In this document: in pieces, positions 1 to 64,000 of the stretch
Layout: each line of letters opens with the position of its first letter
How positions within the stretch are numbered: the stretch's first letter is position 1
Assembly (NCBI GenBank): GCA_963676395.1
Contig: OY781066.1
Span: 1,280,001-1,344,000, forward strand
DNA: 64,000 nucleotides
Reading direction: 5' to 3'
Source of the DNA: a bacterium
Lineage (GTDB): Bacteria; Fidelibacterota; Fidelibacteria; Fidelibacterales; Fidelibacteraceae
Notes under the pieces: model-generated
What the model was told of the DNA's origin: nothing
What the model saw: only the letters and a program-made list of their open reading frames with translations
The model's database searches: none
Made by a program: the position numbers and the translations under genes

Positions 1-1
1 T

Positions 2-1036
2 ATAAAGCGTATTGGCAATACTTGTTACATCCCTATGTCCGGTGGCTTAGATAGCCGCTTATTGGCTTCCAGTATGGATCGAAATAAAATTCAAGTAGAG
101 GCCATGACATTTGGTGCCGGGGCGTCATACGGAGAAATTGAAGCTGCAAACAACGTGATGTCGAAGCTGCATTATAAGGGGGAACACTATAAACAATTTC
201 TTGATCAAGATAAATTAGAAGAGTTAGCTGCTTCCGATGATTATCCCGATAGATTAACTTGCGGGTATTTTGGTCAGATGTATTTGAATTTTTACACAAA
301 GATTCGGGAACGTTGTTCAGTAATTATGCCTGGTTATAGTGGTGATTTTACCGGAGGAAGTTTAATTAGAAGCAGGATGCTGTCCTGGAAAAGTAATAAT
401 GATGCAATTGATTATATTTTATCTCAAAGATCAGCCCCCATGGTTAAGGTGATGTATGGAGATGAAAAATACAGATCATATATTGAGGAGGCCATTGAAT
501 CAAGTTTTCCTAATGAGGATGATGTTATTTCAAATTATGTTCGCTGGTTTTTGGAAAACGATATTAGAAGATATTTAATCCGTTCGGTGATCATGAATCA
601 TAAAGATGGCGGATATGTGGTCTTGCCGTTTTTTGATTATGAGCTAATAGATTTTTTTCTGGAATTGCCTGTGAAATTATTGGTTAATAAACGGCTTTAT
701 GTAAATACTCAAATCAAGTATCTTTACAAAGATTATCCGGGTTTGTTAAAAGTTCATAGAGCAAAACCCAAAGAGCCTATAAAAAAGATCAGAGGTGTAA
801 AGTTCTACGAGTATTCGACTAAAGCGAAAAATATGATCAAGAAGTATTTTTCAAAACCCGAGATGACTACCCAATGGGATAATGATATTGACTGGTATAA
901 AATATATGGTAATATGGAACTGCCCGCCTGGATGGATAAAGCCTTGATCTTTCATCCTAAACTTCAAGAAAAGCCCACATATATAAAATATTTTGATGCA
1001 GTAGCCTTTGTATATAAGGAGCTGATGAATGCTTAG
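2..1036 (+). CDS. Asparagine synthase (AsnB)-like amidotransferase, C-terminal synthetase domain; 5'-partial
   Basis: Frame is open from base 2 (IKRIGNTCYIPMSGGLDSR); SGGLDS PP-loop, G-x-SGD motif and PFFDYELIDF segment typical of the Asn synthase C-domain; polysaccharide-locus context. Confidence 0.75.
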   Translation: MKRIGNTCYIPMSGGLDSRLLASSMDRNKIQVEAMTFGAGASYGEIEAANNVMSKLHYKGEHYKQFLDQDKLEELAASDDYPDRLTCGYFGQMYLNFYTKIRERCSVIMPGYSGDFTGGSLIRSRMLSWKSNNDAIDYILSQRSAPMVKVMYGDEKYRSYIEEAIESSFPNEDDVISNYVRWFLENDIRRYLIRSVIMNHKDGGYVVLPFFDYELIDFFLELPVKLLVNKRLYVNTQIKYLYKDYPGLLKVHRAKPKEPIKKIRGVKFYEYSTKAKNMIKKYFSKPEMTTQWDNDIDWYKIYGNMELPAWMDKALIFHPKLQEKPTYIKYFDAVAFVYKELMNA

Positions 1037-2153
1037 ATTTGCGATCTTGGGAGATTTTGTTCAAACTCCTGAATTTAAAATAGACCCTCAATTGCTTAAA
1101 ATCTTGCAATCAACCGATTTTAATATCGCAAATTTAGAAGCTCCCTTTATTTCCGATAACGATAAACCGGCTAATGGACAATCCGGGTTGTATCAAAAAG
1201 TAAGTGATTGTCAATTATTACACGATTTGAATGTCCAATGTGTAAGTTTGGCTAATAATCATATATGTGATTTTGGCCTAGATGGTCTTTTACGTACACA
1301 AAAGATACTTGATGATAATGGTATTAAATATTTTGGTGCGGGGAAAAGTTCAAAAGAAGCAAGCGCTGCGGCAGTATTGGAAAAGAAGGGGGTCAGCATT
1401 TCGTGTCGTGGTTTTATGAGTCGGTATTTAACCCGCTTTCATGCTGAAGAAAGTTTTGGCTCTGTGGACACTGACCTTGAAACTATGTTAAAATCTCTTT
1501 GCAATGATACAGCAGATATAAAGATCGTTTATAATCATTGGAATCAGGAATTTGAGGATTATCCTGAGCCGATCTATAAAGAAAATGCCGAGGATCTATG
1601 TACACGAGCAGATGTTGTTGCCGGTAGTCATTCTCATTGTATGCAAGGTGTTCAATCCGTAAATGGAAGGCCTGTATTTCATAGTCTGGGTAATTTTTCA
1701 TTACCGAATATTTCATATTATCAGTGTGAGGTATCACCGTATCGTCCAAAATCATATTGGTCTTTTTTTCCGCTTTTTACCTTTGATGGGAAGAGGCTAC
1801 ATTATGAGATCATACCATTTAGTATAAGTGCTAATGGTGCGGAACTGTCCATAGCGGATGAAGATACACAAAAGAAAATCGTTGAAAAAATTCATAAAAT
1901 ATCTTTGCCTTTATCATTCGACAAAAAAAACTATCTAAAATTTTACCGGAAACATAGAGAACGAAAGATGCGTAAACCACTGACGCGTGATCACAAAAAG
2001 AATTTACATCTCTTAAAAAGCTATCGCATGCGTTATAAGGTATTTCATGGATTAGAAAAAGGGTTGGCAAACACCTTAGATCACCTTGGCTTGCGCAAAA
2101 CGGTTAAGCGTTTATTTAAACCACTTGTAGAACACGTACAAAAGAGAAAGTAA
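1029..2153 (+). CDS. CapA family (poly-gamma-glutamate synthesis-like) metallophosphoesterase
   Basis: Motifs GD, ANLEAP, SLANNHICDFG, HWNQE, GSHSH, SLGNF. Confidence 0.85.
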   Translation: MLRFAILGDFVQTPEFKIDPQLLKILQSTDFNIANLEAPFISDNDKPANGQSGLYQKVSDCQLLHDLNVQCVSLANNHICDFGLDGLLRTQKILDDNGIKYFGAGKSSKEASAAAVLEKKGVSISCRGFMSRYLTRFHAEESFGSVDTDLETMLKSLCNDTADIKIVYNHWNQEFEDYPEPIYKENAEDLCTRADVVAGSHSHCMQGVQSVNGRPVFHSLGNFSLPNISYYQCEVSPYRPKSYWSFFPLFTFDGKRLHYEIIPFSISANGAELSIADEDTQKKIVEKIHKISLPLSFDKKNYLKFYRKHRERKMRKPLTRDHKKNLHLLKSYRMRYKVFHGLEKGLANTLDHLGLRKTVKRLFKPLVEHVQKRK

Positions 2154-3655
2154 TGCTGGATCAAGTAAAAAAAACAGTAAAACATTCAATTATATACAGT
2201 ATAGGGAATGCCGCAAATAAATTGGTCGGTTTTGTTTTGCTTCCGCTTTATACCTCAACTTTTTCCGTGGCAGTTTATGGTATTATCGCACTTTTTGATA
2301 CTATCTCAGATTTTCTACTTACATTTTCATCCTTTGGGATCGTTGAGGCACTTAAGCGGTGGTATTGGGACAAGGATGCCGAAACAAAACAGAAATCCAT
2401 GTTCTTTACGGTCATGTTGTTTTCTATTATCTCGGTAATAATATTTCTGGCAATTTGTTATTTGCTTCTTGCCAAATATTCAGTACAAATATTTGATGTT
2501 GAGATCACGCGACGCACGATATGGCTGTTTCTTGGCTCTGTGTTAACGAATGTGTTGCTACAACGTATGTTGATTCTTTTGCGAATACAGCAAAAAGCGC
2601 TTCAAAATATGGTCTTTAGCATTGTGAAGTTAGCGTTTGTTTTAAGTTCAACCATCTATTTTATCACTGTTTTAAACTGGGGAATGGATTCGGTATTTAT
2701 TTCTCGTTTGATAGGCCAAACCATTACACTACTTGTTTTGCTCCCATTGTTTGTGAAGAATTGTCAGGTAAAGATTGAGTTTAAATTACTTAAGGATATG
2801 CTATCGTACTCATGGCCCCTGGCTTTATCTACATCGTTGGGATTGATTTTAACCCTCAGTGATAAATGGTTGCTTAAGGGGATGGGGTCATTGGATATCG
2901 TCGGTAATTATTCTTTAGCCTTTAAAATATCCAACATTATTAAGTTGTTGGTTGTTCAATCATTTGCACAGGCCTATGTTTATATATATTTCAGGCAAAT
3001 GAATAACGAAAAGAACTATCGCTTTTTTTCAAAATCATTGACTTATTTTTCGTTTTTACTTGTTTTTCTTGGTTTGGCAATTGTATTGTTTTCAAAAGAG
3101 ATCATTGTGTTGTTGGCACAAAACTCCGATTACTATGACTCGTTTAAAATTTTACCATTCTTGATTTTATCTGTATCGTTTGCGGGATTACGGCAAATGT
3201 TGGTATTACCTTTGAATAAATACAAGAAAACAAAGATCATATCTGTTGTTACGGTTGGTGCCGGAATTTTAAATATTGGATTAAATATTTTGTTTATTCC
3301 CTTGCTTGGAGGTGTTGGCGCGGCAATATCAACCGCTTTTGCACAATTGCTTGTTGTGTTAGCATACTTTATTATGAATCGAAGATTTTCAGATTATAAT
3401 TATGAGTTGCTAAAGATTCTTGTTCTATTTTCTCTGGGAAGTGCATTGGCTTTTGCAGGTATGCAGTTACAGAGTATGGAATTAGCATGGAGAATTGTTA
3501 TTAAGCTGATAATGTTATTGTTGTTTCCTGTTATTTTGCGTTTTTTGGGCTTTTACGAAGAGTTAGAATTAATACGTATGAAGCAAAGTTGGCAAAAATG
3601 GCGGAATCCTACTCGCTGGAAAGAAAACTTTAAAGATATTAATTTGAAGAGGTAA
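2153..3655 (+). CDS. Wzx-type oligosaccharide flippase (MOP family)
   Basis: 500 aa, roughly 13-14 hydrophobic segments, N-terminal KHSIIYSIGN..KLVGFVLLPLYT pattern, SDKWLL and GNYSLA motifs. Confidence 0.85.
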   Translation: MLDQVKKTVKHSIIYSIGNAANKLVGFVLLPLYTSTFSVAVYGIIALFDTISDFLLTFSSFGIVEALKRWYWDKDAETKQKSMFFTVMLFSIISVIIFLAICYLLLAKYSVQIFDVEITRRTIWLFLGSVLTNVLLQRMLILLRIQQKALQNMVFSIVKLAFVLSSTIYFITVLNWGMDSVFISRLIGQTITLLVLLPLFVKNCQVKIEFKLLKDMLSYSWPLALSTSLGLILTLSDKWLLKGMGSLDIVGNYSLAFKISNIIKLLVVQSFAQAYVYIYFRQMNNEKNYRFFSKSLTYFSFLLVFLGLAIVLFSKEIIVLLAQNSDYYDSFKILPFLILSVSFAGLRQMLVLPLNKYKKTKIISVVTVGAGILNIGLNILFIPLLGGVGAAISTAFAQLLVVLAYFIMNRRFSDYNYELLKILVLFSLGSALAFAGMQLQSMELAWRIVIKLIMLLLFPVILRFLGFYEELELIRMKQSWQKWRNPTRWKENFKDINLKR

Positions 3656-3657
3656 GC

Positions 3658-4845
3658 GTGAAGATTTTAATGGTTCTGGAAAGACAATTTCCTTTTGATG
3701 AGCGAGTAGAAAAAGAAGCGACCTCTTTAATTGAAAAAGGATATGATGTTGAGATATTAAGCTTTAACTATGACGGACTTCCAAAGAATGAGGTTGTCTC
3801 GGGCATTAATGTTTTTCGTTTTAAAATTTCACGCAAAGCCTATAACAAACTCAGTCCAACACACAGAGTGCTCCCATTTTACTATTGGAAGTGGAAAAAA
3901 GCATTAAAAGCTCATATGAAAGATCGTCAGGTGGATGTTATTCATATACATGATTTGCCTCTGGCAAATTTAGGTAGTTGGGCAAAACGGAAATGGGGTC
4001 TGAAGCTGGTTTTGGATCAGCACGAGCTGTGGAGTGAAACGGTAAAGCATTATAGACACTACAATACTATTGTTGGCAAGTTCGTACGCGCTTTCAGTTG
4101 CTGGACTAGGTATGAAAAGAAACAATTTAAGCATGCTGATAAGATCATAACCGTTGAAGAGCCTATAAAACAGTGGTATCTTGACCACACATCATCTCTC
4201 GGTAAAGATATTATTGTTGTACCCAATACACCCCTAAAAAAACAGATAGACGATATTGTATTTAAAGAGCGAGAAGATAAGGATTCCTTTGTGTTGTATT
4301 ATGCCGGTAAGATCGATCACAATCGCTATATAGATACGGTTGTCAAAGCGCTTCCCGAACTTTCTAAAAGGATACCGGAAATAAAATTTAACATTGCCGG
4401 GAATATTGCAAAAGCATGCGACCCAAGGATTTGGGCAAAAGAAAATAATGTTGAAGAATACGTGAATTATCTTGGGCAGCTTTCATATAAAGATATGATG
4501 CAACAGATGCATGATGCTGACATTTGTGTTTCGCTGTTACCATCATATAGTGAAGAGTTAAATCGTACAATCGTAACAAAAATTTATCAATATGTTCAAT
4601 TGAAAAAACCTATGTTGGTTAGCAGAACAGATTATATCCGTGAATTTGTGCGTAAGCATGAAATTGGTTCTGTTGTAAATGAAACTGATCCTGAAAGTAT
4701 TATTAATGAAGTATATGCATTGTATGACAACAAAGATAAAATGAAAAAATATTCAGATAATTGTGAAAAAATAAAGAATGAACTGGTGTGGGAAAAAACA
4801 GTTAACTCCTTAATAAAGATGTATCAAGAAATGGGAATATCATGA
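3658..4845 (+). CDS. Glycosyltransferase family 4
   Basis: MKILMV N-terminus, DERVEKEA, HIHDLP, DQHE, TKIYQY GT-B motifs; GTG start. Confidence 0.85.
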   Translation: MKILMVLERQFPFDERVEKEATSLIEKGYDVEILSFNYDGLPKNEVVSGINVFRFKISRKAYNKLSPTHRVLPFYYWKWKKALKAHMKDRQVDVIHIHDLPLANLGSWAKRKWGLKLVLDQHELWSETVKHYRHYNTIVGKFVRAFSCWTRYEKKQFKHADKIITVEEPIKQWYLDHTSSLGKDIIVVPNTPLKKQIDDIVFKEREDKDSFVLYYAGKIDHNRYIDTVVKALPELSKRIPEIKFNIAGNIAKACDPRIWAKENNVEEYVNYLGQLSYKDMMQQMHDADICVSLLPSYSEELNRTIVTKIYQYVQLKKPMLVSRTDYIREFVRKHEIGSVVNETDPESIINEVYALYDNKDKMKKYSDNCEKIKNELVWEKTVNSLIKMYQEMGIS

Positions 4846-6110
4846 AGAAAGTATTGATCGTCACATATTATTGGCCTCCTGCAGGTGGTCCGGGAGTGCA
4901 AAGAGTGCTGAATATGGTTAAGCATTTACCGGAATATGGTTGGCAACCCATGGTATTAACTGTGGAAAAACCATCGGCACCGGCGATTGACCCTAGCTTG
5001 TTAAATTATATTCCCAAAGAATGCAAAGTTTATAAGACCAGGACATCGGAACCCTTTGAAGCTTATAAGAAATTAACCGGTAAAAAATCGGGAGAAGCTC
5101 TTCCCAAGAATATTACTTTGGATACACATTTATCTTTTAGCGAAAAATTGTCACGCTGGATTAGAGCAAATTTATTTATTCCCGATGCTCGCAAAGGATG
5201 GAAACGATTTTTGGTCAGAGAGGGTATGAAGATCATTAAAAGTGAAAAGCCTGACTTAATTCTTTCTACTTCTCCGCCACATTCCGTTCAAGTTGCTGCA
5301 ATGAAGCTTGCAAAAAAAAGTGAATTACCCTGGGTGGTGGATCTGAGGGATCCTTGGACAGAAGCGTATTGGGAAAGCGCAATGCCTAAAACTCAAAGCA
5401 GTGAAAATAAAAACAAAAGATTTGAACGTGACGTTCTGAATACAGCAGATCAGGTTACAACGGTAGGCGAGGGAGTCGCTAAATTACTTAGAGGTAAAAC
5501 CACAAAGCCGGTCTCAGTCATTTACAATGGATACCGTAAGGTTGATAATGGCATGATAAAAAGTGACTATTTTGAAATTCTTCATTTGGGGAATTTAAGT
5601 ACGATGCAAAGCATTGAAGAGTTGCTTCTGGCTATAGAAATGCTTGATAAAGAAATTCAAAAAAACATAAAGCTGCGCTTTATAGGCTCTTTGGCGTCCG
5701 AACATAAAGAACGTATTGATCATATGGAATTTGTTCTAAAGGAGTATCTTCCTTTTATGCCATATGAAAACATGATAAAAGAGGCCAAATCGGCATCCCT
5801 GTTGTTTTTACCTCGTTTGAACAGCACTTACTCTAAAAGTTTGATCTCGGCTAAGATTTTTGATTATCTTGCTCTAGGTCGACCAATTTTTGCCATAGCA
5901 GATAAAGATAGTGACGTTTCAGGTATCTTAAAGCATAGCGAAAGCGGCTTGGCATTTGAATCATATGAGATAAATAAAATGGTAAATTATTTAAAAAACT
6001 GCTACGATCACCTGAAAGATTATTCTATAAACACTACAAAGTTAAAGACTTACTCACTCGAAGAAAATATTTCTTCTTTATCAGATATATTCAATCGCTT
6101 GATAAGCTAA
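4842..6110 (+). CDS. Glycosyltransferase family 4
   Basis: KKVLIVTYYWPPAGGPGVQR, STSPPHS, DLRDPW, KIFDYLALGRPI motifs. Confidence 0.88.
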   Translation: MKKVLIVTYYWPPAGGPGVQRVLNMVKHLPEYGWQPMVLTVEKPSAPAIDPSLLNYIPKECKVYKTRTSEPFEAYKKLTGKKSGEALPKNITLDTHLSFSEKLSRWIRANLFIPDARKGWKRFLVREGMKIIKSEKPDLILSTSPPHSVQVAAMKLAKKSELPWVVDLRDPWTEAYWESAMPKTQSSENKNKRFERDVLNTADQVTTVGEGVAKLLRGKTTKPVSVIYNGYRKVDNGMIKSDYFEILHLGNLSTMQSIEELLLAIEMLDKEIQKNIKLRFIGSLASEHKERIDHMEFVLKEYLPFMPYENMIKEAKSASLLFLPRLNSTYSKSLISAKIFDYLALGRPIFAIADKDSDVSGILKHSESGLAFESYEINKMVNYLKNCYDHLKDYSINTTKLKTYSLEENISSLSDIFNRLIS

Positions 6111-6215
6111 TGAATGATTGTTAGAGTTATATTCTTTAGCGTGACAGTTTATATGTTTCATGTAATCGGGTATATTGCCTTTGAGTACTTTGCCAAATTT
6201 TTTTCTAATTAAGTA

Positions 6216-6244
6216 TTGGCTTTGTTTGATAAATATTTTACATT
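6216..6244 (+). promoter_or_regulatory. Putative sigma70 promoter for the lrp-headed operon
   Basis: TTGGCT (6216-6221), 17-nt spacer, TACATT (6239-6244); the region is AT-rich so a chance match is possible. Confidence 0.35.
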
Positions 6245-6450
6245 TACGTTGGAATTTTAAGAAGAATTATAGGTTATAACTATATGTGGTGGAAATTAAC
6301 ACGAGTAGTTACAATATGTAGCGTTTATTTCGCGAATTCTCAATTTGAATACAGTTGGGAGATTGAGAATTATAGTTAAATATTCTATGCTTTTTTCTTG
6401 AAGACATGAATATTATCATGTATTTTCATCTTTAATTGGAGAATTGTAAT

Positions 6451-6900
6451 ATGTTAGACCAGAAAGATAAGATTATTTTAAAAATACTGCAGGAGAACGC
6501 AAGGACGTCGAATGCAGAAATTGCCAGACATATGGGCATGACGGCATCTGCAATTTATGAAAGAGTAAAAAAGCTTGAGAAAGCCGGTATCGTAAAAAAC
6601 TATGAAGCTCGCTTAGAGCCTTCGGTTCTTGGTCTAAATTTATTATCTATAGTTTTGATCTCTTTGTATGATCTTACAAAGATGCGAGATACCGGAAAAG
6701 TTCTTGCCGGTTTTGATAAAATACAAGAGATTCATTACATTGCGGGCAAAGGCTCGATTATGGCGAAAGTCAGGACTTCGGGAACCGAGGACCTTGAAAA
6801 ATTATTGGATAGCATTAATTTGATAGATAATGTAAAAAACACAGAGTCTACCATCGTATTAAAATCAGAAAAAGAAACATCTAGTTTATACGTAGAATAA
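6451..6900 (+). CDS. Lrp/AsnC family transcriptional regulator
   Basis: LDQKDKIILKILQENARTSNAEIARHMGMTASAIYERVKKLEKAG HTH plus RAM domain; ATG 6451 has GGAG SD at 6438-6441 (ORF track starts at TTG 6436). Confidence 0.93.
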   Translation: MLDQKDKIILKILQENARTSNAEIARHMGMTASAIYERVKKLEKAGIVKNYEARLEPSVLGLNLLSIVLISLYDLTKMRDTGKVLAGFDKIQEIHYIAGKGSIMAKVRTSGTEDLEKLLDSINLIDNVKNTESTIVLKSEKETSSLYVE

Positions 6901-6917
6901 AACAATTGGAGGTTGTT

Positions 6918-8996
6918 ATGAAACGTATTGTTATTGCAACATTAGTGGCGATGTTGTTGGTCAGCACAGTATTTGCTGTGCAAATGGCTACACTACCCAT
7001 TAATCACAAAGATCGCGTAGAACGCGTAGTTAAAGAAACAGGTCGTGAGATATATAATTACTCAATGTCCAAGGCAACTGCAAAATCCGTGTCAGCCTAT
7101 GATCCGGCTTTTTCGGCTGTGTTAATCGACTCCAGTAAAAATGGTTTTGGTTTAGTTTCAGGTGTTACAAATCCTATCTCTCATAAAGATGCTAAATTTG
7201 TTATGGCTTATCGTCAATGGATAGGTATTGAAAATTCATCAGGTGCAGTAGGTATGGCCTATAGTGTTGATGGTGGTACGGTATGGACAAATCAAAGTAG
7301 TTTGAATGCTGTATCTCCCGGCGAGTTGACAGCTCGTTATCCTTCTGCTATTGGTGCAGGTAATTATCCGTTTATTACTTGGAACGAATATACCGGCGCC
7401 AATTCAGGCGTTGAAAACGATGCAGATCCTCTGTTCGTTGTAGATATGCTTGGTTTTGGTGGTGGTTATCTTTCAACCCCACAGCTTGTTGGAAATTCAT
7501 CTAATCCGGAAGGTATGTGGATGGGGTGTCCCGACTATAGTGAAGAACCAAATGGTACAGGTCACATCAATATTACTTATACAACGTGGCGTGAATTTAA
7601 TCCGGACGATGTAAGCTCACATAATATGTATCTATATCGTTCAACCGGTATTTCATCCGGTACGGTTTCATTTGCTTCATCTGAAAAAATTCTTGATGCA
7701 CTTACATATTATGAAGCCGGCTCTGCTGATGGTTCAACTACATCAGATGCTTTGATCTCAATCGCAGATAATGGCATTGGTTATGTTGCCAATGTTGCTT
7801 ATTGGGGAGCAAATCATAAAGATCTTGTAGAAGACAATGATTATCATACGTTCAAATTCCGTAAAACAACTGATTACGGCTCTACATGGTCAACAACATC
7901 ATTTGATACAGATGTTCCATATTACTATATAGAAGACAAACATTTTGATGACAATATCTTTGATACCTATATTCCTTCACAACAGTTTGAAGTAGCTTAT
8001 GGTACTGATACGGTTGTTGTTGATGAGTTAAAAGGTACTGAAGATGCGGTGCTTGATACATTAAATTATCCCGGACTTTTTATTGGTTATGATAATGATA
8101 TGGTTGTAGACGCCAATGGTGGTGTTCACTTTATGTGTCTTGTTATCCCCGAGGCTGAAGAAGCCGGTAAGATCATGCCTACAGTTCATGAAGGATGTGG
8201 ATTTTATCATATCTATTGTTCAGATCCTGCTTCATCTACAGCAGAATATGAAGTATCCTTTGTAACTTCAATGCAGAATACATGGCGTTTTTCTTATGGT
8301 AAGAGCGATAAAGCATGGCAAAGTTTCTTCCCTGTAATGGCAACATCTACCGAAGATCCAAACACCATCTACGCAGTATATCCTAAAGGAGATATCTTTA
8401 AAGAAGAAGATCCTGAATCACCTGGAGATACACTTCTTTATAGGAGAAGCTATGATATTTATATGCGTCGCTCAATAGATGCCGGTGCTACTTGGCAGGA
8501 AGAGATCAATGTAACCAACACTCCCGATTATGATGAACTGTGTGCTCATGCTGATCCTGACGCAACCGATGATAATGTTTATATTATTTATCAGGTTCCG
8601 GATTATAATATTCATACTGTTGATAATGATACCACAGATGCGGTTCCTGAAGACTATATGAACCGGATTTATTTCATGAATGTTAATTATTCGTCAGAGG
8701 TGCCAAGAGAAGATGCTGTTGTTGATGTACCTGCTAGCTTTGATCTAGCACAGAACTATCCCAACCCATTCAACCCTGTGACAACAATTGCATTTGATAT
8801 TCATGAAGCAGGTGAATATTCACTGGATGTATTTAATACACTGGGTCAAAAAGTTAAAACTTTAATTTCCGATTACAGGAATGTTGGTCGTTATGAAGTT
8901 GAGTTTGATGCTTCTGATCTATCGTCCGGTATATATTTCTATTCACTAACAAGTGATAATGTTACACTTACTCATAAAGCTGTTTTATTAAAATAA
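6918..8996 (+). CDS. Secreted T9SS type A CTD protein with Asp-box (BNR) beta-propeller-like domain
   Basis: Signal peptide; Asp-boxes SVDGGTVW, TTDYGSTW, SIDAGATW; CTD LAQNYPNPFNP...LSSGIYFY...KAVLLK; GGAGG SD at 6908-6912. Confidence 0.85.
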   Translation: MKRIVIATLVAMLLVSTVFAVQMATLPINHKDRVERVVKETGREIYNYSMSKATAKSVSAYDPAFSAVLIDSSKNGFGLVSGVTNPISHKDAKFVMAYRQWIGIENSSGAVGMAYSVDGGTVWTNQSSLNAVSPGELTARYPSAIGAGNYPFITWNEYTGANSGVENDADPLFVVDMLGFGGGYLSTPQLVGNSSNPEGMWMGCPDYSEEPNGTGHINITYTTWREFNPDDVSSHNMYLYRSTGISSGTVSFASSEKILDALTYYEAGSADGSTTSDALISIADNGIGYVANVAYWGANHKDLVEDNDYHTFKFRKTTDYGSTWSTTSFDTDVPYYYIEDKHFDDNIFDTYIPSQQFEVAYGTDTVVVDELKGTEDAVLDTLNYPGLFIGYDNDMVVDANGGVHFMCLVIPEAEEAGKIMPTVHEGCGFYHIYCSDPASSTAEYEVSFVTSMQNTWRFSYGKSDKAWQSFFPVMATSTEDPNTIYAVYPKGDIFKEEDPESPGDTLLYRRSYDIYMRRSIDAGATWQEEINVTNTPDYDELCAHADPDATDDNVYIIYQVPDYNIHTVDNDTTDAVPEDYMNRIYFMNVNYSSEVPREDAVVDVPASFDLAQNYPNPFNPVTTIAFDIHEAGEYSLDVFNTLGQKVKTLISDYRNVGRYEVEFDASDLSSGIYFYSLTSDNVTLTHKAVLLK

Positions 8997-9012
8997 AAAA
9001 TAAGTCAAATAT

Positions 9013-9044
9013 ACAGGCTGCCTCCTTTTATAGGAGGCACCTGT
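9013..9044 (+). other. Intergenic stem-loop without U-tract
   Basis: ACAGG(C)TGCCTCCT-TTTAT-AGGAGGCA-CCTGT. Confidence 0.6.
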
Positions 9045-9060
9045 TACCTAAGGGGATTGT

Positions 9061-11946
9061 ATGAAGAAAGGTTATATCCTTTTTGTGGTTTGTTTGATGT
9101 TTTTTGGTGTCGCCTTTGGCGATATTGTTGGTTCTGTAAGAGGAACGGTTGTGGCGGCCGAAACCAACGAACCCTTAATGGGCGTCAATATCATGGTAGA
9201 AGGTACCTCTGTTGGTACTTTTACCGACCAAACAGGCTATTACAATATCATTAACTTACCGATCGGAGAATATAATGTCACTTATACTATGATCGGTTTT
9301 AAAAAAATTATTCAAAAAAGCGTAAAGGTCATTCGAGACCAATCAACTATTATTAATGCGCGTATGCAGGTCGAAGCCGTTCAGGGCGAGGTTGTAGAGG
9401 TCATTGCCGATCGTCCTTCTGTAGAAAAGGATGTTGTTGGTCGTAAGGTTGTGATGGAAACGGAGCAGGTGGTTAATTTACCTGTTCGCGATATGACGGA
9501 AGTTTATACGCTTCAATCCGGTATTATTGAGATCAAAACAGCCGATCTTGGTATCCCCGGGTTTGAAGAACGGGGTATCGAACAGATACACGTTCGAGGT
9601 GGTCGAGCTAACGAAACAGGTTTCATGATTGATGGTATGTATATTGAGAATCCGCTTTACGGTGGTAAAGGTAAGGGAACTCGATTAAATCAGTTTGCAG
9701 TTGCTCAGGTTGATTTTCAAACCGGCTTTTTTAATGCTGAATATGGTGATGCGATGTCCGGTATGATCAATACTGTTACTCGAACCGGTCCCTCTAAATT
9801 TTCCGGTATGTTGCGATATGAACGCTCAGATTTTGGTCCCATTTCTTCAGAACAGGATCAATTAAGAAATTTCTCAAAAATTGCCGGTGGATTTGGCGGA
9901 CCTCTTATCACCGATAAAATCAGATGGTGGACTTCTTTTGATCAAACTAATTCGGCATATGCGGTTTATAAGTTTGATGATCTTGCTTTTGATAAAGAAA
10001 ATCCACTAAGCGATTATAATGTCAATAATCATATAAATCCTTTGGATACAATTGCCGGTTGGCGTTCCTTTGGTTTTGATAACACCTTTGATATTTTTTC
10101 AAAGTTGACTTTTTTGATCTCTCCAAAGATTAGAATGAATTTGTCGCATTGGTATGTTAATTCAAATTATAAAGCCTTTGATCCCTCATATATCTATTAT
10201 GATTTGGGTAAAAATGAAGTTGAAAAAATTTCTAAACGCTATGCTATAGAATGGCGTCATCAGTTGAACGATAAAACATATTATACTGTAAACTATTCTG
10301 ATTTTACTCAAGAAATGACCATGGGTGTTAGAAACTATGATTCTGATGGCGATGGTTATCCCGATTGGGTAGAACAGCGTAATCTTGCAGATTTTTATGA
10401 TAGTACAAAAGTGCCGTACATGGATGATGGAAACGGAAGCAATATTCCTTTGGAATATGTTTTAGATGGAGCTGATACACTTTGGCGCCTGGGTGATGAA
10501 ATGAATGAATGGCTTACTGCCGAACAGTATAATCAACCTTGGGTTCTTGCTCCTTTTGTCGATGAGGATATGATTATTGAGTATCAGAACAGTCCGAATT
10601 TAAAAGCTTATTGGGCAGAATACTATTATAGTGGTGCCGATAGGTATTATCATTATACTAAGGCACGTACAAAAGAGTTGAGGTTTGATTTGACTTCACA
10701 AGTCAGTCGACATAGTCAGATAAAAACAGGAATAGATTATAAAACACATCAGATTACATTTGATGAGGTTCAGTTGCCATGGCTATCAACACCTTATACT
10801 GAAAACTATTATCGAGTACCTCAAGAGTTTGCCGGATATGTTCAGGATAAGATTGAATATCCCTGGATGGTCATCAATGCCGGTTTGCGCTTTGATGCAG
10901 CCAACGCAAATGACTCCATGTGGGTAGATCCACGCGATCCTCTTTCCGGTATGGAACCTACAAAATGGGAATTTCTCTGGAGTCCTCGCTTAGGTTTTTC
11001 ACATGTGATCACAGATAAATCAACCTTTACATTTGGTTATGGTATTTATTATCAGAACCCTACTTATCGTGATATTTACAACAATATTGATGAACGTGAA
11101 AATCTTGATCAGTTTTTTACATCTCCAAGTCCATTGATGGGTAACCCGAATGTTAGTGCTCAAAAAGTAACATCGTATGAATTTGGTATCAATACCGAAG
11201 TCGCTAGAGACTATGTTCTGGGTGCAGTTGGTTGGTCTAAAGATTATTCTAACATGAATTCAACAGAAAAGGTTCGTTCCGGATCTGTTTCATATACAAC
11301 TTTCGTGAACTATGATTACGGTTCAGCTCGCGGTGTGGATATTATTTTCGAAAGGAGACGCGGTCGTTTCCTTACCGGTAATATTCAGTACACCTATTCG
11401 CGTGCAATGGGTAATCGTTCCGACCCCTGGGAAGGATATCGAAATGGTGAAGACCCCATTACAATGCCTAAAAGAGAAGTATTACAGGATTATGATAGAA
11501 CTCACGATTTTTCAGCTCAGCTGACATTTAGATTGCCTGAGGGCTATGGTATTCCCGTTGGTAGATATCATTTATTTCAGAATACGATGACGAATTTGAC
11601 ATTTGTTGCAATTTCGGGTGCGCCTTATACACCTATCTTATCAAATGATAAAGCGGGACCTACAAACTCAGAACGTATGCCAACTTATTTTACAACGAAT
11701 TTGGCATTCAGAAAGTATATTAAGATGTTTGGATCGACTCGTTTAGTTTTGGGCTTGGTTTGTACCAATCTTTTTAATCGCATGAATGAATTGTATGTAT
11801 ATCCTCGTACCGGAACTGCAGACAATCCTGGCGGTATTGATGAAGGCTATATTCTCGATGGAATCGTAAGTTCAAGTTACTATGATCGTCCATGGTATTA
11901 TGATGATCAAAGATCCCTTGACTTCTTCCTTGAAGTCGAGTTTTAA
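9061..11946 (+). CDS. TonB-dependent receptor with N-terminal carboxypeptidase-regulatory-like domain
   Basis: Signal peptide; GSVRGTVV..EPLMGVNI..GTFTDQTGYYNI domain; plug motifs IHVRGGR and FNAEYGDAMSG; NAGLRFD; terminal Phe (LEVEF). Confidence 0.92.
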   Translation: MKKGYILFVVCLMFFGVAFGDIVGSVRGTVVAAETNEPLMGVNIMVEGTSVGTFTDQTGYYNIINLPIGEYNVTYTMIGFKKIIQKSVKVIRDQSTIINARMQVEAVQGEVVEVIADRPSVEKDVVGRKVVMETEQVVNLPVRDMTEVYTLQSGIIEIKTADLGIPGFEERGIEQIHVRGGRANETGFMIDGMYIENPLYGGKGKGTRLNQFAVAQVDFQTGFFNAEYGDAMSGMINTVTRTGPSKFSGMLRYERSDFGPISSEQDQLRNFSKIAGGFGGPLITDKIRWWTSFDQTNSAYAVYKFDDLAFDKENPLSDYNVNNHINPLDTIAGWRSFGFDNTFDIFSKLTFLISPKIRMNLSHWYVNSNYKAFDPSYIYYDLGKNEVEKISKRYAIEWRHQLNDKTYYTVNYSDFTQEMTMGVRNYDSDGDGYPDWVEQRNLADFYDSTKVPYMDDGNGSNIPLEYVLDGADTLWRLGDEMNEWLTAEQYNQPWVLAPFVDEDMIIEYQNSPNLKAYWAEYYYSGADRYYHYTKARTKELRFDLTSQVSRHSQIKTGIDYKTHQITFDEVQLPWLSTPYTENYYRVPQEFAGYVQDKIEYPWMVINAGLRFDAANANDSMWVDPRDPLSGMEPTKWEFLWSPRLGFSHVITDKSTFTFGYGIYYQNPTYRDIYNNIDERENLDQFFTSPSPLMGNPNVSAQKVTSYEFGINTEVARDYVLGAVGWSKDYSNMNSTEKVRSGSVSYTTFVNYDYGSARGVDIIFERRRGRFLTGNIQYTYSRAMGNRSDPWEGYRNGEDPITMPKREVLQDYDRTHDFSAQLTFRLPEGYGIPVGRYHLFQNTMTNLTFVAISGAPYTPILSNDKAGPTNSERMPTYFTTNLAFRKYIKMFGSTRLVLGLVCTNLFNRMNELYVYPRTGTADNPGGIDEGYILDGIVSSSYYDRPWYYDDQRSLDFFLEVEF

Positions 11947-11957
11947 GGAGTATGTAC

Positions 11958-14900
11958 ATGAAATTTATAAAAAAAATTGTATGTTTAATTTTGCCGGTGC
12001 TTGTATTTGCAATTCCTATGGAAGTCAAGTATGGTGCGTCGTTTGCAAAAAGCAGCACACCGAATCCGATCTATGAGCGTGCTAAATCATATGCTGATCA
12101 AGGTAAATTCAAAACATGTGTTTTGAATTATGGTAACTTTGTGGATCATTGGCAAGAAGATGTTGCCGGTGCATGGGGTGATTACCAATACCTTGCAAAT
12201 GTTTCTTTTATGATTGGTGTGCCCGGACAAGATAAAGAAGGAAATATTTATCCTTGGGCTTATCGTCCACACCCTGATCCTGAAAGAACAGATAGCATCT
12301 ATTGGGGTGCAACGGTTTCAGAATCTTGGTTGGATCGTACTGCGAACCAGGTTAATACAGACTGGGACGTTGTCGTTGGTTCCAAAGGAAAAACTTATTC
12401 CGGTGATATAACAGCCGGAGATTATGTTGGAGGTGTTTGGACACCTGAAAGCGATACATGGCCACTTTTGGCGACATCTATTGCTCCTGAATCCTGGCCT
12501 AAACGTGATGATGGCGAAGGAAATGAGGAAAGCTTTTGGCCCGGTTGGTATGCAATTGATACAGACCCCTCATCACCTACATATGGCAAAGAGGTTGAAG
12601 GTCGTTTTACATCTGATGTGGATATTTATCTTGAGATAGATGATGCCTATGCAGATCGCGAACCCGTATCATCTTTCAATGGTTATCCTACGGGCACCAA
12701 AGTGTTAGCTACCGTCCACTCTTATGGTCGCGCTTACGCCGAAGATATTATGTTCGTTACAATGAAAGTGGTCAACGCTTCTAATGAATATGGTTTGAAT
12801 AATGGAGAAGGATTCAACTATAAGGGAACCTATTGCGGCTTTTATTTTGATGCAGATATGTTCTCGGCATTTTATCATGGTGGTGCACGCCCATGTAATA
12901 CCAACGACGGTGATATGATGGGTTATAATGCAACCTATGATTATGCATTTATTTATGATCTTGATCAGGAAGAATGTGGCGGAGCTTATGATGTTGATGC
13001 TTTTGTAGCGGTTAAATTACTGGATACACCCAATGCATCTGATACGGTATGGACTAGTGAAACAGACTATATAGCTCCGGGTGAAGAATTGGGCTTGACC
13101 GATTGGCATTGGTTTGATTGGTATAACCGCCCAGGCGTTATTAACAAAGAAGGTTCGGGTGGTCCTTTTATTGGGAACGGAACTCAACCTGAATCACCTA
13201 AAAAAGAAGAATTGATGTATCAGTTAATGGCCGGTGATACGACCGGATTAACCGAAAAAGAAGATGAATGGTATTTTCATCCTGATAATCGTGGTGATAC
13301 TAATCCTCATTATGACAGTATGGAGGGACTTTTGTCAGCATTCCCAGATGGTTTGGATTGTGTTTGTATGATGTCGGCTGGCCCCTTTGACTTTAATGTT
13401 GGTGATACGGCAATGTTTTCATTTGCTGTTATTATGGGAGAAAATATTCCTGATCTAAACCGTAATGCAAATATGGCTCAGATCATGTATGATTTGCGTT
13501 ATCAGGGTTTTTCGGCTCCCATTGCTCCCACGGTTTCCGCTGTAAGCGAATGGAATTCTGAAACAGAAGAAATGGCGGTGCGTTTGGTTTGGGATGATGC
13601 GGCAGAATCTTCAACCGATATTGTTACTCAGTATCCTGATTTTGAAGGTTACCGTGTTTACAAATCTACCGATGGTGGTCAAACATGGGGAGATCCAATC
13701 TATGATACATATCAGACTCATGTAGGTTATAAACCTATCGCACAATTTGATTTAACCGCTGTTGAAGACATGGCTCGCTATGGTCGTGAAGTATCCGGTC
13801 AAGATCCAATGGCTCCCTGGTTTGATCTGGGAAGTAATACCGGTTTGCAACATGAATATGTTGACCATGATGTTCAGGTAGGTAAAGAGTATACTTATTC
13901 AGTTACAGCTTATGATATCGGTATTGAACCCGGTTTTACTATTGATGTTAGCTATGAAGATGTAGTAGATCCTAGCTCTGGCTTAACCTATCAGGTGATT
14001 AAGTATGATACCACTTGGTCTAAAACTAATGTTGATGAACAATGGGCTGCTTATTCCTTGGAATCTTTAGAGAATACTAAAGGAACAACGCCCCGGTCAC
14101 CTCAGTTTGTAAGAATTACTCCCTCAAGGTATCCTATTGATATCAAGGCGGAGATCGATCTGGTTCCCAGTGATAGCACGGTCGGTAATACACCAACATT
14201 AATTCGCATTGCTGAACCGAACAAAGTAATAGATCATGAGTATAAAATCACTATCGAAGCTAAGGATGCTACGGCAATTAACTTTAAGACGGGTCCATAT
14301 ATTAAAAACCCGACTTATACTGTTATAGATGTTACGGCAGGTGATACGATTGTTGAAAATCTTTCAAATAATGATATTAACCCTGATGATCCGAATACAT
14401 TTCGACCGATTTTTGATGGTCTACAAGTTGTGTTTGACAATATAGAAAGAGCAAGTGTAGATTCTGTGAAATGGGCTTCAAACCAACAGTATATTGAAAC
14501 ATCTCCTTGGTCAACCTTGCCTTTCCCACCGGCATCTGATTATGCAATTATTTTTGGTTCGGCAGATGAGGTGCTTGATACGGTACTATGGAATACACCC
14601 TTCGCAGAAAGACCTGCGCCTTTTAAAGCGATTAAACTGCCAAGTGGCGAAAGAGTTCAGATATTAGTACTTGAAGATGGTAATTCAAGAGATGATACAT
14701 TGAACTACCTTGATGATATTTCTTTCTATGAGGCAAATGTACCTGGAAGACCTGTTGGACTTTCGATTCCTACATGGGCTTTTGAGTTTTCTTGGGATAC
14801 CACGTTGGTGAAACACACAGGTTATCCGTTTACACCGGGAGACACATTGTATTTTAGAACGTTCAAACCATTTGAAGATGGTGATGAATTTACCTTTACT

Positions 14901-15236
14901 GCAGCCGATTTCTCCGAAGAAGTTGAGTTGACAGATGAGGATCTGAAACGCATTAAGGTTGTTCCAAACCCATATATGGTTTCTGCTCAGTGGGAACAGA
15001 GTGAATATGAGAAAAGAATGCTATTCACAAATCTTCCGACTAAGTGTGAAATTAGTATCTTCACCTTGACTGGGGAGTTTGTTAATAAGGTTGTTCATGA
15101 TAATGAATATGATGATTCTGAGGCGTGGGATTTAACAACCATTAACCGCCAGGAAGTAGCTCCGGGACTTTATGTTTTTACGGTTGAGCTTTCAGATGGC
15201 AGAACCCATATTGGCAAATTTGCCATTATACGATAA
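11958..15236 (+). CDS. Large secreted protein with FN3-like domain and atypical T9SS-type C-terminal domain
   Basis: Signal peptide; FN3-like segment (VRLVWDD..FEGYRVYKS..EYTYSVTAYD); CTD IKVVPNPY..FTNLP..IFTLTGEFV..WDL..APGLY..GKFAIIR; ATG 11958 better spaced from GGAG than ATG 11952. Confidence 0.75.
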   Translation: MKFIKKIVCLILPVLVFAIPMEVKYGASFAKSSTPNPIYERAKSYADQGKFKTCVLNYGNFVDHWQEDVAGAWGDYQYLANVSFMIGVPGQDKEGNIYPWAYRPHPDPERTDSIYWGATVSESWLDRTANQVNTDWDVVVGSKGKTYSGDITAGDYVGGVWTPESDTWPLLATSIAPESWPKRDDGEGNEESFWPGWYAIDTDPSSPTYGKEVEGRFTSDVDIYLEIDDAYADREPVSSFNGYPTGTKVLATVHSYGRAYAEDIMFVTMKVVNASNEYGLNNGEGFNYKGTYCGFYFDADMFSAFYHGGARPCNTNDGDMMGYNATYDYAFIYDLDQEECGGAYDVDAFVAVKLLDTPNASDTVWTSETDYIAPGEELGLTDWHWFDWYNRPGVINKEGSGGPFIGNGTQPESPKKEELMYQLMAGDTTGLTEKEDEWYFHPDNRGDTNPHYDSMEGLLSAFPDGLDCVCMMSAGPFDFNVGDTAMFSFAVIMGENIPDLNRNANMAQIMYDLRYQGFSAPIAPTVSAVSEWNSETEEMAVRLVWDDAAESSTDIVTQYPDFEGYRVYKSTDGGQTWGDPIYDTYQTHVGYKPIAQFDLTAVEDMARYGREVSGQDPMAPWFDLGSNTGLQHEYVDHDVQVGKEYTYSVTAYDIGIEPGFTIDVSYEDVVDPSSGLTYQVIKYDTTWSKTNVDEQWAAYSLESLENTKGTTPRSPQFVRITPSRYPIDIKAEIDLVPSDSTVGNTPTLIRIAEPNKVIDHEYKITIEAKDATAINFKTGPYIKNPTYTVIDVTAGDTIVENLSNNDINPDDPNTFRPIFDGLQVVFDNIERASVDSVKWASNQQYIETSPWSTLPFPPASDYAIIFGSADEVLDTVLWNTPFAERPAPFKAIKLPSGERVQILVLEDGNSRDDTLNYLDDISFYEANVPGRPVGLSIPTWAFEFSWDTTLVKHTGYPFTPGDTLYFRTFKPFEDGDEFTFTAADFSEEVELTDEDLKRIKVVPNPYMVSAQWEQSEYEKRMLFTNLPTKCEISIFTLTGEFVNKVVHDNEYDDSEAWDLTTINRQEVAPGLYVFTVELSDGRTHIGKFAIIR

Positions 15237-15248
15237 AGGAGAGCGAAG

Positions 15249-16298
15249 ATGAATATTATTAAACGATCAATCATCTTATTGGCCGTTCTGAGTCTAAGCT
15301 TCCTTTTTGCTCAGACAGATCCTATAGATATTCCTACCGATGTTTCTAAGGTAGGTACACACGCTGCTCAATTTTTAAAATTGGAAGTTGGTGCAAAAGC
15401 TGCTTCATTGGGTGGTGCGTATGTCGCGGGTGTAAGTGATCTTACTGCATTGCATTGGAATCCAGCCGGTTTATCAAAGGTTGGCCAACAGTCGGTATAT
15501 GGAACTTATATGAATTTATATGCAGGTATTCAGCATGGTTTTGTGGCCTATGGTACGCAGCTCGGCCGCTCTGATTACTTTGGAGTAAGTGCTACATACT
15601 TAAATTCCGGTCAAATGGAAGTAACAAATATAAATTTTCCCGAAGGCTCGGGACAGTTCTTTTCTGTTAGCGATATTGCCATTGGTTTGAGTTATGCAAG
15701 AAATCTAACCGATCGCTTGAGTGTTGGCGCAACCGTTAAATTTGTGAATGAAACGATTTGGCGTGAAAGCGCTTCAGCATTTGCTTTTGATATTGGTTCA
15801 CAGTTTGATACAGGTATTCTTGGAATTAAGCTTGGAATGGCCGTAACGAATTTCAGTACAAAATTTCAATTTCACGGTCCCGACTTGTTAGTTCCCGTAG
15901 ATACTGATGATCAATATGCTGGTAATCCCGAAACTGATGCGTATTTGGCAACAGAAGAATGGGCTTTGCCTTTAGTGTTCAGGCTTGGTATTATGGTTGA
16001 CATGGTGGGGCCAAATTCAGAGATCTTAAAAAATCGTGATCACCGGGTAACATTTTCATTCGATGGAAATGATCCATTGGACCATTATTTGAGATTCAAT
16101 ACGGGAATGGAATATTGCTTCCAGGAAATGTTCGCATTGCGTATGGGATACCACCTAAACTATGATAAGGCTTCCTTTTCAGCCGGTGTAGGCTTGAAAA
16201 TGAATGTTAATAGTATGCCTTTGAATATTGACTATGCTGTAGTAAATTATGGTACTTTAGGACTGGTTAATCAGGTAAGTATTCAAGTAGGAATATAA
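15249..16298 (+). CDS. PorV/PorQ family outer-membrane beta-barrel
   Basis: AQFLKLEVGAKAASLGGAYVA..DLTALHWNPAGL signature; alternating beta-strand pattern; signal peptide. Confidence 0.88.
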   Translation: MNIIKRSIILLAVLSLSFLFAQTDPIDIPTDVSKVGTHAAQFLKLEVGAKAASLGGAYVAGVSDLTALHWNPAGLSKVGQQSVYGTYMNLYAGIQHGFVAYGTQLGRSDYFGVSATYLNSGQMEVTNINFPEGSGQFFSVSDIAIGLSYARNLTDRLSVGATVKFVNETIWRESASAFAFDIGSQFDTGILGIKLGMAVTNFSTKFQFHGPDLLVPVDTDDQYAGNPETDAYLATEEWALPLVFRLGIMVDMVGPNSEILKNRDHRVTFSFDGNDPLDHYLRFNTGMEYCFQEMFALRMGYHLNYDKASFSAGVGLKMNVNSMPLNIDYAVVNYGTLGLVNQVSIQVGI

Positions 16299-16331
16299 AT
16301 AAAGAAAAAAACTTGAGAAAGGAGAACTCAC

Positions 16332-19205
16332 ATGAAACGTGTAGTTGCTTTGTTATTGATTGCTTCTGTTGTATTGTTTGCAGCAGTAGCTCCTCAAAGT
16401 TCTCTCAAGAACGCCAACGAATTACAACGGGTAAAAACAACAACAAATGCTGTTGCTAAAACTACTCCCGTAATTAATTCGGATGTAAAAACTCGTGATA
16501 TCAATTTAAGTAATGCTCCGGCATTAGCAGTTGATCCATCAGTTGTTACAATTGTGTATCTTGAAGACTTTGAAAACGGTGCTAATGGTTGGACTCAGTT
16601 CGACGGCACAGCTCCCGATCCTCTTGCTGAATGGCATTTGGATGATTTCCAAACCGGAGACTCGCTATGGTGGTGTGGAGCTTACTCGGTGGGTGGTTAT
16701 TTGAGTAATTGGAATGTTGCTCTTGAAACTCCTGAAATTGTTTTGACTGCTGGAGATTCAACGCTATCTTTTCAATTGAATCTTCACGTTGAAAGTCCGG
16801 GCGGTGAGCCTGAGGGTTATGATGCCTGGGATGGAGCTAACGTTCAAATCACAAACGATGGTGGTGCCACTTGGACAGTTTTAAATCCAACAGGCGTTCC
16901 TTATAATGCTTCAAGCTTGTATTCATTCGGATATATTTTCGAGATGGGTCCGGGACAACCCGGTTGGGCCGGTGCCGTTTCCGGTGAAGCAGAAGTTGAT
17001 CTAGGTGCATATATTGGCGATACTGTAAAACTTCGTTTTGTATTTTGTTCTGATGGTGGTTTTGACGCAAGTGATGATGGCAGCATGTTTGGCATGGAAA
17101 TTGATTCGATTGATGTTGCCGGTGACGCAACCTATAATGGTTCGGTAACCGATGGTTTAACATCAGTATGGGCCGGTCCTGTCGCTTCGGGTGCATACTG
17201 GGCAATTGAAGATAGAGTTGATTCTATTCCTTCGCCTACACATGTTCTTCGTAACTGGGTAAATGGCGATACAACATATGCTCGTAATCTTGAAGATTAC
17301 TACGTGTCACCTACAATCACTCTTCCCGATGAACCTGCAACATTGATCTATTGTGATTTTGATTTTTGGGCAGATTTTCAGGATGAAGTTGGTGAGTTTC
17401 CCGCCACAGAATATTGGCGTTTAGAATATTCTACGGATGATGGTGAAACTTGGTTCGGTATTTCTGAAATAGAGGGTGAAAACTTTGTTTATAGTGAAAG
17501 AATTCCCCAATGGTATGCTTTTACCACCGCATATGATGCATCATGTAATCTAACTGATTTTGCAGGTCAAGATATAAAATTTCGTTTTTACTTCCGTTCA
17601 GATGAAGATAAACCCGGTGGTCAGGGCCTGATGATAGATGATTTTGTTGTTTATACAAAGCCAGATCTTCCTATTCCGCAGAATGTTACCGCTACCCTTA
17701 ATGCCGGTGATGTAGATGTTGCATGGCAAGATATGAATGCTACTTATCAGCTTCCTAAATCATGGATGGGGCTAGAAGCCGTTGATTATGCTTATTATAT
17801 GCCCGGTGCTTCAGGTGCTTTTTCATCTTTACCGGATACCACTGGTAGTTCTTGGGCAATGTCATATTCCACCGATGGAAAAGATATTACATTTACAAGC
17901 TTAGATTATGTTTTTGCTAATAATAATCCTAGTAATGATAGTGTTCAAATCGTTCTATGGGGAATTGATACAGCCGGATATCATCCATTATATATTTCTG
18001 ATGTTTTTGTTCCCGATGCTGTAACATCTCAGCAATCCATTGACATATCTTCAGAAGGTGTGGTTTGGAATGGCGATTTTGAAGTTGAAGTGTTTTGGGT
18101 TTCAAATTCTACATATCCTTTGACATTTGCTGGAGATGGGGAAGGTACAATTTATGTCCCGGGTGCCGGTTATTATAGTGTTAGCTATTCAGTGCCATTT
18201 GGAGCTTCCGGATACGGTGAAGTTACATATAGTGGTCTAGAATACAATCTGTTCCGTCGCGTTGCTTCACAATCTGTTCCTGTTGAAATTGCAACTGGAT
18301 TGACTTCAAATTCATATACAGATGAAGACGCTGATAATTTTGTTGAATATGAATATACAGTAGCCTGTGCAACACCTTCTTTTACCGGTAACGTTAGCAG
18401 TGGTGCTTCAGTATTTGTATATCCTCCTGACGTAGAAGAGGCAAAACACGATGATGGTACTTTTGAAGCTGTTTGGGCACTTGGCATGGACACAACAGTT
18501 GTTGTGAAAATTACTCCTACAGCATATCCCGCAACACTTGAAGCTGTTCGTTTTAATGCTTTGTGGGCCGGCGATGCCTATAAAATAAAGATCTTTAAAG
18601 ATGATAACGGAATGCCCGGTGATTCATGGTTGATGATCGAACCTCCTGTTACAGCTATTGCAGGTTGGAATGCATTTAGTGTTCTCAATCCTTTGACTGT
18701 TGATAACGGAAACGGTGTTGTACTTCGTGATGGTGAATCCTGCTGGATTGGTGTTAAAGGTGCAACAGCTGCTGAGCGCGCTTGGCTTGCTGCAGATACA
18801 AGTTCATTTTCCGGAATGGCTGCAATGCAGGTACCTGGTGGCGGTTGGGCTTCAGTAGCACCATTTATGATGGCTAACCCCATGATCCGTGGTTATTTTG
18901 ATACAAGTATCGATACAACTTCAATCGAAGATTTTGTACCGACAGAATACGTTCTGAATCAGAACTATCCTAACCCCTTCAACCCCGTTACTACAATTCA
19001 TTTTGAATTGAAAGAAAGTGGCATGACAAAAGTAGACATCTTTGATGTTGCGGGTCGTCACGTACGCACTCTTTTGAACGGTACTGTTGATGCTGGTGCA
19101 TATGATCTGAATTTTGATGCTTCTGCATTATCAAGTGGTGTTTATTTCTATCGCTTGACTTCAGGTTCTTTCACCGATATTAAGAAAATGTCATTGCTTA
19201 AATAA
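16332..19205 (+). CDS. Secreted T9SS type A CTD protein with two jelly-roll/adhesin-like domains and FN3
   Basis: Signal peptide; YLEDFENG..W; duplicated units (ITNDGGATW..VKLRFVF and STDDGETW..IKFRFYF); CTD LNQNYPNPFNP...LSSGVYFYRL...KKMSLLK. Confidence 0.85.
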   Translation: MKRVVALLLIASVVLFAAVAPQSSLKNANELQRVKTTTNAVAKTTPVINSDVKTRDINLSNAPALAVDPSVVTIVYLEDFENGANGWTQFDGTAPDPLAEWHLDDFQTGDSLWWCGAYSVGGYLSNWNVALETPEIVLTAGDSTLSFQLNLHVESPGGEPEGYDAWDGANVQITNDGGATWTVLNPTGVPYNASSLYSFGYIFEMGPGQPGWAGAVSGEAEVDLGAYIGDTVKLRFVFCSDGGFDASDDGSMFGMEIDSIDVAGDATYNGSVTDGLTSVWAGPVASGAYWAIEDRVDSIPSPTHVLRNWVNGDTTYARNLEDYYVSPTITLPDEPATLIYCDFDFWADFQDEVGEFPATEYWRLEYSTDDGETWFGISEIEGENFVYSERIPQWYAFTTAYDASCNLTDFAGQDIKFRFYFRSDEDKPGGQGLMIDDFVVYTKPDLPIPQNVTATLNAGDVDVAWQDMNATYQLPKSWMGLEAVDYAYYMPGASGAFSSLPDTTGSSWAMSYSTDGKDITFTSLDYVFANNNPSNDSVQIVLWGIDTAGYHPLYISDVFVPDAVTSQQSIDISSEGVVWNGDFEVEVFWVSNSTYPLTFAGDGEGTIYVPGAGYYSVSYSVPFGASGYGEVTYSGLEYNLFRRVASQSVPVEIATGLTSNSYTDEDADNFVEYEYTVACATPSFTGNVSSGASVFVYPPDVEEAKHDDGTFEAVWALGMDTTVVVKITPTAYPATLEAVRFNALWAGDAYKIKIFKDDNGMPGDSWLMIEPPVTAIAGWNAFSVLNPLTVDNGNGVVLRDGESCWIGVKGATAAERAWLAADTSSFSGMAAMQVPGGGWASVAPFMMANPMIRGYFDTSIDTTSIEDFVPTEYVLNQNYPNPFNPVTTIHFELKESGMTKVDIFDVAGRHVRTLLNGTVDAGAYDLNFDASALSSGVYFYRLTSGSFTDIKKMSLLK

Positions 19206-19225
19206 GCGAATAGGACATAGATATG

Positions 19226-19259
19226 AAAAGCCCGGATGTATTTCCGGGCTTTTTGTTTT
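19226..19259 (+). terminator. Rho-independent terminator closing the lrp-TBDR operon
   Basis: AAAAGCCCGGA-TGTATT-TCCGGGCTTTT followed by further T residues. Confidence 0.9.
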
Positions 19260-19342
19260 ATGCTTTTTTAATGTATTATAGCCTGGTATTTAAACTCGTG
19301 GCTTTTGTGAAGGTTTTAAAACGGTATCTGCATATTTAGCTC

Positions 19343-19371
19343 TTTACCCATGCAAATAAATTTATTATACT
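19343..19371 (+). promoter_or_regulatory. Putative sigma70 promoter of the S8 protease gene
   Basis: TTTACC (19343-19348), 17 nt, TATACT (19366-19371). Confidence 0.4.
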
Positions 19372-19400
19372 TAGAGTCTAATCAAAAAATGGAATGATAT

Positions 19401-22400
19401 ATGAAAAAAACCTTGAAAATCATAATGTTAGTGACTTTGTCGCTGAGTGTAGCCTTTGCTGTTGAGGCTTACTATGCAAATCAATATCTCTTCAATTTGA
19501 ATGCTGATGAGATGCCTTTAACAAAAGAGCAAATGCAAACGTTAAAGACACCTTATCCGCATTTAAATAAATTAATAAAGAAATATGATGTGGTTCGTAT
19601 AGAGCCATGGTTAAAACATGCTAAAGCAGATGAATCGTTTGATGGGGTATATTTAAACAGGGTTTATCGTTTGGTTACTTCTGCAATACAACCCGCTCCT
19701 CTTTTAATCGCAGATGAAATTGCTTCATCATCAAAAAAAATTATGAATGCCGAACCTGAAGCGATCATGCGAACATCTTCTGCTATACCTAATGACCCGG
19801 GTATGGGTAAGCAGTGGTTCTTGCATAAAGCAAACGTACCGGATGCTTGGAAACTATGGAACTTGGAAGCGGGAGAAGTGCCAGGTGATAGAAGTATAGT
19901 TGTGGCTGTTGTTGACGATGGTGTGGAATATACTCACCCGGATTTATGGAAAAACATATGGATTAATCAGGATGAGATATCTGCAACATATTTTGGACTA
20001 ATTGACACAGATGCAAATGGATTTGTTACGCCAGAAGAAGCTGTTGCTTTTACCGGTGATCTGAATGGAAATGGGAAAGCTGATCTTAGAGATGTGTTGT
20101 CCTCCATGTCACCTCTAACTGATGGTGTAGATAATGATAGCGATGGTTATATTGATAATATCATTGGTTGGGACACTAACGAATCAGGACGTTCCTCTGA
20201 TGATGATAAAGATCCAATGGTAACGAATAATTCTCATGGAACACATGTTGCAGGTCTTGTTGGAGCAACAAGCAATAATGGCGTTGGGGTTGCATCTGCT
20301 GCTTATAATATTTCTATTATGGCCGTAAAGGCGACCGGAGACGAAACGGTTTTAAGTATTAATACGGGATATGATGGTATGTTGTATGCAGCTCAGGCCG
20401 GAGCCGATATTATTAATTGTTCTTGGGGTGGTCCGGGCTATAACTCCTATGCCCAAACTCTTATATATACCATCACAAACACCTATGGTTCTTTAATGAT
20501 CGCTGCAGCCGGTAACGGTGACGATTACGGGAATCCGGATGATACACCGCACTATCCTTCTGGCTACGATAATGTTATATCTGTAACGGCAGTATCTTCT
20601 TCAGATGTTTTTTCATGGGCGAATTATGGAGCGGCTGATGGGAATTTTAAAGGCATTGATATTTCAGCGCCCGGCGAAAGCTTGTATAGCACCTATTTAA
20701 CAAAAGATAATCCATATGCTTATTTGACCGGAACTTCTATGGCGTCACCCTTCGTGGCTTCATGTTTTGCTTTACTTAAGTCGGTTTATCCCGATAGTTC
20801 AAATGAATGGTTGACTGAACGTATGCTAAACAATACTGATCCTATAGATCATTTAAATCCTGATTTCGCCGGTGAACTGGGGAGAGGCCGAGTTAATATG
20901 CTAAAAGCTTTGGTATTTGATAAATGGCCAAACTTGAGCGTAGCGAAACTTAATCAAAGTATTGGATCTGGAGATGGTGATTCTATTTTGAATCCGGGTG
21001 AAACCGTTGATGTAAACCTAGAGTTGATGAATGATAGTGGTTGGACTCAAGCATCTCAGGTTTCAGGAGTATTATCAACTGATGAAGAAGGTGTTTTGCT
21101 TTTAGATTCTATTGCTTCTTGGTCATCAATTTCTTCCGGTAGCAGTTTGCTTAATGAAGGGAATGGTTTTAAAATTCAGTTTGATTCTGATGCAGAGATA
21201 AAAACCTATAGTTTTAATCTTGATTTGCTTTCGAATGAAGCCGGTAGTTTTCCATATCGCAAAACTTTAAAGATTAATATTGACCTTTCACTTGTTCAAG
21301 AAGGTTTTCCATTTTATGCAAAGACTGAGGTAGAGGCAGGTGTTGTTTGCGCTGATGTTAATGATAATGGAAATCAAGAGATCATTTTTGCAGATAAGAG
21401 TGGTTACTTATATATAATTGACGCCATGGGCGATACACTTCCTAATTTTCCTATTGCTCTGGGCTCACAACCCGGTGGTATAGCAGTCGCTGATATTGAT
21501 CTGGATGATACGCTTGAGATCGTGACTACTTTGTTTGATAAAAAGGTTCAGGTATATGATGTAAGCGGAAAAAAAGAATGGTCACGTAAAGCAGGGCTTT
21601 TTATTACCGGATTGCCCGCTATTGGTAATTTGGATGCCGATCCCGAACTCGAAGTTGTTTTTACTGCCTATGATCAAAAAATATACGCTGTAAATCATGA
21701 CAGTACTGATGTTCCGGGTTTCCCATATTTAACAGGACAATTGCTTCATAGCGGTCCCTCTTTAGCAGATATAAATGGCGATGGGAAAGATAATATTATC
21801 GTTGCTTCAAAAGGTGGGCAATGTCTTGTATTGAATAGTGATACAACCCCTATGACTTCATGGCCGGTAAATGGATTAGGCTCAATTATCGCGGAGCCAC
21901 AGGTAATACTGGGTAATGATACTTCTGCAGTAATACTTGTTGGTAACGAAGGTGGAGATATATATGCATTAAATATCGATGGTAGCCAAAGGTTTAGTGT
22001 TAATGGTTCCGGTTCAATTAGAACATCTCCTGCATTATATTTTGATGGAGGAGAAGCTTTTGCATTTTTTGCTACAACGACAGGCAATATTTATAAAATA
22101 GATTTAAATACCGGAGACCTGGTAGAATCATGGCCAAAAACGATTGCATCACAATTGTATCATTCTTTAACTATTTGTGATATACCCGTAGAAGGAAGCA
22201 TGACCCCTTGTATTCTTGCTATGGGTAACAATGGAAAACTTTATACCATGGATTTGAATGGAAATTCTGTAGGGAATAATTTTCCCTTGGATACGAAGTA
22301 TTTATCAAAATCTTCACCGGTCCTAAGTGATATAGATGCTGATGGTGATTTAGATATTATTACCGGAAACTATTCGGGTGTTACTGTTCAGGATTTAAAA

Positions 22401-22769
22401 ACCATTATGGGTACCAATTATTGGCCGATGCATAAGGGTAGTGCAGATAGACGAGGATCTGTAAGTCAAATGTTAACGTCAGTCGATGATGGGTCAATCT
22501 TGGCAAACACGTTTGAATTAATGGGTAATTATCCCAACCCTTTTAATCCAACTACCATGATCAGATTTACTATTCCTTCAATATCGACAATGACATTGAA
22601 AGTATATTCCTTAGATGGTAAGGAAGTATATTCAAAGGCATATCAAAACATGAGCGCCGGAGTCAATGAAATTGATCTTAATATGAATAGCTTTGCTTCA
22701 GGTCTATACATCTATTCCTTGCGTTTCGGTGATCTTGTTAAAAACTCTAAAATGATCTTAATGAAATAA
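19401..22769 (+). CDS. S8 (subtilisin-like) serine peptidase with FG-GAP repeats and T9SS type A CTD
   Basis: Catalytic triad VAVVDDG, HGTHVAG, GTSMASP; oxyanion AAAGNG; repeats ADVNDNGNQEI, ADIDLDDTLEI, ADINGDGKDNI; CTD GNYPNPFNP...SKMILMK. Confidence 0.93.
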   Translation: MKKTLKIIMLVTLSLSVAFAVEAYYANQYLFNLNADEMPLTKEQMQTLKTPYPHLNKLIKKYDVVRIEPWLKHAKADESFDGVYLNRVYRLVTSAIQPAPLLIADEIASSSKKIMNAEPEAIMRTSSAIPNDPGMGKQWFLHKANVPDAWKLWNLEAGEVPGDRSIVVAVVDDGVEYTHPDLWKNIWINQDEISATYFGLIDTDANGFVTPEEAVAFTGDLNGNGKADLRDVLSSMSPLTDGVDNDSDGYIDNIIGWDTNESGRSSDDDKDPMVTNNSHGTHVAGLVGATSNNGVGVASAAYNISIMAVKATGDETVLSINTGYDGMLYAAQAGADIINCSWGGPGYNSYAQTLIYTITNTYGSLMIAAAGNGDDYGNPDDTPHYPSGYDNVISVTAVSSSDVFSWANYGAADGNFKGIDISAPGESLYSTYLTKDNPYAYLTGTSMASPFVASCFALLKSVYPDSSNEWLTERMLNNTDPIDHLNPDFAGELGRGRVNMLKALVFDKWPNLSVAKLNQSIGSGDGDSILNPGETVDVNLELMNDSGWTQASQVSGVLSTDEEGVLLLDSIASWSSISSGSSLLNEGNGFKIQFDSDAEIKTYSFNLDLLSNEAGSFPYRKTLKINIDLSLVQEGFPFYAKTEVEAGVVCADVNDNGNQEIIFADKSGYLYIIDAMGDTLPNFPIALGSQPGGIAVADIDLDDTLEIVTTLFDKKVQVYDVSGKKEWSRKAGLFITGLPAIGNLDADPELEVVFTAYDQKIYAVNHDSTDVPGFPYLTGQLLHSGPSLADINGDGKDNIIVASKGGQCLVLNSDTTPMTSWPVNGLGSIIAEPQVILGNDTSAVILVGNEGGDIYALNIDGSQRFSVNGSGSIRTSPALYFDGGEAFAFFATTTGNIYKIDLNTGDLVESWPKTIASQLYHSLTICDIPVEGSMTPCILAMGNNGKLYTMDLNGNSVGNNFPLDTKYLSKSSPVLSDIDADGDLDIITGNYSGVTVQDLKTIMGTNYWPMHKGSADRRGSVSQMLTSVDDGSILANTFELMGNYPNPFNPTTMIRFTIPSISTMTLKVYSLDGKEVYSKAYQNMSAGVNEIDLNMNSFASGLYIYSLRFGDLVKNSKMILMK

Positions 22770-22775
22770 TTGAGT

Positions 22776-22881
22776 AGACGGTAAACGGTAATCTGTGGTT
22801 TAAGTATCGAACATTAAATAATGTTTTCGGTTTAATTTGATGAGTTCTAGTTAATTAATCTCCGATCACCGATTACCGAAA
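22776..22881. repeat. Inverted arms of degenerate heptamer repeats
   Basis: Left AGACGGT-AAACGGT-AATCTGT; right TCCGATC-ACCGATT-ACCGAAA (reverse complement TTTCGGT-AATCGGT-GATCGGA). Confidence 0.45.
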
Positions 22882-22888
22882 ATATTAC

Positions 22889-22917
22889 TTGCAAAACAAT
22901 TTCAATCATCTTATAAT
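22889..22917 (+). promoter_or_regulatory. Sigma70 promoter of tRNA-Val
   Basis: TTGCAA (22889-22894), 17 nt, TATAAT (22912-22917), 17 nt upstream of the tRNA. Confidence 0.75.
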
Positions 22918-22934
22918 TACGGGCTTGACATTTC

Positions 22935-23009
22935 GGGCGCTTAGCTCAGTTGGTTCAGAGCACCTGCCTTACAAGCAGGGGGTCACAGGTTCGAGTCCTG
23001 TAGCGCCCA
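22935..23009 (+). tRNA. tRNA-Val(TAC)
   Basis: Cloverleaf: acceptor GGGCGCT/AGCGCCC, D-stem GCTC/GAGC, anticodon arm CCTGC-CTTACAA-GCAGG, T arm ACAGG-TTCGAGT-CCTGT; CCA not encoded. Confidence 0.97.
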
Positions 23010-23016
23010 CACCCAT

Positions 23017-23045
23017 AACCGTCTATTAGACGGTTTTTTTATTTT
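23017..23045 (+). terminator. Rho-independent terminator after tRNA-Val
   Basis: AACCGTCT-ATT-AGACGGTT followed by a T-run. Confidence 0.85.
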
Positions 23046-23113
23046 GGAACAAATATTTTAAAGTAATATTTAATTTCTTATGTATAAATACGGGGTGTAA
23101 GGTGCCAATAAAT

Positions 23114-23524
23114 ATGAAAAAAATATGGTCAATGATAAATGCATTGCTTTTAGTGTTGATATTTTTGCTAATTTTGTTAGTCCCTGAGAGATTGTTTGTT
23201 TTTGACAACAACCTTTGTGTGTTTGAAATTGCCGTTATTGTCGTTTTGCTTTCCAATGCTTTATTTTTCTTAGTAAATTTCATTTTGTCATTTGTTAAAA
23301 TTCAAAGAGTCAAGCCATGTATGGGGTCAGCTATATTTGATCTTCTTCTCTCCGGGTTTTCAATTTTGCTTTTAATGGTAATTAAGGTAATGTCGGATGA
23401 GATTGCACGCGAATGGGATCCAATGAGTGCCTCTATTTGGTCAGAGGGGGAATTTTTTATACTCCTGGTGGCATTTTTAATGATTATGGCGGTGCAACTG
23501 ATTAATTATATTCGCAGGGAATGA
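23114..23524 (+). CDS. Hypothetical membrane protein (about 4 TM segments)
   Basis: ORF with four hydrophobic stretches; no recognised motif; alternative GTG start at 23102. Confidence 0.6.
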   Translation: MKKIWSMINALLLVLIFLLILLVPERLFVFDNNLCVFEIAVIVVLLSNALFFLVNFILSFVKIQRVKPCMGSAIFDLLLSGFSILLLMVIKVMSDEIAREWDPMSASIWSEGEFFILLVAFLMIMAVQLINYIRRE

Positions 23525-23705
23525 TTTTTTTGAACGTTTTCTGAAAATAATTTAAACTTATTATTTAATCTTGGTTTTTTACCTGTATCTTGAAAAATAC
23601 CTCATCATTAAGCCTAAAGTCACGTTGTATCGAATGATTTACGAATTAAAGGTTTTATCGTTACTTATTTACACTTAAATTAGCTTTGAGAATATGGAGT
23701 TTATA

Positions 23706-25694
23706 ATGTCAAAAATAACCGCTGATACAATACGCCTTTTAGCGGCTGATATGGTACAAAAAGCTAATTCCGGACATCCCGGCTTACCTATGGGCATGGC
23801 TGATGTCGCAACAGTGCTTTGGACTGAATTTCTAAAGTATAATCCCCAAGATCCCACTTGGCCTGCACGTGATCGTTTTGTAATGTCTGGAGGACACGGC
23901 TCGTCTTTACTGTACGCTGTTCTTCATTTGGCGGGTTATGATTATTCTATGGAAGATCTTAAAGAATTCAGACAATGGGGGTCTAAAACTCCGGGTCATC
24001 CGGAAAACCATTTGCCGGGAATAGAAACAACCACTGGTCCCTTAGGCCAAGGTTTTACCAATGCGGTTGGATTGGCCATGGCTGCCGAGATCGCTGCTGA
24101 GCAATGGAATGATGACGACAATAAATTATTTGGCCAAAACTATACCTATACTTTTTGTGGTGATGGTGATATGATGGAAGGCATCAGTCATGAGGCTGCA
24201 TCCTTGGCGGGTCATCTTGCATTATCAAAACTTATTTGTGTATATGATAGCAATAAAATAACCATTGATGGGGCAACTGATTTGGCTTTTACCGAAGATG
24301 TAGGCATGCGTTTTAAAGCCTATGGCTGGCATGTGCAAGAAATTGATGGTCACGATCACGCCGAAATATCTTCTGCTTTCAAATCTGCACAACTGGAAGT
24401 CAATAAGCCATCATTGATCATTGCAAAAACAAAGATCGGTTTTGGTAGTCCAAATAAAGAGGGTACAAGTGGTGTTCATGGCGCTCCCTTGGGTGAAGAA
24501 GAATTAAAGCTAACGCGTGAGGCATTGGGATTCCCCATTGATAAAAGCTTTTATATCCAAGATGTAGTTAAGGAAGAGTTCGCTCGTTATCGTAAAGAGC
24601 TCGATAAAGAATATGTAGTCTGGCAAGAAAAGTTTGAAGCATGGAAGATAAGTTCTCCTGAAAAGTTTAAACAATATGACGGACAAATTAATAAAAATCT
24701 GCCTGGTGATTTAGCTGAAGAAATTTTTACAAGTTTAAGTGGAAAAGATAGCGCGACACGCGCACATTCAGGAAATGTTATTCAGGTTGTGGCTGGAAAA
24801 GTTAGCGGATTATTTGGTGGTTCTGCAGACTTAGGGGCTTCCGATAAAACGACTATTAAGGGTGGCGGTTCAGTCATGAAAGCGGCTTTTTCGGGAAAAA
24901 ATATTCATTATGGTATTCGCGAGTTTGCTATGTCGGCCATAATGAATGGTTTAGCACTTTATGGCAATGGAATCATCCCCTTTGCAGGTACTTTTCTTGT
25001 TTTTTCTGATTACATGCGATCGGGCATTCGCATGGCGGCACTTATGAAACAACAGGTAATTTTCGTGTTTACGCACGATAGTATTTTTGTAGGTGAAGAT
25101 GGTCCCACACATCAGCCCATCGAACAGATCATGTCATTACGTCTTGTCCCGGGTTTGCAGGTTATACGCCCCGCGGATGAAACGGAAACCGCGGAGGCCT
25201 GGTTATCTGCTTTGGAATATAAGGATGGCCCTACTGCGCTAATCCTCACCAGACAGAATTTGCCGAATATTCATGATAAGGGAATAAGAATAACTGACTT
25301 TAACAAGGGCGCCTTTATCGTAAAGGAATGCACAGATCCAGATGCAGTTATTTTTGCTTCCGGTTCTGAGGTTGGCATTTCGGTGGAAGCCGCAGAAAAG
25401 CTGTCAAAAGAAGGTATAAATCTACGTGTGGTTTCTGTCCCTTGTTTAGAAAACTTTTTAAATCAGGAACAAAGTTATCAAGAAAAACTTATTCCTGTAA
25501 ATATACCTCTTGTTACGGTTGAAGCAGGACGAACCACGGGCTGGAGAAGTGTAAGGAGCGGTCCGGCTTTAAATATTGGTATTGATCATTTTGGTGCATC
25601 AGCACCTTATGAGCTGTTGGCAGAGAAATATGGATTTACGGCAGAAGCCGTTTATAATAAAATTAAGAGCTGGCTACCTGACATTAAGGCGTAA
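23706..25694 (+). CDS. tkt: Transketolase
   Basis: ANSGHPGLPMG, RDRFVMSGGHGS, GDGDMMEG TPP motif, THDSIFVGEDGPTHQP; GGAG SD favours ATG 23706 over 23694. Confidence 0.97.
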   Translation: MSKITADTIRLLAADMVQKANSGHPGLPMGMADVATVLWTEFLKYNPQDPTWPARDRFVMSGGHGSSLLYAVLHLAGYDYSMEDLKEFRQWGSKTPGHPENHLPGIETTTGPLGQGFTNAVGLAMAAEIAAEQWNDDDNKLFGQNYTYTFCGDGDMMEGISHEAASLAGHLALSKLICVYDSNKITIDGATDLAFTEDVGMRFKAYGWHVQEIDGHDHAEISSAFKSAQLEVNKPSLIIAKTKIGFGSPNKEGTSGVHGAPLGEEELKLTREALGFPIDKSFYIQDVVKEEFARYRKELDKEYVVWQEKFEAWKISSPEKFKQYDGQINKNLPGDLAEEIFTSLSGKDSATRAHSGNVIQVVAGKVSGLFGGSADLGASDKTTIKGGGSVMKAAFSGKNIHYGIREFAMSAIMNGLALYGNGIIPFAGTFLVFSDYMRSGIRMAALMKQQVIFVFTHDSIFVGEDGPTHQPIEQIMSLRLVPGLQVIRPADETETAEAWLSALEYKDGPTALILTRQNLPNIHDKGIRITDFNKGAFIVKECTDPDAVIFASGSEVGISVEAAEKLSKEGINLRVVSVPCLENFLNQEQSYQEKLIPVNIPLVTVEAGRTTGWRSVRSGPALNIGIDHFGASAPYELLAEKYGFTAEAVYNKIKSWLPDIKA

Positions 25695-25749
25695 AAAGTT
25701 TAGAAAAAATAATGTTTTCTTAGGCTAAGATATTATATTTATAAGCTTT

Positions 25750-25823
25750 GCCACCTTAGCTCAGTCGGTAGTAGCGACGCTTTCGTAAAGCGTAGGTCGG
25801 CGGTTCGAATCCGCCAGGTGGCT
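25750..25823 (+). tRNA. tRNA-Thr(CGT)
   Basis: Acceptor GCCACCT/AGGTGGC, anticodon arm ACGCT-TTCGTAA-AGCGT, T arm GGCGG-TTCGAAT-CCGCC; discriminator T; CCA not encoded. Confidence 0.93.
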
Positions 25824-25845
25824 CTAGAAATTGTAAGGACTAGTT

Positions 25846-26868
25846 ATGGCAAAAAACAAGAACAATATGTTTAAATGGTTAAACAGTGATATCGCCATTG
25901 ACCTTGGAACAGCGAATACGCTCATTCATATGAAAGGTCAGGGCATTGTAATAAATGAACCCTCAATTGTTTCGAAATCTACAAAGACCGGTAAGATCAT
26001 TGCCGTTGGTAATGAGGCCCGTGATATGCTGGGACGTACTCATCCCAATATCACAACTATCCGCCCCATGAAAGATGGTGTGATTGCCGATTTTGAAATG
26101 ACCGATGGTATGTTGCAGGGTTTTATCAAAAAGATTAACTTATCGCGTTTTGCGCGTCCTAAAATGGTTATTTGCGTTCCTTCCGGTATTACCGAAGTGG
26201 AAAAGCGTGCTGTTCAAGAGTCAGCTGAGAGATCTAATGCATCCAGAGTTCATTTGATCGAAGAGCCGGTAGCGGCAGCTTTGGGTATTGGTCTTGATAT
26301 TTCAAAACCTATTGGTAATATGATCGTTGATATTGGTGGTGGTACAACTGAGATTGCGGTTCTTGCTTTAAATGGTGTCGTAGCAAAAGAATCTATTCGC
26401 GTTGCCGGAGATGAATTGAATAATGCTATTGTTCATTATTTTAGAGCTAAGCACAATTTACTTATTGGTGAACGTACCGCTGAAGAGATAAAGAAGGCTG
26501 TTGGGTCGGCAATTCCAGTCGAAGAAAAGATCATTGCTGTAAAAGGTAGAAATCTATTAACAGGTATACCCAGAACGGTTGAAGTAGATGCAAATGATGT
26601 ATCAAACTGTCTGCAGAAAACTATCGAAATGATGATTGCTGCAATCAAGCGGACCTTAGAGCATACACCTCCCGAATTGTCTGCAGATATTTTGGATCGT
26701 GGTGTGATTCTTACAGGCGGTGGTTCAATGCTGCATGGTTTGGATGAGCGAATTCGCAGAGAAACGAATCTTCCGGTAAGTATTGCAGATGAACCTTTGC
26801 TTTCTGTCGCAAAAGGAACCGGAAAAGTTCTGGAAAATATCGAAAATTATCTTGATATTTTATTATAA
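25846..26868 (+). CDS. mreB: Rod shape-determining protein MreB
   Basis: IAIDLGTANT, IRPMKDGVIADF, VDIGGGTTE, LTGGGSML. Confidence 0.97.
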   Translation: MAKNKNNMFKWLNSDIAIDLGTANTLIHMKGQGIVINEPSIVSKSTKTGKIIAVGNEARDMLGRTHPNITTIRPMKDGVIADFEMTDGMLQGFIKKINLSRFARPKMVICVPSGITEVEKRAVQESAERSNASRVHLIEEPVAAALGIGLDISKPIGNMIVDIGGGTTEIAVLALNGVVAKESIRVAGDELNNAIVHYFRAKHNLLIGERTAEEIKKAVGSAIPVEEKIIAVKGRNLLTGIPRTVEVDANDVSNCLQKTIEMMIAAIKRTLEHTPPELSADILDRGVILTGGGSMLHGLDERIRRETNLPVSIADEPLLSVAKGTGKVLENIENYLDILL

Positions 26869-27663
26869 ATGCTCACAAAACTTTATGACTTTATTATTCG
26901 AAAACACCTTGAGATATTAACATTTATCTTTGTTTTAATATCTTTGGTTTTGCTATCGCAAACGGAAAATAATGTTGTTTTACAAGTCCAAAATACTTGG
27001 CAAGACATGACTGTAGTATTTCAAAAACCTGCGGTTGAACGTCAACGTAAAGAACGATTGGTTGATGAAAACAGTCAGTTACGTATGGATATTTTTCGGT
27101 TGAATCAAGAGGTGGCAAGACTACAGAATCTTAACAGCGAAAATACCAGATTACGTGAGATGTTAGGATTTAAAGATACGGTAAGTTATGAGCTTTTACC
27201 TACATTGATCGTATATAAGGGATATATGGACGGTAATTCTGTTGTTACTATCGATAAAGGTAAAAAAAGTGATGTGCAGGCAAATGATATAATTATAGAC
27301 AAAGAAGGCTTGGTGGGCAAAGTGCTATCCTCAGCGGCCGGAACAAGTCTTGCCAGTATGATCATCGAGCCGGATATCAGGGTGTCGGTTAGAATAAATC
27401 CTTCTCGTGTTTATGGTATACTTCGTTGGCATCATGGTAATACTTTTGTTATTGACGATATTCCTTCAACGATAGATATTCAACCCGGTTGGAGTGTGAC
27501 AACTTCGGGGTTGTCCGAAATTTATCCTCCCGATATTCCCGTGGGCGTTATTACAAAGGTATTGACATCCGAAAATGGTTTTACACATTACATCGAAGGT
27601 ACTTATAATGTATCTTTTAGCAACCTCAGAGAGGTATTTGTATTAAAAAATGATAGAAAGTAA
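26869..27663 (+). CDS. mreC: Rod shape-determining protein MreC
   Basis: N-terminal TM, coiled coil ENTRLREMLGF, IDKG, TSGLSEIYPPDIPVG; follows mreB. Confidence 0.93.
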   Translation: MLTKLYDFIIRKHLEILTFIFVLISLVLLSQTENNVVLQVQNTWQDMTVVFQKPAVERQRKERLVDENSQLRMDIFRLNQEVARLQNLNSENTRLREMLGFKDTVSYELLPTLIVYKGYMDGNSVVTIDKGKKSDVQANDIIIDKEGLVGKVLSSAAGTSLASMIIEPDIRVSVRINPSRVYGILRWHHGNTFVIDDIPSTIDIQPGWSVTTSGLSEIYPPDIPVGVITKVLTSENGFTHYIEGTYNVSFSNLREVFVLKNDRK

Positions 27664-28150
27664 AGCAAAATCTTCGTGGATATTATATTTAGTCATGGCA
27701 GCGCTGTTTTTCTTGTCCGTTGTTTTTAATGAGTATGTTGATATAGCAGGTATTCGTCCTGATATTTTATTGATTATGTTGATCTTTTTATCCATAAGAG
27801 AAAAAGCTGTTATTGCCATTTGCTGTGCCTTTGCTTTTGGTTTATTGCAAGATATGATATTGCCCGGAAATGTTCAATACTGGGGTTTAGCGCCATTATT
27901 TAAGACATTGCTGATATTTGCCTTTTTAAAATTATTTCCATTGATTTCCAGACTAAGAGGTTTTTCTTTTCAGTTAGTAATTCTTGCTTCATTTTTACTT
28001 TATTTTATTTTTTATACCATGTTTTATTATTCCGGTTTTATGAATTCTTTTGCCATATTTTATCGTTATGCACTTCCTGCCTCAATGTATACTTTTGTGA
28101 TTTATCTTCTGCTAAATATGATCTTTCCTCAGTCTGATCAGGCGAGGTGA
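27650..28150 (+). CDS. mreD: Rod shape-determining protein MreD
   Basis: Hydrophobic 166 aa with IRPDILLI and AFAFGLLQD; lies between mreC and mrdA. Confidence 0.88.
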   Translation: MIESKAKSSWILYLVMAALFFLSVVFNEYVDIAGIRPDILLIMLIFLSIREKAVIAICCAFAFGLLQDMILPGNVQYWGLAPLFKTLLIFAFLKLFPLISRLRGFSFQLVILASFLLYFIFYTMFYYSGFMNSFAIFYRYALPASMYTFVIYLLLNMIFPQSDQAR

Positions 28151-29925
28151 TCATGTATAATGAAGTTAAAAACAGAATGAAAAGACATCGAGTGATTGCG
28201 CTTCTTGCCTTAGCTTTATTAATGTTTTTAATTTTAATCGTGCGTTTTTATTCCCTTCAAATCGTTAACTATTCATTATATCGTTCCGAAGCAGTAGGTA
28301 ATATGCTAAACCGAATGGATATTGCCGCCCCCAGAGGAATTGTCTATGACAGAAATGGCAAAAAGCTGATATATAATGTACCTTGTTATAATATTGTTGT
28401 TTACCCTGATATTATCAAACAGCATCCTGAAACTTGGCAGAAGATCTCTGATATTACCTCTGTTCCTATAGAAACATTGCAAAAAGAAATGAAACGGAAT
28501 CAATATGGTTCATATCGCCCGGCAGTTATTTTAAGGAATATTGATCAACGTACTAATGCTGTTATTAACGAATGTATTCAAAATTTACCCGGGGCCGATG
28601 TTTCTTTTGATCCCATTCGGGAATATACCGATGAAATTTTAAGTGGAAATCTTCTCGGCTATACAGCCGAAATTAGAGGTCGTGATCTTTACCGCTATCG
28701 TGATGAGGGTTATAAACTAGGCGATATTATTGGATATGATGGGATTGAAAAACAATATGAAAGTGAACTCCGAGGTACAAAGGGTTATAGATATAAACAG
28801 GTAAATGCTAGCGGAAAACCTCTTAGTGATAAAGCATACGAACAAATCAATCCAATTCCCGGCAATGCGCTTTATCTTACTGTAGACCAAGAATTGCAGG
28901 CATATGCCGAATCACTTTTAGTTGATTATAATGGTGCGGCCATTATGATGAATTATGAAAATGGGGAGATCATTACTTCGGTAACGGCGCCTTCATATGA
29001 TCCGGAATTGTTTGCAAGAGGTCTGACTCAAACGCAGTGGGATTCGATTGTTCAAGATAAACGTATCCCTTTGTTTAATAGAACTATCAGGGGACAATAT
29101 CCTCCTGGTTCAATTTATAAAATGATCGCCGCAATAGCAGGCTTGGAAAAGAAAGTGATCGACCCAAATGTTGAATTTGAGTGTACCGGGGTTTTCGATA
29201 TGGGTGGGCGTGAGTTTAAATGCTCCCATGTTCATGGGATGGAGAATTTAGATGATGCACTTGCGCATTCTTGCAATATATATTTTTATAATATGATTTT
29301 GGAATTGGGAATCGATGATTGGAGTGCTTACGCAAAAGAAATGACCATGGGGCAATTGACCGGCGTTGATCTTCCGGGTGAGCTTAACGGTATATGTCCC
29401 GATCGTGCTTTCCTTGATTCTCGTTATGGTCGCAGAAAGTGGTGGCAGGGTATGTGGCTGAATATGGTGATCGGTCAAGGTGATGTGCTGATGACTCCCA
29501 TGCAGGCAGTTCGATATACCGCTATTCTTGCGACAAGGGGAAAGATTGTTCAGCCGCATTTTTTAGGTCGTATTTATAACGTTCAGGAAGCCGAGAGTCA
29601 AAAAGTAGAATATCCGGTTACACATACACGTCATATTTCCTCATCTACATGGGAAGAGATCGAAACAGGTATGTATCACGCTGTCCAAAGTTCCTGGGGT
29701 ACCGGCATTACCGCAAATGTGCCGGGTTTAAATATGTATGGTAAAACAGGAACTGCTCAGAATCCACATGGTGAACCGCATGCGTGGTTTATCGGTTACA
29801 CAAAATTAAAAGATTTTCCCTGCGCGGTGGTTGTATTTGTAGAGCACGGTCTTGCCGGTTCGGATATCGCTGCACCCATAGCAGGTAAGCTGTTAAAAGC
29901 ATATTACTATATGAGGAAAGAATGA
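28147..29925 (+). CDS. mrdA: Penicillin-binding protein 2
   Basis: APRGIVYDRNG, SxxK (GSIYK), SxN (SCN), KTG (GKTGTAQ). Confidence 0.95.
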   Translation: MIMYNEVKNRMKRHRVIALLALALLMFLILIVRFYSLQIVNYSLYRSEAVGNMLNRMDIAAPRGIVYDRNGKKLIYNVPCYNIVVYPDIIKQHPETWQKISDITSVPIETLQKEMKRNQYGSYRPAVILRNIDQRTNAVINECIQNLPGADVSFDPIREYTDEILSGNLLGYTAEIRGRDLYRYRDEGYKLGDIIGYDGIEKQYESELRGTKGYRYKQVNASGKPLSDKAYEQINPIPGNALYLTVDQELQAYAESLLVDYNGAAIMMNYENGEIITSVTAPSYDPELFARGLTQTQWDSIVQDKRIPLFNRTIRGQYPPGSIYKMIAAIAGLEKKVIDPNVEFECTGVFDMGGREFKCSHVHGMENLDDALAHSCNIYFYNMILELGIDDWSAYAKEMTMGQLTGVDLPGELNGICPDRAFLDSRYGRRKWWQGMWLNMVIGQGDVLMTPMQAVRYTAILATRGKIVQPHFLGRIYNVQEAESQKVEYPVTHTRHISSSTWEEIETGMYHAVQSSWGTGITANVPGLNMYGKTGTAQNPHGEPHAWFIGYTKLKDFPCAVVVFVEHGLAGSDIAAPIAGKLLKAYYYMRKE

Positions 29926-31148
29926 GATTTAGAGATTTTTTTAAATTTAAGTTTAATCAAATTGATGCTGCATCATTTTTACTTGTGTTACTTTTGACGG
30001 GAGTGGGATTGGTTGCGATCTATTCAGCAACATCTTTTGTAGGGACGGAAGCCAATATGCAGTATTTCTGGAAACAGATGCTGGGTATTTTTGGCGGCTT
30101 GAGTATGTTTGTTATGCTGTATTCGGTTCGAAAGAGTTTTTTACTTTCCTATGCTGAAGTAATTTTCATGGTTGGTATAGGTTTGATTATTATTCCCTAT
30201 ATCCTATCTATGGTTAGTGCCGGAACAAACCGGTGGATCAATTTAGGTGCTTTTCAAATACAGCCCTCTGAATATATGAAGTTTATTCTCATCACCATGC
30301 TGGCAAAGGTGTTCAGTGAATCAAGACGATCACCGCTTGAACCCGGATATGTGCTTTACCCTTTGGGTATACTCGCTATTCCCGCTGCATTGGTATTTGC
30401 GCAACCAGACCTTGGTACCACCTTGATCTATATTGCTGTTTTTGTTGCTATGCTATTTGCCAGTGGTTATAAAATGTACTACATATTTATGATTGCAGCG
30501 CCATTGATTACGGTGCTTGCGGCTTTTAATAGCTGGGTGTTTTTGGTTTGGGGGATCATCGTTGCTGTTGTGATCTTCTTAAATAATAAAAATATCATAT
30601 TTTCAGTGGGAATGTTTTTGTTTAATATTCTTATCGGTGTTTTAACACCCTATTTTTGGAATGCCATTAAACCGTATCAGCAACAGCGTATATTGACCAT
30701 GCTTAACCCGCAATTAGATCCTATGGGCGCCGGATATCAGGTGATCCAATCTCAAATAGCTATCGGATCCGGTGGCTTTCATGGGAAAGGATTTTTGCAG
30801 GGAACACAGGCTCACCTCAACTTTTTACCCGAACAGCATACGGATTTTATTTTTTCCGTGATATCTGAAGAATTTGGCTTTATTGGTATTACACTGATTC
30901 TTTGTGTTTATTGTTTTCTTGTATTGCGGTGGTACCGAATGGCAATAAATGCTAAAAGTACTTTCTCGGCCATGCTGATTATTGGTGGGACCACAGCACT
31001 TCTTGCTCATATTTTTATTAATGTCGGGATGACTGTTGGCATTCTCCCCGTGACCGGAAAACCGCTACCCTTTATTTCTTATGGGGGATCATTTTTAATG
31101 ACATCCTTTGGTTTAGTGGGATTGGTACTGAATGGAAATGCAGAGTAG
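29922..31148 (+). CDS. rodA: Rod shape-determining SEDS protein RodA
   Basis: RWINLG..QPSE, QPDLGT, AIGSGG, LPEQHTDFIF, LPFISYGGS; follows mrdA. Confidence 0.95.
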   Translation: MRFRDFFKFKFNQIDAASFLLVLLLTGVGLVAIYSATSFVGTEANMQYFWKQMLGIFGGLSMFVMLYSVRKSFLLSYAEVIFMVGIGLIIIPYILSMVSAGTNRWINLGAFQIQPSEYMKFILITMLAKVFSESRRSPLEPGYVLYPLGILAIPAALVFAQPDLGTTLIYIAVFVAMLFASGYKMYYIFMIAAPLITVLAAFNSWVFLVWGIIVAVVIFLNNKNIIFSVGMFLFNILIGVLTPYFWNAIKPYQQQRILTMLNPQLDPMGAGYQVIQSQIAIGSGGFHGKGFLQGTQAHLNFLPEQHTDFIFSVISEEFGFIGITLILCVYCFLVLRWYRMAINAKSTFSAMLIIGGTTALLAHIFINVGMTVGILPVTGKPLPFISYGGSFLMTSFGLVGLVLNGNAE

Positions 31149-31301
31149 ATAAAGAGGCAAAGGGTGAGGAGTGGATAAGGGGTGAAACTCAAAATATTCA
31201 TTCTTGCGTAAAGTAAAACCATCTTATTTATTTTGTTATCCTTTTGAAAACTATCTTGTCTTAGCTCTTTATATTTCATCTTTACATCATTATATTACTC
31301 C

Positions 31302-31748
31302 ATGGAAAAGTTGATCATGAAAAATCGCAAAGCTTTTCATGACTATAGTATTCTCGAAAAGCTTGAAGCCGGTCTCGTGTTACAGGGCACCGAGGTAAAG
31401 GCTATTCGTGAAGGAAAAATTAACATTAAAGAAGCTTACTGTAATTTTGTTGATGGTGAGCTTTTTTTAATGCAGGCGCATATTTCGGCATACTCGCATA
31501 CCGGTTACGAAAATCATGATCCGGTAAGACCCCGAAAGTTACTTCTGCATTCGAAAGAATTGATCAAACTTCGTAAGAAACGCGATGAACAACACCTGAC
31601 GCTTGTGCCGCTGTCCTTGTACTGGTCCGGAAACCATATTAAGCTTGAGGTTGGACTGGCGAAAGGTAAAAAGAATTATGATAAACGACAGGATATTGCC
31701 AAGCGTGATAATCAGCGCAATATTGACCGTCAGATGAAACAGGGATAA
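31302..31748 (+). CDS. smpB: SsrA-binding protein SmpB
   Basis: NRKAFHDY, EAGLVLQGTEVKAIR, RKLLLH, GKKNYDKR. Confidence 0.97.
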   Translation: MEKLIMKNRKAFHDYSILEKLEAGLVLQGTEVKAIREGKINIKEAYCNFVDGELFLMQAHISAYSHTGYENHDPVRPRKLLLHSKELIKLRKKRDEQHLTLVPLSLYWSGNHIKLEVGLAKGKKNYDKRQDIAKRDNQRNIDRQMKQG

Positions 31749-31757
31749 GGAGCCGAC

Positions 31758-32969
31758 ATGAGCCGTTTTCCATCGTTAAATGAACAGATGGATCTGATCC
31801 GCAAGGGAGTTGAGGAGATCATTCCCGAAGAGGAACTTGTAAAGAAGATCGAAAAGAGTATTAAGGAAAATAAACCTTTGCGGGTAAAACTGGGGGCTGA
31901 TCCCTCACGCCCTGATCTTCATATCGGTCATGCTGTTGTCTTGGGTAAAATGCGTCAGTTCCAGGATCTTGGTCATCAGGCTGTTTTGATTATTGGTGAT
32001 TTTACCGCTATGATCGGCGATCCAACCGGTAAGAGTAAAACACGTCCTTCGCTTACACTTGAAGCCAGTAAGGAAAATGCACGTTCATATTTTGAACAAG
32101 CCGGCATTGTGTTAAATCAGGATGATCTTGAAATCAGATATAACTCTGAATGGCTAGCTAAAATGAATTTTCGTGACGTGATTGAATTATCGGCTCACTA
32201 TACCGTTGCACGAATGCTTGAGCGCGATGACTTTAACAAGCGCTATCATAATGGTGTTGCGATCTCAACTCATGAATTTTTATATCCTTTGGCTCAGGCT
32301 TATGATTCAGTAGCAATAAAATCTGATATTGAATTGGGTGGTACCGATCAGAAATTTAATTTACTGGTAGGTCGGGATATTCAGCGCGAATATGGTTTGG
32401 AGCCACAGTGTATATTGACCATGCCCATTCTTGAAGGTCTTGACGGAAAAGAAAAAATGTCCAAATCTTTAGATAACTATATTGGTCTTACAGATACCCC
32501 CGAAGATATGTACGGTAAAACCGTTTCAATCGGCGATGATATGATTATTCGCTATTTGACTTTGGTTACCGATACGCCCGCAGCAGAAATTGCCGAATTT
32601 GAAAAAGCTATGAAAGAAGGCGAAAATCCCCGTGATATTAAGCATGAACTTGCTCGCCGACTCGTTGAAAAGTATCATGATTCAGATGCGGCTCAACGCG
32701 CTAAAGAGCATTTCGATAAAGTTCACGTCAAAAAAGAAATTCCCGACGATATTCCTGAATTCACCGTAACTGCCGATGATGTTTTTATTACAAAACTTAT
32801 GGTTGAAAGCGGTTTGTCCCAGTCCGGTGGCGAAGCAAAACGACTTGTTGCACAAGGGGGCGTTTACCTGAATGGTGAGCGCGTGGTCACTCACAATAAT
32901 CCCTTAGACATCAAGGATGGAGATATTCTTAAGGTAGGGAAACGAAAATTCCTTAAGCTAAAAAAATAG
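31758..32969 (+). CDS. tyrS: Tyrosine--tRNA ligase
   Basis: DPSRPDLHIGH, GGTDQKFN, KMSKS, C-terminal S4 domain. Confidence 0.97.
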   Translation: MSRFPSLNEQMDLIRKGVEEIIPEEELVKKIEKSIKENKPLRVKLGADPSRPDLHIGHAVVLGKMRQFQDLGHQAVLIIGDFTAMIGDPTGKSKTRPSLTLEASKENARSYFEQAGIVLNQDDLEIRYNSEWLAKMNFRDVIELSAHYTVARMLERDDFNKRYHNGVAISTHEFLYPLAQAYDSVAIKSDIELGGTDQKFNLLVGRDIQREYGLEPQCILTMPILEGLDGKEKMSKSLDNYIGLTDTPEDMYGKTVSIGDDMIIRYLTLVTDTPAAEIAEFEKAMKEGENPRDIKHELARRLVEKYHDSDAAQRAKEHFDKVHVKKEIPDDIPEFTVTADDVFITKLMVESGLSQSGGEAKRLVAQGGVYLNGERVVTHNNPLDIKDGDILKVGKRKFLKLKK

Positions 32970-32988
32970 ATTAGAATAAGGGTCTATC

Positions 32989-34401
32989 ATGAAGTGGTCT
33001 CCACTTGCAGAAAGAGTTCATCAACTGCTAATGCGGAAGTCGTTGTTACGGCAAAATGATAAATTACTATTGGCGCTTTCAGGAGGACGTGATTCGGTTG
33101 CCTTGCTTTCAATTATGGTTGAGTTGAAGGATCATTGGAACTGGGAACTTATAGTGGGGCACATAGATCACAATCTTCGTCCGGGAGAAGATGAAAAAGA
33201 AGCTGCTTTATGTCGAGAGCTTGCTGAACAATTTAATTTAAAATATGTTGAAGAAACCGTAGATCTTCTATCTTCCTCCGCTAGGAAAAAATACCGAAAT
33301 AAAAGCAGTCAAAATCCCAGCATAGAATCCATTGCCAGGGAAGCTCGTTATGAGGTTTTTAAAAAGTGGGCAGAAGAATATCATTGTCACGCAATTTGTA
33401 GTGGGCATCACTTAAATGATCAGGCGGAAACTGTTCTCTATAGAATGTTGACAGGCTCGGGAGTTAAAGGCCTACTTGGTATTCCCGCTTCGAGAGATGT
33501 TTTTGTGCGACCTCTTTTGGAAATATCAAGAGAGGAATTATCTGACTATGTGAATAAAAAAAGACTGGGATATTTTGATGATCCCAGTAACAAAGAGCAA
33601 CGTTTTGTTCGGAATAAGATCCGACATGCCGTATTGCCTGCGCTTGTCGGCATGGGTTTTGATCATCCCGAAAAATCTTTAGCTGCAACCGCGGCGTCAT
33701 TGGAAGAAGCTTCTGTCGCTCTTGAACAGCTTTCAAATGAAAGCTATGAACGCATTGTTTCTTCTTCTGTAAAGGGTGTGAAAATTCGGACTAAGCACTT
33801 TGAGGAAATCCCGGAGTATATTCAAAAAAAGGTATTGAGACGGATTTTTGAAGAACAGTTTTCCGTCAATCAACATTTGTCTGAGAAACAATTGGACCAA
33901 TTGTTGGCATTTATTAAACATGCTGAACAGGGAGCTTCTACCGAATTATTGAATGTGAAATTATTGCAAGATAGAGATCAAATCACTTTTCCTTTTGAAA
34001 GTGGTGAAAAAATTTGTGAAAGCTTTATATGTAAACCCGATAAATTATCTATACTTGACAAAGAGTTGCGTATTGAAATAAAGGTTGCCAAGCAGGATCT
34101 AAGAACTCCTGATCAATTTGTTGCATATTTTTCTATAGATCTTCTGGGGGAAGAACTTGAGCTGCGTTCTTGGGAGAGCGGTGATAGTATGTCAATTTTT
34201 GGAGCCGGAAATAATAAAAAAGTTTCCGATATCCTGAAAGATGAAAAAGTGGGTGCGCTTGAAAAACAATCTTATCCTGTTTTGGTAAATAATAATAAGA
34301 TTATTTGGATCCCGGGTGTTAAGCGATCAAATGAGTTTACTGTTAATGATAATGATTTTGAAATGTTAGTGATTACATATAAACATGGGGAGATATCATG
34401 A
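32989..34401 (+). CDS. tilS: tRNA(Ile)-lysidine synthetase
   Basis: ALSGGRDS, AREARY, HHLNDQAET, RPLL, RNKIRH; precedes hpt. Confidence 0.95.
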   Translation: MKWSPLAERVHQLLMRKSLLRQNDKLLLALSGGRDSVALLSIMVELKDHWNWELIVGHIDHNLRPGEDEKEAALCRELAEQFNLKYVEETVDLLSSSARKKYRNKSSQNPSIESIAREARYEVFKKWAEEYHCHAICSGHHLNDQAETVLYRMLTGSGVKGLLGIPASRDVFVRPLLEISREELSDYVNKKRLGYFDDPSNKEQRFVRNKIRHAVLPALVGMGFDHPEKSLAATAASLEEASVALEQLSNESYERIVSSSVKGVKIRTKHFEEIPEYIQKKVLRRIFEEQFSVNQHLSEKQLDQLLAFIKHAEQGASTELLNVKLLQDRDQITFPFESGEKICESFICKPDKLSILDKELRIEIKVAKQDLRTPDQFVAYFSIDLLGEELELRSWESGDSMSIFGAGNNKKVSDILKDEKVGALEKQSYPVLVNNNKIIWIPGVKRSNEFTVNDNDFEMLVITYKHGEIS

Positions 34402-34958
34402 TAAAACAAACCCTAACCCTGGAGTATGGTGGGGAGTTTGACGGAAAAGAACTGGATTTGTTAATTTCTGATGAAGAGATTCAAGACAGAGTGCGAAAAC
34501 TAGGAAAAGAAATCACAAAAGATTACAAGAAAAAAGAAAAACCTCCAATTATGATCGGTGTTTTGAATGGAAGTTTTTATTTTATGGCTGATTTGTTACG
34601 AGCTATGGCAATTGAAGCCGAAATGGATTTTATAAAGATCGCTTCGTATGAACGGACCAAATCAACAGGTACGATCAGATTGATCAAAGATATTTCAGCT
34701 CAGATCACGGGAAGAGATATTATATTAGTCGAAGATATTGTTGATAGCGGTCTTTCAATTAATTTTTTAAGAAAGCATTTTGAAAACAGCTCACCGGCAT
34801 CAGTAAAAGTGGCAACCTTATTGTTTAAACGTGAAATCACTCAGGTAGAGGTAGAGCCGGAATACATAGGCTTTGATATCCCGGACCGCTTTGTTGTCGG
34901 TTATGGTTTGGATATTGAGCAGAGATATCGTCGTTTGCGCGATATTTATGCCATGTAG
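34398..34958 (+). CDS. hpt: Hypoxanthine phosphoribosyltransferase
   Basis: GVLNGSFYFMADL, LVEDIVDSG PRPP motif, FVVGYGLD. Confidence 0.95.
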   Translation: MIKQTLTLEYGGEFDGKELDLLISDEEIQDRVRKLGKEITKDYKKKEKPPIMIGVLNGSFYFMADLLRAMAIEAEMDFIKIASYERTKSTGTIRLIKDISAQITGRDIILVEDIVDSGLSINFLRKHFENSSPASVKVATLLFKREITQVEVEPEYIGFDIPDRFVVGYGLDIEQRYRRLRDIYAM

Positions 34959-34987
34959 GATTGTACGTGTTTATGAATTTTAATTGA

Positions 34988-35013
34988 AGGGGTACAAAAC
35001 TTTGCGCCCCTAC
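34988..35013 (-). repeat. REP-like GTAG palindrome (single copy in the window)
   Basis: Minus strand reads GTAGGGGCGCAAAGTTTTGTACCCCT: GTAG foot plus imperfect GC-rich hairpin. Confidence 0.45.
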
Positions 35014-35253
35014 GCGTATGATTTCAAGGTCATAGATGTTTGTTTAAATTTATAAAAAACGAAAACCTTCAATATAGACTATCTTTTATATCCTGCTTGC
35101 TTGTGGTAGCTCGAAGGATGATAATAGAAGTGAAAAACATTAAATATCCTGTTGTTTTGTCAAAAGTTATCCTGCTTACATCAAAAAAAGCCAATAAAAT
35201 GGAACATAATCCACTAAAGACATTGTATATTAATAGGATGTAAAGGAGAATAT

Positions 35254-37206
35254 ATGTACAAACGTTTTTATAGCAGTCCCAACGGAAATCCGGACGACAA
35301 AAAAGATATTAAAAAACCCTCAAAAGGTCCCGACTTTAAAGGTTCGACAAAAGTTCCCAAAACACCACTGGTATGGATAGGATTGATTATCGTTATTCTT
35401 ATCCTTGCGCAGGTATTTGGAACCGCAACAGCCCCCGGGGAAATGAGGCTTACATACACTCAGTTTAATGATTATCTTCAAGAAGGCAAGATTGCCAATG
35501 GTGTTTTTGAAGGTACGGCAATGACGGGTGAGTTTAAGAATCCTGTCGCAGAATATGCGAATGGTAAAGAGAATCTCTATAAACGATACAGAGTAACGAT
35601 TCTTCATCTTGATACGGAGCTACTAAAACAGTGGGATGATGCCGGTTTAAGTTATGAGTTCGTAGAGCCAAGTATAGGTTTTGGTGATGTTTTAGTTAAT
35701 GTTTTGCCCTGGATCATCATTTTAGGTGTTTGGATCGTGCTGATGCGCCGTATGTCCGGTAATCGTGGTGGACAAGGTGGTGGAAATATTTTTTCATTCG
35801 GAAATCAAAATCCTGCAAAGAAATTTAATCCCGAAAATTCAAAGATTACATTTAAAGATGTTGCCGGATGTAATGAGGCTAAAGAAGAGCTTGAAGAGAT
35901 TATTGATTTTTTAAAGAGCCCTGAACGCTTTCAAAGACTTGGCGGGCGTATCCCGCGTGGTGCTTTATTGTTAGGCCCTCCAGGAACAGGAAAAACTCTA
36001 TTGGCAAAAGCTGTTGCCGGAGAAGCAAAGGTACCTTTCTTTAGTATTTCAGGTGCTGATTTTGTAGAAATGTTTGTGGGTGTTGGTGCTTCTCGAGTAC
36101 GCGGCTTGTTTGAACAGGCATTGAAGAATTCTCCATCAATCGTGTTTATTGATGAAATCGATGCTGTTGGTCGCCAACGTGGTGCTGGTTTAGGTGGTGG
36201 ACATGATGAACGTGAGCAGACCTTGAATCAGCTTCTGGTACAAATGGATGGATTTAATTCCGATGCGTCGGTGATTGTGATCGCGGCAACCAACCGTCCT
36301 GATATTTTGGATTCTGCGTTACTTCGTCCCGGACGTTTTGATCGTCAGATCGTTGTGGACGTGCCGGATGCAAATGGACGAGAAAAGATCCTGAAAGTTC
36401 ATGCCAAGAACATTAAATTGTCAACAAAAGTGGATCTTAAAACTTTAGCAAAAGGTACTCCCGGTATGGTGGGAGCCGATTTGGCAAACTTGATCAACGA
36501 AGCGGCTCTCTTGGCGGCTCGTAAAAATCGTCGTTCAGTCTTTTTGGAAGATCTTGAAGAAGCAAAAGATAAAGTGATGATGGGTGCGGCAAGAAAATCT
36601 ATGTTGTTAAGTGATACGGATCGTAAAACAACGGCCATTCATGAAGCGGGTCATGCCTTGATTGGCTTGTTGTTAAAAGATGCTGATCCGGTTCACAAAG
36701 TTAGTATTATTCCTCGTGGTCGCGCATTGGGTGTTACTCATATGCTACCGGAGGTTGATAAACACAATTATTCCAAGAGTTATATCCTTGCACAACTCCA
36801 GGTAATGATGGGGGGGCGTGTAGCAGAACAATTAGCTATCGGTGACATTACAACCGGAGCAAGCAATGATATAGAACGCGCTACAGATATGGCTCGCCGC
36901 ATGGTTTGTGAATGGGGTATGAGTGATGAGTTAGGTGTAACGGCTTTTGGTTCTAAATCTAATGAAGTTTTTATTGGTAGAGACTTTGGAACAACCAAAA
37001 ATTATTCTGAAGCCACTGCCCAAAAGATTGATCAAGAAGTACAGCGTCTTGTATCGGAGGCCTATGAATCGGCCAAAAAATTGCTAAAAGATAATTTTAA
37101 AGTATTACAAGCCATCGCAGATGCTTTGTTGGATGTTGAAACACTTGATAGCGAAAAGTTGGAAAAAGTTGCTGTAGATAATGGCATAAGCATAAAGAAA
37201 AAATAG
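35254..37206 (+). CDS. ftsH: ATP-dependent zinc metalloprotease FtsH
   Basis: Two TM segments, [50 protein letters not shown]. Confidence 0.98.
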
Positions 37207-37232
37207 AATCTTTGAATAGTTGGGGATGAGAT

Positions 37233-38018
37233 ATGCTGCCCTTGATCATGGGGATTTTGAATGTCACGCCGGATTCGTTTAGTGATGGCGGTCAATTTTG
37301 CGCGAAAGCGCAGGCAATAGCTCATGCTGAAAAAATGTTCAAAGAGGGTGCGGATATTATAGATGTCGGTGGTGAATCCACAAGACCCGGTGCCGATCCG
37401 GTAAGTTTACAGGAAGAATTGGACCGGGTATTGCCCGTTCTGGAAGAATTGGTAAAATGGGATGTGCAAATATCTATAGATACCAGCAAGTCTCAAGTTG
37501 CCAAGGAAGCTTTGGAATTAGGTGTGGATATTGTCAACGATATTTCCGCTTTGACATTTGAAGAAAAAATTGCTGACTATGTTGCAAAATATAATGCAAA
37601 ATTGGTCTTGATGCACATGCGGGGGAGGCCCAAAACGATGCAAAATGATCTGCCGAAGATTAATATGCTTTCGGAAGTGTCGTTGTTTTTATGTGCTCAG
37701 GCTAAAAAAGCTGAGAAATGCGGTGTGCAAAAGAATAATATTATTCTTGATCCGGGTATTGGCTTTGGCAAAAGTCTTGAAGATAATATTGATCTATTGA
37801 GAGATATTGAGTCATTAAAATCTTTGGGTTATCCGCTTTTAATTGGTGCGTCCAGAAAATCAATGATCAATATGATCTCTGAATCAGATGTAAGCGAACG
37901 ACTTCCGGGATCGCTTGCGATTGCGTGCCTTTGTGCACAGCGTGGAGCTGATATTTTAAGAGTGCATGATGTGGCAGAAACTTTTCAGGCACTTAAGGTG
38001 GCAGAAAGATTATGGTAG
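37233..38018 (+). CDS. folP: Dihydropteroate synthase
   Basis: MGILNVTPDSFSDGG, GGESTRPG, DPGIGFGK, SRKS, RVHDV. Confidence 0.97.
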   Translation: MLPLIMGILNVTPDSFSDGGQFCAKAQAIAHAEKMFKEGADIIDVGGESTRPGADPVSLQEELDRVLPVLEELVKWDVQISIDTSKSQVAKEALELGVDIVNDISALTFEEKIADYVAKYNAKLVLMHMRGRPKTMQNDLPKINMLSEVSLFLCAQAKKAEKCGVQKNNIILDPGIGFGKSLEDNIDLLRDIESLKSLGYPLLIGASRKSMINMISESDVSERLPGSLAIACLCAQRGADILRVHDVAETFQALKVAERLW

Positions 38019-38776
38019 AATTGTTTAACATTGGAGTGATCAGTGTTACCTTGATGGATATCATTGATATTGTTGTCGTGGGTTTTGTTTTTTATGGCGC
38101 ATATTTGCTTTTTAGAAACACACGTGCTTCACAAATGCTATATGGAATGATTGCCATAGCGTTATTGGGTTTTGTTGCGCATTTATTGGATTTTAAAGCA
38201 ACTGCATGGCTGTTTGAAAAACTTGCTACCGTATGGGTGATTTTGTTTATTATTTTATTTCAACCTGAGCTAAGAAGGATATTATTGTATGTTGGGCAAA
38301 ATTCTCTTTTACGTTGGTTGTCAAAATCAGAAAACAGCAAGGTAGAAGAAATTATTCATTCAGCTTTTGAAGTCAAGAAAGCAGGTCTTGGCGCCCTAAT
38401 GGTTATTATACGTGACAGTGGACTTAAATCTATAGTTGAACGTGGTGTTAAGATAAATGCCATTGTTAATACAGATTTGATCTTGTCGATTTTTAATACA
38501 AGTTCACCACTACATGATGGTGCGATTATTATACATGAAGATAGAATTTTAGCAGCCAAATGTATTTTACCTTTAAGTGAAAATATTGAACTGGATCCTA
38601 CGATCGGTACCCGACATTTAGCTGGCTTAGGTTTATCGGAAGAAAGTGATGCAATGGTAATTGTTGTGTCTGAAGAAAAGGCAAAGATATCTATAGCCTA
38701 TCAAGGAAAATTAAAACGGGATTTAAATGAAGATGAACTGCGGACATCGCTATATACCTATTTGTCGAATCGCTAA
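38012..38776 (+). CDS. cdaA: Diadenylate cyclase CdaA/DacA
   Basis: Three N-terminal TM segments, FQPELRR, PLHDGA, GTRH(L)A, VVSEE. Confidence 0.92.
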   Translation: MVELFNIGVISVTLMDIIDIVVVGFVFYGAYLLFRNTRASQMLYGMIAIALLGFVAHLLDFKATAWLFEKLATVWVILFIILFQPELRRILLYVGQNSLLRWLSKSENSKVEEIIHSAFEVKKAGLGALMVIIRDSGLKSIVERGVKINAIVNTDLILSIFNTSSPLHDGAIIIHEDRILAAKCILPLSENIELDPTIGTRHLAGLGLSEESDAMVIVVSEEKAKISIAYQGKLKRDLNEDELRTSLYTYLSNR

Positions 38777-41700
38777 AGCTATTCTTGTTTTCACTTTTAT
38801 TAGTGTTATAACGTTGTTTTCTGCAACGATGGATGTCGACAACAAAAACACATCTTTAAACCTTTCCTGGCGTTTAGACAGTGCTGATCTTGAAGCTTTT
38901 TTAAATACGGGTAGCTTTGATAATGAAAATGTGACCAGTATATACTTTGAAGGAAGATATTATCCCTATTATTCTGTTATCCTGGAAAATCAAAGTTCCG
39001 ATATTGTACCTCGACTCAGTGTTAAAAACAGTCAAGTAGTTCAATTACCGGTTTTAAGTGAAAACTTAGATGATATACCCACTCATGCTGTTGATAATGT
39101 TGATGTCCTGACATTTCGTGACCATATACAGGTTCAGAATATTCCCGGTATTGGCACATTGGTGGAAATTATGCCGCTTTTACCTTTGGAAGGTGGTCGT
39201 GTAAAATGTTTAAATAATGCAGAGATCCAAATCTTTTCCGCCAGTGGCACCTTAAGGTTTGCAAATGATTTAAATAGAGAATTATCACAGCTTTCAAAAA
39301 TTAACTTGCGTCAAGAGTTAGCTCAAGATTATTGTGTGATATATTTTTCGGAACCCGGGGTCTATCGCATCAGTGGTCAGGATCTGATTGATAAAAATGT
39401 AGATATTGCAGGTATTTCCCCCGACCAAATTAAACTTCATCGCTGGGGAAGAGAAATACCCTGTTATGTAAGTTCCGGCAATAATAAGGGAACGGAAATA
39501 TTTACCGAAACGGATATTGTTCAATTTTATATACCGGAATTAGAAAATCCATACGGTGATTATAAATACAATCCATTTAGTGATTATGATGCACTTATTA
39601 TGTCTTGGGGCGAAGGAAATGGCAAACGTTATATTCAAGAGAATTCCGATTTTTCAGATGATCCGAATAAGTTTACTTACGACATGAACCGAAAATTTAG
39701 AAGTACAATTCATGTTGAGGAAAATCAAACCGTTCAGCCTTTAGCCCGTTTGCATGAAGATGAGCTATCACATTTATTAGAACACCGTTTTTATTCACCA
39801 TCAATAAAAGTAGGGCGGAGCATACGTTATCCATTTGAAATTTTTGACCCGGTGAATGATTCACCTTATGATGTTGAATACCGCATTAGAATGCAGGGTT
39901 TAACTTATTCTGTAGATGATGAAATGGATCATCAGATTATTGTTAAGGTAAATAATGTGGAAGCTTTTTCAGATGAATGGGAAGGTCAGCAACCAAGGAT
40001 ATCTGACAATGAAGGACTGCAATATTCACACTCGTATTTGAATGATGGAGAAAATGAGTTTGAGATATCAGTCCGTGGATTTGGTGATGATAGCTTTCTG
40101 GATGACCAGGTATTACTTGATTGGTTTGAGGTGAGTTACGATCGCTATATGATAGCGCATAATAATCGCTTAAAGTTTTCACCTCAACATGGTGCTGGAA
40201 CATATATGTTTCAGGTAAAGGGTTTAAGTTCTCCACAGGACATTATGATTTTGAAAAACGGAACAAACTGGATCCGTGGATACCTGGTAAATGAGGAAGA
40301 TGCAGAAGGAGCTGAAAAAACATATACGATTTATTTCGAAGATCAGTGTAACGGCAATGAAGAGTACTTGGTAGTAGGCCCCGGAAAAGAAGATGATATA
40401 AGCTATGGTGTAGCAACAATTGACAGCTTTAGATATGTAAACACACTCGAGAATGAGTTGTATAATTCTTCAGATCAAGGTGATTATTTGATCATCACCC
40501 ACAAAGAATTTTACGAAAAATCAAAAGATCTCGCGGCTCATAAGCAAAGTATTGGCTATGATCCGGCCATATATGAACTTGAAAGGATCTATGATGAATA
40601 TAATTATGGGAATGAAAGTCCTTATGCTATAAAGAATTTTTTAAAAGACGCCTATTACAATTGGAGCATCAAACCTGAATACGTTTTGTTGGTCGGTGAC
40701 GTTGGAACCAAAAATTCTGTTCCGGTCATTTATTATCAATCGGTAGGAGACAGGGGAGCGGTTATCGCTGAGAGCTGGTATGCCGATCTTGATGACGATT
40801 TTATGCTGGATTTCTCTTTGGGTCGTTTACCTATAAGTAACACTGAAGAATTAGATAGTACAATTAAAAAGATCAAAGCATATGATAATATGGTATTTCC
40901 TCGCCAAATGAATAGGGTGGTGACGCTTACCGGAACAGGGAGTGTATTTAGATCGCAAGCTCAGGATTATATCAACACGATCTCTCCAGATTATCTTCAA
41001 AATGATCGTTTGTATTTATATAATTCAGGAGTCAGTGGTGATTTTGACCAAGGTGTTAATTCCACAGATAGTTTAATTGAATACATGAATGACGGTATTT
41101 TGTGTTTGAATTATATTGGCCATGGGAGCGGCCTAACCTGGGATAATCATGTTCTGCCTTATGAGGCTTTTGATGATTTTGTTTCTGGTAAACCCTATAT
41201 AATTAATTCAATGACCTGTTTTTCCAATACATTTTCGAATAATAATGCGATCGGAGAGCAGTTTATTCGACATCCGCGTGGTGGTGTGTCGATTTTTGGT
41301 TCAACCGGTTATGGGTGGATAAATTCCAATCATTTCCTTTTGAAACAAGTCATGGGAAATATGTTATATAAAAACATGTCTCATGGAAAAGCCATGCAAT
41401 TTGCTTTGGCAAACTATTTCTTCTCTTCCTATGGCAAGAATGCCAGTTTTATTGATGAACTTGATGGCGTTAATTATGTTAAGTATTTTAGAAAAGCTCT
41501 TTTTTATCAATTCTGTATATTAGGTGATCCTTCTTCAACATTTCCTCTTCTTGACCGGGAAGAAAGTATTGTTATATCACCCAATAGGATTGGTTCCGGG
41601 GAAACACTAAGTATCAGTTCTCCCGACAATTACACTCATGCATATGTTGATATCGTCGGGGCAAAGAATAATGACAGCAAGTATCCTTTGAAACAGAAGG

Positions 41701-43544
41701 TAGATCTTGAGCTTCAACAAGGAGTTGCTCAAGTAATTATGCCTGAGATTCCTGCCGGGGTTAAGTCGGGAATGGTGCAAATGACTTTGTGGGACGATGA
41801 ACTGAATGTTGCGGTTGCAAAAGAGAATATCTCATTTGGATTGTCTCATATAGAGGCATTGACCTATTATCCGGAACAACCCGGATTATTGGATGACCCG
41901 GTTCGAATTCGAATTGCTATTGACGAGGGAAGTACTGTTGACTCACTGGAACTTCTGGTTTATGGGGAAAGTTCTTTGAATACTTATTCTTCAGTTCTTA
42001 AAACACAAGAAGTTGAGGATGGTTTATATCAAACGGAGAATGATCTGGTTTATAGTGCTAAGGATAAATTTCAACCTTGGATATCAGATACACTCGCATC
42101 TTATATTTACCGTGGTAATTATTTTGCAGTAAAGACTTATTTTAATGGCGATAGTGAAATTTCACAATTTTTTACCTTGAGTCCATGGACTCAGAATTCC
42201 GCTGATATTTCAATTCTTGACTACCAAATTGAAGATGGTAAAAGCAAAATTATTTTGTTAAATCAAGCGGATACATCAAGCTATGTAAAAGTTATAATCA
42301 ATTCACATAATCTTGACCAAGTCATGGTTGATACGGTGTTAACTCATAGTGATGTAGAACAATATTATGAGCCCGGCGTAGACAAGATCAATAGTTTTTA
42401 CTTTGATTTTTTACCACAGTTTGGAGCAGATTCTTTAGAGATATTTATCGAAGCCTTGGATGTTGTTGACTTATTTTCTGTTAACGATACATTGCGGATC
42501 AAAACGGATAACTCATGTTTGAATTTCAATAATGGCGCTTGGCAAAACTTTGATCAGGATACTTGCTATTTAGCTTCAGATCTTTTTAAAGCTTTGGTGG
42601 TAGATAAAAATCACCTTGGCTCTTATACGATAAATGTGAGTAAGGATTTAGATGCAATTGAATTGAATACGTATGGGGCAACACAGAGTAAAACCAATAT
42701 TCTTGATATGCTTTCAAGTGATGAAACAATACAAATATATGGTATTGTTTCTTTAGACAGTCTAGCTGATGATGAGTTTATTGCTTATTATAATGAAGAC
42801 AGTGAAGCTTTTTATAAAGCAACCCAATTTCAACAGGGGGCTCAGCGAATATTTTCAATTCATGAAGCCGGGAAATATCTGATTTCCGGTTCTGTGGATA
42901 ACGAGGCGCCTGAAATTGAGATAAGTATTAATGCGCGAGAAATTCTTGAGCAGGCATATGTTTCCGAGAGATCTGATTTCTCTTTAATTATTAAAGATAA
43001 TTATGGTGTAAATCCCCTTAAAGCGCATAGACAGATTTTGTTAGATGGCGAAGAAATTTCTGAGGATAATGTGATGGTCGTTGAAAGTGGGCATAGAGAG
43101 AATTTAGGTATAAATTTTAAGCTGGATATGGATCCGGGTGAACACACACTTCAAGTTATAGCTCAGGATTTGGTTGGAAATGAAACTGAAAGTGATGAAT
43201 TTGATATCATCTATTTAGGGGAATCTAAATTGATTGATTATGGAAATTTCCCAAACCCTTTTACAACAAGAACGACTTTTATATATGAATTGACTGAACA
43301 ATTCGATGATGTCACAATTAAAATATTTACAATATCCGGGCAGAAAATATTTACCATGTCGTCTACCGAAAATACCAATTCGGATATTCCCTTATACAGT
43401 ATTGGCTATCATGAAGTGGAATGGAGAGGTAAAGACGAATTTGGTAATGCTGTGGCAAATGGGGTATATTTTTATGTGATCGAAGGTCAAATCGACGGTA
43501 AGAAGGTTAAAGAAAAGGGCAAAATAGCAAAACTATGGTTATGA
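38727..43544 (+). CDS. C25 (gingipain-family) cysteine peptidase, PorU-like T9SS sortase candidate
   Basis: Signal peptide; DYLIITH, IYDEYNYG, YVLLVGD, GRLP, catalytic NYIGHG and SMTC, ILGDP; C-terminal DNEAPEI region and NFPNPF..ANGVYFY CTD. Confidence 0.85.
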   Translation: MKMNCGHRYIPICRIAKAILVFTFISVITLFSATMDVDNKNTSLNLSWRLDSADLEAFLNTGSFDNENVTSIYFEGRYYPYYSVILENQSSDIVPRLSVKNSQVVQLPVLSENLDDIPTHAVDNVDVLTFRDHIQVQNIPGIGTLVEIMPLLPLEGGRVKCLNNAEIQIFSASGTLRFANDLNRELSQLSKINLRQELAQDYCVIYFSEPGVYRISGQDLIDKNVDIAGISPDQIKLHRWGREIPCYVSSGNNKGTEIFTETDIVQFYIPELENPYGDYKYNPFSDYDALIMSWGEGNGKRYIQENSDFSDDPNKFTYDMNRKFRSTIHVEENQTVQPLARLHEDELSHLLEHRFYSPSIKVGRSIRYPFEIFDPVNDSPYDVEYRIRMQGLTYSVDDEMDHQIIVKVNNVEAFSDEWEGQQPRISDNEGLQYSHSYLNDGENEFEISVRGFGDDSFLDDQVLLDWFEVSYDRYMIAHNNRLKFSPQHGAGTYMFQVKGLSSPQDIMILKNGTNWIRGYLVNEEDAEGAEKTYTIYFEDQCNGNEEYLVVGPGKEDDISYGVATIDSFRYVNTLENELYNSSDQGDYLIITHKEFYEKSKDLAAHKQSIGYDPAIYELERIYDEYNYGNESPYAIKNFLKDAYYNWSIKPEYVLLVGDVGTKNSVPVIYYQSVGDRGAVIAESWYADLDDDFMLDFSLGRLPISNTEELDSTIKKIKAYDNMVFPRQMNRVVTLTGTGSVFRSQAQDYINTISPDYLQNDRLYLYNSGVSGDFDQGVNSTDSLIEYMNDGILCLNYIGHGSGLTWDNHVLPYEAFDDFVSGKPYIINSMTCFSNTFSNNNAIGEQFIRHPRGGVSIFGSTGYGWINSNHFLLKQVMGNMLYKNMSHGKAMQFALANYFFSSYGKNASFIDELDGVNYVKYFRKALFYQFCILGDPSSTFPLLDREESIVISPNRIGSGETLSISSPDNYTHAYVDIVGAKNNDSKYPLKQKVDLELQQGVAQVIMPEIPAGVKSGMVQMTLWDDELNVAVAKENISFGLSHIEALTYYPEQPGLLDDPVRIRIAIDEGSTVDSLELLVYGESSLNTYSSVLKTQEVEDGLYQTENDLVYSAKDKFQPWISDTLASYIYRGNYFAVKTYFNGDSEISQFFTLSPWTQNSADISILDYQIEDGKSKIILLNQADTSSYVKVIINSHNLDQVMVDTVLTHSDVEQYYEPGVDKINSFYFDFLPQFGADSLEIFIEALDVVDLFSVNDTLRIKTDNSCLNFNNGAWQNFDQDTCYLASDLFKALVVDKNHLGSYTINVSKDLDAIELNTYGATQSKTNILDMLSSDETIQIYGIVSLDSLADDEFIAYYNEDSEAFYKATQFQQGAQRIFSIHEAGKYLISGSVDNEAPEIEISINAREILEQAYVSERSDFSLIIKDNYGVNPLKAHRQILLDGEEISEDNVMVVESGHRENLGINFKLDMDPGEHTLQVIAQDLVGNETESDEFDIIYLGESKLIDYGNFPNPFTTRTTFIYELTEQFDDVTIKIFTISGQKIFTMSSTENTNSDIPLYSIGYHEVEWRGKDEFGNAVANGVYFYVIEGQIDGKKVKEKGKIAKLWL

Positions 43545-44587
43545 TGAAAAAAAGCAGTAAAAGATTATTTTTTATAATATTACTTTGTTTGTTTGCCGGA
43601 AAAGGTTTTGCCGCTTACGGATATTATGCGGATGCATTTATTATTGCAGGGAGATCGGCACAATCTATTGCGATGGGGGGAACGGGATTAACCTCGCTTG
43701 ATGGTGCAATTGCTTTATTTTCTAATCCTGCCGGACTGGCAAGTAATGAACGCTCTGAGTTATACACTCAGTTCAATAATCTTTATGGTTTGGCATTTCA
43801 AAATTCTGTTGCTTATGCCAGTAAATTTGGAAAATACAAAGTGGGTATTGCACTAAATACTGTTGGAGCACAATTAAATTATCGGGATGATATAGTAGGT
43901 GAAATTCCAAACATTAATGATCGCCGGGAATATATTCGTAATTTTTTGGCTTTGGATACATTCAACGATCTTGAAAATGCCTTACTATTGTCTTTTGCCG
44001 GGAATGTTCCTCTTGATGTTAAAATAGGTTGGTCTTACGAAAGGATCAAATTAAGACTTCAATATGGCTTAAGTGCAAAGATGATATATAAGAATTTGGC
44101 AAATGAGAGCGCTATTGGTGGCGGTTTGGATGGTGGCTTAAGATTGTATGTACCTGGTGAGGATATTTTTAATATCAGGAATATGGGTGATGTGGTAATT
44201 GCTTTGAATTTGGAAAACATTATTCAATCACCTGTTATTTGGTTTAATGGACAATGGGCAGATCAAGGGAATATGCGTATTAATGCTGCATTTGCTTTGC
44301 ATCAACCTATTAAATCACTTTCCAGTGAACTTCGTTTCTCTATTGAAGGTTATGTATTTGAAAATCAATTTTTACCTAATTATGGTACCCGTTTAGGTAT
44401 GCAATGGCGTTTAAAGGATAAAATTGATATTAGAGTGGGTAAAGATCTAAGCAGTATAAGTGGCGGTCTAGGTGTTTTTTTACCGATACCGGGAGGTATG
44501 TTAAAATTGGATTATGCCATACAATATCATGAAATTAATTGGAGCCATTTGCTATCGTTGCTTTATGTTTGGGGGAATGATAAATGA
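43541..44587 (+). CDS. PorV-like outer-membrane beta-barrel
   Basis: GRSAQSIAMGG..ALFSNPAGLA signature, terminal LDYA..H beta-strands; ATGA overlap with the C25 gene (ORF track start 43535). Confidence 0.7.
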   Translation: MMKKSSKRLFFIILLCLFAGKGFAAYGYYADAFIIAGRSAQSIAMGGTGLTSLDGAIALFSNPAGLASNERSELYTQFNNLYGLAFQNSVAYASKFGKYKVGIALNTVGAQLNYRDDIVGEIPNINDRREYIRNFLALDTFNDLENALLLSFAGNVPLDVKIGWSYERIKLRLQYGLSAKMIYKNLANESAIGGGLDGGLRLYVPGEDIFNIRNMGDVVIALNLENIIQSPVIWFNGQWADQGNMRINAAFALHQPIKSLSSELRFSIEGYVFENQFLPNYGTRLGMQWRLKDKIDIRVGKDLSSISGGLGVFLPIPGGMLKLDYAIQYHEINWSHLLSLLYVWGNDK

Positions 44588-45375
44588 AAAAACTAGTTAT
44601 ATTTATTTTTACTGTTTTGGTGGTGTTTTCATGTTTTGAGCAACCGGAAATAAGCACGCCAATGTTTGTTAGTAAATCTTCACCTGACAGTTTAATTGAA
44701 AAGGGTATTGACGCCAATATTGATAATTCCATCTATTTAGAATGGAATGAGCCGGCATCTGCTTCGCTTGAAGGGATAAACGGATATCATTTATATCGTG
44801 GGATATTGGTCGATGAAGAATATGCTTTTGAAAAGATTGCTACAATAGAGCGGGAAAATGGTGTGATATTTAAGAGTGATGAATATACCGATTATGAAGT
44901 TAGTCTTGATACAACCTATTATTACTATTTGAGATCATATAATGATTTTACTATATCTAATAAAACATCGGATACCGCACAATATAAACTTGTTGTATCG
45001 GCAAGCTTAAGGCAACCCACCGGAGATGTTAATGATTCAATTCCTCAATTTGAGTTTTTAGTCCCTCGGTTTGCTATTGATAATATTTCACATTTTTATT
45101 TGCGGTTGGAGTATCTGGAAAATACTGGATATCAAAGTAAATTTTTTGTAAAGCTGCACCGCTTTAATTATGCTCAAGAACAATTTTTTATTAATTTAAA
45201 TTCACTTAATCAACATTGCATTGTATTATATGATGATGTTTGGACTCACGATGGCAGACGGTATCTTGAAAAGGGAGATTATCGTTGGAAAATTGATGCC
45301 ATCTCCAGTAGACTTGGGGGGCTTGGGGAAGTCGAAGGCTCCGAAAGCGATTGGATGGAGTTTACAATAAAATAA
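44584..45375 (+). CDS. Hypothetical lipoprotein with FN3-like domain
   Basis: Lipobox-like VFSC after a hydrophobic leader; IYLEWNE..GYHLYRG..YTD..YYYYLRSY. Confidence 0.65.
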   Translation: MKKLVIFIFTVLVVFSCFEQPEISTPMFVSKSSPDSLIEKGIDANIDNSIYLEWNEPASASLEGINGYHLYRGILVDEEYAFEKIATIERENGVIFKSDEYTDYEVSLDTTYYYYLRSYNDFTISNKTSDTAQYKLVVSASLRQPTGDVNDSIPQFEFLVPRFAIDNISHFYLRLEYLENTGYQSKFFVKLHRFNYAQEQFFINLNSLNQHCIVLYDDVWTHDGRRYLEKGDYRWKIDAISSRLGGLGEVEGSESDWMEFTIK

Positions 45376-45388
45376 GGAGCAAAAATAT

Positions 45389-45862
45389 ATGAAGAAAATA
45401 TTAATTCCTATGTTATTACTGGGGCTAAATTTATTTGCATTTGCACAAGATGCCAATGTTTCAATGGCAGGGGGGTTTAGAAATGACAATGAATTTATTT
45501 ACTCAGTGAAGGTGTGGGGAGAAGTAGCTAAACCCAATGTATATGAAGTACCTATTGAGTATGATATGCTTGGTATTTTGTCAATTGCCGGCGGTCCTTT
45601 AAATAGCGCTAAATTATCAAGTGTTAAAGTTATACGCGCTCAAAGGCTGAATGATGAAGAACCAATTGTAGTTTATGTTGATCTCGAAAGGTATATTGAA
45701 ACCGGTGACGAGAGTCTGATCCCTGAAATTCGCGAAGGCGATATTATCATGGTACCTCCAAAATTTGGTAAAGATTTCATTCGTAATTTTGCATCTATTC
45801 TTGCTATAGCGCAATCAATTACTATCATGGCTTATTATGTTGACAATATTATGGATAAATAA
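45389..45862 (+). CDS. Small SLBB-domain protein (polysaccharide export-like)
   Basis: Signal peptide; VKVWGEVAKPNVY..LSIAGGP..VKVIR..EGDIIMVP; C-terminal amphipathic/hydrophobic helix. Confidence 0.8.
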   Translation: MKKILIPMLLLGLNLFAFAQDANVSMAGGFRNDNEFIYSVKVWGEVAKPNVYEVPIEYDMLGILSIAGGPLNSAKLSSVKVIRAQRLNDEEPIVVYVDLERYIETGDESLIPEIREGDIIMVPPKFGKDFIRNFASILAIAQSITIMAYYVDNIMDK

Positions 45863-47266
45863 ATGGATTATAAAGTAAAAGACATTACACTTGCTGCCTT
45901 TGGGCATAAGGAAATACATTTAGCTGAAAGTGAAATGCCGGGTTTAATGGCATTGCAAGAAAAGTATAAGGATCAGCAACCTTTAAAAGGAGCAAAGATC
46001 ACAGGTAGTTTGCATATGACTATTCAAACAGCTGTTTTGATCAAAACTTTACTTAAGTTGGGTGCAGAGGTTCGCTGGGCAAGTTGTAATATTTATTCAA
46101 CACAAGATCATGCAGCAGCAGCGATCGCCGATTTGGGTGTTCCGGTATTTGCCTGGAAGGGCGAAACCTTGGAAGATTATTGGTGGTGCACAAAAAAAGC
46201 GCTTTTACATGGTGAGATCGGACCTGATGTGATGGTTGATGATGGCGGAGATGCCACATTAATGATTCATGAGGGTGTAAGATTAGAAAAGCTTTATGCT
46301 GAAACAGGTGAAAAGCCGATTGTAGATTCCGATAACAAAGAAATGCGTATTGTTCAAGCTTTAGTTTTGGAAGAACTTGAAGCTTTTCCAACGCGTTGGC
46401 AAAAGATTGCTCAAAACTTAAAAGGTGTAAGTGAAGAGACGACAACAGGTGTTGCTCGATTATACCAAATGATGGAAAAGGGTGAGTTGCTTTTTCCGGC
46501 CATTAATGTGAATGATTCTGTTACAAAGTCGAAGTTTGATAATCTCTATGGTTGTCGAGAATCTCTTGCGGATGGTATCAAGCGTGGTACTGATGTGATG
46601 GTTGCCGGTAAAACGGTTGTTGTTTGTGGTTATGGTGATGTTGGCAAAGGTTGCGCCCAATCTATGCGTGGTATTGGAGCACGCGTGATTATAACTGAAA
46701 TTGACCCTATTTGTGCTCTGCAGGCTGCAATGGAAGGGTTTGAGGTTAATCGTATGGATGATCTTGCCGAAAAAGGGGATATCTTTGTCACGGCTACAGG
46801 TAATTGTGATGTAATTACCACAGATCACATGAAGAAAATGAAAGATAAGGCTATCGTGTGTAATATAGGTCACTTTGATAATGAGATCCAGGTTGACGAT
46901 CTTTATGCCTTGCCGGGTGTAGAAAAAATCAATATTAAACCTCAAGTTGATGAGATAATGTTTCCGGATGGGCACTCAATTATTCTTTTATCCGAAGGAC
47001 GCTTGGTAAATCTTGGAAATGCAACCGGTCATCCCTCTTTTGTAATGAGCAATTCATTTTCAAATCAGGTGCTTGCTCAAATTGAGTTATGGCAGAACAA
47101 ACACGAACTGGGTGTTTATACCTTGCCTAAGCATCTTGATGAAGAAGTTGCACGTATGCATTTGCAACGTTTGGGTGTGAAGTTGACCGAATTGACAGAT
47201 AAACAATCAAAATACGTCGGCATCTCAAAAGACGGTCCATATAAACCTGATCAGTATAGATATTAA
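45863..47266 (+). CDS. ahcY: Adenosylhomocysteinase
   Basis: [59 protein letters not shown]. Confidence 0.98.
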
Positions 47267-47274
47267 TAGTGCTT

Positions 47275-47296
47275 GAATGTGATCTGTATCACAATT
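47275..47296. promoter_or_regulatory. CRP/FNR-family-like palindromic site
   Basis: gaaTGTGA-tctgta-TCACAatt matches TGTGA-N6-TCACA. Confidence 0.45.
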
Positions 47297-47303
47297 TTAT
47301 AAT

Positions 47304-47330
47304 AAAAGGAGAAAACAGTTCTCCTTTTTT
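47304..47330 (+). terminator. Rho-independent terminator after ahcY
   Basis: AAAAGGAGAA-AACAG-TTCTCCTTTTTT. Confidence 0.8.
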
Positions 47331-47368
47331 CATTTATACCCTATTTTTCGCAGTAAATGAGGATTGAT

Positions 47369-49573
47369 ATGACACAGATACTTTTAGGATTAAATGACAA
47401 ACAGCGAGAAGCTGTTATGGCGACAGATGGACCGCTTTTGGTATTTGCCGGAGCCGGCTCGGGTAAAACACGTGTGTTAACACGGAAAATCGCATATTTG
47501 CTTGAACAACAAAAAACCGTTCCCCATCGTATTCTTGCCGTGACTTTTACAAATAAGGCCGCTCGTGAAATGCAAGCCCGCGTTGGCTCTTTGTTAGGTG
47601 AGGGGAATTCGGTTAATATTGGCACTTTTCATAGTATCGGTGCAAGAATATTACGTTCTGAGCGTGGTGCTGAAAATTATTCACCGGATTTCACTATTTA
47701 CGATACATCAGATATTAAAAAAGTAATTAATGAATGCTTGAAAGAATTGAGCATAGACCCAAAAATGATCGCCCCATCAGCTATCATGAGTTTTATTTCA
47801 TCTCAGAAACAACTTTTATTATCTCCGCAAGAATCATATGACAAGGCAGGTAATGAATATATGCCGGAAAAACTGGCATCAATCTATATTGAATATGATA
47901 AAAGAATGCGCACGAATAACGCATATGATTTTGATGATTTACTGATGCGCCCGATACAAATGTTTCGTGATTATCCTCAGATTGCCGAAAAATACCGTCA
48001 TCGTTGGGACTATATTTTAGTTGATGAATATCAAGATACAAACCATGTTCAATTTCAAATGGTTAAGTTGTTTTCTGAAGTCAGTCAAAACATTTGCGTA
48101 GTGGGAGATGATGACCAATCCATTTATGGGTGGCGAGGAGCAGATATCAACAATATTTTAGATTTTGAAAAAACCTTTCCCAACGCAAGAACGATTAAGC
48201 TTGAGCAAAACTATCGATCTACCAAGAATATTATCAAAGCTGCATCGGCAATGATAAAAAGTAATTCAAAGCGTGCCGATAAGGATTTGTGGACAGCAGC
48301 CGGCGATGGAGATTTAATCTTGCATAAAGAGTTGGATCGTGATTATAAAGAAGCCGATTATATCGCAAAAACAATCACATTTTCTAACAAACCTTTACGA
48401 AATTTTGCAATCCTTTATCGTACGAATGCACAGTCACGTATGCTGGAAGAGGCGTTAAGGAACAGAAGCATACGCTATGTTTTGGTTGGTGGTGTAAAGT
48501 TTTATGAACGTAAGGAGATCAAAGATATTCTTGCCTATTTAAATGTTTTGGTAAATGATCATGATGTTGTAAATCTTAAAAGAGCAATTAATACACCACG
48601 GCGAGGTATTGGTGATACGACAATAGCCAAGATTGAAACATTTGCTATGGAAACTCACCGCACTTTATGGGAAGCTTTGCAATATCCACAAGATGCGGGT
48701 GTAGCTTCTGCCGGTTCCTTGCGTGTAAATAAATTTATGAATATGATGACAGACCTTAAAAGTAAAATACACGATATGCTGCCATCGGAATTTGTAATGG
48801 GATTACTTGAACAAAGTGAACTTTTGTTTGAGTATCGCGATAAAAAAGATCCTGAACTTCAGGAACGCTATGAAAACCAAAATGAATTTCTGAATGGCGT
48901 GAAAATGTTCGAGAATTTTAATCCTGATGCCGGGATCGAGGATTTTTTGCAAGAAGTTTCCTTGCAAACAGATATTGATTCATGGGAAGATACCGGAGAT
49001 GCTGTGACGATGATGACGATTCATTCGGCAAAAGGACTTGAGTTTAAACATGTGTTTATTGCCGGTATGGAAGAGGGACTGTTCCCTCTTGAAAGAACAC
49101 GATTAAATCCACAGGAAATGGAAGAAGAGCGTCGTCTTTTTTACGTAGCAATCACCCGCGCGATGGAAAATTTAACAATTACCTCTTCGCTTTCAAGAAT
49201 GAAGTATGGAACCATCATGGGTGCTACACCCTCTCAATTTATTTCTGAGATACCTAAAGAATATATTCAACAACAGTTAATGAGGGGATCTCGTAAAAAC
49301 GAAAAGCCTGTTTCAAGTGGAATGTCATCGCAATTCCGTCGTCCTGCAGCAACTCCCGCGATACGTAAAAAAAGCGAAAGAGGTGAATTGCCAATTAGCC
49401 CGGTACGTTCTCCAAAGCCCGGGTCTGTAAAAGTCGGGGACAGAGTAGTTCATAAGATGTTTGGCAAAGGAAAGGTAAGATCGGTGATTCGTTCTTCGCA
49501 AACCTTGTTAAAAATTGATTTTGATAATGGCGTTCATAAAACGATTGCAGAAAAATTTGTTGAGAAAGTATGA
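47369..49573 (+). CDS. pcrA: UvrD/PcrA family ATP-dependent DNA helicase
   Basis: AGAGSGKT, TFTNKAA, LVDEYQDTN, VGDDDQSIY, LEQNYRS, TIHSAKGLEF, EERRLFYVAITRA, C-terminal Tudor-like RVVHKMFGKG; alternative start 47357. Confidence 0.93.
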   Translation: MTQILLGLNDKQREAVMATDGPLLVFAGAGSGKTRVLTRKIAYLLEQQKTVPHRILAVTFTNKAAREMQARVGSLLGEGNSVNIGTFHSIGARILRSERGAENYSPDFTIYDTSDIKKVINECLKELSIDPKMIAPSAIMSFISSQKQLLLSPQESYDKAGNEYMPEKLASIYIEYDKRMRTNNAYDFDDLLMRPIQMFRDYPQIAEKYRHRWDYILVDEYQDTNHVQFQMVKLFSEVSQNICVVGDDDQSIYGWRGADINNILDFEKTFPNARTIKLEQNYRSTKNIIKAASAMIKSNSKRADKDLWTAAGDGDLILHKELDRDYKEADYIAKTITFSNKPLRNFAILYRTNAQSRMLEEALRNRSIRYVLVGGVKFYERKEIKDILAYLNVLVNDHDVVNLKRAINTPRRGIGDTTIAKIETFAMETHRTLWEALQYPQDAGVASAGSLRVNKFMNMMTDLKSKIHDMLPSEFVMGLLEQSELLFEYRDKKDPELQERYENQNEFLNGVKMFENFNPDAGIEDFLQEVSLQTDIDSWEDTGDAVTMMTIHSAKGLEFKHVFIAGMEEGLFPLERTRLNPQEMEEERRLFYVAITRAMENLTITSSLSRMKYGTIMGATPSQFISEIPKEYIQQQLMRGSRKNEKPVSSGMSSQFRRPAATPAIRKKSERGELPISPVRSPKPGSVKVGDRVVHKMFGKGKVRSVIRSSQTLLKIDFDNGVHKTIAEKFVEKV

Positions 49574-50241
49574 AAAATATAGATTTGATCATTTACGATT
49601 TCGATGGTACTCTTTGCAATACTTTGCCTGATATTGTCAATAGCATGAATGCCGTATTGCAACTAAATGGCTATAATACCATAGCATATGAAAAAGTACG
49701 TTCATTTATTGGAAGTGGTATCTCAAAGCTTGTTGAACGCTCAGTATATTGTGCTTTGACCGGAGATAATCATAAACCGGTAAATTCTGAAACTCTGATA
49801 AAAGTCACACATGAGATGTCGGAATATTATTCTCAACATTTAATGGATGATTCACATTTATATGAAGGTTGTGAGGATGTGCTTGAGTATTTTAAAGATG
49901 TACCACAAATTATTGTATCCAATAAACCGCTGAAAATGATAGAAGCTATGGTTAAACAGTATGGTATTGATCATTATTTTGATCTTATTGTAGGTGGAGA
50001 TACCCTGGATGTATGCAAGCCTGATCCTGCTGTGTGGGAACTCGTAAAAGAAAAAATGTCTTTACCGCAAGATCCTCAAGGATTTATGGTTGGAGACTCA
50101 GTGCCTGATCTTGCTTTCGCCAAAGTCACGGGTTTAACAGGCGTTGCTTGTACCTATGGCTTTAATGATCTACCGGTTCTAAAGAAAGAAGGTGCTGATC
50201 ATTTTATTGGGGTACTGTCAGAATTAAAAAATTTGATATAA
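49570..50241 (+). CDS. HAD-superfamily hydrolase, phosphoglycolate phosphatase-like
   Basis: DFDGTL, VSNK, KPDP, MVGDS. Confidence 0.88.
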   Translation: MKNIDLIIYDFDGTLCNTLPDIVNSMNAVLQLNGYNTIAYEKVRSFIGSGISKLVERSVYCALTGDNHKPVNSETLIKVTHEMSEYYSQHLMDDSHLYEGCEDVLEYFKDVPQIIVSNKPLKMIEAMVKQYGIDHYFDLIVGGDTLDVCKPDPAVWELVKEKMSLPQDPQGFMVGDSVPDLAFAKVTGLTGVACTYGFNDLPVLKKEGADHFIGVLSELKNLI

Positions 50242-50284
50242 TTAAATAAATTTATATTCTGGTTTCTATTTCGTGGGGGCGAAA

Positions 50285-51247
50285 ATGAAGAAGATATTCT
50301 TGTTTTTACTTATCTCATTTAGTTTTGCTACAGATATTTCTCTAATGTTTTGGAATGTTGAGAATCTTTTTGATCAAATAAATGATCCGATTAAAAAAGA
50401 TGATGATTTTCTTCCCGCTGGAAGCAAGCGTTATACTTGGCGGTCTTTTCGCTTGAAAGTTGAACATCTTGCTGATGTTATAAACAGAGTTAATCCTGAT
50501 TGTTTGGCAATGGTGGAGGTTGAAAATAGATTTGTACTGGATGTTTTATGTAAAGAGTTAAAACATACAGACGATTGGGAAATTATTATTGATGATGGCC
50601 CTGATCTCAGGGGGATAGATCCTGCATTGATCTATAGAAAAGACAAGTTCATTTATTGTGGGCATTGCTATTATCCGGTGTATTTTCCTGAGCGAGATTA
50701 TCATAGTCGATCCATTATGCGCGTTGATCTTTGTGAAAAACAAAGTAGTGATACACTCTGTGTTTTTATTAATCACTGGCCTTCCAGAAGAGGAGGCAAA
50801 CAGCGCTCTGATCCATACCGAGAGTATGCCTCAGAGATTATGCTAGATGCTTTAAATGCAACACTTAACGATCATTCAAATTATGCGATAGTCATAACAG
50901 GTGATTTTAACGATGATAGGTTTGATTCATGTTTGAAAGCTCTAGAAAGTGATCCCTTAATATCTTACTTGAATAAAAAAATGCCTAACAAAATCAAAGG
51001 CACCTACTATCATCAAGGAGAGTGGATTCATTTTGATCATTTTTTAACAGCGAATTTTGCGAATAGTCATTTAAATATATCAAGTGCTGAAATCTTTGCT
51101 CCACACTGGATAAGAGAAAAGCCGGGGCAGGGGCCATTACGTTTTTATAAAGGCATCAAGACTGCGGGAGGTTATTCGGACCATTATCCGATCATTCTAA
51201 CAATAGCGATTAAAAATCATGGTTTTAATCGCCATATAAGCAGATAA
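50285..51247 (+). CDS. Secreted endonuclease/exonuclease/phosphatase family protein
   Basis: Signal peptide; WNVENLFD, EVEN, NHWPSRRGG, GDFND, GYSDHYP. Confidence 0.9.
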   Translation: MKKIFLFLLISFSFATDISLMFWNVENLFDQINDPIKKDDDFLPAGSKRYTWRSFRLKVEHLADVINRVNPDCLAMVEVENRFVLDVLCKELKHTDDWEIIIDDGPDLRGIDPALIYRKDKFIYCGHCYYPVYFPERDYHSRSIMRVDLCEKQSSDTLCVFINHWPSRRGGKQRSDPYREYASEIMLDALNATLNDHSNYAIVITGDFNDDRFDSCLKALESDPLISYLNKKMPNKIKGTYYHQGEWIHFDHFLTANFANSHLNISSAEIFAPHWIREKPGQGPLRFYKGIKTAGGYSDHYPIILTIAIKNHGFNRHISR

Positions 51248-51411
51248 ATTCGGAAATAAATGGGTTCATTGTAATAATAAGAAAAACAACAAGTCGTCCC
51301 GAGTTTTAGCTTTGGGAGATATATTGGCTATTAATCTCATGCCAGTAATGTTGAGTATATTAGATGTTGGAAAATTTATCTAAAAAACATCTCTTCAAAA
51401 CATGAAAACAG

Positions 51412-51440
51412 TTGAATAAATCCCTTATGAATGCTAAATT
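51412..51440 (+). promoter_or_regulatory. Putative sigma70 promoter of rdgB-sprA
   Basis: TTGAAT (51412-51417), 17 nt, extended -10 TG-C-TAAATT (51432-51440). Confidence 0.45.
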
Positions 51441-51462
51441 TCTCAGCATTAACGGGGTGCTG

Positions 51463-52056
51463 ATGAAAAGCATAGTATTAGCGACACATAACAGAGACAA
51501 GATAAGAGAATTTAAAAGTAAATTAGGCTCTTCTATTGAGCTTAAAACTCTTGAAGATTATCCCGATTTACCGGATGTGATTGAGGACGGTGATACGCTA
51601 GAATATAATGCTTTTAAAAAAGCTCGAGAGATTCATGAATATACCGGTTTGCCGACAGTGGCTGATGACACCGGTTTAGAGGTGGATGCATTAAATGGAG
51701 CCCCTGGCGTATATTCTTCCCGATTTGCAGGTGAAGATGTAACATATCAAGATAATGTCTTGAAGTTATTAAAAGAATTAAAAGGCATTAAAACGGAACA
51801 TCGTAGCGCGAGATTCCGTACAAAAATCGCCTTTGTTGATACTAATGAATCCTGGTGCGTAGAAGGTTCTGTAGAAGGACGCATTCTTGAAGAACAAAGG
51901 GGCGAAGATGGATTTGGATATGATCCGGTATTCTATTATGAACAACTGGGTAAAACCTTTTCCGAACTCGATTTAAAAGCAAAGAATAAGATAAGCCATA
52001 GAGCTAAGGCTATCGAGGCCTTTATTGGTAAAATGAAAGAACTTCAACATATTTAA
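51463..52056 (+). CDS. rdgB: RdgB/HAM1 non-canonical purine NTP pyrophosphatase
   Basis: LATHNRDKIRE, ADDTGLEVDALNGAPGVYSSR, GFGYDPVF, KNKISHR. Confidence 0.95.
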   Translation: MKSIVLATHNRDKIREFKSKLGSSIELKTLEDYPDLPDVIEDGDTLEYNAFKKAREIHEYTGLPTVADDTGLEVDALNGAPGVYSSRFAGEDVTYQDNVLKLLKELKGIKTEHRSARFRTKIAFVDTNESWCVEGSVEGRILEEQRGEDGFGYDPVFYYEQLGKTFSELDLKAKNKISHRAKAIEAFIGKMKELQHI

Positions 52057-52098
52057 AACTGAGGTGTTGCCCGGACCAACTTGTTAAAGAATTGATGT

Positions 52099-55000
52099 TT
52101 GAATGAAATTGAGGCAGATATTAAAACAGCGAAACTGAAGCCGCGTATTATTCTTGGTCTGGTCACGATCATTATCGCTTCTCTGATATATGGAGAAAGC
52201 GAAACATATTCTACCCGTTTTACCTACGAGTTCCATATTCCCGGATTAATCAATACCTTCATGCCAAAACCTACCGGTTTTTCAAGAGCTTATCATCAAC
52301 CTATGGCTCCCTTGTCCGTAAATTTTCCCTCTTGGTTTAAGGCCGTGAAGATTGAACATAATACTGCAGATTCAGGACGTGTTTTGGTGGTGTCGGAGAA
52401 CTTGGGAAAAGATTATTTACAAGCACCACGTTATATTCCATTTGAAGATTATTTTGTTTTTAAAAAAAGCTATAATCTTGATAATCTCTGGTATAACAGT
52501 GTTGCCATGACCGATTCGACCTACTTTGAAAAATTAAAAGAAAAGAACTCAAATGGTAATTCTTCTCTTGAGATCATTGGAGCGGATATCGCCGGACAGA
52601 GAGTCGCTTTGAGAATTCGGGGGCAGATCTCTATTACAGGTAAATACAATCAACAAAACAACTCTATTGTTTCTGCCAATATGTCTAATGAGCAAAAGAA
52701 TTTCTTATTAGATCAAACGCAACAGTTTACGATAGAAGGAACGATCGGGGATAGGGTTACTATTTCTATTGATGAAGATTCAGAACGTGATTTTCAGTTT
52801 GAAAATGCTATCAAGATTAAATATACAGGCAAAGAAGATGAAATCATTCAAAGCGCAAATTTTGGAAATATTGGTTTATCTCTTCCCGGAACTCAGTATG
52901 TGACGGGTTCATCTTCATCAACGGGTCTTTTTGGTGGAAAAGCTGTGATGAAATTTGGCCCCGTGGATGTTACAGCCATTGCATCATATGAAAAGAAGGA
53001 CAGCAAGAAAAAATCCTGGGGGGGTGGTTCTTCGGATGGCGGTGGATCGAGTGTTAAGATATACGCATATGAATATAAACGAAATACTTATTATTATATT
53101 GATGAAGTCTATCGCGATAACATGTATCCTTTGGATCCTGCAACCGGTAACTTTATTGGACATGGTGATGATATTGTGATAGAATATCAGTTGTATGTTT
53201 CATGTAGTGAAACAGACGATGATAGAAAGAAGGCTGTTGCTTACGTTGATATAGCATCGGATGGAACAAACACAAGAGTAAGTGAGCATCCGGAAGAAGA
53301 TGTTCCTGCAGCTATTTACTTTAAACAACTAAAAAAAACCAGCGACACAAATCTCTACGGTGAATATGAATTGAACGAAAACCTTGGTTATATTAGATTG
53401 AACCTCGGTTTGGCAGATCATCAAATTCTTGCGATAGCATATAAAACAAAGGATGGGAAAGTCTATGGTGATCTTTCTTCAGGCAAATATTTAAAGATTA
53501 TTAAAGCTGAGAATCCCAAACCATCATATAAGACTTGGGATCTTGAAATGAAAAATATTTATGATCTTAAGGCTAGGAATATTGATGAAGAAGGGTTTGA
53601 TTTAAAAATATTTTATAGTGGTGAAAATCAACCAAAAGAATATGATTCTAAGGGTCTTTCATACCTTAGTACGTTTGGATTGGATGAATTTAAACAAAAT
53701 GGCTCCATGGGAAGTGATGGAAAGATCGATATAATACCCAATATTGTTAATTTAAGTAAGGGTGAATTATGGTTCCCCTTCGCTCGCCCTTTTGATGCTG
53801 CACCCGAAGGTGAATTTGGAACGGGAGTTTACAACGACAGTTTGGATGTTACCGGTGAATCGGATAAGCCTTCTGTCGAAGAAATTTATAACCTATCCTA
53901 TACTGACCCTTTAAGAAAAAATAAAGATTATTATATTGAGGTGAAATATTCCAATCGTTCTTCTACGATTGATCTTGGAGAAATGTTTATTATTGAAAAT
54001 AGTGAAGAGGTCAGGGTAAATGGCAAAAAGATGACCAAAGGTTCCGATTATGATATTGATTATTTTTCCGGTTTGATCACTTTGAAAAGTGAAGCAGCCC
54101 TTGATGCGAACGCTAAAATCGATATTAACTATGAGACGGAGCAGTTGTTTGGTGGTATCGGCGAGCAAAAATTTATGACCGGTGCAAGAGCAGAGTATAG
54201 AATTAATGAAAATGCCTTTATCGGTGCGACCATGATGTACTATAATCGCTCTGTCCTTGATGATAAAAATGTAAATATTGGGGATGAACCATTCCATAAC
54301 TTTATTTGGGATGTTAACGGTGAATTTCAATATGACCTCAATTGGCTCGACCGGGCAATGAATGCGCTTCCTTTTGTTCGCATTAAAAAAGCCAGTCAAA
54401 TCAAAGTTAATGGTGAGATCGCACAAATTTTGCCGAATCCAAATACCATTGACAATGAAGAAAGTGGAGACTTTAATGGTGTTGCAAAGCTAGACGATTT
54501 TGAGTCTGCTTCTCAAGAAACACCAATGAATATTTCGTTTACAAAGTGGACACATGCTTCTAAACCTAAGAATACATTTTTCTCTTCAACTTTTTCAGAA
54601 AGAGGTTTTTTATTTTGGTATAACCCTTTTAGTGTATCCAATAGTGGCAAAAGTCGTATCGATGCCACACTTACGCAGGATATTTGGCCGCAAAAAGATA
54701 TTACTGAGTCTGAGAGATATACCAGTGTACTGAATTTGGTTCTAGACCCCGAAGTAAACGGTATTACCGGCTTGGAAACACAATCGGATCCCCGCCAGAT
54801 ATGGGGTGGTGTGATGCAGCCTGTTTACATGTATGATCAAAGTAATAGTAAGTATATTGAGCTATGGGTTAAGGGCGAGAACGGGCAATTGCAGATTGAT
54901 ATCGGTGAGATCACCGAAGATTGGTATAATAAAAACTATGATGTAAATAATCCCGATACCGAATATGGTGATGGCGAAAAGAACTACGAGGATAAAGATA

Positions 55001-58000
55001 ATAACGGTATTCTTAATGACAATGAAGATACCGGTATTAATGGTTATACTGATGCCGAGGAGCAAGCCCGTGGTTGGGATCCCATGATTGATAACTTTGA
55101 TAAAGACGCATATAAAACCGCCTCTGATTTCAGATGGAGTAATGGATCTGAAGGTAATGCCGGTAAAGAGGGTATTCAAACTTATCCTGAGAGCGAAGAT
55201 ATTGATCGTGATGGCAAATTGGATCAAGCGGACAGTTATTATTCTTATACTTTGGATCTTTCTTCAGAAGAATGGCTGAAATCAAGAAGCGTTTATAACA
55301 ATGGCCGAGAAACCGGTTGGAAAAAATATAGCATTCCTCTAACTGCGATGGTTGACTCCGTAGGGTCGCCTTCGTTTTCATCAGTTCGTATGTTAAGAAT
55401 GAGTGTGTTTGGTATGGAAGAGCAGGATACCCTGCAGTTTGCATCCATTTCTATTGTTGGAAATGAGTGGCTGGAAGAGGGACTTGCAGATGCCGGTTCC
55501 GATATATTTATGCCTGATGATGATCGTTTTTCAATCACAGTTAAAAACACTACTGAGGATGCAGATTATAAGTCACCTCCCGGAGTAACAGGAAGAACTC
55601 AGGTAGGCGGTATTGGAACGGAAACAATTACCGAAAAAGAACAATCACTTGTGCTTAAATTGAAAGAATTTGAGCCTGGCGAAACGGCTTTAGCGCAGAA
55701 GATCATGCTTGAGGGTGAATCATTGCTTATGTATAAGCAGCTGAAAATGTTTGTTCATGGTCCCCGAAATATCACAAATGATGAAGCACGTATCAATTTG
55801 TTTTTACGTATCGGTCGCGGTGATATGAGCAATTATTATGAAGCTGTTACTGAGGTATATCCGGAATGGGATGATCGAAATCATATTGAGATGATCTTTG
55901 AGGTTATTACCGGGTTGAAAAATAGAGTCGTATTTGATAATGAAGAATATTTTTCTTACGCTAAAGGATATATAAAAGAGTATAGACCAAAAGATCCGCT
56001 TACCGGTGAATATACGGGAAAGATTTTTCGTGTTGTGGGAGATCCGACTTTATCAAGAATTGAAAAAATGCAAATTGGTGTGATCAATGTCTCCGATGAG
56101 ATATATGAAGGAGATATCTGGGTGGACGAATTGCGTGTGGTTTCTTCGAATAATGATCCCGGTATGGCTATGCGTGGAAATTTTGATTTTCTGTTGGGAA
56201 ATTTTGTTAAATTCAATATGAATGCAAGTAAAAAAGATGCTGATTTTCATCAGGTTAACCAGCAAATGTCTACCGGTACGAAAACTTCTGAGGAGTATAA
56301 CATGACCATGACCATGAGATTGCACGAGCTTTTCCCTCATTCATGGCGAATTACCATGCCTATTACACTTCATCAAAGAAAAACTAAAGGGACACCGAAG
56401 TATTTTCCCGGTTCTGATATTTTATTGGATGATAACCCACCTGATTCATTGATCTCTACATTAAAGAGTCAGTCATTAAGAACCTCGTTTGCGCGAAGTT
56501 CAAATTCAAATGATCCTTTTGTGGCGAAGTATCTTATTAATCCAATAAAAGTAAGTGCAACACTTTCAAAGACCAAAACAACAGATCTTGAAACTAAAGA
56601 TAAGGAAGAATCAAAATTTACTTCAATTTTTAATTATGATGTATCTATACCTGAGGGCGAAGGCATTTCTTATCTTGCTTGGATACCCTTCCTGGGTGAC
56701 GAGGCCAAAGATCAAAAATTCTATTGGAAGCCTAGCTCCTTTAAATGGAAAATGTCGGTAACACAGGATGAAAAAGAATGGATAACTCGATCTACCTTGG
56801 ATACCAATAATACATATTCTTTTTATATGAGCAAGGAGATGTCATTTGCATATAAGCCATTTACTTCGATGAGTTTTACTTATAGCAGGAGCTCAAAATC
56901 TGATCTTGAAGATTATCGAGATAATATTTCCGATTTATTTTCTGAAATATCCTATGACAGCTTGATGAACGGAGTCAATGTCGGAGCCGTTACAAGCATG
57001 AATGAAGCTGTTAATTTTAATTATTCTCCGACACTTACAAAATGGTTAAGACCTAATTTCAAATATTCTTCAAAGTACAGATATAGCTTCAGAAAAGAAC
57101 AATTGTCTGCAAATATTGGAGTTAGCCGTGAAATATCGGGTAACGTCTCGTTGACATTGAAGACTATTTTGGAAAGTATTGAAAAAAGTCAAAAGAAGCG
57201 AAAGGCGAATCGTCTACAAAGATCTATGGCTGAGCCCAATTCTAAATTTGACAAAGAAGTACAGCGCGGTGCTGATCCTGATCCAAGTTCGGCACGAGCA
57301 AAAACTTCAGCAAGCAAAAGAAGGTCACAACCCTTGAATATATCTACTTTATTGGGCCGAGTAAGTCCAATAAAATTCTCCTTCTCAAATAATCTTGTTA
57401 AAGGTAATAGCGGTGTTACCGGCAGTGATATGAGTAAGATATATAAAGATGTGGTTTACAAATATCGATACGGTTTTGTTGATTACTATACATTACCGAC
57501 TCAATCTTTTGATACTAGTATTGTTAACCCTATGACAAATGTTCTTAAAGAAAGTTATAGTATTAGCACAGGACTTCAGTTGACAAAAACATTAAAGATT
57601 CGCTCTATTTCATATAAGCAAAATACTTCAACAGGAAGAGATTACACCTATAAGACTAAATCAAACGAATTTTTTGATGAGCCCACTCATATTTTAGTTT
57701 GGGGTGATACCCTGGAATTATCGCCCTATGATTCTTCGGCAAGCCGAAACTATATTCCAATGGGGGAATCTGGAAAAGAGGGTTTCGTTGCTCCGGATTA
57801 TTCATTGGAGTGGTCAATTACCCCCAGCCAAATTTCATGGTTGAAAAACCGTGTTGATTTTATTCGAAAGATATCTTTCTCACATAAATTATCAAGTAAA
57901 GAAACGATACGTTATCAACAAAAAACCGATAAGTTTCCCTATTACATGGAAGTTGCATCGGCATCATATACATTGAATTTTTCACCGTTGATCAAGGTTG

Positions 58001-58488
58001 GATTTACATTTAAGAATAAAATGACCGCAAATTTCTCTTTTAATAAATCAATTAAATATGATCACCGGGGTGACTCTGAACTGGATTATTTAAATACAAG
58101 TATTACTAAAAATAATCAAGACAATATAACTTTCAATATGAGCTATAGTTACAATAAGGGTATTAGTATTCCGACACCTTTCTTAAAGAATATGGAAGTG
58201 CTGAACCTAGATAATGATATGACTTTCACTTTACAGGGTAAATATGGTTTTAGTAAGAAAGTGATTAAAGAATTCAATTCTATGGAGTTCTCGTCCCCCA
58301 AGGATCATCGTATTAATTGGGAAATTGAACCAAAATTAAGATACAGTTTCAGTAAAAATATTGATGGTACTTTGTTTTTTAAGTATGGGCAAAGGATTAA
58401 TCTGAATCAACAAACCGAAGATGGCGATACCGCTTTGGACGATTATAAAGATTTTGGTTTGACTGTGACGATTAAAATTAGAGGATAA
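52099..58488 (+). CDS. sprA: T9SS outer-membrane translocon SprA/Sov
   Basis: 2129 aa; FENAIKIKYTGKEDEIIQ..GNI..SSTGLFG, WDLEMKNIY, GSDYDIDY, DDFE, IDIGEITED, SEDIDRDG, IWVDELR motifs and a long C-terminal beta-strand region; start codon uncertain. Confidence 0.9.
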   Translation: MNEIEADIKTAKLKPRIILGLVTIIIASLIYGESETYSTRFTYEFHIPGLINTFMPKPTGFSRAYHQPMAPLSVNFPSWFKAVKIEHNTADSGRVLVVSENLGKDYLQAPRYIPFEDYFVFKKSYNLDNLWYNSVAMTDSTYFEKLKEKNSNGNSSLEIIGADIAGQRVALRIRGQISITGKYNQQNNSIVSANMSNEQKNFLLDQTQQFTIEGTIGDRVTISIDEDSERDFQFENAIKIKYTGKEDEIIQSANFGNIGLSLPGTQYVTGSSSSTGLFGGKAVMKFGPVDVTAIASYEKKDSKKKSWGGGSSDGGGSSVKIYAYEYKRNTYYYIDEVYRDNMYPLDPATGNFIGHGDDIVIEYQLYVSCSETDDDRKKAVAYVDIASDGTNTRVSEHPEEDVPAAIYFKQLKKTSDTNLYGEYELNENLGYIRLNLGLADHQILAIAYKTKDGKVYGDLSSGKYLKIIKAENPKPSYKTWDLEMKNIYDLKARNIDEEGFDLKIFYSGENQPKEYDSKGLSYLSTFGLDEFKQNGSMGSDGKIDIIPNIVNLSKGELWFPFARPFDAAPEGEFGTGVYNDSLDVTGESDKPSVEEIYNLSYTDPLRKNKDYYIEVKYSNRSSTIDLGEMFIIENSEEVRVNGKKMTKGSDYDIDYFSGLITLKSEAALDANAKIDINYETEQLFGGIGEQKFMTGARAEYRINENAFIGATMMYYNRSVLDDKNVNIGDEPFHNFIWDVNGEFQYDLNWLDRAMNALPFVRIKKASQIKVNGEIAQILPNPNTIDNEESGDFNGVAKLDDFESASQETPMNISFTKWTHASKPKNTFFSSTFSERGFLFWYNPFSVSNSGKSRIDATLTQDIWPQKDITESERYTSVLNLVLDPEVNGITGLETQSDPRQIWGGVMQPVYMYDQSNSKYIELWVKGENGQLQIDIGEITEDWYNKNYDVNNPDTEYGDGEKNYEDKDNNGILNDNEDTGINGYTDAEEQARGWDPMIDNFDKDAYKTASDFRWSNGSEGNAGKEGIQTYPESEDIDRDGKLDQADSYYSYTLDLSSEEWLKSRSVYNNGRETGWKKYSIPLTAMVDSVGSPSFSSVRMLRMSVFGMEEQDTLQFASISIVGNEWLEEGLADAGSDIFMPDDDRFSITVKNTTEDADYKSPPGVTGRTQVGGIGTETITEKEQSLVLKLKEFEPGETALAQKIMLEGESLLMYKQLKMFVHGPRNITNDEARINLFLRIGRGDMSNYYEAVTEVYPEWDDRNHIEMIFEVITGLKNRVVFDNEEYFSYAKGYIKEYRPKDPLTGEYTGKIFRVVGDPTLSRIEKMQIGVINVSDEIYEGDIWVDELRVVSSNNDPGMAMRGNFDFLLGNFVKFNMNASKKDADFHQVNQQMSTGTKTSEEYNMTMTMRLHELFPHSWRITMPITLHQRKTKGTPKYFPGSDILLDDNPPDSLISTLKSQSLRTSFARSSNSNDPFVAKYLINPIKVSATLSKTKTTDLETKDKEESKFTSIFNYDVSIPEGEGISYLAWIPFLGDEAKDQKFYWKPSSFKWKMSVTQDEKEWITRSTLDTNNTYSFYMSKEMSFAYKPFTSMSFTYSRSSKSDLEDYRDNISDLFSEISYDSLMNGVNVGAVTSMNEAVNFNYSPTLTKWLRPNFKYSSKYRYSFRKEQLSANIGVSREISGNVSLTLKTILESIEKSQKKRKANRLQRSMAEPNSKFDKEVQRGADPDPSSARAKTSASKRRSQPLNISTLLGRVSPIKFSFSNNLVKGNSGVTGSDMSKIYKDVVYKYRYGFVDYYTLPTQSFDTSIVNPMTNVLKESYSISTGLQLTKTLKIRSISYKQNTSTGRDYTYKTKSNEFFDEPTHILVWGDTLELSPYDSSASRNYIPMGESGKEGFVAPDYSLEWSITPSQISWLKNRVDFIRKISFSHKLSSKETIRYQQKTDKFPYYMEVASASYTLNFSPLIKVGFTFKNKMTANFSFNKSIKYDHRGDSELDYLNTSITKNNQDNITFNMSYSYNKGISIPTPFLKNMEVLNLDNDMTFTLQGKYGFSKKVIKEFNSMEFSSPKDHRINWEIEPKLRYSFSKNIDGTLFFKYGQRINLNQQTEDGDTALDDYKDFGLTVTIKIRG

Positions 58489-58489
58489 T

Positions 58490-59389
58490 ATGAAAAAAGC
58501 AGGTATACTTTGCTTGGCTTTATTATCTCTGCTTGTTGCAGGTAAACCTGCTTTTGATTCATATAAAGCTTTTTCATATTTAGAAAAACAAGTGAAAATT
58601 GGGCCTCGATTTCCCGGTAGTGAAGGGCAAATAATATGTCGTGATTGGCTTATTGATCTATGCCGTGAACACGCCGATACTGTTATCATTCAAGAATTTC
58701 AGGCATACCGACCAGACAATAAAACCTATGTTAAAGCTTATAATGTGATTGCTCGCTTTGCTCCTGCAAAACAACAACGGGTAATGCTTAGCACACATTG
58801 GGATACACGTCCCATATCGGATATGGACAGGTTTCATTATTCCACACCTGTTCCGGGGGCAAACGATGGAGCCAGTGGTACGGCAGTTTTGCTTGAATTG
58901 CTGAGACATGTCCGGAAGCTTAGTATGCAAAAGGGGGTTGATGTTGTTTTTTGGGATGCGGAAGATATGGGAATATCAGGAAATGGAGCATATTTTTGTC
59001 AGGGGTCTGAGTTTTATGCGTATAATCCGGTATTGCCCAAACCGGAAAAGGGTATTCTTATTGATATGATTGGAGACCATGATCTGAAGATATCTATTGA
59101 AGCCAATTCCATGAAATATGCACCGGAATTGATCAATGAGGTATATTTTTTAGGCCATAGTTTGGGGTATAAGCATATTTATAAGAAAAAAGTGGGATTG
59201 GAAATATTTGATGATCATGTTCCCTTGAATTTGATTGCAAAAATTCCGACTATTGACCTTATTGATTTTTCTTATACTTATCAGGGGAAAAATCTTTGGC
59301 ACACGCCAAGGGATCTACCTAAGTTTTGCTCACCGCAAAGCTTAAAGGCTGTCGGTGATGTGTTGTTGTGCTGGTTATCAGCGCAATAA
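58490..59389 (+). CDS. M28 family peptidase, glutaminyl cyclase-like
   Basis: GPRFPGS, HWDTRP, GANDGASG, DAED, DMIGD, DDH, WHT motifs; signal peptide. Confidence 0.88.
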   Translation: MKKAGILCLALLSLLVAGKPAFDSYKAFSYLEKQVKIGPRFPGSEGQIICRDWLIDLCREHADTVIIQEFQAYRPDNKTYVKAYNVIARFAPAKQQRVMLSTHWDTRPISDMDRFHYSTPVPGANDGASGTAVLLELLRHVRKLSMQKGVDVVFWDAEDMGISGNGAYFCQGSEFYAYNPVLPKPEKGILIDMIGDHDLKISIEANSMKYAPELINEVYFLGHSLGYKHIYKKKVGLEIFDDHVPLNLIAKIPTIDLIDFSYTYQGKNLWHTPRDLPKFCSPQSLKAVGDVLLCWLSAQ

Positions 59390-59441
59390 ATGCTGGACAA
59401 AAAGATAAATAAGTATTAAATTACAAAGAAGGATAAATACA

Positions 59442-60116
59442 ATGACAAAACATTATCATCTTGTAAGACACTTGGGTATTGTGAATAAAATACTGGATTG
59501 GGATGCTGCTTTTTGGGAAGCGGTAGAAAGTACCGAGGTTAATAATTTTCATGAAAGATCATCTGATTATTGTCCTAGCACTCAGGCTAAATTACAATAT
59601 GACGATGAAAATATCTATGTGATCTTTAAAGTAGTAGATAAATATATTTTGGCCGTTAATACAGAATATAATTCAAAAGTACATGAAGATTCTTGTGTTG
59701 AGTGGTTTGTAAAGCCTTACGGTTCCGAAGGATATTATAATTTTGAATTAAATGCCATTGGTACACTTCATGTGAATTATATTGTAGATCCGGAAAGAGG
59801 GGAAGATGGAAAGCGAAAAGATGTGCGCCATATTTCCCAAGAGCATTCTAAGGTAATTGAAATACAAAGCACATTTCAACATGTGATAAACAAAGAAATA
59901 CAGGATGAAGAGACCTGGTATATTGCAATGAAAATCCCGTTTACATTTTTTGAATTATATTCACCAATTAAAAAGATAAATGGCTCAATCTGGCAGGGCA
60001 ATTTATATAAATGCGGGGATAAAACCTCGCACCCGCACTGGGCGGCTTGGAGTCCTGTCATTGAACTGAATTTTCATCAACCCAAGCATTTTGGAGAGTT
60101 TATCTTCAATGACTGA
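59442..60116 (+). CDS. Carbohydrate-binding family 9-like (DOMON) protein
   Basis: YDDENIYVIFKV, VHEDSCVEWF, YYNFELN, WQGNLYKCGD, FHQPKHFG. Confidence 0.85.
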   Translation: MTKHYHLVRHLGIVNKILDWDAAFWEAVESTEVNNFHERSSDYCPSTQAKLQYDDENIYVIFKVVDKYILAVNTEYNSKVHEDSCVEWFVKPYGSEGYYNFELNAIGTLHVNYIVDPERGEDGKRKDVRHISQEHSKVIEIQSTFQHVINKEIQDEETWYIAMKIPFTFFELYSPIKKINGSIWQGNLYKCGDKTSHPHWAAWSPVIELNFHQPKHFGEFIFND

Positions 60117-60153
60117 TCTCCTTCCGCATGATTATTAAATTGGGAGACGAATC

Positions 60154-60951
60154 ATGAAGGGAAGCAGTAAAATGAAGTGTTTAAACACGGGAAAGTTACA
60201 CGGTACAGCGGTATTTCTTGATATTAGAAATTTTCTTGGTATATCGGGATTGCTGCAGGATGAAAAAATATGTAGTTTTGTTATTGAGGTAATGGAGCCA
60301 CTTTCAAAATGTGTTGTCAAGCACAGGGGGCGAGTTTGCCAAATACAGGGGGACGGTATTATGGCTGTATTTGATAGCAAAGAGTCACCGGGACACGCTA
60401 TTTCAGCAGTAGAATGTGCTTTAGAGATGCAAAGCATTCTTAATAAATTAAATCCAATAGACATGTCGGGTGTGCGCATTCCTCTTAAAGCAAGAATTGG
60501 TGTATGCTCGGGTGAAATGTATGCTTGTTATCTTAATGTTCAAGATCGTAAAGAATACCTTATTCTTGGAAAGAGTGTCAATCTTGCATCTCGCTATCAG
60601 AATATCAATAAGCACTACAACACAAAGATACTGGTGGATGAAACCGTCTTTACTTATATTAAACATGTGATCATTACCCGAAAGCTTGATGTTGTTAAAA
60701 TAGATGGCTGTTGTGAAGGTAAACAACTTTATGAAGTGCTTCATGATCGAAGAGAAGATGACGAGAAGCAGAGAATAAAGACACATTATGAAAAAGGCAT
60801 TATTTGTTATTTGCAAGAAAATTACGATGATGCCATTCATTGGTTTTCGGAAGTAGCCGAAGATACGGCTAGTTACCTGATGATAGAGCGATGTCGCGAG
60901 AAGAAGATCTTGAAAGATCTGAAAAAGAGCGAGACAGAGCCAAACAAATAA
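60154..60951 (+). CDS. Class III adenylate/guanylate cyclase domain protein with C-terminal TPR-like tail
   Basis: FLDIRNF, GDGIMAVF, RIGVCSG, GKSVNLASR. Confidence 0.85.
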   Translation: MKGSSKMKCLNTGKLHGTAVFLDIRNFLGISGLLQDEKICSFVIEVMEPLSKCVVKHRGRVCQIQGDGIMAVFDSKESPGHAISAVECALEMQSILNKLNPIDMSGVRIPLKARIGVCSGEMYACYLNVQDRKEYLILGKSVNLASRYQNINKHYNTKILVDETVFTYIKHVIITRKLDVVKIDGCCEGKQLYEVLHDRREDDEKQRIKTHYEKGIICYLQENYDDAIHWFSEVAEDTASYLMIERCREKKILKDLKKSETEPNK

Positions 60952-60960
60952 GAGGTGAAC

Positions 60961-62172
60961 ATGCAATATATTTTAGCAGCTGCAGGACTTGTTGTTGGTG
61001 CGGTAATTGTTTTGAGCATATATCAAATAATTATTAAAAAGAAAAACACTCATATTGAGGATCAAAAGATAGAGTTGCTCGAAGCTCAAAATACCATTAC
61101 ACGTTTGGAAATTGAAAAAGCAGGGTTGGAGAAAGAGATAGAACGACTGGATAAGCAAGCGGCTAAAGATGAAACCTTACAAAAATCGTTGAGTGAGCGC
61201 TTTGAAAATCTGGCTAATAAGATCTTTGATGAAAAAGATAAAAAAAGTACAGATAAGATTAAATTGGTTCTGGAACCCATTGAAAAAGATATCAATCATT
61301 TTCGCAAGAAAATCGAAGATATGAATAGCGGAACCGGTGAACGCATGGCTAAACTCAGTGAGCAAATCAAAAATTTACAGGATCTAAACCGCGAGATCAC
61401 CGAAGAAACCGCGAATCTTACCAAGGCCTTGAAAGGGGATGTAAAAAAACAGGGTAACTGGGGCGAATTGATTTTAGAGCGCTTGTTGGAAATGTCTGGA
61501 CTGAGAAAAAATATTGAATATGAAACTCAAACATCTGTGACCGATGAAAACGATCGTCGTCAATTGGATGTGCTAATTAAATTACCCGAAAACAAACATT
61601 TAATTATTGACTCCAAAGTATCAATTGTTGATTATGAAAAACTTGTAAAAGCAGATGATCCTGAGGAGATCGAAAAGCATAAAAAAACACTAAGTGTTTC
61701 GATCAAGGCACATATTGACGGATTGGCATCTAAGCATTATCAAACCATCAAGGGTATTAATTCCCCCGATTACGTATTTATGTTCATTCCGATTGAAGGA
61801 GCATTTTCGTCTGTTTTAGAAGACAGCATGTCACTCTATCAATATGCTATTAATAAGAATGTGATGATCGTGAGTCCAACAACTTTATTGGCAAGTTTGC
61901 GAACTGTATCGGCATTATGGCAGCAGGAGAATCAAACCAAGAATGCTTTAGATATCGCCAGTGAAAGTGGAAAGCTTTTAGATAAATTTTCATTGTTTTA
62001 CGAAGATTTTAAAAAGATCGGGCGACAGTTGCAAACGGTACAGAATTCATTTGACGATGCCGAAAACAAACTACAGACCGGGAAAGGCTCTTTGGTAAGC
62101 CGCGCCCAAAAAATCAAACAAATGGGCGCCAAAACGAGTAAGCAATTGCCGGAGGTGGTTGAGGAACGATAA
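60961..62172 (+). CDS. rmuC: DNA recombination protein RmuC
   Basis: N-terminal TM plus coiled coil, QGNWGELILE, IIDSKVS, DYVFMFIPIE, SPTTL; alternative GTG start 60955. Confidence 0.95.
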   Translation: MQYILAAAGLVVGAVIVLSIYQIIIKKKNTHIEDQKIELLEAQNTITRLEIEKAGLEKEIERLDKQAAKDETLQKSLSERFENLANKIFDEKDKKSTDKIKLVLEPIEKDINHFRKKIEDMNSGTGERMAKLSEQIKNLQDLNREITEETANLTKALKGDVKKQGNWGELILERLLEMSGLRKNIEYETQTSVTDENDRRQLDVLIKLPENKHLIIDSKVSIVDYEKLVKADDPEEIEKHKKTLSVSIKAHIDGLASKHYQTIKGINSPDYVFMFIPIEGAFSSVLEDSMSLYQYAINKNVMIVSPTTLLASLRTVSALWQQENQTKNALDIASESGKLLDKFSLFYEDFKKIGRQLQTVQNSFDDAENKLQTGKGSLVSRAQKIKQMGAKTSKQLPEVVEER

Positions 62173-62225
62173 AGGATGGACCATGGGGAGCCGATATGTT
62201 TGTTCCTTATAGTACAAAAAATATC

Positions 62226-62261
62226 AATAGCCTTGGGTTTAAATCCAGGGCTATTTATTTT
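62226..62261 (+). terminator. Palindromic hairpin, probable terminator after rmuC
   Basis: AATAGCCTTGGGTTT/AAATCCAGGGCTATT followed by TATTTT. Confidence 0.7.
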
Positions 62262-62289
62262 GTTAACGTTTCGAAATATTCAGTGTCTA
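62262..62289 (+). promoter_or_regulatory. Putative ECF-sigma autoregulatory promoter
   Basis: GTTAAC (62262-62267), 17 nt, GTCTA (62285-62289), directly upstream of the ECF sigma gene. Confidence 0.5.
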
Positions 62290-62312
62290 TTAAGTGAGTA
62301 ACAGGTTAGGAC

Positions 62313-62783
62313 ATGGTAAAAAAACGAGAATTCGAAAATTGGGTGAAGGAATACCATGACCGTATCTACGCAACGATCTTTCATATTGTGGGAAATGAGG
62401 ACGACGCTTTAGATGTCACACAAGATGTGTTTTTAAAGGCATATAAGAAACGTTCTTCTTTTCGCGGGGACTCGTCACCCTATACATGGCTAAGGCGCAT
62501 AGCGACCAATTATGCCTTGAATTTCGTGACACGAGGCAAGACGAAGCTGTGGAATGAGTATAAAGACTATGAACATGAAAATGTGGTAGAAGAAAAAGAA
62601 GAACGGGTCTTCCAAAAATCATGGCTGGATCATTTATCGAAAATGGAACGCCGGGTTCTGGAGCGTCGGGTTTTTGAAAAAATGAGTTTTCGTGAGCTTG
62701 CCGAGAAATTGGATACTTCTGAGAATTCGGCAAAAGTCCTTTACCACAAAGCAATAAAAAAACTGCAACAGGTAGTAAAATGA
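62313..62783 (+). CDS. ECF RNA polymerase sigma-70 factor
   Basis: Region 2 DALDVTQDVFLKAY..FRGDSSPYTWLRRIATN; region 4 SFRELAEKLDTSENSAKVLYHKA. Confidence 0.93.
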   Translation: MVKKREFENWVKEYHDRIYATIFHIVGNEDDALDVTQDVFLKAYKKRSSFRGDSSPYTWLRRIATNYALNFVTRGKTKLWNEYKDYEHENVVEEKEERVFQKSWLDHLSKMERRVLERRVFEKMSFRELAEKLDTSENSAKVLYHKAIKKLQQVVK

Positions 62784-63226
62784 AATGTGAACAAGTAAAA
62801 GAGCTGTTTCCCGAATTGGTGGAACACAAGGATAAATATCCCGATGCTACAGCGCATTTGGAAGCTTGTAGCGAATGCAAGACGCTCTTTCACATCTTTG
62901 AGAGTATTTCAGATGATGCAAAGGTTACACTTGCGCCAGAAAAACGAGAGATGAATTTTGAGATCATTCATAAGAAGATGAAACGACATGATAGAGTGGT
63001 ATTTACTCGCCGGATTTCATCGCTGGTAGCTGTGATGTTATTTGCCTTGGTAAGCATCTTTAATGTGAATTCATCTAGGCAGGTGACAGTGGCGGATATC
63101 TCGGACGAAGTGTTGTATCTTCAATCGGAAAGTATATCTGTGCCGAAAACAAGTTTGGATGATGAAGCTATCATCGCTTATCTGACACAATATGAGAACA
63201 TTGAAAATATTGGCGGACTGTTTTAG
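62780..63226 (+). CDS. zf-HC2 (ZAS) membrane anti-sigma factor
   Basis: MKCEQV..HLEACSEC motif, single TM, ATGA overlap with the ECF gene. Confidence 0.85.
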   Translation: MKCEQVKELFPELVEHKDKYPDATAHLEACSECKTLFHIFESISDDAKVTLAPEKREMNFEIIHKKMKRHDRVVFTRRISSLVAVMLFALVSIFNVNSSRQVTVADISDEVLYLQSESISVPKTSLDDEAIIAYLTQYENIENIGGLF

Positions 63227-63243
63227 GTCTGCGGGAGAATAAA

Positions 63244-63789
63244 ATGAAAAGATCGAGTACAATTATAATGGTTGCGGTATTGAGTATGGTAATGGTCATA
63301 GCACAGGGGCGACCTATGGATATGCCCGGAGAAGGAAGAGGACCGGGAAAAGGTTTAGGTAAATCAATCGCAGAGCAACCTTACTATCAGTATATGGTTT
63401 TTCGCATGACAGAAGAATTGGAATTGACCGCGGAGCAGGCGGAAAAATTATTTCCTCTCAACAGACCTTATCGTGATACTAAACATCAGCTACATATGCA
63501 GATGAATGAATTGAGTGAAGAGATATTTAATAAAGAAGATATCTCAAAAGCAGATCTTGAAAAATATCGCAAGAAATTACAAAGTCTACAGAAGAAGGAA
63601 ATTGAATTGGATGACAAGTTCTTTGATGAAGCCGGTACATTTTTGGCACCACAACAAGTTGCAAAATTGATGTTTTTTGAACCGCATTTCAGACGAGAAT
63701 TATCAAAAGAATTAAAAGATAGATACCCCGGAAAGAAGAAGGATAACAAGAAATTCTGGAAGAAAAACAATCAAAGGAGTAAAAAATGA
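63244..63789 (+). CDS. Periplasmic Spy/CpxP-like helical protein
   Basis: Signal peptide, Gly/Pro/Met-rich N-terminus, ELELTAEQ and FLAPQQ (LTxxQ-like) motifs. Confidence 0.7.
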   Translation: MKRSSTIIMVAVLSMVMVIAQGRPMDMPGEGRGPGKGLGKSIAEQPYYQYMVFRMTEELELTAEQAEKLFPLNRPYRDTKHQLHMQMNELSEEIFNKEDISKADLEKYRKKLQSLQKKEIELDDKFFDEAGTFLAPQQVAKLMFFEPHFRRELSKELKDRYPGKKKDNKKFWKKNNQRSKK

Positions 63790-64000
63790 AACGCAAATCA
63801 TTAACAATCGTACTTAGCCTTCTTCTTATAGTCGGTATCGCTTTTGCGGCACCCAACAGAAAAGGCTATAAGCAAAACAACGATGGTCCACGCAGGGAAC
63901 AGCGGGAATGTCTGTTGACAGATGCTGAACGTGAGGCAGTACAAGATGCCAAACGCAGCTATGAAAAAACTGTAATCCCAATGCGTGCCGATGTTAAAGT
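63786..64000 (+). CDS. Second periplasmic Spy/CpxP/ZraP-like protein; 3'-partial (absent from the ORF track)
   Basis: ATGA overlap; MKRKSLTIVLSLLLIVGIAFA signal peptide, then ..LLTDAEREAVQDAKRSYEKTVIPMRADVK, open to the window end. Confidence 0.65.
   Translation, partial: MKRKSLTIVLSLLLIVGIAFAAPNRKGYKQNNDGPRREQRECLLTDAEREAVQDAKRSYEKTVIPMRADVK

Follow-up and report, generated by a model that had tools for sequence, protein, structure and literature searches.

The host genome is a single contig of 2.34 Mb (95% complete), and in the 64-kb stretch analysed here, which we call the window, six co-directional open reading frames are packed between positions 6451 and 19205; these and the other features of the locus lie on the forward (+) strand. 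In order, they encode an Lrp/AsnC regulator, a cargo protein of the type 9 secretion system (T9SS), a TonB receptor, a large secreted protein that we call the partner, a barrel and a second cargo. The gaps between them measure 17, 64, 11 (5 if the partner starts at its first ATG), 12 and 33 nt, and the series ends in a hairpin resembling an intrinsic terminator (19223-19256; a stem of 14 pairs, 6 of them G-C, with a T tail), in agreement with the compact terminated array of six genes reported in the preliminary description of this DNA.

The first gene (6451-6900) encodes an Lrp/AsnC regulator of 149 aa (PF01037, 47 bits against a cut-off of 25), the sole PF01037 match of the host genome, and begins at an ATG with a GGAG site that is conserved in the genus. 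The second (6918-8996) encodes a secreted protein of 692 aa with a type-A T9SS tail (TIGR04183, 40 bits), the AF2 model of which (pLDDT 77) places a beta-propeller at about residues 62-593. Fold and tail agree with the Asp-box T9SS cargo first proposed, but the Asp-box matches themselves are weak (E 0.003, under the cut-off). The best structural matches of the propeller are 5mum (Z 27.2, rmsd 3.4 over 364) and 7esk (Z 25.1); these nearest structures act on sugars, yet many unrelated propellers reach Z 20-24. R99, R140, Y98, Y141 and W201 are invariant in an alignment of 29 rows. The 64-nt gap that follows has a folding energy of -23 kcal/mol and holds a GC-rich hairpin without a U tract (approximately 9016-9045, by folding). 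Folding of 12 genus loci placed a hairpin of differing sequence in the propeller-receptor gap of 10; the genes of the remaining two are frame-broken. An RNA-stability element 5' of the receptor is possible. A promoter scan of the locus stayed at chance level (57 observed, 66 expected).

The receptor (9061-11946, 961 aa) combines a CarboxypepD_reg domain (PF13715) with a Plug domain (PF07715, 24.4 bits, cut-off 23.9) and a C-terminal Phe; it is not of the SusC/RagA type, reaching only 32 bits on TIGR04056, where the cut-off is 368. Behind the partner (11952-15236) and its barrel (15249-16298), both discussed below, lies the gene of an adhesin-like cargo of 957 aa (16332-19205) with InhA-like MAM and Fn3-like domains (PF20773, 26 bits; PF18962, 43 bits). 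For propeller and adhesin, a sequence search of the PDB gave no match at E <0.1, and the Atlas search returned unnamed clusters. Beyond the terminator, at 19401-22769, follows an S8 subtilase of 1122 aa (PF00082, 168 bits) that carries an FG-GAP propeller and a type-A tail. Its catalytic triad, D172, H279 and S446, is intact and in order; by pattern, the Ser motif recurs in 26/26 homologues and the His motif in 24/26, and no other PF00082 match exists in the host genome. The type-A tails of propeller, adhesin and S8 were each recognised by Pfam or NCBIfam models.

The six secreted proteins of the cassette contain no lipobox, and the SusD families PF07980 and PF14322 have no match in the host genome at its 95% completeness, while a control genome was matched; the absence of a SusD-like lipoprotein noted at the outset is thus confirmed. 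The same holds for the absence of a recognisable glycoside hydrolase, no such family being found by Pfam in the seven proteins of the locus. As regards export, SprA/Sov is encoded inside the window (52099-58488; TIGR04189, 706 bits) together with a PorU-like gene, which scores 210 bits against a cut-off of 420, and a separate candidate for a housekeeping PorV scores 208 bits on the PorV model (cut-off 250) at L006:6829-8226. TonB is encoded in the host genome; a GldL/GldM profile search had no match there, nor in any control genome.

Conservation of the triad and of the six-gene unit

The preliminary description had singled out receptor, partner and barrel as a triad, and our neighbourhood survey finds them conserved together. 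The window branch comprises 82 partners with a profile score of at least 450 bits (a 60-row clade has 99% SH-like support); a receptor lies upstream of 65 of the 79 partners with room for one, a barrel downstream of 50/63, and both flank the partner in 20/20 distant triad loci. The partner family counts 1507 representatives at 50% clustering with E <1e-10 and occurs in 60 of 61 related genomes, SusD in 6/61. The triad is not peculiar to this locus: the host genome encodes six receptors of triad type and five triad barrels, with seven strong partner-type tails adjoining, and among its other triad loci two contain GH13 enzymes and one a GDPD. In the accessible text of a survey of Marinisomatota genomes, many TonB receptors are reported and the partners are not described (PMC8630151). 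Our full-text search of the literature, which included few subscription journals and no supplements, returned no description of triad or cassette.

The sequence trees of the three components are congruent. Among 69 rows, the strong barrel splits recur at 22/22 in the partner tree and at 21 in the receptor tree, and the partner tree likewise contains 36/40 receptor splits; in a further comparison it reproduced 40/45 strong receptor splits and showed 2 conflicts. All trees were built with FastTree, the frame-broken loci L047 and L050 being left out, and the duplicates L057, L058, L089, L181 and L186 were dropped before counting. The sizes of barrel and supersandwich (the N-terminal fold of the partner) covary at a raw rho of 0.68, which becomes weak after phylogenetic contrasts (35/61 of the same sign). 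A complex prediction of receptor barrel (618 aa) and supersandwich (356 aa) scored 0.00 in two runs, on 43-row alignments and with controls not folded, a result that by the rule of the method counts neither for nor against an interface; the chains came from L131, whose proteins are the smallest in the family and about 30% identical to those of the window, with plug and Fn3/Ig domains left out. It is likely that the partner works with its cognate receptor in uptake. Receptor-less partners account for 14/79 of the window branch, mostly in one derived subclade of marine Fidelibacterota; they keep the His motif described below, and in L188 and L189 the C-terminus is a type-A tail, so that the partner domain can stand alone.

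The conserved unit consists of six genes in the order propeller-receptor-partner-barrel-adhesin-S8. This full order is found at nine loci of the host's own genus, at six of other Fidelibacterota (L052, L053, L055, L056, L060, L163) and at nine of Calditrichota (L085, L096, L177, L179, L182-L185, L192); in Calditrichota propeller and protease frequently occur in two copies, the propeller by gene duplication. In L070, L072 and L077 the order is rotated, with the propeller moved to the end. At assessable receptor-linked loci the adhesin is present downstream in 34/39, S8 in 30/36 and the propeller in 41/52; the S8 gene, first placed outside the cassette, is therefore one of the six, though a terminator separates it from the adhesin gene. 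Outside the genus, 9/9 genomes with a window-branch partner have the propeller as against 2/30 without, and the window branch occurs in 20/71 Calditrichota genomes. A search with the window's propeller alone missed known Calditrichota homologues, and absences from such single-protein searches are therefore weak. Members of the branch in KSB1 keep the triad; S8 is absent from 4/4 of their loci with at least 6 kb downstream, one having an M10 peptidase and the others then Yip1/efflux genes. The loci compared are kin and not independent; still, the gene arrangement is not due to chance, because the order recurs across two phyla.

One may wonder whether such a set, fixed across two phyla at a single adhesin with propellers and proteases numbering one or two each, and in this contrasting with the variable enzyme sets of glycan triads, serves uptake at all. 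It could instead form a module for surface assembly or adhesion, in which S8 would mature adhesin, propeller and partner, with the receptor as scaffold or sensor, and the branch neighbours that were scanned include no inner-membrane peptide transporter. We consider this very unlikely, since the genes around distant triads encode hydrolases and sugar transporters, and those around sister-clade triads a variety of peptidases and transporters, which characterises the family as a module for uptake.

The regulator stands apart from this unit. Lrp adjoins the propeller gene in 12/12 genus loci with a tblastn match and in two further genus genomes (14 genomes), and a motif upstream of it is conserved within the genus; by tblastn it is not found in loci L051-L056 and L059-L135. 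Of the Lrp/AsnC control proposed in the preliminary description there stands an adjacency at the level of the genus, which does not extend to the cassette loci of other genera. As a general feature of the cassette Lrp was rejected on two grounds: the upstream genes of other families are a Gate-domain pair or Clp genes, and the Lrp orthologue of the sister genus, 63-64% identical, heads a different triad. Regulators of the Lrp/AsnC family sense amino acids. These observations would fit an amino-acid-sensing regulator of uptake triads within the family; Lrp does not belong to the ancient unit, and at the level of the genus it may couple expression to the supply of amino acids.

The partner protein and its barrel

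The partner counts 1094 aa (1092 from the ATG at 11958), contains no Pfam family, and has its nearest named homologues in Marinimicrobia records. Its AF2 model (73 rows; pLDDT 88, pTM 0.77) is mainly beta and shows, after a signal peptide, a supersandwich at 36-519, an Fn3-like domain at about 520-730 that holds the most conserved motifs of the family, further beta domains to 990 for which no fold was matched, and a PorZ-type tail at 991-1094. Foldseek with the whole protein returned, PorZ excepted, Ig/Fn3 noise alone. On the model, residues 36-519 adopt a galactose-mutarotase-like beta-supersandwich, best matched by 9ju0 (Z 18.4, rmsd 3.4 over 262) and 1lf6 (Z 17.1), further by 3nre (Z 12.0) and 9k1g (Z 11.7). 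Two histidines of this domain are, in the alignments, specific to the window branch and its sisters: H386 is present in 46/46 window-branch, 21/21 sister and 0/26 distant partners, and H443 at frequencies of 0.93, 0.95 and 0, respectively, and as the groups are kin no p-value is given. Both are absent from the more distant triads.

The supersandwich fold is catalytic in mutarotases, and 3nre and 9k1g are among the matches. It is worth weighing whether the partner, though anchored by its barrel, is no lid but works by itself at the surface, as an enzyme or binding protein that readies substrate close to the receptor, for example a metal-dependent hydrolase or epimerase acting through H386/H443, as do the surface enzymes of utilisation loci. 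The two branch-specific histidines and the stand-alone copies would suit such a role. The top matches of the fold, on the other hand, are the N-terminal domains of GH15/94/65-type enzymes, in which these domains are non-catalytic; no position of the supersandwich is a His or a Glu throughout the partner family, and the strict co-divergence with the receptor exceeds what a loose enzyme needs. We hold this reading, with its hydrolase or epimerase variant, to be unlikely.

The C-terminal domain of the partner, noted from the outset as unusual, has turned out to be PorZ-like. Residues 991-1094 superpose on the CTD of PorZ (5m11, 683-776) with Z 12.6 and rmsd 2.0 over 93 aligned positions at 22% identity, and the PorZ model NF052228 gives a weak match of the tail only (residues 993-1094, E 0.014; 14 bits against 260). 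The barrel, of 349 aa, belongs to the PorV/PorQ family (NF033709, PorV_fam, 199 bits, cut-off 90) and remains under both equivalog cut-offs, with 115 bits on the PorQ model (cut-off 220) and 83 on the PorV model. It is 28% identical over 216 aa to the best PorV of the genome, and with a housekeeping PorV also present, the claim that the partner has a barrel paralogue of its own holds. At six loci a second gene, with an Fn3 domain and a tail and no supersandwich, is followed by its own copy of the barrel, 99.3-100% identical in DNA to the first, the tails being 54-68% identical. These copies fit an arrangement of one barrel per tail, and they show that the specificity of a barrel is not confined to a single tail sequence. 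The tail of PorZ, in the accessible text of two reports, belongs neither to type A nor to type B, is uncleaved and is held by PorQ (PMC10947112, PMC11285876), and cargo with type-B CTDs is described as anchored by dedicated barrels as well (PMC9143113). On these grounds the partner is very probably a surface protein anchored by its barrel.

Neighbouring genes and the substrate

The peptide substrate proposed in the preliminary description gains support, because S8 travels with the cassette. Other window-branch loci hold additional peptidases (M4, M6, M10 or M48), and among 112 of 182 neighbours scanned no glycoside hydrolase, at the thresholds used, and no sugar-type binding protein was found; of the remaining neighbours 49 are homologues of scanned ones and 21 lie outside the scan. 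At 26 sister loci, of which one belongs to the window branch and one is distant, all 173 neighbours were scanned: 13 loci contain peptidase families (C25, S8, M14, M16, M20, M28 and gamma-glutamyl transpeptidase, which we take to be a peptidase) and two contain glycoside hydrolases. Six KSB1 sister loci include two M23 and, on the opposite strand, two MGH1-like hydrolases. The 19 distant control triads, hand-picked from one phylum and with 79/109 neighbours scanned (L146 wholly and parts of L138, L148, L150, L151 and L152 being dropped), comprise seven with glycoside hydrolases, six with sugar-type binding proteins and one with a peptidase.

It could be argued that the same architecture imports a glycan or glycopeptide, which the protease merely frees from glycoproteins. 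The structures closest to the propeller are a glycoside hydrolase and rhamnose/uronic lyases, and it has two invariant arginines; the fold of the partner is carbohydrate-associated, and other triads of the host genome adjoin GH13 enzymes. We nevertheless find a glycan quite unlikely: the scanned neighbours of the branch lack both glycoside hydrolases and the sugar-type binding proteins seen at 6/19 control loci, and the Z-scores of the propeller are approached by many unrelated ones. Import of muropeptides, on which anaerobic Fidelibacterota would depend, has also to be weighed, since an isolate of the phylum is reported to depend on them (PMC11652737, within the accessible text) and murA was found neither in the host genome nor in 32/32 family members. 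This is highly unlikely, because the distribution of the cassette does not track the loss of murA: the gene is present in 4/9 carriers outside the genus and in 3/5 Calditrichota carriers, and 16 murA-less genomes outside the genus have no cassette.

We favour peptides as the substrate with reasonable, not strong, confidence. Caldithrix abyssi ferments peptides and grows on proteinaceous substrates, according to the accessible part of its description (PMC5317091), and the cassette occurs in a metagenome record of that name (L096). Counting against peptide uptake are the best fold matches of propeller and partner, carbohydrate enzymes or lectins, the partners without a receptor, the KSB1 loci without S8, the MGH1-like hydrolases at two KSB1 sister loci, the terminator before S8, and the cultured Fidelibacterota strain, muropeptide-dependent, which in the accessible text does not use peptone (PMC11652737).

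We propose the following course of events for peptide uptake. S8, propeller and adhesin would be exported through SprA with the housekeeping PorV; once at the surface, they would bind protein or cut it. The partner would exit via SprA too, be collected by its own barrel and remain bound through an uncleaved tail, as PorZ is on PorQ. Its supersandwich, with the branch-specific His/Trp motif, would capture peptides and present them to the cognate receptor, the partner thus standing in for RagB/SusD but lacking their lipid anchor, and TonB driving import. Taken jointly, and its parts are not independent, a RagAB-like peptide-uptake locus with a T9SS-exported partner held like PorZ on PorQ has about an even chance of being correct.

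Comparison with known systems

With the cassette, cells can probably cut up protein outside and take in the fragments, needing no lipoprotein lid of the kind found in gut Bacteroides. What is new here is the six-gene peptide branch, including S8; the triad itself also exists at other loci of the genome. More tentatively, and at somewhat less than an even chance, non-Bacteroidota members of the FCB group would possess a second solution to lidded import, made of T9SS partner, PorQ-like barrel and receptor, with a six-gene unit for feeding on protein and a His/Trp motif that predicts substrate. If true, the unit would be an ancient means of protein utilisation in Fidelibacterota (SAR406) and Calditrichota, and the motif would tell peptide from glycan family-wide. 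Substrate use in Bacteroidota is read from SusC/SusD pairs in genomes and proteomes; the phyla considered here mostly lack SusD (6/61 genomes with it), and their uptake loci are therefore invisible to prediction based on SusCD. A triad so defined, its branches specific to particular substrates, would provide the marker that is lacking, and its six-gene peptide branch puts forward a definite hypothesis on how Marinimicrobia and Calditrichota turn over protein, testable in a cultured peptide fermenter of the genus Caldithrix. It would also extend T9SS barrel anchoring from parts of the secretion machinery to nutrient capture.

The nearest functional parallel is RagAB of Porphyromonas gingivalis, which imports protease-generated peptides with RagB as the lid, as far as the accessible text of its description goes (10.1101/755678). 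There, as here, the cell secretes proteases, and the gene immediately after that of the TonB receptor encodes a surface partner dedicated to it. In contrast to RagA, the receptor fails the SusC/RagA model (32 against 368 bits), and unlike RagB the partner has about 1090 aa, no lipobox, a beta-supersandwich and a T9SS tail; the cassette moreover has a third gene, for the barrel, and encodes the protease within the locus. Protease-bearing polysaccharide utilisation loci in PULDB likewise combine proteases and an importer in operons devoid of CAZymes, but PULDB predictions, by the accessible text, start from susCD pairs or CAZyme clusters (PMC5753385), and the cassette locus would therefore not be called.

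With respect to anchoring, the closest likeness is to PorZ-PorQ and PorU-PorV: the tail superposes on the CTD of PorZ, and the PorQ model gives the barrel a better score than does the PorV model. An uncleaved CTD held by a dedicated barrel, reported for PorZ-PorQ in the accessible text (PMC10947112), is predicted for the partner. The body of the partner, however, is not that of PorZ, the scores are below those for orthology to PorQ and PorZ (115/220 and 14/260 bits), and the pair is multiplied per receptor locus, with five barrels in the genome, and is not a core part of secretion. Type-B CTD cargo, as in PG1035-PorP and SprB-SprF, also consists of a secreted protein anchored by its own barrel (PMC9143113), but the barrel here is of the PorV/PorQ family and the tail PorZ-like, and the accessible text of that report names no TonB receptor. 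We infer that the cassette is RagAB-like in uptake and PorZ-PorQ-like in anchoring, and a member of neither system.

Genomic setting of the cassette

On the 5' side of the Lrp/AsnC gene, which precedes the six-gene cassette, lies a surface-polysaccharide cluster (35-6110; Asn-synthase-like, PGA_cap, flippase and two GT4 genes), the place of which is taken in most genus members by another triad of receptor, partner and PorV/PorQ-family barrel. A motif ahead of the Lrp start (6390-6450), made of a T run, CTTG, TATCATGTA and GGAG, is kept across the genus and is likely to be a promoter or operator. Shortly 3' of the S8 gene stands a tRNA-Val (22935-23010), and a tRNA-Thr is found at 25750-25824. 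The window also encodes SprA/Sov (52099-58488). At 38727-44587 it has a PorU-like gene, whose score falls short of the cut-off, next to a divergent PorV-family barrel. Searches for GldL and GldM, of the usual T9SS motor, gave no match in the window's genome, and the control genomes likewise gave none. Although murA was not found in this genome, nor in any of the 32 members of its family, reading the window by eye gives mreBCD and rodA together with a PBP2-like gene; cell-wall fragments may be imported by one of the genome's other receptors.

Variation of the triad among relatives

In six loci from as many genomes (L070, L075, L076, L083, L159, L162), a second partner without supersandwich is accompanied by its own barrel copy, which is 99.3-100% identical to the first at the DNA level. 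Concerted evolution and dosage control are candidate readings of this near-identity, which may also be an assembly effect. Gamma-glutamyl transpeptidases, with two copies at three of the loci, accompany five sister triads (L118, L119, L121, L123, L132), as do AstE/AspA-type hydrolases and DctM-like transporters; such gene content points to candidate loci for poly-gamma-glutamate or glutathione-type utilisation. In marine members, an unannotated gene in the 500-770 aa range lies immediately 5' of the receptor (L074:4238-6469, L051:2656-4410, L003:9506-11023); none matched a family above cut-off, and some N-termini appear lipoprotein-like by eye.

Partners outside the triad

Marine Fidelibacterota also harbor partners alone, without receptor or barrel (L078, L081, L084, L086, L090, L093, L094, L100), which retain the His motif and often have a PLP-dependent enzyme gene 5' and a glyoxalase and Rieske/cyclase cluster 3'. 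Two Calditrichota genes of about 620 aa (L188:8318-10183, L189:2565-4412) fuse the supersandwich directly to a type-A tail, the T9SS C-terminal domain type of the propeller, adhesin and S8 proteins; they represent a form of the putative binding domain that may be soluble and would lend itself to purification.
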